64,000 bases of DNA, taken from positions 1 through 64,000 of the forward strand of contig NW_021832836.1 of NCBI RefSeq assembly GCF_006345805.1, written 5' to 3'. The notes beneath the pieces are model-generated. The model made no database searches and was not told where the DNA came from. It was given only the letters and a program-made list of their open reading frames with translations. Both the position numbers and the translations under genes were made by a program. Source of the DNA: Octopus sinensis. Its lineage: Eukaryota. Shown one piece after another: positions 1 through 64,000 of this stretch. How positions within the stretch are numbered: the stretch's first letter is position 1; each line of letters starts with the position of its first letter.

Positions 1-3000
1 TAAAGTTTACTGATGATAAAAAGCTTATATTATCCAAGAGAACACTAAAATCTCAAAGTTTTCAGGTTAGAAAATGTTATAAAATATGTGTACTTGAAAA
101 ACAACAGAAAATTCAGTGATCTCTTAGCTAATATAATTTAACTGATTGATAAAAAGCTTATAGTTATCCAAGGAGAACAGTAGTAAATCTGAAAAGTTTT
201 CAGGTTAGAAAATGTGAAAATATTGCATATGCGTATTTGAAAAACAACAAACAATTTAATGATCTAAAAATACGTTGTACTTGAAAAACAACAAAAGATT
301 TAGTGATCACTTAGCTAAAATAAGTTAACTGATTGATAAAAAGCTTATATTTATCAAGAGAACACTAAAATCTCAAAGGTTTTCAGGTTAGAAAATATCA
401 AAATATAGCATATGCATACTTGAAAAACAACAAAAAATTTGGTGATCTCTTAGCTGAATATAAGTTAACTGATTGATAAAAAGCTTATATGTATCCAAGA
501 GAACACTAAAATCTCAAAAGTTTTCATGTTAGAAAATGTCAAAATATTGCATTTGCGTACTTGAAAAACAACAAAAATTTTAGTGATCTATTAGCTAAAT
601 ATAAGTTAACTAATTGCTAAGAAGCTTATATTTATCCAAGAGAACACTAAAATCTCAAAAGTTTTCAGGTTAGAAAATGTTAAAATATTGCATATGTGTA
701 CTTGAAAAACAACGAATAATTTAGTGATCACTTAGCTAAATATAAGTTAACTGATTGATAAAAAGCTTATATTTATCCAAGAGAACACTAAAATCTCAAA
801 AGTTTTCAGGTTAGAAAATGTCAAAATATAGCATATGCGTACTTGAAAAACAACAAAAAATTTAGTGATCTCTTAGCTGAATATAAGTTAACTGATTGAT
901 AAAAAGCTTATATATATCCAAGAGAACACTAAAATCTCAAAAGTTTTCAGGTTAGAAAATGTCAAAATATGTGTACTTGAAAAACAATAGAAAATTCAGT
1001 GATCTCTTAGCTAAATATAAGTTAACTGATTGATAAAAAGCTTATATTTATCCAAGAGAACACTAAACTCTCAAAAGTTTTCAGGTTAGAAAATGTCAAA
1101 ATATTGCATGTGTACTTGAAAAACAACGAATAATTAGTGATCACTTAGCTAAATATAAGTTAACTGATTGATAAAAGCTTATATTTATCCAAGAGAACAC
1201 TAAAATGTCAAAAGTTTTCAGGTTAGAATATGTCAAAATATGCATATGCGTACTTAAAAAACAACAAGAAATTTAGTGATCTCGTAGCTAAATATAAGTT
1301 TATGATTTTAAAAAAGCTTACTAAATACTAAAATACTAAAATCTCAAAATTTTCAGGTTAGAAAATGTCAAATATTGCATATGCGGACATGAAAAACAAC
1401 AAAATATTTAATGATCGAAATATATGTGTACTCGAAAAACAACAAAAATTTAGTGATCTATTAGCTAAATATAAGTTAACTGATGATAAAAAGCTTATAT
1501 TATCCAAGAGAACACCTAAAACTCAAAAGTTTTCAGGTTAGTAAATGTCAAAAGTTTTCAGGTTAGAAAATGTCAAAATATGTGTACTTGAAAAACAACA
1601 GAAAATTAGTGATCTCTTAGCTAAATATAAGTTTACTGATTGATAAAAAGCTTTATTTATCCAAGAGAACACTAAAATCTCAAAAGTTTTCAGGTTAGTA
1701 ATGTCAAAAAACAGTATATACATGTGTACTTGAAAAAGAATAAAAAATTTAGTGATCTCTTAGCTAAATATACGTTTATTGATTGATAAAAAGCTAATTT
1801 ATACGATAAAAAGCTTATATTTATATGTGTACTTGAAAAACAAAATATTAATGATCTAAATATATGTGTACTCGAAAAACAACAAAAATTGAGTGATCTC
1901 TTCGCTAAATATAAGTTAATTATTAATTGATAAAAAGCTTATATTATCCAAGAGGACACTAAAATCTCAAAAATTTTCAGGTTGGAAAATGTCAAAATAT
2001 GTGTACTTGAAAAACAACAGAAAATTTAGTGATCTCTTAGCTATATATAAGTTAACTGATTGATAAAAAGCTTATATTTATCCAAGAGAAAAACTAAAAT
2101 CTCAAAAGTTTTCAGGTTAGAAAATGTCAAAATATTGCATATGCGTACTTGAAAAACAACAAAAAATTTAGTGATCCCTTAGAGAAATATAAGTTAACTG
2201 ATTGATAAAAAGCTTATATTTATCCAAGAGAACACTAAACTCTCAAAAGTTTTCAGGTTAGAAAATGTCAAAATATTGCATATGCGTTCTTGAAAACAAC
2301 AAAAAATTTAGTGATCTCTGAGCTAAATATATATTAACTGATTGATAAAAAGCTTATATATATCAAGAGAACACTAAAATCTCAAAAGTTTTCAGGTTAC
2401 AAAATGTCAAAATATGTGTACTTTAGAAACAACAGAAAATTTAGTGATCTCTTAGCTAAATATAATTTAACTGATTGATAAAAAGCTTTATTTATGCAAG
2501 AGAACACTTAATCTCAAAAGTTTTCAGGTTAGAAAATGTCAAAATATTGCATATGCGTACTTGAAAAACAACAAAAATTTAGTGATCTCTTAGCTAAATA
2601 TAAGTTTATTGATTTTAAAAAGCTTATATTTATCCAAGAGAACACTAAAATCTCAAAAGTTTTCAGGTTAGAAAATGTCAAAATATGTGTCCTTGAAAAA
2701 CAACAGAAAATTTAGTGATCTCTTAGCTAAGATAAGTAAACTGATGGATAAAATGCTTATATTTATCCAAGAGAACACTAAAATCTCAAAAGTTTTCAGG
2801 TTAGAAAATGTGAAAATATGTGTACTTGAAAAACAACACAAAATTTAGTGATCTCTTAGCTAAAATAAGTTAACTGATTGATAAAAAGCTTATATTTATC
2901 CAAGAGATCACTAATATCTCAAAAGTTTTCAGAATACAAATGTCAAAATGTGTATATGTGCAATTGAAAAACAACAAAAAATTTTGTGAGCTCCTAGCAA

Positions 3001-6000
3001 AATATAAGTTAACTGATTGATAAAAGCTTATATCCAAGAGAACACTAAAATCTCAAAGGTTTTCAGGTTAGAAAATGTCAAAATATTGCATATGCGTACC
3101 TGAAAACAACAAAAAATTTAGTGATCGCTTAGCTAAATATAAGTTAACTGATTGATAAGAAGCTTATATATATTCAAGAGAACACTAAAATCTTGAAAGT
3201 TTTCAGGTTACAAAATGTCAAAATATGTGTACTTGAGAAACAACAGAAAATTTAGTGATCTATTAGCTAAATATAAGTTAACTGATTGATAAAAAGCTTA
3301 TATTTATCCAAGAGAACACTAAAATCTCAAAAGTTTTCAGGTTAGTAAAGGTCAAAATACAGCATATGTGTACTTGAAAAAGAACAAAAAATTTAGTGAT
3401 CTCTTAGCTGAATATAAGTTAACTGATGGATAAAAAGCTTATATTTATCCAAGAGAACACTAAAATCTCAAAAGTTTTCAGGTTAGAAAATGTCAAAATA
3501 TTGCATATGCGGACATGAAAAACAACAAAATATTTAATGATCTAAATATATGTGTACTCGAAAAACAACAAAAAATTTAGTGATCTATTAGCTAAATATA
3601 AGTTAACTGATTGATAAAAGGCTTATATTTATCCAAGAGAACACTAAAATCTCAAAAGTTTTCAGGTTAGAAAATGTCGAAATATGTGTACTTGAAAAAC
3701 AATAGAAAATTCAGTGATCTCTTAGCTAAATATAATTTAACTGATTGATAAAAAGCTTATAGTTATCCAAGAGAACAGTAAAATCTCAAAAGTTTTCAGG
3801 TTAGAAAATGTGAAAATATTGCATATGTGTACTTGAAAAACAACAAAAAATTTAATGATCTAAATATACGTGTACTTGAAAAACAACAAAAGATTTAGTG
3901 ATCTATTAGCTAAATGTAAGTTAACTGATTGCTAAAAAGCTTATATTTATCCAAGAGAACACTAAAATCTCAAAAGTTTTCAGGTTAGTAAATGTCAAAA
4001 TACAGCATATGTGTACTTGAAAAAGGAAAAAAAAATTTAGTGATCTAAATATACGTGTACTTGAAAAACAACAAAAGATTTAGTGATATATTAGCTAAAT
4101 ATAAGTTAACTGATTGATAAAAAGCTTATAGTTATCCAAGAGAACACTAAAATCTCAAAAGTTTTCAGGTTAGAAAATGTGAAAATATTGCATATGCGTA
4201 CTTGAAAAACAACAAAAAATTTAATGATCTAAATATACGTGTACTTGAAAAACAACAAAAGATTTAGTGATCTATTAGCTAAATATAAGTTAACTGATTG
4301 ATAAAAAGCTTATATTTATCCAAGAGAACACTTAAATCTCAAAAGTTTTCAGATTTAAATGTCAAAATATTGCATATGCGTACTTGAAAAACAACAAAAA
4401 ATTTAGTGATCTCTTAGCTAAATATAATTTAACTGATTGATAAAAAGCTTATATTTATCCTAGAGAACACTAAACTCTCAATAGTTTTCAGGTTAGAAAT
4501 TGTCAAAATATTGCATTTGCGTACTTGAAAAACAACAAAAATTTTAGTGATGTCTTAGCTAAATATAATTTAACTGATTGATAAAAAGCTTATATTTATC
4601 CAAGAGAACACTAAAATCTCAAAAGTTTTCAGGTTAGAATATGTCAAAATATTGCATATGCGTACTTAAAAAACAACAAAAAATTTAGTGATCTCTTAGC
4701 TAAATATAATTTAACTGATTGATAAAAAGCTTATATTTATCCTAGAGAACACTAAACTCTCAATAGTTTTCAGGTTAGAAATTGTCAAAATATTGCATTT
4801 GCGTACTTGAAAAACAACAAAAATTTTAGTGATCTCTTAGCTAAATATAATTTAACTGATTGATAAAAAGCTTATATTTATCCAAGAGAACACTAAAATC
4901 TCAAAAGTTTTCAGGTTAGAATATGTCAAAATATTGCATATGCGTACTTGAAAAACAACAAAAATTTAGTGATCTCTTAGCTAAATATAAGTTTATTGAT
5001 TTTTAAAAAGCTTATATTTATCCAAGAGAATACTAAAATCTCAAAAGTTTTCAGGTTAGAAAATGTCAAAATATGTGTACTTTAAAAACAACAGAAAATT
5101 TAGTGATCTCTTAGCTAAATATAAGTTAACTGATGGCTAAAAAGCTTATATTTATCCAAGAGAACACTAAAATCTCAAAAGTTTTCAGGTTAGTAAATGT
5201 CAAAATACAGCATATGTGTACTTGAAAAAGAACAAAAAATTTAGTGATCTCTTAGCTGAATATAAGTTAACTGATTCATAAAAAGCTTATATTTATCCAA
5301 GAGAACACTAAAATCTCAAAAGTTTTCAGGTTAGAAAATGTCAAAATATTGCATATGCGGACATGAAAAACAACAAAATATTTAATGATCTAAATATATG
5401 TGTACTCGAAAAACAACAAAAAATTTAGTGATCTATTAGCTAAATATAAGTTAACTGATTGATAAAAAGCTTATATTTATCCAAGAGAACACTAAACTCT
5501 CAAAAGTTTTCAGGTTAGAAAATGTCAAAATATTGCATTTGCGTACGTGAAAAACAACAAAAATATTAGTGATCTATTAGCTAAATGTAAGTTAATTGAT
5601 TGCTAAAAAGCTTATATTTATCCAAGAGAACACTAAAATCTCAAAAGTTTTCAGGTTAGAAAATGTCAAAATATGTGTACTTGAAAAACAATAGAAAATT
5701 CAGTGATCTCTTAGCTAAATATAATTTAACTGATTGATAAAATGCTTATAGTTATCCAAGAGAACAGTAAAATCTCAAAAGTTTTCAGGTTAGAAAATGT
5801 GAAAATATTGCATATGCGTACTTGAAAAACAACAAAAAATTTAATGATCTAAATATACGTGTACTTGAAAAACAACAAAAGATTTAGTGATCTATTAGCT
5901 AAATGTAAGTTAACTGATTGCTAAAAAGCTTATATTTATCCAAGAGAACACTAAAATCTCAAAAGTTTTCAGGTTAGTAAATGTCAAAATACAGCATATG

Positions 6001-9000
6001 TGTACTTGAAAAAGGAAAAAAAAATTTAGTGATCTAAATATACGTGTACTTGAAAAACATCTATTAGCTAAATATAAGTTAACTGATTGATAAAAAGCTT
6101 ATAGTTATCCAAGAGAACAGTAAAATCTCAAAAGTTTTCAGGTTAGAAAATGTGAAAATATTGCATATGCGTACTTGAAAAACAACAAAAAATTTAATGA
6201 TCTAAATATACGTGTACTTGAAAAACAACAAAAGATTTAGTGATCTATTAGCTAAATATAAGTTAACTGATTGATAGAAAGCTTTCAGGTTACAAAAGTT
6301 TTCAGATTACAAAATCTCAAAATATGTGTACTTGAGAAACAACAGAAAATTTAGTGATCTCTTAGCTAAATATAATTTAACTGATTGATAAAAAGCTTAT
6401 ATTTATCCAAGAGAACAGTAAAATCTCAAAAGTTTTCAGGTTAGAAAATGTGAAAATATTGCATATGCGTACTTGAAAAACAACAAAAATTTAATGATCT
6501 AATATACGTGTACTTGAAAAACAACAAAAGATTTAATGATCTATTAGCTAAATATAAGTTAACTGATTGATAAAAGCTTATATTTATCGAAAGAACACTA
6601 AAATCTCAAAAGTTTTCAGGTTAGAAAATGTCAAAATATTGCATATGTGTACTTGAAAAACAACGAATAATTTAGTGATCACTTAGCTAAATATAAGTTA
6701 ACTGATTGATAAAAAGCTTATATTTATCCAAGAGAACAGTAAAATCTCAAAAGTTTTCAGGTTAGAAAATGTCAAAATATGTGTACTTGAAAAACAACAG
6801 AAAATTTAGTGATCTCTTAGCTAAATATAAGTTAACTGATTGACAAAAAGCTTATATTTATCCAAGAGATCACTAATATCTTAAAAGTTTTCAGGTTAGT
6901 AAATGTCAAAATACAGCATATGTGTACTTGAAAAAGAACAAAAAATTTAATGATCTAAATATATGTGTACTTGAAAAACAACGAATAATTTAGTGATCAC
7001 TTAGCTAAATATAAGTTTACTGATTGATAAAAAGCTTATATTAATCCAAGAGAACACTAAAATCTCAAAAGTTTTCAGGTTAGAAAATGTTAAAATATGT
7101 GTACTTGAAAAACAATAGAAAATTCAGTGATCTCTTAGCTAAATATAATTTAACTGATTGATAAAAAGCTTATAGTTATCCAAGAGAACAGTAAAATCTG
7201 AAAAGTTTTCAGGTTAGAAAATGTGAAAATATTGCATATGCGTATTTGAAAAACAACAAAAAATTTAATGATCTAAAAATACGTGTACTTGAAAAACAAC
7301 AAAAGATTTAGTGATCTATTAGCTAAATATAAGTTAACTGATTGATAAAAAGCTTATGTTTATCCAAGAGAACACTAAAATCTCAAAAGTTTTCAGGTTA
7401 GAAAATGTCAAAATACAGCATATGCGTACTTGAAAAACAACAAAAAATTTAGTGATCACTTAGCTAAATATAAGTTAACTGATTGATAAAAAGCTTATAT
7501 TTATCCAAGAGAACACTAAAATCTCATAAGTTTTCAGGTTAGAAAATATCAAAATATAGCATATGCATACTTGAAAAACAACAAAAAATTTGGTGATCTC
7601 TTAGCTGAATATAAGTTAACTGATTGATAAAAAGCTTATATGTATCCAAGAGAACACTAAAATCTCAAAAGTTTTCAGGTTAGAAAATGTCAAAATATGT
7701 GTACTTTAAAAACAACAGAAAATTTAGTGATCTCTTAGCTAAATATAAGTTAACTGATGGATAAAAAGCTTATATTTATCCAAGAGAACACTAAAATCTC
7801 AAAAGTTTTCAGGTTAGTAAATGTCAAAATACAGCATATGTGTACTTGAAAAAGGAAAAAAAAATTTAGTGATCTCTTAGCTGAATATAAGTTAACTGAT
7901 TGATAAAAAGCTTATATGTATCCAAGAGAACACTAAAATCTCAAAAGTTTTCAGGTTAGTAAATGTCAAAATATTGCATATGCGGACATGAAAAACAACA
8001 AAATATTTAATGATCTAATTATATGTGTACTCGAAAAACAACAAAAAATTTAGTGATCTATTAGCTAAATATAATTTAACTGATTGATAAAAAGCTTATA
8101 GTTATCCAAGAGAACAGTAAAATCTCAAAAGTTTTCAGGTTAGAAAATGTGAAAATATTGCATATGCGTACTTGAAAAACAACAAAAAATTTAATGATCT
8201 AAATATACGTGTACTTGAAAAACAACAAAAGATTTAGTGATCTATTAGCTAAATATGAGTTAACTGATTGATAAAAAGCTTTCAGGTTACAAAAGTTTTC
8301 AGGTTACAAAATGTCAAAATATGTGTACTTGAGAAACAACAGAAAATTTAGTGATCTCTTAGCTAAATATAATTTAACTGATTGATAAAAAGCTTATATT
8401 TATCCAAGAGAACACTTAAATCTCAAAAGTTTTCAGGTTAGAAAATGTCAAAATATTGCATATGCGTACTTGAAAAACAACAAAAAATTTAGTGATCTCT
8501 TAGCTGAATGTAAGTTAACTGATTGATAAAAAGCTTATATAAATCCAAGAGAACACTAAAATCTCAAAAGTTTTCAGGTTAGAAAATGTCAAAATATTGA
8601 ATTCGCGTACTTGAAAAACAACAAAAAATTTAGTGATCTCTTAGCTAAATATAAGTTAACTGATTGACAAAAAGCTTATATTTATCCAAGAGATCACTAA
8701 TATCTTAAAAGTTTTCAGGTTAGTAAATGTCAAAATACAGCATATGTGTACTTGAAAAAGAACAAAAAATTTAATGATCTAAATATATGTGTACTTGAAA
8801 AACAACGAATAATTTAGTGATCACTTAGCTAAATATAAGTTTACTGATTGATAAAAAGCTTATATTAATCCAAGAGAACACTAAAATCTCAAAAGTTTTC
8901 AGGTTAGAAAATGTTAAAATATGTGTACTTGAAAAACAATAGAAAATTCAGTGATCTCTTAGCTAAATATAATTTAACTGATTGATAAAAAGCTTATAGT

Positions 9001-9488
9001 TATCCAAGAGAACAGTAAAATCTGAAAAGTTTTCAGGTTAGAAAATGTGAAAATATTGCATATGCGTATTTGAAAAACAACAAAAATTTAATGATCTAAA
9101 AATACGTGTACTTGAAATACAACAAAAGATTTAGTGATCTATTAGCTAAATATAAGTTAACTGATTGATAAAAAGCTTATGTTTATCCAAGAGAACACTA
9201 AAATCTCAAAAGTTTTCAGGTTAGAAAATGTCAAAATACAGCATATGCGTACTTGAAAAACAAAACAAAAATTTAGTGATCACTTAGCTAAATATAAGTT
9301 AACTGATTGATAAAAAGCTTATATTTATCCAAGAGAACACTAAAATCTCATAAGTTTTCAGGTTAGAAAATATCAAAATATAGCATATGCATACTTGAAA
9401 AACAACAAAAAATTTGGTGATCTCTTAGCTGAATATAAGTTAACTGATTGATAAAAAGCTTATATGTATCCAAGAGAACACTAAAATC

Positions 9489-9760
9489 GGGCACGTTTGG
9501 GCGGCGGAGCAAAGGGCGAGCGCGCTAGCCGCAGTTTGCCATCTTTCGGGTTTTTACGGGACGGACCGCGTCGCCGTATCGACGGCGTGCATCTCGTGAA
9601 CGCCCTTCCGACATCGGTGGCGGCTACGTCCACGCGTCCGTGGGCCGTACCGCGAGCGTGGGTTCGTTCTTTCGGTTTCGGGTACGGTAGCGCGGCGGAG
9701 GAACGGGCGACAGGCGCGGGCCTGCCGCCAACGGCCCCGCGGCTCGCGGACGAACGGGAG
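9489..9760. other. 272-bp GC-rich, CpG-rich foreign insert replacing 28 bp of a satellite monomer
   Basis: Hand count gives 189/272 G+C (~70%) inside a very AT-rich array. The flanks ctaaaatc|...|aaatatgtgtactttaaaaa match the sister monomer at ~7656-7710, which has tcaaaagttttcaggttagaaaatgtca at this position. No target-site duplication. Confidence 0.95.
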
Positions 9761-12700
9761 AAATATGTGTACTTTAAAAACAACAGAAAATTTAGTGATC
9801 TCTTAGCTAAATATAAGTTAACTGATGGAAAGAAAGCTTATATTTATCCAAGAGAACACTAAAATCTCAAAAGTTTTCAGGTTAGTAAATGTCAAAATAC
9901 AGCATATGTGTACTTGAAAAAGGAAAAAAAAATTTAGTGATCTCTTAGCTGAATATAAGTTAACTGATTGATAAAAAGCTTATATGTATCCAAGAGAACA
10001 CTAAAATCTCAAAAGTTTTCAGGTTAGTAAATGTCAAAATATTGCATATGCGGACATGAAAAACAACAAAATATTTAATGATCTAATTATATGTGTACTC
10101 GAAAAACAACAAAAAATTTAGTGATCTTAGCTAAATATAATTTAACTGATTGATAAAAAGCTTATAGTTATCCAAGAGAACAGTAAAATCTCAAAAGTTT
10201 TCAGGTTAGAAAATGTGAAAATATTGCATCGTACTTGAAAAACAACAAAAATTTAATGATCTAAATATACGTGTACTTGAAAAACAACAAAAGATTTAGT
10301 GATCTATTAGCTAAATATAAGTTAACTGATTGATAAAAAGCTTTCAGGTTACAAAAGTTTTCAGGTTACAAAATGTCAAAATATGTGTACTTGAGAAACA
10401 ACAGAAAATTTAGTGATCTCTTAGCTAAATATAATTTAACTGATTGATAAAAAGCTTATATAAATCCAAGAGAACACTAAAATCTCAAAAGTTTTCAGGT
10501 TAGAAAATGTCAAAATATTGAATTCGCGTACTTGAAAAACAACAAAAAATTAGTGATCTATTAGCTAAATGTAAGTTAACTGATTGCTAAAAAGCTTATA
10601 TTTATCCAAGAGAACACTAAAATCTCAAAAGTTTTCAGGTTAGAAAATGTCAAAATATTGCATTTGCGTACTTGAAAAACAACAAAAAATTTAGTGATCT
10701 CTTAGCTAAAGATAAGTTAACTGATGGATAAAAAGCTTATATTTATCCAAGAGAACTAAAATCTCAAAGTTTTCAGGTTAGAAAATGTCAAAATATTGCA
10801 TATGCGTACTTGAAAAACAACAAAAAATATTTATGATGTAAATAACGTGTACTTGAAAAACAAAAAAATTTATGATCTATTAGCTAATATAAGTTAATGA
10901 TGATAAAAAGCTCATATTTATCGAAGAGAACACTAAAATCTCAAAAGTTTTCAGGTTAGAAAATGTCAAAATATTGCATATGTGTACTTGAAAAACAACA
11001 AAAATTTAGTGATCACTAGCTAAATATAAGTTACTGATTGATAAAAAGCTTATATTTATCCAAGAGAACACTAAAATCTCAAAAGTTTTCAGGTTAGAAA
11101 ATGTCAAAAAACAGTATATATGTGTACTTGAAAAAGAATAAAAAATTTAGTGACCTCTTAGCTAAAAAAGATACGTTTATTGATTGATAAAAAGCTTATA
11201 TTTATACGATAACAAGCTAAAATTATATGTGTAATTGAAAAACAACAAAAAAGTTAGCTCATATTATCGAAGAGAACACTAAAATCTCAAAAGTTTTCAG
11301 GTTAAAAAAATGTCAAAATATTTATATGTGTACTTGAAAACAACAAAAATTTAGTGATCACTTAGCTAAATATAAGTTAACTGATTGATAAAAAGCTTAT
11401 ATTTATCCAAGAGAACACTAAAATCTCAAAAGTTTTCAGGTTAGAAAATGTCAAAATATTGCATTTGCGTACTTGAAAAACAACAAAAAATTTAGTGATC
11501 TATTAGCTAAATGTAAGTTAACTGATTGCTAAAAAGCTTTTATTTATCCAAGAGAACACTAAAATCTCAAAAGTTTTCAGGTTACAAAATGTCAAAGTAT
11601 GTGTACTTGAAACACAACAGAATATTTAGTGATCTCTTAGCAAAATATAATTTAACTGATTGATAAAAAGCTCATATATATCCAAGAGAACACTAAAATC
11701 TCAAAGGTTTTCAGGTTAGAAAATGTCAAAATATTGCATATGCGTACTTGAAAACAACAAAAAATTTAGTGATCGCTTAGCTAAATATAAGTTTATTGAT
11801 TGATAAAAAGCTTATATTTATCCCAGAGGACACTAAAATCTCAAAAATTTTCTGGTTAGAAAATGTCAAAATATGTGTACTTGAAAAACAACAGAAAATT
11901 TAGTGATCTCTTAGCTATATATAAGTTAACTGATTGATAAAAAGCTTATATTTATCCAAGAGAAAAACTAAAATCTCAAAAGTTTTCAGGTTAGAAAATG
12001 TCAAAATATTGCATATGCGTACTTGAAAAACAACAAAAAATTTAGTGATCCCTTAGCAAAATATAAGTTAAGTGATTGATAAAAAGTTTATATTTATCCA
12101 AGAGAACACTAAACTCTCAAAAGTTTTCAGGTTAGAAAATGTCAAAATATTGCATTTGCGTACTTGAAAAAAAACAAAAATTTTAGTGATCTATTAGCTA
12201 AATGTAAGTTAACTGATTACTAAAAAGCATATTTTATCCAAGAGAACACTAAAATCTCAAAAGTTTTCAGGTTAGAAAATGTCAAAATATGTGTACTTGA
12301 AAAACAATAGAAAATTCAGTGATCTCTTAGCTAAATATAATTTAACTGATTGATAAAAAGCTTATAGTTATCCAAGAGAACAGTAAAATCTCAAAAGTTT
12401 TCAGGTTAGAAAATGTGAAAATATTGCATATGCGTACTTGAAAAACAACAAAAACTTTAATGATCTAAATATACGTGTACTTGAAAAACAACAAAAGATC
12501 TAATGATCTATTAGCTAAATATAAGTTAACTGATTGATAAAAAGCTTATATTTATCGAATAGAACACTAAAATCTCAAAAGTTTTCAGGTTAGAAAATGT
12601 CAAAATATTGCATATGTGTACTTGAAAAACAACGAATAATTTAGTGATCACTTAGCTAAATATAAGTTAACTGATTGATAAAAAGCTTATATTTATCCAA

Positions 12701-15700
12701 GAGAACAGTAAAATCTCAAAAGTTTTCAGGTTAGAAAATGTCAAAATATGTGTACTTGAAAAACAACAGAAAATTTAGTGATCTCTTAGCTAAATATAAG
12801 TTAACTGATTGACAAAAAGCTTATATTTATCCAAGAGATCACTAATATCTCAAAAGTTTTCAGGTTAGAAAATGTCAAAATGTTGCATATGCGTACTTGA
12901 AAAACAAAAAATTTAGTCATCTCTTAGCTGAATATAAGTTAACTGATTGATAAAAAGCTTATATTTATCCAAGAGAACACTAAAATCTTAAAAGTTTTCA
13001 GGTTAGTAAATGTCAAAATACAGCATATGTGTACTTGAAAAAGAACAAAAAATTTAATGATCTAAATATATGTGTACTTGAAAAACAACGAATAATTTAG
13101 TGATCACTTAGCTAAATATAAGTTTACTGATTGATAAAAAGCTTATATTAATCCAAATGAACACTAAAATCTCAAAAGTTTTCAGGTTAGAAAATGTTAA
13201 AATATGTATACTTGAAAAACAATAGAAAATTCAGTGATCTCTTAGTTAATATAATTTAACTGATTGATAAAAAGCTTATAGTTATCCAAGAGAACAGTAA
13301 AATCTCAAAAGTTTTCAGGTTAGAAAATGTGAAAATATTGCATATGCGTATTTGAAAAACAACAAAAAATTTAATGATCTAAATATACGTGTACTTGAAA
13401 AACAACAAAAGATTTAGTGATCTATTAGCTAAATATAAGTTAACTGATTGATAAAAAGCTTATGTTATCCAAGAGAACACTAAAATCAAAAAGTTTTCAG
13501 GTTAGAAAATGTCAAAATACAGCATATGCGACTGAAAAACAACAAAAAATTTAGTGATCACTTAGCTAAATATAAGTTAACTGATTGATAAAAAGCTTAT
13601 ATTTATCCAAGAGAACACTAAAATCTCAAAGTTTTCAGGTAGAAATTGTCAAAATATAGCATTGCGTACTTGAAAAACAACAAAAAATTTGTGATCTCTT
13701 AGCTGAATATAAGTTAACTGATTGATAAAAAGCTTATATGTATCCAAGAGAACACTAAAATCAAAAGTTTTCATGTTAGAAAATGTCAAAATATTGCATT
13801 GCGTACTTGAAAAACAACAAAAATTTAGTGATCTATTAGCTAAATATAAGTTAACTATTGATAAAAAGCTTATATTTATCCAAGAGAACACTAAAATCTC
13901 AAAAGTTTTCAGGTTAGAAAATGTTAAAATATTGCATATGTGTACTTGAAAAACAACGAAAAATTTAGTGATCACTTAGCTAAATATAAGTTAACTGATT
14001 GTATAAAAAGCTTATATTTATCCAAGAGAACACTAAAATCTCAAAAGTTTTCAGGTTAGAAAATGTCAAAATATAGCATATGCGTACTTGAAAAACAACA
14101 AAAAATTTAGTGATCACTTAGCTAAATATAAGTTAACTGATTGATAAAAAGCTTATTTATCCAAGAGAACACTAAAATCTCAAAAGTTTTCAGGTTAGAA
14201 AATGTCAAAATATGCATATGCGTACTTGAAAAACAACAAAAAATTTAGTGATCTCTTAGCTGAATATAAGTTAACTGATTGATAAAAGCTTATATATATC
14301 CAAGAGAACACTAAAATCTCAAAAGTTTTCAGGTTAGAAATGTCAAAATATGTGTACTTGAAAAACAATAGAAATTTAGTGATCTCTTAGCTAAATATAA
14401 GTTAACTGATTGATAAAAAGCTTATATTTATCCAAGAGAACACTAAAATGTCAAAAGTTTTCAGGTTAGAATATGTCAAAATATTGCATATGCGTACTTA
14501 AAAAACAACAAAAAATTTAGTGATCTCTTAGCTAAATATAAGTTTATTGATTTTAAAAAAGCTTACTAAATACTAAAATACTAAAATCTCAAAATTTTCA
14601 GGTTAGAAAATGTCAAAATATTGCATATGCGGACATGAAAAACAACAAAATATTTAATGATCTAAATATATGTGTACTCGAAAAACAACAAAAAATTTAG
14701 TGATCTATTAGCTAAATATAAGTTAACTGATTGATAAAAAGCTTATATTTATCCAAGAGAACACTAAAATCTCAAAAGTTTTCAGGTTAGAAAATGTCAA
14801 AAGTTTTCAGGTTAGAAAATGTCAAAAGTTTTCAGGTTAGAAAATGTCAAAATATGTGTACTTGAAAAACAACAGAAAATTTAGTGATCTCTTAGCTAAA
14901 TATAAGTTTACTGATTGATAAAAAGCTTATATTTATCCAAGAGAACACTAAAATCTCAAAAGTTTTCAGGTTAGTAAATGTCAAAAAACAGTATACATGT
15001 GTACTTGAAAAAGAATAAAAAATTTAGTGATCTCTTAGCTAAATATACGTTTATTGATTGATAAAAAGCTTATATTTATACGATAAAAAGCTTATATTTA
15101 TATGTGTACTTGAAAAACAAAATATTTAATGATCTAAATATATGTGTACTCGAAAAACAACAAAAAATTGAGTGATCTCTTCGCTAAATATAAGTTTATT
15201 AATTGATAAAAAGCTTATATTTATCCAAGAGGACACTAAAATCTCAAAAATTTTCAGGTTGGAAAATGTCAATATATGTGTACTTGAAAAACAACAGAAA
15301 ATTTAGTGATCTCTTAGCTATATATAAGTTAACTGATTGATAAAAAGCTTATATTTATCCAAGAGAAAAACTAAAATCTCAAAAGTTTTCAGGTTAGAAA
15401 ATGTCAAAATATTGCATATGCGTACTTGAAAAACAACAAAAAATTTAGTGATCCCTTAGAAAAAATATAAGTTAACTGATTGATAAAAAGCTTATATTTA
15501 TCCAAGAGAACACTAAACTCTCAAAAGTTTTCAGGTTAGAAAATGTCAAAATATTGCATATGCGTTCTTGAAAACAACAAAAAATTTAGTGATCTCTGAG
15601 CTAAATATATATTAACTGATTGATAAAAAGCTTATATATATTCAAGAGAACACTAAAATCTCAAAAGTTTTCAGGTTACAAAATGTCAAAATATGTGTAC

Positions 15701-18409
15701 TTTAGAAACAACAGAAAATTTAGTGATCTCTTAGCTAAATATAATTTAACTGATTGATAAAAAGCTTATATTTATGCAAGAGAACACTTAAATCTCAAAA
15801 GTTTTCAGGTTAGAAAATGTCAAAATATTGCATATGCGTACTTGAAAAACAACAAAAAATTTAGTGATCTCTTAGCTAAATATAAGTTTATTGATTTTTA
15901 AAAAGCTTATATTTATCCAAGAGAACACTAAAATCTCAAAAGTTTTCAGGTTAGAAAATGTCAAAATATGTGTCCTTGAAAAACAACAGAAAATTTAGTG
16001 ATCTCTTAGCTAGATATAAGTTAACTGATGGATAAAATGCTTATATTTATCCAAGAGAACACTAAAATCTCAAAAGTTTTCAGGTTAGAAAATGTGAAAA
16101 TATGTGTACTTGAAAAACAACAGAAAATTTAGTGATCTCTTAGCTAAATATAAGTTAACTGATTGATAAAAAGCTTATATTTATCCAAGAGATCACTAAT
16201 ATCTCAAAAGTTTTCAGAATACAAAATGTCAAAATATTGTATATGTGCACTTGAAAAACAACAAAAAATTTTGTGAGCTCCTAGCAAAATATAAGTTAAC
16301 TGATTGATAAAAAGCTTATATCCAAGAGAACACTAAAATCTCAAAGGTTTTCAGGTTAGAAAATGTCAAAATATTGCATATGCGTACCTGAAAACAACAA
16401 AAAATTTAGTGATCGCTTAGCTAAATATAAGTTAACTGATTGATAAGAAGCTTATATATATTCAAGAGAACACTAAAATCTTGAAAGTTTTCAGGTTACA
16501 AAATGTCAAAATATGTGTACTTGAGAAACAACAGAAAATTTAGTGATCTATTAGCTAAATATAAGTTAACTGATTGATAAAAAGCTTATATTTATCCAAG
16601 AGAACACTAAAATCTCAAAAGTTTTCAGGTTAGTAAAGGTCAAAATACAGCATATGTGTACTTGAAAAAGAACAAAAAATTTAGTGATCTCTTAGCTGAA
16701 TATAAGTTAACTGATGGATAAAAAGCTTATCCAAGAGAACACTAAAATCTCAAAAGTTTTCAGGTTAGAAAATGTCAAAATACAGCATATGTGTACTTGA
16801 AAAACAACAAAAAATTTAGTGATCTCTTAGCTAAATATAAGTTAACTGATTGATAAAAAGCTTATATTTATCCAAGAGAACATTAAAATCTCAAAGGTTT
16901 TCAGTTTAGAAAATGTCAAAATATTGCATATGTGTAATTGAGAAACAACAGAAAATTTAGTGATCTCTTAGCTAAATATAAGTTAACTGATTGATTAAAA
17001 GCTTATATTTATCCAAGAGAACACTAAAATCTCAAAAGTTTTCAGGTTAGAAAATGTCAAAATATTGCATATGTGTACTTGAAAAACAACAAAAAATTTA
17101 TCCAAGAGAACACTAAAATCTCAAAAGTTTTCAGGTTAGTAAATGTCAAAATACAGCATATGTGTACTTGAAAAACAACAAAACATTTAGTGATCTATTA
17201 GCTAAATATAAGTTAACTGATTGATTAATAGCTTATATTTATCCATGAGAACACTAAAATCTCAAAAGTTTTCAGGTTAGAAAATGTCAAAATATTGCAT
17301 ATGTGTACTTGAAAAACAACAAAAAATTTAGTGATCTCTTAGCTAAATATAAGATACCCGATTGATAAAAAGCTTATATTTATCCAAGAGAACACTAAAA
17401 TCTCAAAAGTTTTCAGGTTAGAAAATGTCAAAATACAGCATATGTGTACTTGAAAAACAACAAAAAATTTAGTGATCTCTCAGCTAAATATAAGTTTATT
17501 GATTGATAAAATGCTTATATTTATCCAAGAGTACACTAAAATCTCAAAAGTTTTCAGGTTAGAAAATGTCAAAATATTGCATATGTGTACTTGAAAAACA
17601 ACAAAAAATTTAGTGATCTCTTCGCTAAATATAAGTTAACTGATTGATAAAAAGCTTATATTTATCCAAGAGAACACTAAAATCTCAAAAGCTTTCATGT
17701 TACAAAATGTCAAAATATTGCATATGTGTACTTGAGAAACAACAGAAAATTTAGTGATCTCTTAGCTAAATATAAGTTAACTGATGGATAAAAAGCTTAT
17801 CCAAGAGAACACTAAAATCTCAAAGGTTTTCAGTTTAGAAAATGTCAAAATCTTGTATATGTGTAATTGAGAAACAACAGAAAATTTAGTGATCTTTTAG
17901 CTAAATATAAGTTAACTGATTGATTAAAAGCTTATATTTATCCAAGAGAACACTAAAATCTCAAAAGTTTTCAGGTTAGAAAATGTCAAAATATTGCATA
18001 TGTGTACTTGAAAAACAACAAAAAATTTAGTGATCTATTAGCTAAATATAAGTTAACTGATTGATTAATAGCTTATATTTATCCATGAGAACACTAAAAT
18101 CTCAAAAGTTTTCAGGTTATCAAATGTCAAAATATTGCATATGTGTACTTGAGAAACAACAGAAAATTTAGTGATCTCTTAGCTAAATATAAGTTAACTG
18201 ATTGATAAAAAGCTTATCTTTATCCAAGAGAACACTAAAATCTCAAAAGTTTTCAGGTTAGAAAATGTCAAAATATTGCATATGTGTACTTGAAAAACAA
18301 CAAAAAATTTAGTGATCTCTTAGCTAAATATAAGTTAACTGATTGATAAAAAGCTTATATTTATCCAAGAGAACATTAAAATCTCAAAGGTTTTCAGTTT
18401 AGAAAATGT

Positions 18410-18783
18410 CAAAATATTGTATATGAGTACTTGAGAAACAACAGAAAATTTAGTGATCTCTTAGCTTAATATAAGATAACTGATTGATTAAAAGCTTATA
18501 TTTATCCAAGAGAACACTAAAATCTCAAAAGTTTTCAGGTTAGAAAATGTCAAAATATTGCATAAGTGTACTTGAGAAACAACAATTTAGTGATCTCTTG
18601 ATCACTAATTTTTGTTGTTTCTCAGTACACATATGCAATATTTTGACATTTTCTAACCTGAAAACTTTTGAGATTTTAGTGTTCTCTTGGATAAATATAA
18701 GCTTTTAATCAATCAGTTAACTTATATTTAGCTAAGAGATCACTAAATTTTCTGTTGTTTCTCAATTACACATATACAATATA
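18410..18783. repeat. Fold-back palindrome of satellite DNA (~185-bp arms, 4-nt loop), copy 1
   Basis: ttagtgatc-tctt-gatcactaa is centred at 18596-18599, and 18600-18783 is reverse-complement satellite. Confidence 0.93.
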
Positions 18784-19316
18784 CAGTCAGTAAACCTAAA
18801 ATCACATTTGTTTTTTTACTTTTTTATGCCTATTTGCAACTTTTGTGATTTTTGTGATCTCTTTGGTAAATAAGTTACTGATATTATAGTTATGTAAGAG
18901 ATCATTAAAATTTTAATAGTTTTCAGAAAACAAATGTGTCAATTATTGTAAATAAGCATAAAAAAATGAACAAAATTGCTAATTCAAATTTGTTGAATTT
19001 TAGTACTTATTGCAATATTTTGATACTTTGTTTTCTGAGAACAAATAAGTACTAAAAAGCAACAAATTTGAATTAATAATTCTATTTACTTTTTTATGCT
19101 TCTCTGCTATATTTTGACACATTTTGTTTTCTGAAGAGGATTTTGACTTGAGTGTTATCTTGGCTGCTCAATTAGCAACGTTGTTCGCTTTTTTATGCCT
19201 ATTTGCAAATTTTTGCACATTTTGTTATCTGTTGGATAAATATAATATTATTAGTCAGTTAACTTATATTTTACCACAGAGATTACTGAAATCACAAAAT
19301 CACAAATAAGCCTAAA
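18784..19316 (+). repeat. Ectopic copy of the flanking macro-repeat segment 36991-37528, copy 1
   Basis: cagtcagtaaacctaaaatcacatttg...cacaaataagcctaaa is near-identical to 36991-37528. The ORF track shows nearly the same 61-aa ORF at 19124 and 37336. Confidence 0.93.
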
Positions 19317-19689
19317 TTTAGTGATCTATTAGCTAAATATAAGTTAACTGATTGATAAAAAGCTTATATTTATCCAAGAGAACACAAAATCTCAAAAGTT
19401 TTCAGGTTAGTAAAGGTCAAAATACAGCATATGTGACTTGAAAAAGACAAAAAATTTAGTGATCTCTTAGCTGAATATAAGTTAACTGATGGATAAAAAG
19501 CTTATCCAAGAGAACACTAAAATCTCAAAAGTTTTCAGGTTAGAAAATGTCAAAATACAGCATATGTGTACTTGAAAAACAACAAAAATTTAGTGATCTC
19601 TTAGCTAAATATAAGTTAACTGATTGATAAAAAGCTTATATTTATCCAAGAGAACACTAAAATCTCAAGGTTTTTCACGTTAGAAAATG

Positions 19690-20065
19690 TCAAAATATTG
19701 TATATGAGTACTTGAGAAACAACAGAAAATTTAGTGATCTCTTAGCTTAATATAAGATAACTGATTGATTAAAAGCTTATATTTATCCAAGAGAACACTA
19801 AAATCTCAAAAGTTTTCAGGTTAGAAAATGTCAAAAATTGCATAAGTGTACTTGAGAAACAACAAAAATTTAGTGATCTCTTGATCACTAAATTTTTGTT
19901 GTTTCTCAAGTACACATATGCAATATTTTGACATTTTCTAACCTGAAAACTTTTGAGATTTTAGTGTCTCTTGGATAAATATAAGCTTTTAATCAATCAG
20001 TTAACTTATATTTAGCTAAGAGATCACTAAATTTCTGTTGTTCTCAATTACACATATACAATATA
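19690..20065. repeat. Fold-back palindrome of satellite DNA, copy 2
   Basis: aaatttagtgatc-tctt-gatcactaaattt with loop at 19879-19882, 1283 bp after copy 1. Confidence 0.93.
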
Positions 20066-20595
20066 CAGTCAGTAAACCTAAAATCACATTTGTTTTTTTA
20101 CTTTTTTATGCCTATTTGCAACTTTTGTGATTTTTGTGATCTCTTTGGTAAATATAAGTTAACTGATATTATAGTTATGTAAGAGATCATAAAATTTTAA
20201 TAGTTTTCAGAAAACAAAATGTGTCAAATTATTGTAAATAAGCATAAAAAAATGAACAAAATTGCTAATTCAAATTGTTGAATTAGTACTTATTTGCAAT
20301 ATTTTGATACTGTTTCTGAGAACAAATAAGTACTAAAAAGCAACAAATTTGAATTAATAATCTATTTACTTTTTTATGCTTCTCTGCTATATTTTGACAC
20401 ATTTTGTTTTCTGAGAGGATTTTGACTTGAGTGTTATCTTGGCTGCTCAATTAGCAACGTTGTTCGCTTTTTTATGCCTATTTGCAAATTTTTGCACATT
20501 TTGTTATCTGTTGGATAAATATAATATTATTAGTCAGTTAACTTATATTTTACCACAGAGATTACTGAAATCACAAAATCACAAATAAGCCTAAA
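20066..20595 (+). repeat. Ectopic copy of macro-repeat segment 36991-37528, copy 2
   Basis: Same sequence and same junctions (caatatacagtcag; aagcctaaatttagtg) as 18784-19316. Confidence 0.92.
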
Positions 20596-23500
20596 TTTAG
20601 TGATCTATTAGCTAAATATAAGTTAACTGATTGATAAAAAGCTTATATTTATCCAAGAGAACACTAAAATCTCAAAAGTTTTCAGGTTAGTAAAGGTCAA
20701 AATACAGCATATGTGTACTTGAAAAAGAACAAAAAATTTAGTGATCTCTTAGCTGAATATAAGTTAACTGATGGATAAAAAGCTTATCCAAGAGAACACT
20801 AAAATCTCAAAAGTTTTCAGGTTAGAAAATGTCAAAATACAGCATATGTGTACTTGAAAAACAACAAAAAATTTAGTGATCTCTTAGCTAAATATAAGTT
20901 AACTGATTGATAAAAAGCTTATATTTATCCAAGAGAACACTAAAATCTCAAAGGTTTTCACGTTAGAAAATGTCAAAATACAGCATATGTGTACTTGAAA
21001 AACATCAAAAAATTTAGTGATCTATTATCTAAATATAAGTTAACTGATTGATAAAAAGCTTATATTTATCCAAGAGAACACTAAAATCTCAAAAGTTTTC
21101 AGGTTAGAAAATGTCAAAATATTGCATATGTGTACTTGAAAAACAACAAAAAATTTAGTGATCTCTTAGCTAAATATAAGTTAACTGATTGATAAAAAGA
21201 TTATATTTATCCAAGAGCACACTAAAATCTCAAAAGCTTTCAGGTTAGAAAATGTCAAAATATTGCATATGTGTACTTGAGAAACAACAGAAAATTTAGT
21301 GATCTCTTAGCTTAATATAAGATAACTGATTGATAAAAAGCTTATATTTATCCAAGAGAACACTAAAATCTCAAAAGTTTTCAGGTTAGAAAATGTCAAA
21401 ATACAGCATATGTGTACTTGAAAAACAACAAAAAATTTAGTGATCTCTTAGCTAAATATAAATTAACTGATTGATTAAAAGCTTATATTTATCCAAGAGA
21501 ACACTATAATCTCAAAAGTTTTCAGGTTAGAAAATGTCAAAATATTGCATATGTGTACTTGAAAAACAACAAAAAATTTAGTGATCTATTAGCTACATAT
21601 AAGTTAACTGATTGATAAAAAGCTTATATTTATCCAAGAGAACACTAAAATCTCAAAAGCTTTCAGGTTAGAAAATGTCAAAATATTGCATATGTGTACT
21701 TGAAAAACAACAAAAAATTTAGTGATCTCTTAGCTAAATAAGTTAACTGATTAAATTTAGTGATCTCTTAGCTACATATATGTTAACTGATTGATGAAAA
21801 GCTTATATTATCCAAGAGGACACTAAAATCTCAAAAGTTTTCAGGTTAGAAAATGTCAAAATATTGCATATGTACTTGAAAAACCACAAAAAATTTAGTG
21901 ATCTCTTCACTAATATAAGTTAACTGATTGATAAAAAGCTTATATTTATCCAAGAGAACACTAAACTCTCAAAAGTTTTCAGGTTAGAAAATGTCAAAAT
22001 ATTGCATATGCGTTCTTGAAAACAACAAAAAATTAGTGATCTCTGAGCTATATATGTAACTGATTGATAAAAAGCTTATATATATTCAAGAGAACACTAA
22101 AATCTCAAAAGTTTTCAGGTTACAAAATGTCAAAATATGTGTACTTGAGAAACAACAGAAAATTTAGTGATCTCTTAACTAAATATAATTTAACTGATTG
22201 ATAAAAAGCTTATATTTATCCAAGAGAACACTTAAATCTCAAAAGTTTTCAGGTTAGAAAATGTCAAAATATGTGTCCTTGAAAAACAACAGAAAATTTA
22301 GTGATCTCTTAGCTAGATATAAGTTCACTGATGGATAAAATGCTTATATTTATCCAAGAGAACACTAAAATCTCAAAAGTTTTCAGGTTAGAAAATGTGA
22401 AAATATGTGTACTTGAAAAACAACAGAAAATTTAGTGATCTCTTAGCTAAATATAAGTTAACTGATTGACAAAAAGCTTATATTTTTCCAAGAGATCACT
22501 AATATCTCAAAAGTTTTCAGAATACAAAATGTCAAAATATTGTATATGTGCACTTGAAAAACAACAAAAAATTCTGTGAGCTCCTAGCAAAATATAAGTT
22601 AACTGATTGATAAAAAGCTTATATCCAAGAGAACGCTAAAATCTCAAAGGTTTTCAGGTTAGAAAATGTCAAAATATTGCATATGCGTACCTGAAAACAA
22701 CAAAAAATTTAGTGATCGCTTAGCTAAATATAAGTTAACTGATTGATAAGAAGCTTATATATTCAAGAGAACACTAAAATCTCGAAAGTTTTCAGGTTAC
22801 AAAATGTCAAAATATGTGTACTTGAGAAACAACAGAAAATTTAGTGATCTATTAGCTAAATATAAGTTAACTGATTGATAAAAAGCTTATATTTATCCAA
22901 GAGAACACTAAAATCTCAAAAGTTTTCAGGTTAGTAAAGGTCAAAATACAGCATATGTGTACTTGAAAAAGAACAAAAAATTTAGTGATCCCTTAGCTGA
23001 ATATAAGTTAACTGATGGATAAAAAGCTTATCCAAGAGAACACTAAAATCTCAAAAGTTTTCAGGTTAGAAAATGTCAAAATATTGCATATGTGTACTTG
23101 AAAAACAACAAAAAATTTAGTGATCTCTTAGCTAAATATAAGTTAACTGATTGATTAATAGCTTATATTTATCCAAGAGAACACTAAAATCTCAAAAGTT
23201 TTCAGGTTAGAAAATGTCAAAATATTGCATAAGTGTACTTGAAAAACAACAAAAAATTTAGTGATCTCTTAGCTAAATATAAGATAACTGATTGATAAAA
23301 AGCTTATATTTATCCAAGAGAACACTAAAATCTCAAAGGTTTTCACGTTAGAAAATGTCAAAATACAGCATATGTGTACTTGAAAAACATCAAAAAATTT
23401 AGTGATCTATTATCTAAATATAAGTTAACTGATTGATAAAAAGCTTATATTTATCCAAGAGAACACTATAATCTCAAAAGTTTTCAGGTTAGAAAATGTC

Positions 23501-26500
23501 AAAATATTGCATGTGTACTTGAAAAACAACAAAAAATTTAGTGATCTATTAGCTACATATAAGTTAACTGATTGATAAAAAGCTTATATTTATCCAAGAG
23601 AACATTAAAATCTCAAAAGCTTTCAGGTTAGAAAATGTCAAAATATTGCAAATGCGTACTTGAAATACAACAAAAAATTTAGTGATCTCTTTGCTAAATA
23701 TAAGTTAACTGATTGATAAAAAGCTTATATTTATCCAAGAGATCACTAAAATCTCAAAAGTTTTCAGGTTAGAAAATGTCAAAATACAGCATATGTGTAC
23801 TTGAAAAACAACAACAAATTTAGTGATCTCTTCGCTAAATATAAGTTAACTGATTGATAAAAAGCTTATATTTATCCAAGAGAACACTAAAATCTCAAAA
23901 GCTTTCAGGTTAGAAAATGTCAAAATATTGCATATGTGTACTTGAAAAACAACAAAAAATTTAGTGATCTCTTAGCTAAATATAAGTTAACTGATTGATA
24001 AATTTAGTGATCTCTTAGCTACATATATGTTAACTGATTGATAAAAGCTTATATTTATCCAAGAGGACACTAAAATCTCAAAAGTTTTCAGGTTAGAAAA
24101 TGTCAAAATATTGCATATGTGTACTTGAAAAACAACAAAAAATTTAGTGATCTCTTCACTAAATATAAGTTAACTGATTGATAAAAAGCTTATATTTATC
24201 CAAGAGCACACTAAAATCTCAAAAGCTTTCAGGTTAGAAAATGTCAAAATATTGCATATGTGTACTTGAGAAACAACAGAAAATTTAGTGATCTCTTAGC
24301 TAATATAAGATAACTGATTGATAAAAGCTTATATTTATCCAAGAGAACACTAAATCTCAAAAGTTTTCAGGTTAGAAAATGTCAAAATACAGCATATGTG
24401 TACTTGAAAAACCAAAAAATTTAGTGATCTCTTAGCTAAATATAATTAACTGATTGATTAAAAGCTTATATTTATCCAAGAGAACACTATAATCTCAAAA
24501 GTTTTCAGGTTAGAAAATGTCAAAATATTGCATATGTGTACTTGAAAAACAACAAAAAATTTAGTGATCTCATTAGCTAATATAAGTTAACTGATTGATA
24601 AAAGCTTATATTTATCCAAGAACACTAAAATCTCAAAAGTTTTCAGGTTAGAAAATGTCAAAATATTGCATATGTACTTGAAAAACAACAAAAAATTTAG
24701 TGATCTCTTCTAATATAAGTAACTGATTGATATTTAGTGATCTCTAGCTAACATATATGTTAACTGATTGATAAAAAGCTTATATTTATCCAAGAGAACA
24801 CTAAAATCTCAAAAGTTTTCAGGTTAGAAAATGTCAAAATATTGCATATGTGTACTTGAAAAACAACAAAAAATTTAGTGATCTCTTCACTAAATATAAG
24901 TTAGATTGATAAAAAGCTTATATATATTCAAGAGAACACTAAAATCTCAAAAGTTTTCAGGTTAGAAAATGTCAAAATATTATGTGTACTTGAAAAACAA
25001 CAAAAATTTAGTGATCTCTTAGCAAATAAATAGTTTAACTGATTGATAAAAGCTTATATTTATCCAAGAGAACACTTAAATCTCAAAAGTTTTCAGGTTA
25101 GAAAATGTCAAAATATTGCATATGCGTACTTGAAAAACAACAAAAAATTTAGTGATCTCTTAGCTAAATATAAGTTAACTGATTGATAAAAGCTTATATT
25201 TATCCAAGAGAACACTAAAATCTCAAAGTTTTCAGGTTAGAAATGTCAAAATATTGCATATGTGTACTTGAAAAACAACAAAAATTTAGTGATCTCTTAG
25301 CTAAATATAAGTTAACTGATTGATAAAAAGCTTATATTTATCCAAGAGAACACTAAAATCTCAAAAGTTTCAGGTTAGAAAATGTCAAAATATGTGTACT
25401 TGAAAAACAACAAAAATTTAGTGATCTCTTTATATAAGTTAACTGATTGATAAAAAGCTTATATTTTTCCAAGAGTTCACTAATTTCTCAAAAGTTTTCA
25501 GTAGATAGGAACAAAATCCAAAATTTGTTGTCAAAATATTGTATAGTGCCTTGAAAACACAAAAAATCTTAGAACGCTAAAAGAGATACGCTTAAATCTC
25601 AAAAGTTTTCAGGTTAGAAAATGTCAATATTGCATATGTGTACTTGAAAACACAAAAATTTAGTGATCTCTTAGCTAAATATAAGTTAACTGATTGATAA
25701 GAAGCTTATATAAATTCAAGAGAACACTAAAATCTCAAAAGTTTTCAGTTAGAAAATGTCAAAATATGTGTACTTGAAAAACAACAAAAAATTTAGTGAT
25801 CTCTTAGCTAATATAAGTTAACTGATTGATAAAAAGCTTATATTTATCCAAGAGAACACTAAAATCTCAAAAGTTTTCAGGTTAGAAAATGTCAAAATAC
25901 AGCATATGTGTACTTGAAAAAACAAAAATTTAGTGATCTCTTAGCTAAATATAAGTTAACTGATTGATAAAAAGCTTATATCCAAGAGAACACTAAAATC
26001 TCAAAGTTTTCAGGTTAGAAAATGTCAAAATATTGCATATGTGTACTTGAAAACAACAAAAAATTTAGTGATCTCTAGCTAAATATAAGTTAACTGATTG
26101 ATAAATAGCTTATATTTATATCCAGAGAACACTAAAATCTCAAAGTTTTCAGGTTAGAAAATGTCAAAATATTGCATAGTGTGTACTTGAAAAACAAAAA
26201 AAAATTTAGTGATCTCTTAGCTAATATAAGTTAACTGATTGATAAAAAGCTTATATTTATCCAAGAGAACACTAAAATCTCAAAGTTTTCAGGTTAGAAA
26301 ATGTCAAAATATTGCATGTGTACTTGAAAAACAACAAAAAATTTAGTGATCTTTATCTAAATATAAGTTAACTGATTGATAAAAAGCTTATATTTATCCA
26401 AGAGAACACTAAAATCTCAAAAGTTTTCAGGTTAGAAAATGTCAAAATACACATATGTGTACTTGAAAAACAACAAAAAATTTAGTGATCTCTTAGCTAA

Positions 26501-29500
26501 ATATAATTAACTGATTGATTAAAAGCTTATATTTATCCAAGAGAACACTATAATCTCAAAGTTTTCAGGTTAGAAAATGTCAAAATATTGCATATGTGTA
26601 CTTGAAAAACAACAAAAAATTTAGTGATCTATTAGCTACATATAAGTTAACTGATTGATAAAAAGCTTATATTTATCCAAGAGAACACTAAAATCTCAAA
26701 AGCTTTCAGGTTAGAAAATGTCAAAATATTGCATATGTGTACTTGAAAAACAACAAAAAATTTAGTGATCTCTTAGCTAAATATAAGTTAACTGATTGAT
26801 AAATTTAGTGATCTCTTAGCTACATATATGTTAACTGATTGATAAAAAGCTTATATTTATCCAAGAGGACACTAAAATCTCAAAAGTTTTCAGGTTAGAA
26901 AATGTCAAAATATTGCATATGTGTACTTGAAAAACAACAAAAAATTTAGTGATCTCTTCACTAAATATAAGTTAACTGATTGATAAAAAGCTTATATTTA
27001 TCCAAGAGAACACTAAAATCTCAAAAGTTTTCAGGTTAGAAAATGTCAATATACAGCATATGTGTACTTGAAAAACAACAAAAAATTTAGTGATCTCTTA
27101 GCTAAATATAAGTTAACTGATGGATAAAAAGCTTATCCAAGAGAACACTAAAATCTCAAAAGTTTTCAGGTTAGTAAATGTCAAAATACAGCATATGTGT
27201 ACTTGAAAAACAACAAAAAATTTAGTGATCTATTAGCTAAATATAAGTTAACTGATTGATTAATAGCTTATATTTATCCATGAGAACACTAAAATCTCAA
27301 AAGTTTTCAGGTTAGAAATGTCAAAATATTGCATATGTGTACTTGAAAACAACAAAAAATTTAGTGATCTCTTAGCTAAATATAAGATACCTGATTGATA
27401 AAAAGCTTATAGTTATCCAAGAGAACACTAAAATCTCAAAAGTTTTCAGGTTAAAAATGTCAAAATACAGCATATGTGTACTTGAAAACACAAAAAAATT
27501 TATTGATCTCTCTCGCTAAATATAAGTTTATGATTGATAAAAAGCTTATATTTATCCAAGAGAACACTAAAATCTCAAAAGTTTTCAGGTTAGAAAATGT
27601 CAAAATATTGCATATGTGTACTTGAAAAACAACAAAAAATTTAGTGATCTCTTAGCTAAATATAAGTTAACTGATTGATAAAAAGCTTATATTTATCCAA
27701 GAGAACACTAAAATCTCAAAAGTTTTCAGGTTAGAAAATGTCAAAATATTGCATATGTGTACTTGAAAAACAACAAAAAATTTAGTGATCTCTTAGCTAA
27801 ATATAAGTTAACTGATTGATAAAAGCTTATATTTATCCAAGAGAACACTAAAATCTCAAAAGTTTTCACGTTAGAAAATGTCAAAATACAGCATATGTGT
27901 ACTTGAAAAACATCAAAAAATTTAGTGATCTATTAGCTAAATATAAGTTAACTGATTGATAACACTAAAACCTCAAAAGTTTTCAGGTTAGAAAATGTCA
28001 AAATATTGCATATGTGTACTTGAAAAACAACAAAAAATTTAGTTATATGTTAACTGATTGATAAAAAGCTTATATTTATCCAAGAGAACACTAAAATCTC
28101 AAAAGTTTTCAGGTTAGAAAATGTCAAAATATTGCATATGTGTAATTGAGAAACAACAGAAAATTTAGTGATCTCTTAGCTAAATATAGGTTAACTGATT
28201 GATTAAAAGCTTATATTTATATAAGAGAACACTAAAATCTCAAAAGTTTTCAGGTTATCAAATGTCAAAATATTGCATATGTGTACTTGAGAAACAACAA
28301 AAAATTTAGTGATCTCTTAGCTTAATATAAGATAACCGATTGATAAAAAGCTTATATTTATCCAAGAGAACACTAAAATCTCAAAAGTTTTCAGGTTAGA
28401 AAATGTCAAAATATTGCATATGTGTACTTGAAAACAACAAAATTTAGTGATCTCTTAGCTAAATATAAGATAACTGATTGATAAAAGCTTATATTTATCC
28501 AAGAGAACACTAAAATCTCAAAAGTTTTCAGGTTAGAAAATGTCAAAATATTGCATATGTGTACTTGAAAAACAACAAAAAATTTAGTGATCTCTTCGCT
28601 AAATATAAGTTAACTGATTGATAAAAAGCTTATATTTATCCAAGAGAACACTAAAATCTCAAAAGTTATCAGATTAGTAAATGTCAAAATACAGCATATG
28701 TGTACTTGAAAAAGAACAAAAAATTTAGTGATCTCTTAGCTAAATATACGTTTATTGATTGATAAAAAGCTTATATTTATCCAAGAGAACACTAAAATCT
28801 CAAAAGTTTTCAGGTTAGAAAATGTCAAAATATAGCATATGCGTACTTGAAAAACAACAAAAAATTTAGTGATCACTTAGCTAAATATAAGTTAACTGAT
28901 TGATAAAAAGCTCATATTTATCCAAGAGAACACTAAAATCTCAAAAGTTTTCAGGTTAGAAAATATCAAAATATAGCATATGCGTACTTGAAAAACAACA
29001 AAAAATTTAGTGATCTCTTAGCTGAATATAAGTTAACTGATTGATAAAAAGCTTATATATATCCAAGACAACACTAAAATCTCAAAAGTTTTCAGGTTAG
29101 AAAATGTCAAAATATGTGTACTTGAAAAACAATAGAAAATTCAGTGATCTCTTAGCTAAATATAATTTAACTGATTGATAAAAAGCTTATATTTATCCAA
29201 GAGAACACTAAACTCTCAAAAGTTTTCAGGTTAGAAAATGTCAAAATATTGCATGTGTACTTGAAAAACAACGAATAATTTAGTGATCACTTAGCTAAAT
29301 ATAAGTTAACTGATTGATAAAAAGCTTATATTTATCGAAGAGAACACTAAAATCTCAAAAGTTTTCAGGTTAGAATATGTCAAAATATTGCATATGCGTA
29401 CTTAAAAAACAACAAAAAATTTAGTGATCTCTTAGCTAAATATAAGTTTATTGATTTTTAAAAAGCTTATATTTATCCAAGAGAATACTAAAATCTCAAA

Positions 29501-32500
29501 AGTTTTCAGGTTAGAAAATGTCAAAATATGTGTACTTTAAAAACAACAGAAAATTTAGTGATCTCTTAGCTAAATATAAGTTAACTGATGGATAAAAAGC
29601 TTATATTTATCCAAGAGAACACTAAAATCTCAAAAGTTTTCAGGTTAGTAAATGTCAAAATACAGCATATGTGTACTTGAAAAAGGACAAAATATTTAGT
29701 GATCTCTTAGCTGAATATAAGTTAACTGATTGATAAAAAGCTTATATTTATCCAAGAGAACACTAAAATCTCAAAAGTTTTCAGGTTAGAAAATGTCAAA
29801 ATATTGCATATGCGGACATGAAAAACAACAAAATATTTAATGATCTAAATATATGTGTACTCGAAAAACAACAAAAAATATAGTGATCTCTTAGCTATAT
29901 GTAAGTTAACTGATTGGTAAAAAACTAAAATCTCAAAAGTTTTCAGGTTAGAAAATGTCAAAATATTGCATATGCGTACTTGAAAAACAACAAAAAATTT
30001 AGTGATCTCTGAGCTAAATATATGTTAACTGATTGATAAAAAGCTTATATTTATCCAAGAGAACACTAAACTCTCAAAAGTTTTCAGGTTAGAAAATGTC
30101 AAAATATTGCATATGCGTTCTTGAAAACAACAAAAAATTTAGTGATCTCTGAGCTAAATATATGTTAACTGATTGATAAAAAGCTTATATATATTCAAGA
30201 GAACACTAAAATCTCAAAAGTTTTCAGGTTACAAAATGTCAAAATATGTGTACTTGAGAAACAACAGAAAATTTAGTGATCTCTTAACTAAATATAATTT
30301 AACTGATTGATAAAAAGCTTATATTTATCCAAGAGAACACTTAAATCTCAAAAGTTTTCAGGTTAGAAAATGTCAAAATATTGCATATGCGTACTTGAAA
30401 AACAACAAAAAATTTAGTGATCTCTTAGCTAAGTATAAGTTTATTGATTTTTAAAAAGCTTATATTTATCCAAGAGAACACTAAAATCTCAAAAGTTTTC
30501 AGGTTAGAAAATGTCAAAATATGTGTCCTTGAAAAACAACAGAAAATTTAGTGATCTCTTAGCTAGATATAAGTTAACTGATGGATAAAATGCTTATATT
30601 TATCCAAGAGAACACTAAAATCTCAAAAGTTTTCAGGTTAGAAAATGTGAAAATATGTGTACTTGAAAAACAACAGAAAATTTAGTGATCTCTTAGCTAA
30701 ATATAAGTTAACTGATTGACAAAAAGCTTATATTTTTCCAAGAGATCACTAATATCTCAAAAGTTTTCAGAATACAAAATGTCAAAATATTGTATATGTG
30801 CACTTGAAAAACAACAAAAAATTCTGTGAGCTCCTAGCAAAATATAAGTTAACTGATTGATAAAAGCTTATATCCAAGAGAACGCTAAAATCTCAAAGGT
30901 TTTCAGGTTAGAAAATGTCAAAATATTGCATATGCGTACCTGAAAACAACAAAAAATTTAGTGATCGCTTAGCTAAATATAAGTTAACTGATTGATAAGA
31001 AGCTTATATATATTCAAGAGAACACTAAAATCTCGAAAGTTTTCAGGTTACAAAATGTCAAAATATGTGTACTTGAGAAACAACAGAAAATTTAGTGATC
31101 TATTAGCTAAATATAAGTTAACTGATTGATAAAAAGCTTATATTTATCCAAGAGAACACTAAAATCTCAAAAGTTTTCAGGTTAGTAAATGTCAAAATAC
31201 AGCATATGTGTACTTGAAAAAGAACAAAAAATTTAGTGATCCCTTAGCTGAATATAAGTTAACTGATGGATAAAAAGCTTATCCAAGAGAACACTAAAAT
31301 CTCAAAAGTTTTCAGGTTAGAAAATGTCAAAATATTGCATATGTGTACTTGAAAAACAACAAAAAATTTAGTGATCTATTAGCTAAATATAAGTTAACTG
31401 ATTGATTAATAGCTTATATTTATCCAAGAGAACACTAAAATCTCAAAAGTTTTCAGGTTAGAAAATGTCAAAATATTGCATAAGTGTACTTGAAAAACAA
31501 CAAAAAATTTAGTGATCTCTTAGCTAAATATAAGATAACTGATTGATAAAAAGCTTATATTTATCCAAGAGAACACTAAAATCTCAAAGGTTTTCACGTT
31601 AGAAAATGTCAAATACATGCATATGTGTACTTGAAAAACATCAAAAAATTTAGTGATCTATTATCTAAATATAAGTTAACTGATTGATAAAAAGCTTATA
31701 TTTATCCAAGAGAACACTATAATCTCAAAAGTTTTCAGGTTAGAAAATGTCAAAATATTGCATATGTGTACTTGAAAAACAACAAAAAATTTAGTGATCT
31801 ATTAGCTACATATAAGTTAACTGATTGATAAAAAGCTTATATTTATCCAAGAGAACATTAAAATCTCAAAAGCTTTCAGGTTAGAAAATGTCAAAATATT
31901 GCAAATGCGTACTTGAAATACAACAAAAAATTTAGTGATCTCTTTGCTAAATATAAGTTAACTGATTGATAAAAAGCTTATATTTATCCAAGAGATCACT
32001 AAAATCTCAAAAGTTTTCAGGTTAGAAAATGTCAAAATACAGCATATGTGTACTTGAAAAACAACAACAAATTTAGTGATCTCTTCGCTAAATATAAGTT
32101 AACTGATTGATAAATTTAGTGATCTCTTAGCTACATATATGTTAACTGATTGATAAAAAGCTTATATTTATCCAAGAGGACACTAAAATCTCAAAAGTTT
32201 TCAGGTTAGAAAATGTCAAAATATTGCATATGTGTACTTGAAAAACAACAAAAAATTTAGTGATCTCTTCACTAAATATAAGTTAACTGATTGATAAAAA
32301 GCTTATATTTATCCAAGAGAACACTAAAATCTCAAAAGTTTTCAGGTTAGAAAATGTCAAAATATGTGTCCTTGAAAAACAACAGAAAATTTAGTGATCT
32401 CTTAGCTAGATATAAGTTAACTGATGGATAAAATGCTTATATTTATCCAAGAGAACACTAAAATCTCAAAAGTTTTCAGGTTAGAAAATGTGAAAATATG

Positions 32501-35500
32501 TGTACTTGAAAAAAACAACAAAAATTTAGTGATCTCTTAGCTAAATATAAGTTAACTGATTGACAAAAAGCTTATATTTTTCCAAGAGATCACTAATATC
32601 TCAAAAGTTTTCAGAATACAAAATGTCAAAATATTGTATATGTGCACTTGAAAAACAACAAAAAATTCTGTGAGCTCCTAGCAAAATATAAGTTAACTGA
32701 TTGATAAAAAGCTTATATCCAAGAGAACGCTAAAATCTCAAAGGTTTTCAGGTTAGAAAATGTCAAAATATTGCATATGCGTACCTGAAAACAACAAAAA
32801 ATTTAGTGATCGCTTAGCTAAATATAAGTTAACTGATTGATAAGAAGCTTATATATATTCAAGAGAACACTAAAATCTCGAAAGTTTTCAGGTTACAAAA
32901 TGTCAAAATATGTGTACTTGAGAAACAACAGAAAATTTAGTGATCTATTAGCTAAATATAAGGTAACTGATGATAAAAAGCTTATATTATCCAAGAGAAC
33001 ACTAAAATCTCAAAAGTTTTCAGGTTAGTAAAGGTCAAAATACAGCATATGTGTACTTGAAAAAGAACAAAAAATTTAGTGATCCCTTAGCTGAATATAA
33101 GTTAACTGATGGATAAAAAGCTTATCCAAGAGAACACTAAAATCTCAAAAGTTTTCAGGTTAGAAAATGTCAAAATATTGCATATGTGTACTTGAAAAAC
33201 AACAAAAAATTTAGTGATCTCTTCACTAAATATAAGTTAACTGATTGATAAAAAGCTTATATTTATCCAAGAGAACACTAAAATCTCAAAAGTTTTCAGG
33301 TTAGAAAATGTCAAAATATTGCATATGTGTACTTGAAAAACAACAGAAAATTTAGTGATCTCTTAGCTTAATATAAGATAACTGATTGATAAAAAGCTTA
33401 TATTTATCCAAGAGAACACTAAAATCTCAAAAGTTTTCAGGTTAGAAAATGTCAAAATACAGCATATGTGTACTTGAAAAACAACAAAAAATTTAGTGAT
33501 CTCTTAGCTAAATATAAGTTAACTGATTGATAAAAAGCTTATATTTATCCAAGAGAACACTAAAATCTCAAAAGCTTTCAGGTTAGAAAATGTCAAAATA
33601 TTGCATATGTGTACTTGAAAAACAACAAAAAATTTAGTGATCTCTTAGCTAAATATAAGTTAACTGATTGATAAATTTAGTGATCTCTTAGCTACATATA
33701 TGTTAACTGATTGATAAAAAGCTTATATTTATCCAAGAGGACACTAAAATCTCAAAAGTTTTCAGGTTAGAAAATGTCAAAATATTGCATATGTGTACTT
33801 GAAAAACAACAAAAAATTTAGTGATCTCTTAGCTAAATATAAGTTAACTGATGGATAAAAAGCTTATCCAAGAGAACACTAAAATCTCAAAAGTTTTCAG
33901 GTTAGTAAATGTCAAAATACAGCATATGTGTACTTGAAAAACAACAAAAAATTTAGTGATCTATTAGCTAAATATAAGTTAACTGATTGATTAATAGCTT
34001 ATATTTATCCATGAGAACACTAAAATCTCAAAAGTTTTCAGGTTAGAAAATGTCAAAATATTGCATATGTGTAATTGAAAAACAACAAAAAATTTAGTGA
34101 TCTCTTAGCTAAATATAAGATAACTGATTGATAAAAAGCTTATATATATCCAAGAGAACACTAAAATCTCAAAAGTTTTCAGGTTAGAAAATGTCAAAAT
34201 ATTGCATATGTGTACTTGAAAAACAACAAAAAATTTAGTGATCTCTTAGCTAAATATAAGTTAACTGATTGATAAAAAGCTTATCCAAGAGAACACTAAA
34301 ATCTCAAAAGTTTTCAGGTTAGTAAATGTCAAAATACAGCATATGTGTACTTGAAAAACAACAAAAAATAGTGATCTATTAGCTAAATATAAGTTAACTG
34401 ATTGATTAATAGCTTATATTTATCCATGAGAACACTAAAATCTCAAAAGTTTTCAGGTTAGAAAATGTCAAAATATTGCATATGTGTACTTGAAAAACAA
34501 CAAAAAATTTAGTGATCTCTTAGCTAAATATAAGATACCTGATTGATAAAAAGCTTATAGTTATCCAAGAGAACACTAAAATCTCAAAAGTTTTCAGGTT
34601 AGAAAATGTCAAAATACAGCATATGTGTACTTGAAAAACAACAAAAAATTTAGTGATCTCTCAGCTAAATATAAGTTTATTGATTGATAAAATGCTTATA
34701 TTTATCCAAGAGTACACTAAAATCTCAAAAGTTTTCAGGTTAGAAAATGTCAAAATATTGCATATGTGTACTTGAAAAACAACAAAAAATTTAGTGATCT
34801 CTTCGCTAAATATAAGTTAACTGATTGATAAAAAGCTTATATTTATCCAAGAGAACACTAAAATCTCAAAAGTTTTCAGGTTAGAAAATGTCAAACTACA
34901 GCATATGTGTACTTGAAAAACATCAAAAAATTTAGTGATCTCTTAGCTAAATATAAGATAACTGATTGATAAAAAGCTTATATTTATCCAAGAGAACACT
35001 AAAATCTCAAAAGTTTTCAGGTTAGAAAATGTCAAAATATTGCATATGTGTACTTGAAAAACAACAAAAAATTTAGTGATCTCTTCGCTAAATATAAGTT
35101 AACTGATTGATAAAAAGCTTATATTTATCCAAGAGAACACTAAAATCTCAAAAGCTTTTAGGTTACAAAATGTCAAAATATTGCATATGTGTACTTGAGA
35201 AACAACAGAAAATTTAGTGATCTCTTAGCTAAATATAAGTTAACTGATTGATAAAAAGCTTATATTTATCCAAGAGAACACTAAAATCTCAAAAGCTTTC
35301 AGGTTAGAAAATGTCAAAATATTGCATATGTGTACTTGAAAAACAACAAAAAATTTAGTGATCTCTTAGCTAAATATAAGTTAACTGATTGATAAATTTA
35401 GTGATCTCTTAGCTACATATATGTTAACTGATTGATAAAAAGCTTATATTTATCCAAGAGAACACTAAAATCTCAAAAGTTTTCAGGTTAGAAAATGTCA

Positions 35501-36764
35501 AAATATTGCATATGTGTACTTGAAAAACAACAAAATTTTAGTGATCTCTTCACTAAATATAAGTTAACTGATTGATAAAATGCTTATATTTATCCAAGAG
35601 AACACTAAAATCTCAAAAGCTTTCAGGTTACAAAATGTCAAAATATTGCATATGTGTACTTGAGAAACAACAGAAAATTTAGTGATCTCTTAGCTAAATA
35701 TAAGTTAACTGATTGATAAAAAGCTTATATTTATCCAAGAGAACACTAAAATCTCAAAAGCTGTCAGGTTAGAAAATGTCAAAATATTGCATATGTGTAC
35801 TTGAAAAACAACAAAAAATTTAGTGATCTCTTAGCTAAATATAAGTTAACTGATGGATAAAAAGCTTATCCAAGAGAACACTAAAATCTCAAAAGTTTTC
35901 AGGTTAGAAAATGTCAAAATATTGCATATGTGTACTTGAAAAACAACAAAAAATTTAGTGATCTCTTAGCTACATATAAGTTAACTGATGGATAAAAAGG
36001 TTATATTTATCCAAGAGAACACTAAAATCTCAAAAGTTTTCAGGTTAGAAAATGTCAAAATACAGCATATGTGTACTTGAAAAACAACAAAAAATTTAGT
36101 GATCTCTTAGCTAAATATAAGTTTTTTGATTGATAAAAAGCTTATATTTATCCAAGAGAACACTAAAATCTCAAAAGTTTTCAGGTTAGAAAATGTCAAA
36201 ATATTGCATATGTGTGCTTGAAAAACAACAAAAAATTTAGTGATCTCTTAGCTAAATATAAGTTAACTGACGGATAAAAAGCTTATATTTATCCAAGAGA
36301 ACACTAAAATCTCAAAAGTTTTCAGGTTAGAAAATGTCAAAATATTGCATATGTGTACTTGAAAAAGATCAAAAAATTTAGTTATCTGTTAGCTAAATAT
36401 AAGTTAACTGATTGATAAAAAGCTTATATTTATCCAAGAGAACACTAAAATCCCAAAAGTTTTCAGGTTAGAAAATGTCAAAATATTGCATAAGTGTACT
36501 TGAAAAACAACAAAAAATTTAGTGATCTCTTAGCTAAATATAAGTTAACTGATTGATAAAAAGCTTATATTTATCCAAGAGAACACTAAAATCTCAAAAG
36601 TTTTCAGGTTGGAAAATGTCAAAATATTGCATGTGTGTACTAAAAAAAACAAAAAATTTAGTGATCTCTTAGCTAAATATAAGTTAACTGATTGATAAAA
36701 AGCTTATATTTATCCAAAGGAACACTAAAATCTCAAAAGTTTTCAGGTTAGAAAATATCAAAAA

Positions 36765-39700
36765 GTAAGCATAAAAAAAGAGATCAAAAATTCTAATTCG
36801 CATTTGTTGTTTTTAAGTACTTATTTGTTTTCAGAAAACAAAATATGTCAAAATATTGCAAATAAGCATAAAGAAGTGAATAAAATTGCTAGTTTGAATT
36901 TCTTCTTTTTTGTTTGAAATATTTTGACATTTTGTTTTTTGAAAAGTTTTGATGTTGTAGTGATGTCTTGAATAAAGATAATCTTATTATCAGTCAGTAA
37001 ACCTAAAATCACATTTGTTTTTTTACTTTTTTATGCCTATTTGCAACTTTTGTGATTTTTGTGATCTCTTTGGTAAATATAAGTTAACTGATATTATAGT
37101 TATGGAAGAGATCATTAACATTTTAATAGTTTTCAGAAAACAAAATGTGTCAAATTATTGCAAATAAGCATAAAAAAATGAACAAAATTGCTAATTCAAA
37201 TTTGTTGAATTTTAGTACTTATTTGCAATATTTTGATACTTTGTTTTCTGAGAACAAATAAGTACTAAAAAGCAACAAATTTGAATTAATAATTCTATTT
37301 ACTTTTTATGCTTCTCTGCTATATTTTGACACATTTTGTTTTCTGAAAAGGATTTTGACTTGAGTGTTATCTTGGCTGCTCAATTAGCAACGTTGTTCGC
37401 TTTTTTATGCCTATTTGCAAATTTTTGCACATTTTGTTATCTGTTGGATAAATATAATATTATTAGTCAGTTAACTTATATTTTACCACAGAGATTACTG
37501 AAATCACAAAATCACAAATAAGCCTAAACTTATATTTACCAAAAAGATCACGAAAATCACAAATGTATTCGGAAAACAAACTTTGTGAAAATATTGCAAA
37601 TGAGTAATAAAAAGCAACAAATTTGAATTAGCAATTTTGTTTACTTTCTTACGGTTATTTGCAATATTTTGTCACATTTTGTTATCAGAAATCTTCTGAT
37701 AATATAGTGATTTTTTGGATAAATATAATCTTATTATCAGTCAGTTTACTAATATTTACCAAAGAGATCACTGAAACCACAAAAGTTTTTGGAGAACAAA
37801 ATGTGTCAAAATATTGCAAAATAAGCATAAAAAAGAGATCAAAAATTCTAATTCGCATTTGTTGTTTTTTTCAGAAAACTAAATATGTCAAAATATTGCA
37901 AATAAGCATAAAGAAGTGAATAAAATTGCTAATTTAAATTTCTTCTTTTTTAGTACTTGGTTGCAATATTTTGACATTTTGTTTCTTGAAAAGTTTTGAT
38001 GTTGTAGTGATGTCTTGGATAAAGATAATCAGTAAACCTAAAATCACATTTGTGTTTTTTACTTTTTTATGCTTATTTGTAACTTTTGTGATTTTAGTGA
38101 TCTCTTTGGTAGATATAAGTTAACTGACTGATAATAAGATTATAGTTATCGAAGAGATCATTAAAATATCAAAAGTTTTCAGATAACGAAATGTGTCAAA
38201 ATGTTGCAAATAAGCATAAAAAATGAACAAAATTGCTAATTCAAATTTGTTGATTTTTAGTACTTATTTGCAATATTTTGACACTTTGTTTTCTGAGAAC
38301 AAATAAGTACTAAGGAACAACAAATTTGAATTAACAATTTTGTTCACATTCTTACGGTTATTTGCAATATTTTGTCACAATTTGTTATCAGAAAACTTCT
38401 GATAATGTAGTGATTTTTTGGATAAACATAATCTTATTATCAGTCAGTTTACTAATATTTACCAAAGAGATCACTGAAACCACAAAAGTTTTTGGAGAAC
38501 AAAATGTGTCAAAATATTGCAAAATAAGCATAAAAAAGAGATCAAAAATTCTAATTCGCATTTGTTGTTTATTTCAGAAAACTAAATATGTGAAAATATT
38601 GCAAGACGTGAATAAAATTGCTAATTTAAATTACTTCTTTTTTGTACTTGGTTGCAATATTTTGACATTTTGTTTTTTGAAAAGTTTTGATGTTGTAGTT
38701 ATGTCTTGGATAAAGATAATCTTATTATCAATCAGTAAACCTAAAATCACATTTGTTTTTTTACTTTTTTATGTTTATTTGCAACTTTTGTGATTTTAGT
38801 GATATCTTTGGTAAATATAAGTTAACTGACTGATAATAAGATTACAGTTATCGAAGAGATCATTAAAATATCAAAAGTTTTCAGATAGCGAAATGTGTCA
38901 AAATGTTGCAAATAAGCATAAAAAATGAACAAAATTGCTAATTCAAATTTGTTGATTTTTAGTACTTATTTGCAATATTTTAACACTTTGTTTTCTGAGA
39001 ACAAATAAGTACTAAAAAACAACAAATTTGAATTAACAATTTTATTTAATTTTTCTGCTTGTCTGCAATATTTTGACACATTGTGTTTTCTGAAAATTAT
39101 TGTGACTTGAGTGATCTCTTGGCGGCTCAATTAGAAATTTTGTTCACTTTTTTATGCCTATTTGCTAATTTTGGCACATTTTGTTATCTGTTGGATAAAT
39201 ATAATATTATTAGTCAGTTAACTTATATTTACCACAGAGATTACTGAAAACACAAAATCGCAAATAAGCATAAACTTATATTTACCAAAAAGATCACGGA
39301 AATCACAAATGCATTCGGAAAACAAACTTTGTGAAAATATTGCAAATGAGTAATAAAAAGCCACAAATTTGAATTAGCAATTTTGTTCACTTTCTTACGG
39401 TTACTTGCAATATTTTGTCACATTTTGTTTTTAAGTACTTATTTGTTTTCAGAAAACAAAATATGTCAAAATATTGCAAATAAGCATAAAGAAGTGAATA
39501 AAATTGCTAATTTAAATTTCTTCTTTTTTAGTACTTGGTTGCAATATTTTGACATTTTGTTTTTTGAAAAGTTTTGATGTTGTAGTGATGTCTTGGATAA
39601 AGATAATATTATTATCAGTCAGTAAACCTAAAATCACATTTGGTTTTTGACTTTTTTATGCTTATTTGCAACTTTTGTGATTTTAGTGATCTCTTTGGTA

Positions 39701-41270
39701 AATATAAGTTAACTGACTGATAATAAGATTATAGTTATCGAAGAGATCATTAAAATAACAAAAGTTTTCAGATAACGAAATGTGTCAAAATGTTGCAAAT
39801 AAGCATAAAAAAAGAAAATAAAATTGCTAATTCAAATTTGTTGATTTTTAGTACTTATTTGCCATATTTTGACACTTTGTTTTCTGAGAACAAATAAGTA
39901 CTAAGGAACAACAAATTTGAATTAACAATTTTATTTTCTTTTTAAGCTTGTCTGCAATATTTTGACACATTTTGTTTTCTGAAAATTATTGTGACCTGAG
40001 TGATCTCTTGGCTGCTCAATAAGCAATTTTGTTCACTTTTTTATGCCTATTTGCAAATTTTGGAACATTTTGTTATCTCTTGGATAAATATAATATTATT
40101 AGTCAGTTAACTTATTACTGAAATCACAAAATCGCAAATAAGCATAAACTTATATTTACCAAAAAGATCACGGAAATCACAAATGTATTCAGAAAACAAA
40201 CTTTGTCAAAATATTGCAAATGAGTGATAAAAAGCCACAAATTTGAATTAGCAATTTTGTTCACTTTCTTACGGTTATTTGCAATATTTTGTCACATTTT
40301 GTTATCAGAAAACTTCTGATAATGTAGTGATTCTTTTGATAACTATAATCTTATTACCAGTCAGTTTACTAATATTTACCAAAGAGATCACTGAAACCAC
40401 AAATGTTTTTGGAGAACAAAATGTGTCAAAATATTGCAAAATAAGCATAAAAAAGAGATCAAAAATTCTAATTCACATTTATTGTTTTTAAGTACTTATT
40501 TGTTTTCAGAAAACAAAATATGTCAAAATATTGCAAATAAGCATAAAAAGTGAATAAAATTGCTAATTTAAATTTCTTCTTTTTTAGTACTTGGTTGCAG
40601 TTTTTTGACATTTTGTTTTTTGAAAAGTTTTGATGTTGTAGTGATGTCTTGGATAAAGATAATCTTATTATCAGTCAGTAAACCTAAAATCACATTTGTT
40701 TTTTTACTTCTTTATGCTAATTTGCAACTTTTGTGAATTTAGTGATCTCTTTGGTAAATATAAGTTAACTGACTGATAATAAGATTATAGTTATCGAAGA
40801 GATCATTAAAATATCAAAAGTTTTCAGATAACGAAATGTGTCAAAATGTTGCAAATAAGCATAAAAAAATGAACAAAATTGCTAATTCAAATTTGTTGAT
40901 TTTTAGTACTTATTTGCAATATTTTTACACTTTGTTTTCTGAGAACAAATAAGTACTAAGAAACAACTAATTTGAATTAACAATTTTGTTCACTTTCTTA
41001 CGGTTATTTGCAATATTTTGTCACATTTTGTTATCAGAAAACTTCTGATAATGTAGTGATTTTTTGGATAAACATAATCTTATTATCAGTCAGTTTACTA
41101 ATATTTACCAAAGAGATCACTGAAACCACAAAAGTTTTTGGAGAACAAAATGTGTGAAAATATTGCAAAATAAGCATAAAAAAGAGATCAAAAATTCTAA
41201 TTCGCATTTGTTGTTTTTAAAATATTGTAAATAAGCATAAAGAAGTGAATAAAATTGCTAATTTAACAAT
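36765..41270. repeat. Hairpin-rich tandem macro-repeat (~0.7-1.05 kb unit, 4-5 copies) related to the satellite
   Basis: The marker cagtaaacctaaaatcacatt recurs at ~36995, 38030, 38733, 39620 and 40677. Units contain long inverted repeats such as tcagaaaacaaaatgtgtcaaaatattgcaaataag / cttatttgcaatattttgacactttgttttctga. Confidence 0.9.
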
Positions 41271-43590
41271 TTTGTTCACTTTTTTATGCTTATTTTGACA
41301 CAGTTTTTTCTCTGAAAACGTTCGTGATTTCAGTGATCTCTTTGGTTAACTGATCGATAATAACATTATATATTGACACATTTTGTTTTTTGAAAAATTT
41401 TGAGATTGTAGTTATCTTTTCTGTGAATACAAGTTCACTGATTGATAATAAGAATATATTTACTCAAGGTATCACTGAAACGAAAAGTTTTTAGAAAAGA
41501 AAATGGGTCAAAATATTGCAAATAAGCAGTAAAAAACAACAAATTTGAATCAGCAATTTTATTCACTTTTCCATGCTTATTTGCAATATTTGAAAACATT
41601 TTGTTTTTTGAATACTTATGTAGTTTCAGTGATCTCTTGGTTATTATTAATCAAGTAACTAATATTTACTGATAAGTTATTAGTATGAACAGTTTTTCTT
41701 ATTAAAAATACACGTCACTTATGTGTAAAAGGTACACTAAAAAACGATTTCTTATTTGGAAATTTGTTTAGTTTTTCATGATTTTTTACAATATTTTGTG
41801 AGTTTTCTATGAAATTTTGTGATCACTGTTGCAAATTGAAATATGTTGATTTTTGTGGTATCTATTACACATATGTGACGTATTATTTTTCTAACAAAAA
41901 CTTTTCATATTCTTCAGTAAATGATTCACTGAGATCACTGAAAGGTTTCAGAAAATAAAATGTGTCAAAATATTGCAAATAAGCATAAAAAGGTGAACAA
42001 AATTGCTAATTAAATGTGTTGATTTTTTAGTGCTTATTTGCAATACTTTGACTCATTTTGTTTTCTGAAAACCTTTGAGATTTTAGTGATCAGTTAACTT
42101 ATATTCCCGAAAAAGATATTAATACGAAATGTTTTTCCCAGAAAAATGTCATGTCACCAATATGTACGCAGTATTTTAAAATACAAGAAATCTGAGTTTA
42201 CTTATGAATGCCTTTCCTCCCTTGGACACAAAGACCTGTTGAGGCAAGCGAAGTCGATATAGAACCTCATCCGACGACAGGCACCCATGCCAACCCCCCT
42301 TTGCTTGCGAAGACATGTTGGGGCAAGCGAAATCGAAATCGAAGTCAAAATCGAATTGAACCAGCCAGGATCCCTGGTCTGGTGGTACGTAAAAAGCACT
42401 ATCCGACTCGTGGCCGATGCCAGCGCCGCCTCCACTGGCTTCTGTGCCGGTGGCACGTAAAATACACCAATCTGACCGTACGACAGGCACCCATGCCAAC
42501 CCCCTTGCTTGCGAAGACATGTTGGGGCAAGCGAAATCGAATCGAACCAGCCAGGTTCCCTGGTCTGGTGGCACGTAAAAAGCACTATCCGACTCGTGGC
42601 CGATGCCAGCGCCGCCTCCACTGGCTTCCGTGCCGGTGGCACGTAAAATACACCAATCGGACCGTACAACAGGCACCCATGCCAACCCCTTGCTTGCGAA
42701 GACATGTTGGGGCAAGTGAAATCGAAATCGAAATCGAATTGAACCAGCCAGGATCCCTGGTCTGGTGGTACGTAAAAAGCACCATCCGACTTGTGGCCGA
42801 TGCCAGCACCGCCTCGTCTGGCTTCCGTGCCGGTGGCACATAAAATACACCAATCCGACCGTGGCCGTTGCCAGCCTCGCCTGGCACCTGTGCAGGTGGC
42901 ACATAAAAAGCACCCACTACACTCACGGAGTGGTTGGCGTTAGGAAGGGCATCCAGCTGTAGAAACACTGCCAGATAAGACTGGAGCCTGGTGCAGCCTT
43001 CTGGCTTCCCAGATCCCCGGTCGAACCGTCCAACCCATGCTAGCATGGAGAACAGACGTTAAACGATGATGATGATGATGATGATGATGATATGCTTATT
43101 TTAAATATGTAGCTTTCTATGAGGTTTTATGACTGCAAATTGAAATTTGTTAGTGTAACTTTTTCACATATTTTTCTAAGTAAAACTTTTCAGTAAACAT
43201 TATTTAATAAGATAATATTTACCGAACAGATCAATCAAATAACAAAAGTTTTTAGAAAACTAAATGTCATAAAATATTGCAAATAAGCATAGGAAAGTAA
43301 GCAAAATTGCAAATTCAAATGTGTCGTTTTTAAAATACTTTGTACACATTTGTGACATGACATTTGCAAATTTCTTCTGTTTTTCATGCTATATTTTCAC
43401 ACTTTTTTTCTGTAACAAAAGTGAACAAAATTACTAATTCAAATTTGTTGATTTTTAGTGCTTATTCAATGTTGATCTCAGAAAAATGTCATGTCGCAAA
43501 TGTGTACAAGGTATTTTAAAACACAAATTTAAATTTGCAATTTTGTTTATTTTCCTATGCTTATTTTTTTTCACATTTGTATTCTCCGTA
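41270..43590. repeat. Older, degenerate continuation of the same fold-back repeat, interrupted by a retro-insertion
   Basis: Diverged tcaaaatattgcaaataagc / gcttatttgcaata motifs occur in both orientations. Inverted pair tttaaaatactttgtacacatttgtgacatgacattt (~43329) / aaatgtcatgtcgcaaatgtgtacaaggtattttaaa (~43484). Confidence 0.75.
42207..43090 (+). mobile_element. SINE-like non-autonomous retroposon with internal ~190-200 bp tandem triplication and (GAT)n tail
   Basis: Abrupt GC-rich block in AT-rich DNA. Units start at 42275, 42481 and 42667. The 3' module ggttggcgttaggaagggcatccagctgtagaaac...aacccatgctagcatgga...acgttaaac(gat)n recurs at 47460-47625 and 48880-49035. Confidence 0.85.
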
Positions 43591-43665
43591 GCCGAAAACG
43601 TTTGCGTAGAAAAAAGGGGTGTTTTGGCGGGGGTATAAAAGGAAGTCTTGCCTATAAAAAGTCAT

Positions 43666-43746
43666 GGAGTTGATTCATTCGACTAAAACCCTTCAAGACA
43701 TTGCCACAGTATGGCCGCAGTCTAATAACTGAAACAGGTAAAAGAT
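43666..43746 (+). mobile_element. 3' fragment of the SINE family seen at 46021-46463
   Basis: agtatggccgcagtctaataactgaaacaggtaaaaga is the reverse complement of the cttttacttgtttcagtcatttgactgtggccatgct end at 46021. Confidence 0.65.
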
Positions 43747-44244
43747 ATATATATCACGCGCACGATCCAAACGGTATATATAAAATCTCTTCGAAATTCC
43801 ACCAATTACTGATGTAAAAAGGAAGGACATTACTGTATCTATTTTCACACAATTGAAAGTCGCGGGAAAATAATGGAATGCGAGATGAAAACGTTTGAAT
43901 GTCATCTTTGGCCAAATCAATGTTTGACGAGTCTGAACAACCGATCAAGGGGAGGTAAGTCACATGGCAAAAAGTATGGGTCTAATTCTAAGGGAGATAA
44001 GTCTAATTACTAAGTACTCTTACAAGTCTCAAGCGTACATCTCTCTCTCTCTCTCTCTAGTCATCTGTCTATTGATCGCTTGATCTGTCCTAATTATTTA
44101 TCTTCCAATGTGCTTTTATATCCATAAACCTTTTATATATCCTTAATCTCTTACATCCATGAACACTTAAAACTACTTAAATTGGCATTGTGAAAATCCC
44201 AACTTCTTCGATTTTGACTTTTTTCTGCGACACTAAACATAAAA

Positions 44245-44290
44245 CCCTAACCCTAAAACCGTAACCTTAACCTTAACCCTAAAACCGTAA
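44245..44290. repeat. Short degenerate (CCCTAA)n-like tract
   Basis: ccctaaccctaaaaccgtaaccttaaccttaaccctaaaaccgtaa. Confidence 0.7.
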
Positions 44291-44994
44291 CAGAAATGTT
44301 TTGAAAGTTTTGTCCGAATCCTGATGTCCGAATTTCTTTAAAAAATTTATTACAAAGATTTTTGGAAATTTTTTTCAGAATCATAAATCTCCGTATTTTT
44401 CCGCATATTTTGAAAATAAAAAATTCTGAAGAAAGTTTAAAATTAAGGAAATGGGGTGGGGGTAATCTAGAAATGTCGATTTTTGCAAGTTTTTTTTAGC
44501 AGATTCGTATTCATCGTGACCGAAAAGTGGGGTTTGTGTCGAAAAGAAGAAAAGTTTTTAAAAAGGTGTTTATTTTGGGTGGGGAGACGGGCGGAAGTCT
44601 TGCCGCAAAACTTTTATATCACGAAAATTAGACCTCCTTTTATTCTACTGCCATTTTAATTGCTTGTAATTTATTTTATTTCACCTCTGCCTTCCTAACC
44701 GCTTCTATCAACACTGTTACCCTGCTGTCTTACTGTACTAATTACGAGTGTCTTCATTTATATTTTTACCCCTGGCACAAGAATATATCTCCAATTTCAA
44801 GACCTTTATACGGATTGAGTTGAACACGGCACTGCAGGTCAGCAAATCGTTCAGCTTTGCTTCTACATCTGCTCTGTTTATGGCACTGAAACACCACACC
44901 ACGCTCAGTCATAATGGAAAGGCATGAATCATTGTCATATTGGAATATTCTTTGTTACTCTAACGACAACTATTTGTACTGCTGTTATTATAAT

Positions 44995-45408
44995 CCGACT
45001 GAGGCGCTGAACTGACAGAATCGTTAGCAAGCCGGGAAAAATGCATAGCGGCATTTCGTCCGTCTTTACGTTCTGAGTTCAAATTCTGTCGAGGTCAACT
45101 TTATCCTTTTGGGGTCGATAAACTAAGTACTAGTAATCGACTTGTTCCCCCACTACACTCTCGAAATTGCAGGCCTTGTACCAAAATCTGAAACCATTAT
45201 TACATTCCGAGTTAAGGCACTGAACTAGCAGAAACTTTGGCATCTCGTCCGTCTTTACGTTCTTAGTTCAAACTCTACCGAGGTCTACTGAGAACTTTTA
45301 TCCTTTGGAGGTTGGCATAATAAGTACTAGTTGAGTACTGAGGTCGATGTAATCGACTTATCCCTTGAGCTAAAGCTGTTGGCCTTGTACCAAAATATGA
45401 AACCAATA
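44995..45408 (+). mobile_element. Two tandem copies of a ~200-bp SINE
   Basis: Copies at ~44995-45195 and ~45205-45408 share ctgaact...cagaa, tcgtccgtctttacgttct(g/t)agttcaaa (B-box-like gttcaaa), taagtactagt, aatcgactt and ggccttgtaccaaaat(c/a)tgaaacca. Confidence 0.8.
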
Positions 45409-46020
45409 TTGATGTGTAGCTTACAACAAGTTTGGCAAAAGAAACTGATACAATACAACAATACATCAGCAGGCTTTAAAAAAACAAAAAGATAAGTCCT
45501 GGGCTTGATTCATTCAATTAAAAAGTTCTTCAAGGAGGTGCCCCAGCAAATGATAAAAAATAGATATAAAATGATATTACAAGCTTAATGATGACTTATA
45601 TTCAAATTAGTCATGAAGAACCAAAAATAAGACTGAAATATCCCACTGAAAAATTCAAAGATGTAAATGTAACAAAATTTAGAACCTAGAGGAGAATTTC
45701 AATTTGTCTTGTATTAAATGTAATTCCTTCAAAGTCACATGTTTCTTGTACTGAATGCAAATGGTCAAGAATTAAAAGAGTTTGAAAGAATAACAACTGA
45801 TGGTAAGAAATCAATTGAGAGGAAAAAATTTGAGAGCAGAAACAGAAAAGAGAAAAAAAGGGTAAATAATGGCAGTAAAAAGGCTGTGGAATTAATAGAA
45901 GAGCTGTGAAAATAGAAGTCCCAGAGTAAATAAAGAAGAAGAGGCCAAATTGTTTACAATTTAAAATTAAACTAAAAAAAATGGGTCCTAAATTTCAAGT
46001 TGTTAAAGATTAATATGACT

Positions 46021-46463
46021 CTTTTACTTGTTTCAGTCATTTGACTGTGGCCATGCTGGAGCACTGCCTTTAGTCAAGCAAATCGACCCCAGGACTTATT
46101 CTTTGTAAGCCTATTCTATCAGTCTGTTTTTGCCAAACCGCTAAGTTACGGGGATGTAAATATACCAGCATCGGTTAAGTGATGTTGGTGGGGACAAACA
46201 GACACACAAACATATACACACACATACATATATACACACATACATACATATACTTATACATACATATATATACACACACACACATATATATATATATATA
46301 CATATACACACACACATATATACGATGGGCTTCTTTCAGTTTCCATCTACCAAATCCACTCACAAGGCTTTAGTAGAAGACACTCGCCCAAGGTGCCACG
46401 CAGTGAGACTGAACCTAGAACCATGTGGTTCGTAAGCAAGCTAGTTAGCACACAGCCACTCCT
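46021..46463 (-). mobile_element. tRNA-derived SINE with an internal CA/TA microsatellite
   Basis: The minus strand starts aggagtggctgtgtg (A box)...ggttctaggttcagtctc (B box)...ggcaccttgggcgagtgtcttctact and ends actgaaacaagtaaaag. A second copy lies at 60885-61082. Confidence 0.85.
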
Positions 46464-47164
46464 ACACAACCAACACATGAGAGTAAATGAAAAAATAGAA
46501 AGAGGATTCTGTGACATGACTGAGCATTTGAGGGTAGCAATATATTAAATCAATAAAGAAATTAAGCCACCCCTTTAATATACAGCAAGACCAGTCAGAA
46601 ATCACTTTGGTAGAAGTTAAATAAGTAATTAGGAAAGTAAAATGTGATAAATTACTTGGAGCAGATAACATAAGCACAGAATTGTTAATGGAAGGAGGTG
46701 AATATGTGAGAGAGAGAGACTGTTTGTAAAATATATAAAAGTGTTTTACTAACTGGACTGTGGCCAAGTAACTGGCCAGAACCAATTGTTATGTCCCGGC
46801 TGGGAAACGGTTACACCAAAAAGTGTAAAAACAACCATGTAGTTTGTTTAATTAGGTTTTTAAGCTGTGATTTACTTTGAATAAAACCAACATTAAAAAT
46901 GGCAGAGAAATATAGGCTGGGTTCCAAGACGGGAGAAACATGGGAGTTGATTTGTAACATGGAATGAAGCAGAAAAATGGGATATTTTCCAGAATTTCAG
47001 AGATTTAAAAAGAAAACCTTTTGAGTGTAGCAGTAAAGGTTAGAAAATCGTTATTTAATGAACAGCTAAAATAACTGGTTTAAAACAACGATTGGTGTCA
47101 GACAAGGGTGGATTGTTTCACCAAGCTTTTTCATTCTATTTCTAGATCACATATTATTTCCACC

Positions 47165-47625
47165 TCTCAATTTCTCTGTCACACTCTAACCTTTCATCAT
47201 TTGGCACTGGATCACCTCCTCTAACAGCAAGACACCTGTTTCTGTTTCTTTGCCACACTAACTTTCATCCTCTGACACAAACGCCTTGCACCTCTAATAA
47301 TTCCTTGTCTTGCGAGTCTCTTGGTTACCCTACCAGTTCTGGTACCATGTTAAAAGCATCCAGGCCTCACTGTAATGTGGTTGGTGTCTGGAAGGGCATC
47401 CATCTGTAAAAATCATGCCAAAACTAACCATGCCTGTGTTAGTGCCATGTAAAAAGCAGCGGGTCCACTCTGGAGAGTGGTTGGAGTTAGGAGAGGCATT
47501 CATCTGTAAAATCCCTGCCAAAACAGACACCGTAGCCTAAGGTAGATTTTCTACCTGGCCGGTTCCTGTCAACTGTCCTACCCATGCATGCATGGAAGAT
47601 GGACGTTAACCGATGATAATGATAC
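47165..47625 (+). mobile_element. Diverged retroposon of the gaagggcatcca/(GAT)n-tail family nested in the LINE fossil
   Basis: Duplicated module gtggttgg...ggaagggcatccatctgtaaaa and tail acccatgcatgcatggaagatggacgttaaccgatgataatgat. The left boundary is approximate. Confidence 0.75.
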
Positions 47626-48290
47626 TAACAGAAGTTCCTGAATGTTTTGTGGGAAAATGCTAGAAGAGACATAGAGGAATTGGTTTCATTGATCCAAAAT
47701 TATTGTTTTAATAATAATTTTAGCTTAATAAAACAAAACCTAGAATTTAGGAATCCAAGAAGATATGGAATGGTAATAAGTGCTGAAAAGCAAAAGAAGG
47801 ATGTCCCTCACCCATCCAACCAACTCCAGGAGTAAACTGAGACAAGGAGAGATCTGTGCCCTGCATAAAATACAAATTGATTGATTGATTGGACTCTTTC
47901 CATGTGACTAAAATTGCTGGACTAAGCCCACCTAGTCCACACTCTAAGTGTACCTTGTAATCTTAATTTCACTAAGGTCACTACCAGAATCTGAGAGTGT
48001 ACAGAAATAAACTGGACATTGGAGAATATGTCCAGATTCTATGTGGACAGTGTACAATGTGTCCAGATAGGAAGCTGTATGCTTAACTAGGGTGTTTGAA
48101 TGTGTCATACAGTTCTTGTTTGAGAGCGGGAAGGGCACTTCTTAAAAGACTTGTGGGTCACATCTTGTTTGACTGACCATCTGCATGTCTTGAGGGTTTG
48201 ATTGAGGCTGACCTGGAACATCTCAACATCTCAGCCATGTAAATCAGTCAGAATTTCGAACAGTAAAAAATAGACACATTTGCGATAATT

Positions 48291-48425
48291 CTTTCTGATT
48301 TTGGTACAAGGACAGCGATTTTTTTGAAGGAAGGGGTCAATTACACTGACCTTAGTATATGACTGGTATTTAATTGAGATCTTTGGTGATTTGCTGTGCT
48401 TGAGATGACGTCGAGCTTAATGAAA
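48291..48425 (-). mobile_element. Degenerate fragment of the 44995-45408 SINE family
   Basis: tttctgattttggtacaagg is the reverse complement of ccttgtaccaaaatctgaaa with one mismatch. Confidence 0.55.
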
Positions 48426-48437
48426 TCATAGTTGTGG

Positions 48438-48880
48438 CCATGCTGCTGACACATAAAGAGCACCTATGCTGGCAACATGTATAGGGCACCCGTGCTGCTG
48501 ACGTGTAAAGGGTACTTGTGCTGCCAACATGTAAAGGGGGCAACTGTGCCACTGACAAGTAAATGGAACCTGTACCACTGACACGTACAAGGTACTTGTG
48601 TTGTCAACACATAAGGGGCACCTGTGCCGCCGACACGTACAGGGCACCCGTTCCGCTAGCACATAAAGAGCACTTGTGTCGCCGGCACATAAAGAGCACT
48701 TGTAGCGCCGGCACATAAAGGGCACTTGTACTGCCGGCATGTAAAGGGCACCTATGCGCCGGCACGTAAAGGGCACCTGTGCCGCCGGCACGTAAAGGGC
48801 ACCTGTGCTGCTGACATGTAAAGGGCACTTGTGCCGCCGACACGTAAAGAGCACTTGTGCCGCTGACACGTAAAAGGGCA
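48438..48880 (+). repeat. 26-bp GC-rich minisatellite, ~17 copies
   Basis: Unit gccgccggcacgtaaagggcacctgt, with consecutive units at 48781, 48807 and 48833. Confidence 0.92.
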
Positions 48881-49035
48881 TCCAGTACACTGTAAATTGG
48901 CTGGTTAGGAAGGGCAACCAGCCAATAGAAATCAGGCCAAAACAGACTGGAGCCTGCTACAGCTCTCCAGCTTACCAGTCCCAGTCAAACCGTGTGACTC
49001 ATGCTAGCATGGAAAACAGAAGCTAAATGATGATA
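48880..49035 (+). mobile_element. 3' module of the (GAT)n-tail retroposon, continuous with the minisatellite
   Basis: ggttaggaagggcaaccagcc...agactggagcctg...catgctagcatggaaaacagaagctaaatgatgat matches 42930-43090. Confidence 0.8.
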
Positions 49036-49537
49036 TTGACCTTGGAAGAAATGAAAAGCAAAACAGACCTCGCCAGAATTTGAACACAAAACAGCATAAA
49101 TCGGAAAGGAATGCAGCAAAGTATTTAGTCCAACATGCTAATGACTGGGCCAGCTTGCTGCCTGACAAACATTTATAATAATGAAAAAAAAAGTCCAAAA
49201 TCTTTTTAGAATTATTTTTATTTATAATAAGTTGAAATTAAATATTTTTCTTTCATAAAATTAAAAATAAAAAAGATTTCTCAAAAAAGTGAACAACAAA
49301 CATGACTCCACTTGGTTTGAACTTCTGGCCACACACTCGTCCTGCACATTTTTATAATTACTGTTATCAAGGATATCCTTCATTCGCACATACACATATA
49401 AGGCACCTGTTTTAATTGTATGGCTTTTTTAAGTTGCTGAATGAGAATAATAATAGAATAATGTAGAAAAGTTCATTGTACAGAAAGGAAAAAAAGTTTG
49501 TTTTATATTACAATATTTGTAGCCACCCAACTCCTGT

Positions 49538-59628
<10,091 letters not shown>

Positions 59629-59629
<1 letters not shown>

Positions 59630-59812
59630 GACAATTATTCGGTAGCCACGATAAAACTCTGAGTTTTGGATGTCGGGATGGAAATCCACACCGCCATCTC
59701 TTTAGTTATCTGGCTATCAGAAAAATGCATTTTTCCGATGGCTGGATAGCTCAAGATTTGGCAGCATGGATTTCCACCTCGGAGTTTTATCATGGCTACC
59801 AAATAATTGTCA
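59629..59812. mobile_element. 184-bp palindromic MITE-like element, copy 1
   Basis: Terminal inverted repeat tgacaattattcggtagccacgataaaactctgag / ctcggagttttatcatggctaccaaataattgtca (3 mismatches), nested inner inverted repeats and a central palindrome gaaaaatgcatttttc. Confidence 0.8.
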
Positions 59813-59954
59813 CATATTACATTTACAGATATATATATAGATAGATACATACATGCCCACACACATATGTATGTATGTATATATATATACACAATCACAC
59901 ACACACACATATATATATATTATATATATGCATATATATATTATATATATATGC

Positions 59955-59985
<31 letters not shown>

Positions 59986-60042
59986 GCATATAATATATAT
60001 ATATATATATGCATATATATATTATATATATATATATATATA

Positions 60043-60226
60043 TGACAATTATTCGGTAGCCACGATAAAACTCTGAGTTTTGGATGTCGGGATGGAAATC
60101 CACACCGCCATCTCTTTAGTTATCTGGCTATCAGAAAAATGCATTTTTCCGATGGCTGGATAGCTCAAGATTTGGCAGCATGGATTTCCACCTCGGAGTT
60201 TTATCATGGCTACCAAATAATTGTCA
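60043..60226. mobile_element. 184-bp palindromic MITE-like element, copy 2 (tandem duplication, 414-bp offset)
   Basis: Apparently identical to 59629-59812, including ~110 bp of right flank. Confidence 0.8.
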
Positions 60227-60884
60227 CATATTACATTTACAGATATATATATAGATAGATACATACATGCCCACACACATATGTATGTATGTATATATAT
60301 ATACACAATCACACACACACACATATATATATATATATACATATATATACATGTATGTATATATGGTAGATGGATGGCTGAGGATGTAGAGCATTGAACA
60401 AACATACCTAGTGGTATGTGGTATTTTGTTTACAATCCTTTGTTTTAAGGTGAAATCCTACCTGGTTCATTCTTCCAAGGCAGCAGTAAGTAGCAAGGGA
60501 GTGGGGCATTAACATAACCCAGTATATTACTGGTGGTGGCGTTCATGCCCCCCTCCCCAAATAATGGTCACATTCCAATGACTAAAACAGTAACTAATCG
60601 GTTGACTATATTCTCTTTCTGTGTGTTTGTTCTCCGACACATCAAAAGGTATTTACCATCTATTTCCGCACCCTTGCTATCCCTGTACTACTTGGAAATA
60701 CCGAGAGGTCTTTCAATTAGAACTGTCTGTGTATTTTATCAACATCAACATCTATTTTGTTCAATTAATCCTTTTAAATACAATTTGCTTCAAGTAATTA
60801 ACTACAAAATAGAATATTTATCACCCTTAGCAAGTCCTCTCCCACCTCTCTCTCTTATATATATATATATATATATAAAAAATG

Positions 60885-61082
60885 TGTTTCGTCATTAGAC
60901 TGTGGCCAGGCTGGGGCACACACACATGTGTGTGATGGGCTTCTTTCCGTTTCCATCTGCCAAATCCACTCACAAGTCTTTGGTCAGAATAAAGCTATAG
61001 TAGAAGACACTTGCTCAGAATGCCTCATAGTGGGACTGAACTTGGAGCCATGTGGTTGGGAAGCAAGCTTCTTACCACACTG
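60885..61082 (-). mobile_element. Internally deleted copy of the tRNA-derived SINE at 46021-46463
   Basis: gactgtggcca...gatgggcttcttt...ccaaatccactcacaag...agtagaagacact...gggactgaac...ccatgtggtt...agcaagct. Confidence 0.8.
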
Positions 61083-61324
61083 CAATATGTATGTCGTTAT
61101 GTTGAGTTGTAATAAAACAGCTTAACATTAAAATGGAGAATTACTCAGGACATTTTATGGACCACATATATATAATTAGTTTTATAAGAAGAGAGGCTGA
61201 AGTTTTGGTCTGCTAGCTCTTGTTGGATTCACAGGTCAGCAAACTTAAACATCAAAGACACTGTCACTCCCTTTTAAATTTTATAAATACCTGTCTGTAC
61301 CTATAGATTGACATGGTTTATTAT

Positions 61325-61908
61325 TATCACAATCATCATCATTATTGAGTGAGAGAGCAGTGCATCAAAGTGACACTGGGGTACAAATATACAAAGTCCA
61401 ATATACTCATCGTGACTGCTCGTCTGATAAGAGTACACCATGCTCTTGTATCACAACCACATGAGTGCAACATGGTGATCTCATATCAGGATAAACAGCG
61501 CTTGACTCTGCAGGTGAGGGCCCAGTTAGAATTTTCTTTAGGTCAAGTAGCCCATCCCACTCAAAAGGAATCTGAAGAAGGGTTGTTTAAGGATGCTGAA
61601 TAAAACACCCATATTTCCAGAGGTGAATTATCCAAACCCCCAAAAATTCCTCTCGACACATGGCTATGATGTCCCACCACTGTTTCCACTCATGATGAGA
61701 GATGCACATATCATCAGCCACCAAGGGACATGCTCAACTGGTTATGGTCAAACAAATCTGTGGTAGTGAGCAGAATATTTGCTGTAGCCCATCTTTTATA
61801 CCCAGACAAAACAATGTACATGATAACACTTCCAATCAGTTAAGATCAGAAACCATGAGAGCCACTGCCTGGTACCACATCAGTATTATTATCATTATTA
61901 TTATTATT
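61325..61908. repeat. Probable interspersed repeat bounded by (ATC/ATT)n tracts
   Basis: Moderate-GC block flanked by attatc/atcatc microsatellites. It resembles a repeat I recall from octopus assemblies, but there is only one copy here, so it cannot be verified in the window. Confidence 0.35.
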
Positions 61909-62307
61909 TAGCCCTTTTGGAAGAATTTACGACAAAAAAAAAATAAATAAAATAAATAACTTGGATTTCAACTTAGAAAATATAGGAAAGTAACTAAATA
62001 CCACAATTTTCATTGTCTGTTGCTCTACTGGTTCTGCTTTCCACCACTTTGATGACTAGCATCATCAATCTTACAAGTCTTATTTTTCCTTGGTTCCAAA
62101 TGTTGTTGTGCTCTCTCACTTGCAATGGCTTCAGATTCTAGCAGTGAGAGAGAGAGAGAGAAAAAAAACCCCCATCTCCAAAACCAAACTTCTGTCTTCT
62201 TTACAAGTCCTAGCTGTATACATACATGCATGCATACTATATTTTTCTGTATCTGTATAGTATGTAATGTATACACATACTTCTGTGTGTATATATGGCA
62301 TTCCACT

Positions 62308-62618
62308 GGTTGCAACGATGAGGGTTCCAGTTGTTCCAACCAATAGAACAGCCTGCTCTTGAGATTAATGTGCAAGTGGCTGAGCGCTCCACAGACAAAC
62401 GTACCCTTAATGTAGTTCACAGGGAGATTCAGTAAGACATAGAATGTGACAAGGCCTCCCTCCGCCCCTTTGAATTATAGGTACTACTTATTTCGGTCAG
62501 CTGAGTGGAGTGGTGCAATGGGAAATAAAGTGTCTTGCTCAAGGACACAATGTGCTGCCGGGAATCGAACTCACAACCTTATGATTGAGAGCCGAATACC
62601 CTAAACACTAAGCCACGC
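62308..62618 (-). mobile_element. tRNA-derived SINE (separate family)
   Basis: Minus strand: gcgtggcttagtg (A box)...gagttcgattcccgg (B box) followed by gtgtccttgagcaagacacttta, a typical SINE central-domain start. Confidence 0.85.
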
Positions 62619-62847
62619 ATACACACACGCACACACACAAACATATACAAATACATATATAAATACATACATTATATATACACATACATAAACATGCAAT
62701 AAATGAAACCAAAGACCTAGTCTTCAGCAAGAAGACAAAACTAACAATAAATAATATATAATTCTTGCTGGTAATGGAGTGACTGCAAGCAAGGCATTTG
62801 GGCCTCCACACCACATAGATCAATAGATTGATCTAAGGCATACATAA

Positions 62848-62882
<35 letters not shown>

Positions 62883-62889
62883 AGTGTTG

Positions 62890-63045
62890 ATAGGGTTGCT
62901 GGTCGTTTTTAATCAACTGGACAACTTCACTTGTTAAGATAATAACTAAGTGGCTGAGTACTCCAGAGACGCATACTTTTGATGTTAGCTCAGGCTGAAC
63001 TAGCATGGACAAGGCTGGACCTGATATATTACTGGTACAATCCGT
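62890..63045 (-). mobile_element. Old fragment related to the 62308-62618 SINE
   Basis: Shares aagtggctgag...ctcca...gac and gacaaggc with 62375-62457. Confidence 0.55.
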
Positions 63046-63199
63046 CTGAAACACATGCTAAATAATAGTTTAAAGAGAAGGAACCAGTAAATGTGTGTCT
63101 ATATGCACGTGTACATTTGTGTCTGAGTGTGCATGTACATATTTATGTATACACATGTGTGTGTATGTGTTTGCATATATATAAGTGTGTGTGAGTGTG

Positions 63200-63265
<66 letters not shown>

Positions 63266-64000
63266 ATATAAATATACACACACACATAAAATTGAAGTGT
63301 ACAGTATCACATATTCATTGTGGTTGATCTTACCAATCAGTCTCGTACTAAGGTCTCTAAGGGTTGTTAGATAACAGCCTGTTTATGTAACCATGCGCTC
63401 TTCAGTGAGGGCATTTATGGAAGTATATAAGAAGAGCACTAGGTTACATAATTGGTCTTTCATCTAACACAGCATGGTAAGATTAGTGGTAATGGATATA
63501 TAATATTGTACATGTTTGATTAATATATCCACTCTATTGACAAATACACAAGCGCATATTATTTTTTTGGTTCATTGATTACACACACATGCACACATAT
63601 GACAGCCATGTGCTTGGAACTCAGAATACCAAGGATTTTGAATAAAACTGTTTTGATCTATACACGTAACTCCTAACAAATGTGTTGAGTACCTTCTTTC
63701 ATTTGTCTACTCACTCGTGTGTGTTTGTGTATATATATATATGTGTGTGTGTGTGTGTGAATGAATGAATGTGTTAAGAAGGAAAATCGTACTCAATATC
63801 CATAGTAGAGTTTGTATATTTTATTACAGGCTAAGGCTCCTTGAATCAGGGTGGAATGTAGGTGGGATGGGACCTGAAATGTTAGGGTTTTGAAGTGTCG
63901 GGCTGGAGATCTACATGGAGATCAAGTGCGTGTGTGTGTATGTATGCACGCATGATGTGTGTGTGTGTGTTGAATGACAGAGCAAAGTGTAATTTTTGTT

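What the first reader, a model, noticed from the sequence alone, without database searches (positions are those of the whole stretch)
9489..9760. Solitary 272-bp ~70% GC structured island swapped into a satellite monomer
Seen: the only non-satellite-derived sequence in 36 kb of array. It replaces exactly 28 bp (tcaaaagttttcaggttagaaaatgtca) that are intact in the sister higher-order copy ~1.82 kb upstream, so it postdates that duplication or is an assembly artefact. It has no TSD, TIR or poly-A and retains many CpGs. Many stems are possible: cgccgt/acggcg 9572-9587, ccacg/cgtgg 9630-9643, gtacc/ggtac 9647-9685, caggc/gcctg 9711-9724, ccgcg/cgcgg 9737-9749, and long-range aagggcg 9512-9518/cgccctt 9601-9607, tggcggc 9618-9624/gccgcca 9724-9730, gttcgt 9662-9667/acgaac 9750-9755. 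Established: deletion plus insertion without TSD is typical of DNA capture during end-joining repair. Inference: the donor could be an rDNA spacer or expansion segment, another structured RNA, or foreign (microbial/viral) DNA. High GC alone produces some short stems, and a low-quality long-read segment is a serious alternative.
Basis: partly seen in the sequence, partly recalled or inferred. Interest (0 to 1): 0.75.

Follow-up and report, generated by a model that had tools for sequence, protein, structure and literature searches.

The report
Ribosomal-spacer scrap pasted into satellite DNA
A 272-base piece of the host's own ribosomal-DNA spacer sits inside an unrelated AT-rich satellite, where it was likely pasted in recently during repair of a DNA break; it folds no better than shuffled sequence and is likely ordinary genomic debris rather than a new RNA or foreign DNA.

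Summary
The island is real as described: 272 bp, 69.5% GC, replacing 28 bp of a satellite monomer. It is neither foreign nor a structured RNA. It is 270/272 identical to a subrepeat of the host's rDNA intergenic spacer, between the 28S end and 18S. Folding z is -0.16/+0.34 and Rfam has no hit at threshold. Junctions show 2-bp and 3-bp microhomology, a deletion and no target duplication, which fits capture of a distant fragment at a break. Both junctions recur exactly twice on a second scaffold, 13.0 kb apart, and a short-read contig bridges the left junction. Whether the 13-kb copies are real amplification or redundant assembly is open. At least 13 other small spacer scraps are scattered in the genome; 4 begin at a putative spacer promoter, one with an 11-bp duplication, so an RNA route exists as a rival. 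The scan noted other rDNA debris in this genome before, not this piece. Verdict: new member of a known kind, low interest.

The parts
9489..9760 (-). 272-bp fragment of the rDNA intergenic spacer (about 1.4 copies of a ~190-bp subrepeat); the minus strand is the rRNA-sense strand; begins about 120 bases downstream of a putative spacer-promoter motif and does not include it
   Evidence: 270/272 identical to a copy in L013; 35 full-length copies at 91.7-99.3% in 28 fetched loci; copies lie between 28S 3' end and 18S in L019/L020; internal repeat at offset 191
9487..9488 (+). left-junction microhomology TC, shared by satellite and donor
   Evidence: junction exact in 3 assembled places; bridged by contig 13 of run X3, 9440-9526, depth 442.9
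9761..9763 (+). right-junction microhomology AAA, shared by satellite and donor
   Evidence: junction exact in 3 assembled places
7665..7692 (+). the 28 bp lost at the insertion site, intact here in the sister higher-order copy
6585..10500 (+). two tandem ~1.82-kb higher-order satellite units, the second carrying the insert
   Evidence: blastn 97.8% and 98.4%; 5 clean substitutions in 1,736 columns
277..36763 (+). AT-rich (25% GC) 141-bp satellite array, the host of the insert; unrelated to rDNA
   Evidence: no match of the monomer to 28 rDNA loci or to the spacer's own 141-bp repeat

Best explanation
The island is a 272-bp copy of the host's own rDNA intergenic-spacer subrepeat, likely captured at a double-strand break in the satellite by end joining or template switching on 2-3 bp of microhomology, with loss of 28 bp, and it is likely inert. 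Shown: donor identity, position in the spacer, junction letters, deletion, lack of target duplication, and the order 1.82-kb duplication then insertion. Inferred: a break in the monomer, a spacer DNA fragment or strand as donor, and recent age (insert 99.3% like its best donor; sister units differ by 0.2-0.3%). Open: whether a later 13-kb duplication then copied it along with the array.
For: Donor: 39 near-full-length matches at 93-100% in the genome, 36 of them outside the satellite; in C3 the copies lie between LSU 3' part (L019 4280-5688) and SSU (L020 3730-6374), and C8 shows the same order. Best donor differs at 2 of 272 positions. Junctions: microhomology 2 and 3 bp; in 200,000 random pairings of spacer and satellite positions the summed microhomology reached 5 in 1.4% and 2+3 or better in 0.7%. 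Size and junction type match distant templated insertions, mostly ~50-300 bp with 0-20 nt microhomology (bioRxiv 10.1101/2024.03.07.583931, passages). Reality: both junctions exact in 3 assembled places with different indel errors; left junction bridged by 49+38 letters in a contig of run X3. Not special: 13 other small (87-497 bp) spacer scraps among 32 loci examined. No promoter motif, no Pfam match for the one open 90-aa frame tested, no folding signal.
Against: Microhomologies of 2 and 3 bp are a single event with P about 0.01 and cannot name the pathway. An RNA route is active for this spacer elsewhere: 4 of 13 small scraps start within 4 bases of the putative spacer start (expected 0.49; 3 of 12, P=0.010, after dropping the scrap that suggested the test) and 2 of 13 have 8-11 bp duplications, so a 5'-truncated cDNA donor is not excluded. 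Run X3 may be the sample behind the assembly, so its contig is not independent of it. The three assembled copies may be one or two loci.
Confidence: 0.75

Rival explanations
1. RNA-templated capture: a transcript from an rDNA spacer promoter was reverse-transcribed (by a LINE or R2-type enzyme) and the truncated cDNA patched the break.
For: The piece lies +120 to +391 downstream of a repeated TATA-like motif that also occurs once 1.6 kb before 18S, the layout of spacer promoters (PMC3036644 passages; promoter role inferred, not tested). 4 of 13 other small scraps begin at that motif, one (L065) with an 11-bp target duplication. An R2-like tail abuts the 28S target in several loci.
Against: This insert has no duplication, no tail, does not start at the motif, and deletes 28 bp. 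9 of 13 scraps begin upstream of the motif, so DNA capture is the commoner route. The AT-rich motif could attract breaks or microhomology without any RNA. The satellite is no better a match to the 28S R2 site than shuffles (200 of 300 reach it).
Confidence: 0.15
2. Assembly or library artefact: a chimeric long read or mis-join put rDNA spacer into the satellite.
For: The three copies sit on small unplaced scaffolds with many indel errors (75-122 gaps per 6.7 kb). The window's first 19 kb overlaps the end of C1317, so copies are not fully independent.
Against: A chimera would have to leave and rejoin the same monomer 28 bp apart. Junctions are letter-identical in 3 places. A 90-nt short-read contig of depth 442.9 crosses the left junction. 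The insert carries a private base (T at 9498) absent from all 28 fetched rDNA loci and shared by all 3 copies.
Confidence: 0.07
3. A functional structured RNA or foreign (microbial, viral) element hosted by the satellite.
For: High GC, CpG-rich, many short stems.
Against: All three features are those of the donor spacer; folding and stem counts equal shuffles; no Rfam hit at threshold (the only weak hit inside the insert has E=7.8); host donor at 99.3%.
Confidence: 0.02

Closest known systems
Dispersed rDNA-derived fragments and pseudogenes (Robicheau et al. 2017, PMC5381670; abstract and first part of Discussion read)
   Same: rDNA pieces including intergenic spacer lie far from arrays, from short strings to whole units; spacer content is taken as a sign of a DNA route.
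   Different: Those are old and degraded; this one is 99.3% intact, has readable junctions and an uninserted sister copy, and lies inside a satellite monomer.
[quoted passage not shown]
   Same: Size ~50-300 bp, 0-20 nt microhomology, distant nuclear donor, no target duplication.
   Different: Described at induced breaks in yeast and human cells; here a naturally inherited event, enzymes unknown. The paper says polymerase theta alone makes mostly <=30-nt inserts, so this is not a typical theta insertion.
Intergenic-spacer-derived satellites (tomato, Jo et al. 2009, PMC2679016; abstract only)
   Same: Spacer subrepeat sequence found in satellite DNA outside canonical rDNA units.
   Different: There the spacer subrepeat itself is amplified into the satellite; here the monomer is unrelated and the spacer piece is a one-off passenger in at most a few higher-order units.
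Nuclear insertions of organelle DNA (NUMT-type capture; recalled, and listed as captured DNA)
   Same: Foreign-looking fragment joined at a break with short microhomology and small deletion.
   Different: Donor is nuclear rDNA spacer.

Membership tests
Dispersed rDNA-spacer fragment | Near identity to sequence between 28S 3' end and 18S of the host rDNA unit | tested here: met
Dispersed rDNA-spacer fragment | Lies outside an rDNA unit | tested here: met
   No Rfam hit in the window; only 9487-9763 matches the rDNA unit
Distant templated insertion at a break | About 50-300 bp from a distant locus | tested here: met
   272 bp; satellite monomer absent from 28 rDNA loci
Distant templated insertion at a break | Short junction microhomology, target deletion, no duplication | tested here: met
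   2 and 3 bp, 28-bp loss; null 0.7-1.4%
Distant templated insertion at a break | Dependence on end-joining or template-switch enzymes | not testable with these tools
   needs genetics
Polymerase-theta templated insertion | Short (about 30 nt or less), local donor | tested here: not met
   272 bp, distant donor; size range
Retroposed copy (target-primed reverse transcription) | Target-site duplication | tested here: not met
   28-bp deletion instead
Retroposed copy (target-primed reverse transcription) | 3' tail, or 5' end at the transcript start | tested here: not met
   No tail; starts about 120 bases after the putative start
Structured non-coding RNA | Folding better than dinucleotide shuffles | tested here: not met
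   z -0.16 and +0.34; stem counts
Structured non-coding RNA | Match to a curated RNA family | tested here: not met
Structured non-coding RNA | Covarying base pairs across diverged homologs | not tested
   only within-genome spacer copies were in hand
Spacer-derived satellite | Satellite monomer homologous to the spacer subrepeat | tested here: not met

The most novel reading that the evidence does not exclude
Spacer-promoter RNAs of this genome's rDNA are reverse-copied into new sites as a recurrent process, and this piece is one such copy caught while a satellite's 13-kb higher-order repeat is multiplying it: the first step by which rDNA spacer (possibly enhancer-like) sequence spreads through an unrelated satellite.
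Probability: 0.1. Interest if true: 0.5.

Novelty: new member of a known kind. Interest (0 to 1): 0.2.

Why it matters
As it stands it is a clean, datable natural example of a satellite array being patched with rDNA spacer, with the pre-insertion state preserved 1.8 kb away. The insert is also a unique tag in an otherwise unmappable array: it could be used to count higher-order copies and follow array turnover between individuals. It does not change what is known about repair or rDNA dispersal. The side result, that some spacer scraps start exactly at a repeated promoter-like motif, would matter more if confirmed, because it would map spacer promoters and show an RNA route for non-coding rDNA dispersal.

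Tried and rejected
Structured RNA: rejected. Coding piece: the one frame open across the insert gave no Pfam match; other frames were only translated. Foreign DNA: rejected. Break caused by R2 at a look-alike site: satellite vs 28S target scored no better than shuffles. Kinship of the 141-bp satellite with the spacer's 141-bp repeat: none (299-300 of 300 shuffles reach the score). rDNA next to this satellite: no monomer match in 28 loci. Right junction in public contigs: no listed piece crossed it in 4 of 4 runs (X3, X1, X9, X8), and no listed piece crossed the left junction in X1, X9, X10 (table cut to 8 or fewer pieces a run); the tool states that such holes prove nothing, so presence in other individuals or species is unknown. 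No RNA holder listed. Single-copy depth of X3 was not measured, so depth 442.9 gives no copy number. The control pattern for truncations gave 0 hits against 4 (3 true truncations) at the motif, one control only. Two Rfam calls failed internally. Six paper searches listed no report of a spacer fragment inside an unrelated satellite or of this spacer; the library lacks most subscription papers, and no supplements were read. PMC8794474 and PMC9241439 (passages) gave only general background.

Full report
Observation. The window holds a 141-bp, 25% GC satellite from about 277 to 36,763. At 9489-9760 a 272-bp, 69.5% GC stretch replaces 28 bp that are intact at 7665-7692 in the sister higher-order unit 1,824 bp upstream. 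Rfam has no hit at threshold in the window; the only weak hit inside the insert has E=7.8.

Donor. A search of the own genome gave 136 matches from 40 of 257 candidates scored; 39 are near full length, 36 of them outside the satellite, on many chromosome-scale contigs. In contig C3 the copies lie between the 3' part of 28S and the start of 18S, followed by 5.8S and 28S; C8 has the same order. The donor is therefore the rDNA intergenic spacer, and the window's plus strand is antisense to rRNA. Among 35 full-length copies in 28 fetched loci, identity is 91.7-99.3%, best 270/272. The high GC and CpG (o/e 1.51) are simply the spacer's. The spacer has ~190-bp subrepeats grouped in 0.85-1.25-kb units; each unit has a TATA-like motif, with a variant 1.6 kb before 18S. 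I read these as spacer and gene promoters by analogy with arthropod spacers (PMC3036644 passages; PMC1215480 start of abstract); this is not tested. The insert begins about 120 bases after the motif and lacks it, so it would not bring a promoter.

Junctions and mechanism. Satellite and donor share TC at the left and AAA at the right junction, with no added letters, no duplication and no tail. Random pairings reach a summed microhomology of 5 in 1.4% of 200,000 trials: suggestive, one event only. Size and junctions fit distant templated insertions at breaks, mostly ~50-300 bp with 0-20 nt microhomology; the same source says polymerase theta alone gives mostly 30 nt or less (bioRxiv 10.1101/2024.03.07.583931, passages). 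I therefore commit to capture of spacer DNA at a break by end joining or template switching, without naming the enzyme. Dispersed rDNA including spacer is known in human (PMC5381670, abstract and part of Discussion).

Reality and age. Both junction 19-mers occur exactly three times in the assembly: once here and twice on scaffold C1317, 13.0 kb apart. All three share one base not seen in the 28 rDNA loci, pointing to one event. A 90-nt contig of run X3 crosses the left junction with 49 and 38 letters on the two sides at depth 442.9; X3 may be the source sample. Each inserted unit has an uninserted sister 1.8 kb upstream differing by 3-5 clean substitutions in about 1,730 columns, so the insertion followed a very recent duplication. 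The three copies differ by 3, 7 and 12 clean substitutions in 6.7 kb, with 75-122 gaps typical of read error, and the window's start is collinear with the end of C1317. So the window copy is probably C1317's second copy, and the 13-kb pair is either a very young duplication or redundant assembly; I could not tell which.

Context and the RNA rival. An 18-mer just after the motif has 88 exact hits. Of 32 loci examined around such hits, 19 were blocks over 1 kb and were set aside; 13 were scraps of 87-497 bp in ordinary DNA. Four of the 13 start within 4 bases of the motif (expected 0.49); without the scrap that prompted the test, 3 of 12, P=0.010. Two have 8- and 11-bp duplications at their ends. 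This hints that spacer transcripts are sometimes retro-copied, although an AT-rich motif could also attract breaks. The window's insert shows none of these marks, so the RNA route stays a rival at 0.15.

Comparison and verdict. It works like a captured-fragment insertion and is a member of the dispersed rDNA-spacer fragments. It fails membership of structured RNAs, retroposed copies, theta-type insertions and spacer-derived satellites (PMC2679016, abstract). Earlier notes of this scan describe other rDNA debris in this genome and call the host an octopus (not tested here); none covers this sequence. My searches listed no paper on such an insert, within a library that misses most subscription journals. 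New member of a known kind; interest 0.2.

Noticed in passing
L065:2482-2710 (G000:C2:~193,119,490), also L067, L072, L026: Small spacer scraps that begin at the putative spacer start; L065 is flanked by an 11-bp duplication, the mark of a retro-copy.
   Followed up: partly
L067, L069, L072, L081, L093: 5 of 13 small scraps end at +68 to +87 from the same anchor, in different flanks; L081 and L093 have nearly the same two ends. Could be a short spacer RNA, a break hotspot or a limit of my reference.
   Followed up: no
G000 C3, C10, C11, C28, C11589 (L019:2639-4168 and others): Dispersed rDNA pieces of 2.5-17 kb on many contigs; five begin exactly at the 28S site that I recall as the R2 target, after a non-rDNA tail; in C3 the tail has a 340-aa open frame with a weak zf-RVT match below cutoff.
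   Followed up: partly
L019:6230-6460: A degenerate duplicate of the 28S region around that target lies in the spacer just after 28S, next to a 141-bp tandem repeat (seen by eye).
   Followed up: no
G000:C18:17,514,956-17,525,041 (L083, L084): Seven spacer units in tandem at 1.68-kb spacing, longer than in other loci.
   Followed up: no
L020:3730-6374: 18S gene spans 2,645 bases against a model of 1,831, GC-rich with long expansions.
   Followed up: no
G000:C19:22.204-22.221 Mb (L058, L032, L057): Two partial rDNA units in inverted orientation with scrambled 18S/ITS pieces.
   Followed up: no
window 18600-19290 and 19883-20569: Fold-back inversion of the satellite followed by diverged AT-rich sequence, duplicated 1.28 kb apart; related sequence fills 36,764-42,100.
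   Followed up: no
window, each monomer (e.g. 9791-9863): The 141-bp monomer has an imperfect ~73-bp internal palindrome that gives weak microRNA-like Rfam scores far below threshold.
   Followed up: no
window 42348-43091 and 48441-48888: 186-bp (2.7 copies) and 26-bp (17 copies) GC-richer tandem repeats followed by a shared tail, one ending in (GAT)9; looks like a short interspersed element.
   Followed up: no
window 49539-59629: About 10 kb of degenerate TA repeat.
   Followed up: no

What the first reader, a model, noticed from the sequence alone, without database searches (positions are those of the whole stretch)
36400..43590. Apparent birth of a satellite: the 141-bp monomer is a sub-module of the adjacent fold-back macro-repeat
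Seen: the flank contains the monomer's hairpin and downstream part in diverged form (ttttagtgatctctttggtaaatataagttaactgactgataataagattatagttatcgaagagatcattaaaatatcaaaagttttcagataacgaaatgtgtcaaaatgttgca, e.g. ~39681-39797). The reverse complement of its second hairpin arm (tgtcaaaatattgcaaataagtactaaaaatcaacaaatt) matches the monomer's last third (tgtcaaaatattgcatatgtgtacttgaaaaacaacaaaaaattt). The array joins the flank in register at a caaaa microhomology (~36764). There is a gradient from degenerate mixed-orientation modules (41.3-43.6 kb) to a ~1-kb tandem unit (36.8-41.3 kb) to the homogeneous 141-mer. Inference: a Foldback/MITE-like or palindromic ancestor seeded the satellite at this locus. 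The direction of derivation is inferred.
Basis: partly seen in the sequence, partly recalled or inferred. Interest (0 to 1): 0.7.

Follow-up and report, generated by a model that had tools for sequence, protein, structure and literature searches.

The report
Satellite born from halved DNA palindrome
A 141-base tandem repeat matches a scattered 219-base mirror-symmetric repeat with one arm missing; it likely arose that way elsewhere in the genome and likely re-entered a cluster of its parent here, so this window likely records a satellite's spread rather than its birth.

Summary
The homology is real (score 155; 100 shuffles at most 39). The flank is a scrambled cluster of a ~219-bp imperfect palindrome ('U'), found as 71 near-full units in 19 clusters genome-wide. 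The 141-mer is U minus its ~75-bp left arm.

Palindrome-to-satellite polarity is favoured, not proven (9:3 informative columns; AU p=0.22).

Birth at this locus is not supported:
- U units on other scaffolds are closer to the monomer (89-91%) than the flank is (78-87%).
- The array carries a near-private variant and sits at the derived end of a ladder of subfamilies.
- Its edge monomers show no gradient.
- Flank plus local array as one clade is rejected (p=0.009), though flank plus all satellites is not (p=0.14).

An overlapping contig shows a ~62-kb array inside a U cluster, flanked on both sides; arrays meet U clusters at two other places. After arrival the array folded back and copied 540 bp of flank (98% identical) into itself.

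No shared termini, TSD or transposase were found, so Foldback/MITE membership is unshown. The scan has noted other satellite births in this genome (likely an octopus), none for this family.

The parts
1..36763 (+). 141-bp satellite array, youngest subfamily found (GAACAC variant). It continues into overlapping contig C1317; whole array about 62 kb.
18600..18783 (-). Fold-back inversion of about 1.3 monomers, starting at the hairpin TTAGTGATC-TCTT-GATCACTAA
18784..19316 (+). Piece of flank captured inside the array, 98.0% identical to 36991-37528 (next-best unit 88.7%)
19883..20595 (.). Second copy of the fold-back plus captured-flank module (tandem duplicate, period about 1.28 kb), 97.2% identical to 36991-37528
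36760..36768 (+). Array/flank junction at a shared CAAAA, 10 bp off the homologous register
36764..41300 (.). Higher-order tandem cluster (about 5 units of 0.7-1.06 kb, 85-95% alike) built from mixed-orientation copies of the ~219-bp palindrome U
36991..37528 (+). Donor of the captured piece (the flank unit nearest the array)
41300..42206 (.). More degenerate U modules. 41409-41543 has the monomer's arm order but only 78% identity.
42207..43091 (+). Unrelated very high-copy insertion (186-bp internal repeats, (GAT)n tail). It looks like a retroposon 3' end (label recalled, not tested).
43092..43590 (.). Degenerate U-type tail of the cluster

Best explanation
The 141-bp monomer is a ~219-bp imperfect palindrome (U) minus its left arm; it likely arose by one deletion in a U tandem elsewhere in the genome, and a late, derived form of it likely inserted by homology into the U cluster at this locus. 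Shown: U is dispersed and folds into a ~100-bp stem; the monomer keeps only U's central ~74-bp hairpin and right arm; the arrays form a nested series of subfamilies with this one most derived; the array has U cluster on both sides; a piece of flank was later copied into the array behind a fold-back. Inferred: the direction U to satellite. Inferred: losing one arm removed the long stem, so arrays stay head-to-tail and homogenise while U clusters flip and scramble. Inferred: arrival was by homology- or microhomology-directed repair (an excised circle or long gene conversion). Inferred: the captured piece records hairpin-primed synthesis followed by two template switches.
For: U: 71 non-overlapping near-full units (kept from 350 hits) in 19 clusters; fold z=-12.2. 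The monomer aligns to U positions 73 onward. Closest U units: C23 cluster 90-91% and C19 89-90% over about 130 columns, against 86-87% over 116 columns or 78-79% over 132-133 in the flank. Ladder: C23/C27/C29 arrays keep parent states d1, d2 and d4 (C23 and C27 also d6); other arrays have mostly lost them; GAACAC:GATCAC is 179:12 here, 183:9 in C1317 and 4:990 in the other 15 array stretches. Short-read contigs carry the non-local T in about 78-80% of depth at 36583. With the mirror arm as outgroup, the monomer is derived at 9 columns against 3; the satellite nests among right arms with C18, C9924 and C23 units (91/86, inside 92/92), and the window flank lies outside. Local array plus flank modules as one clade is rejected, p=0.009. 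C1317:47.7-65.9 kb is collinear with window 0.3-19.1 kb at 95-98%, and C1317's left flank is 86.8% identical to the right flank over 1021 nt. Arrays also meet U at C9626 (in register) and C9924 (same spacer, with a 185-bp satellite between). Orientation: 2 of 1858 monomer hits are inverted, against 7 of 16 multi-unit U clusters mixed.
Against: The alignments are only 90-137 columns. All satellites plus flank modules as one clade is not rejected (p=0.14). U right arms excluding the satellite is not rejected (p=0.22), and left-arm monophyly has only 55/29 support. The mirror-arm test can be biased by conversion between arms; the 9 columns are about 6 events; the U consensus was seeded from C19. 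The 'intermediates' conflict: C18 has the deletion junction with the old spacer, while a C9924 unit has the new spacer with the old junction, so some may be back-recombinants and the birthplace is not fixed. No empty (array-free) allele was seen. The inverted piece is not best matched by its immediate neighbour (4th of 221 windows for one copy, not in the top 6 for the other). Orientation calls in decayed palindromes are noisy. Genome searches score only about 40 candidates each, so loci are a lower bound.
Confidence: 0.65

Rival explanations
1. One reading: the satellite was born in this U cluster long ago, spread from here, and the array was later overwritten to both edges by a newer variant.
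For: The array lies inside a U cluster. The right junction is near register. One degenerate module (41409-41543) has the monomer's arm order. All satellites plus flank modules as one clade is not rejected, p=0.14.
Against: No old-type monomer at either edge. The flank has 2 derived against 86 parent-type motif matches and none of the 141-type junction. Closer U units lie elsewhere. Arrays also meet other U subfamilies, whose best matches to this flank are only 67-71% identical.
Confidence: 0.15
2. Reverse direction: a 141-like repeat came first, an ancient fold-back made the palindrome U, and both lineages persisted.
For: Fold-back does happen in this array. Arm-to-arm identity (87.8%) is close to satellite-to-right-arm identity (88.6-90.9%), and the AU test does not exclude it (p=0.22). 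Concerted evolution hides a satellite's age.
Against: The satellite nests inside right-arm diversity in the best tree. Parent states decay stepwise along the subfamily ladder. U copies are more dispersed and diverged (74-96% to consensus among the rows shown).
Confidence: 0.12
3. The flank is the decayed, rearranged edge of this array.
For: It is adjacent and joined near register.
Against: The flank holds a ~75-bp arm that the monomer lacks and that 19 clusters share. It lacks the array's derived motifs. AU p=0.009. The change is a step, not a gradient.
Confidence: 0.03
4. U clusters are arms or internal repeats of a real Foldback, MITE or Helentron element that carries the arrays around, as in Tetris.
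For: U is a long hairpin dispersed over many scaffolds, and arrays sit within U clusters.
Against: No shared termini among 23 clusters and no TSD at the approximate ends. None of 149 nearby open frames hits a DNA transposase or Helitron family. The outer left and right flanks here match in both orientations at 67-85%, with no terminal inverted pair.
Confidence: 0.15

Closest known systems
Xstir tandem repeats from a Xenopus MITE; Angel MITE (as summarised in PMC12628747, passages read; original papers not read)
   Same: Tandem arrays derive from internal parts of an inverted-repeat, stem-loop-forming element. Element, array and composite forms coexist.
   Different: There the parent is a defined MITE. 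Here no ends or TSD were found; the parent is itself a short tandem palindrome, and the monomer is exactly the unit minus one arm.
Tetris / TIR-220 of Drosophila virilis (PMC4079207; abstract and Discussion part 1 of 2 read)
   Same: A modular fold-back-shaped repeat supplies the building block, and arrays are found inside it.
   Different: Tetris has complete copies with TIRs and 8-10-bp TSDs, and TIR-220 pre-exists as an internal repeat amplified in place. Here the monomer needs a deletion and the local array appears to be an immigrant.
Rsp-like invading 1.688 clusters in D. simulans and D. mauritiana (PMC7403614; passages read)
   Same: A younger satellite enters clusters of an older repeat at microhomologies; eccDNA, conversion, FoSTeS and MMBIR are discussed as routes.
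   Different: Rsp-like and 1.688 are unrelated in sequence. Here the invader is the likely daughter of the host repeat (78-91% alike). The synteny test used there could not be run here.

Membership tests
Satellite DNA | Long head-to-tail array of similar monomers | tested here: met
   36.8 kb in the window, about 62 kb with C1317; monomers 96% to consensus; 2 of 1858 hits inverted
Satellite DNA | Locus-specific homogenisation (subfamilies) | tested here: met
   GAACAC 179:12 here against 4:990 in 15 other array stretches; C23 consensus 92% identical to this one
Satellite DNA | Heterochromatic or centromeric location | not testable with these tools
   No cytology or chromatin data
Foldback transposon (FB, Tetris) | Fold-back (hairpin-forming), internally repetitive sequence | tested here: met
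   U folds at -53.1 kcal/mol, z=-12.2; the flank matches itself on both strands
Foldback transposon (FB, Tetris) | Long terminal inverted repeats with ends shared between copies | tested here: not met
   No shared ends among 23 clusters (approximate borders); no inverted terminal pair at this locus
Foldback transposon (FB, Tetris) | 8-10-bp target-site duplication | tested here: inconclusive
   None seen by eye at approximate borders of old, decayed clusters
Foldback transposon (FB, Tetris) | Associated transposase or autonomous partner | tested here: inconclusive
   18 of 149 frames of 110 aa or more from 26 loci hit Pfam, mostly reverse-transcriptase, RNase H or integrase relics; none a DNA transposase. 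The whole genome was not searched.
MITE | Short unit-length copies with fixed ends | tested here: not met
   Cluster lengths run from about 0.15 to 24 kb and start and stop at different unit positions
Helitron/Helentron central repeat | Conserved terminal modules around a variable internal array | tested here: not met
   All-against-all comparison of 800-bp flanks shows only scattered matches to other repeats

The most novel reading that the evidence does not exclude
Losing one arm is a switch that turns a fold-back-prone palindromic tandem repeat into a stable, amplifiable satellite. The daughter then spreads by homing into clusters of its own parent and re-captures parental sequence by hairpin-primed template switching. 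One genome holds the whole cycle: parent, mixed clusters, three old subfamilies, young subfamilies and re-invasion.
Probability: 0.35. Interest if true: 0.6.

Novelty: new variant of a known kind. Interest (0 to 1): 0.38.

Why it matters
How satellite monomers originate, and how arrays reach new loci, are open questions that usually lack preserved intermediates. This family offers a parent unit, a one-step structural change, a stepwise subfamily ladder and a datable capture event. It makes a simple idea testable: that removing a long stem is what lets an array homogenise. It is also a caution: a satellite lying beside its ancestor need not have been born there. No function is shown.

Tried and rejected
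Decayed edge: rejected.

TIR/TSD and transposase searches were negative. Rfam gave 0 matches in 36-45 kb. The 12 stop-to-stop frames of 90 aa or more in 36.4-49.5 kb lie mostly in repeats and were not scanned.

The idea that the inverted piece copies its immediate upstream neighbour was not shown. Pairing C9626 with C12644 as two ends of one array was not shown, since C51 matches equally (93.5% against 93.4%).

Sister-species test: seven of 24 listed runs were laid. The labels are coded, and X15 has flank contigs with 0-2 differences, so these may be the same or a very close species. X17 (27 and 2 reads), X18 (12 reads, several with C23-type alleles) and X13 (120 records) are too sparse to read. 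Summed contig depths (3-4 x 10^5 on the array against 7-37 on listed flank contigs in X15) suggest high abundance but are not copy numbers.

Literature searches listed no paper on this repeat; subscription papers and supplements were not seen. Look-ups of earlier scan notes by sequence and by place found nothing on this family.

Full report
Setting. The window is the first 64 kb of an 82-kb contig (C9307) in a 2.72-Gb genome. Earlier scan notes call the animal a likely octopus; that matches my recall of its repeats but was not tested. Bases 1-36763 are a 141-bp array.

Observation. Monomer-like pieces occur on both strands through the flank, far above chance: score 155, against a maximum of 39 in 100 shuffles. 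The junction uses a shared CAAAA but is 10 bp off register. The '1-kb unit' is 0.7-1.06 kb, about five copies, 85-95% alike. There is no gradient: the last six scored monomers are 96.4-99.2% identical to consensus, and the array is flat along its length. About 885 bp of the distal flank is an unrelated insertion.

The parent unit. Searches of the genome found flank-type sequence on many scaffolds (about 40 candidates scored each, so a lower bound). At C19 it is two clean head-to-tail units of about 219 bp. A profile search of the fetched clusters gave 350 hits, 109 of at least 165 columns, and 71 non-overlapping units in 19 clusters (output partly cut). The unit U is an imperfect palindrome: arms 87.8% alike over 90 columns, fold z=-12.2. 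The monomer aligns to U from position 73 on, so it lacks the left arm; a monomer dimer folds mainly the central hairpin (z=-4.8). U also seeded other tandem arrays, with periods of about 1.34 kb (C26), 1.42 kb (C12) and 0.38-0.44 kb (C14).

Direction. With the mirror arm as outgroup, this array's consensus is derived at 9 columns and U at 3; for the other five subfamily consensuses the counts are 8-12 against 2-4. In a 69-row tree of arms, the seven satellite consensuses nest among right arms with units from C18, C9924 and C23 (91/86, inside 92/92). But left-arm monophyly is weak (55/29) and the alternative is not rejected (p=0.22). Single 141-type junctions occur inside U clusters at C23 (two) and C18 (one); a fourth loose match at C20 looks spurious. 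These could be precursors or back-recombinants. The direction is favoured, not proven.

Not born here. Among 321 U-derived hits aligned to the monomer, the best are at C23 (90-91%) and C19 (89-90%); the flank reaches 86-87% over 116 columns and 78-79% over 132-133 (output partly cut). Seventeen array stretches form a ladder. C23, C27 and C29 have the deletion junction and three derived motifs but keep parent states at others. C12644 and C9626 are intermediate. This locus alone has GAACAC (179:12, and 183:9 in C1317, against 4:990 elsewhere). The flank shows 2 derived against 86 parent-type motif matches. A tree of 39 of the 321 hits (at least 112 columns, at least 78% identity, forward loop) plus 44 sampled monomers groups all monomers with two C23 units (97/87). 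Local monomers plus the flank's forward modules is rejected (p=0.009); all monomers plus those modules is not (p=0.14). Both edges are fully derived.

Architecture. C1317:47.7-65.9 kb is collinear with window 0.3-19.1 kb at 95-98% and shares two private inserts, so it is the same or an allelic array. Its start abuts U modules 86.8% identical to the right flank over 1021 nt, joined out of register at a short A-run. The array (about 62 kb) therefore interrupts a pre-existing higher-order U cluster. An array end joins U in register at C9626. At C9924 (same arrangement in C12644 and C12456) U stops, and the array starts, in the same spacer with a 185-bp satellite between. Other ends do not touch U: C23 (mixed cluster 8.6 kb away), and C25, C51 and C17b, which start beside a 15-bp minisatellite. 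The ends at C27, C29 and C5838 were not fully examined. The U flanks of this locus and of C9924 match at only 67-71%, which argues against a recent segmental duplication.

Traffic after arrival. At 18600 and 19883 the array turns back at TTAGTGATC-TCTT-GATCACTAA, runs about 180 bp inverted, switches to flank sequence and returns to the array. The captured 540 bp are 98.0% and 97.2% identical to 36991-37528, against 88.7% and 87.6% to the next unit. The module is also in C1317, which argues against a read artefact, and short-read contigs match the flank with 0-2 differences. This shows copying from flank into array in the recent past. Hairpin-primed synthesis with template switching is my inference.

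Stability. Of 1858 monomer hits, 2 are inverted, both in that event; 7 of 16 multi-unit U clusters are mixed. This fits, but does not prove, the idea that arm loss stabilises the array.

Comparison. It works like Xstir and Tetris for origin and like Rsp-like for spread. It fails the tested Foldback and MITE end criteria and has no transposase nearby, so it is not filed in those families. Five literature searches listed no description of this repeat.

Verdict. A new variant of a known route; interest 0.38.

Noticed in passing
window 9489-9762: A 274-bp GC-rich insert in the array. It is a piece of a dispersed element with internal tandem repeats (93-99% copies on many scaffolds) and is also present twice in C1317.
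   Followed up: partly
G000:C1317:37140-58125: A roughly 13-kb internal duplication of the array (both copies match window 2.8-10.8 kb at 97-98%), which explains the doubled GC-rich insert.
   Followed up: partly
L039:4929-5375 (C19): An isolated U cluster of two units whose first and last ~13 bases are the same unit position, as expected of an integrated circle; a single example.
   Followed up: no
L041, L068, L069 (C26:11732877-11756743); L085 (C12); L083 and L100 (C14): Other tandem arrays built from U modules, with periods of about 1.34 kb (24 kb long), 1.42 kb and 0.38-0.44 kb.
   Followed up: partly
window 49539-59629: A roughly 10-kb degenerate (TA)n tract.
   Followed up: no
window 44240-44291; L038; L067: Telomere-like AACCCT runs lie near several U clusters. 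Some arrays and clusters (C25, C29, C17b, C12) lie within 0.4 Mb of scaffold ends, which may be subtelomeric or a scaffolding effect.
   Followed up: no
L044-L046 (C17:52748875-52763235): 141-mer blocks alternate with about 450 bp of a 15-bp GAATTACCTGCCCCT minisatellite, forming a composite higher-order unit.
   Followed up: partly
window 48441-48888: A 26-bp GC-rich minisatellite of about 17 copies.
   Followed up: no
L058-L059 (C9924:33138-39687): A 185-bp satellite in two opposite-orientation blocks interleaved with U clusters.
   Followed up: no
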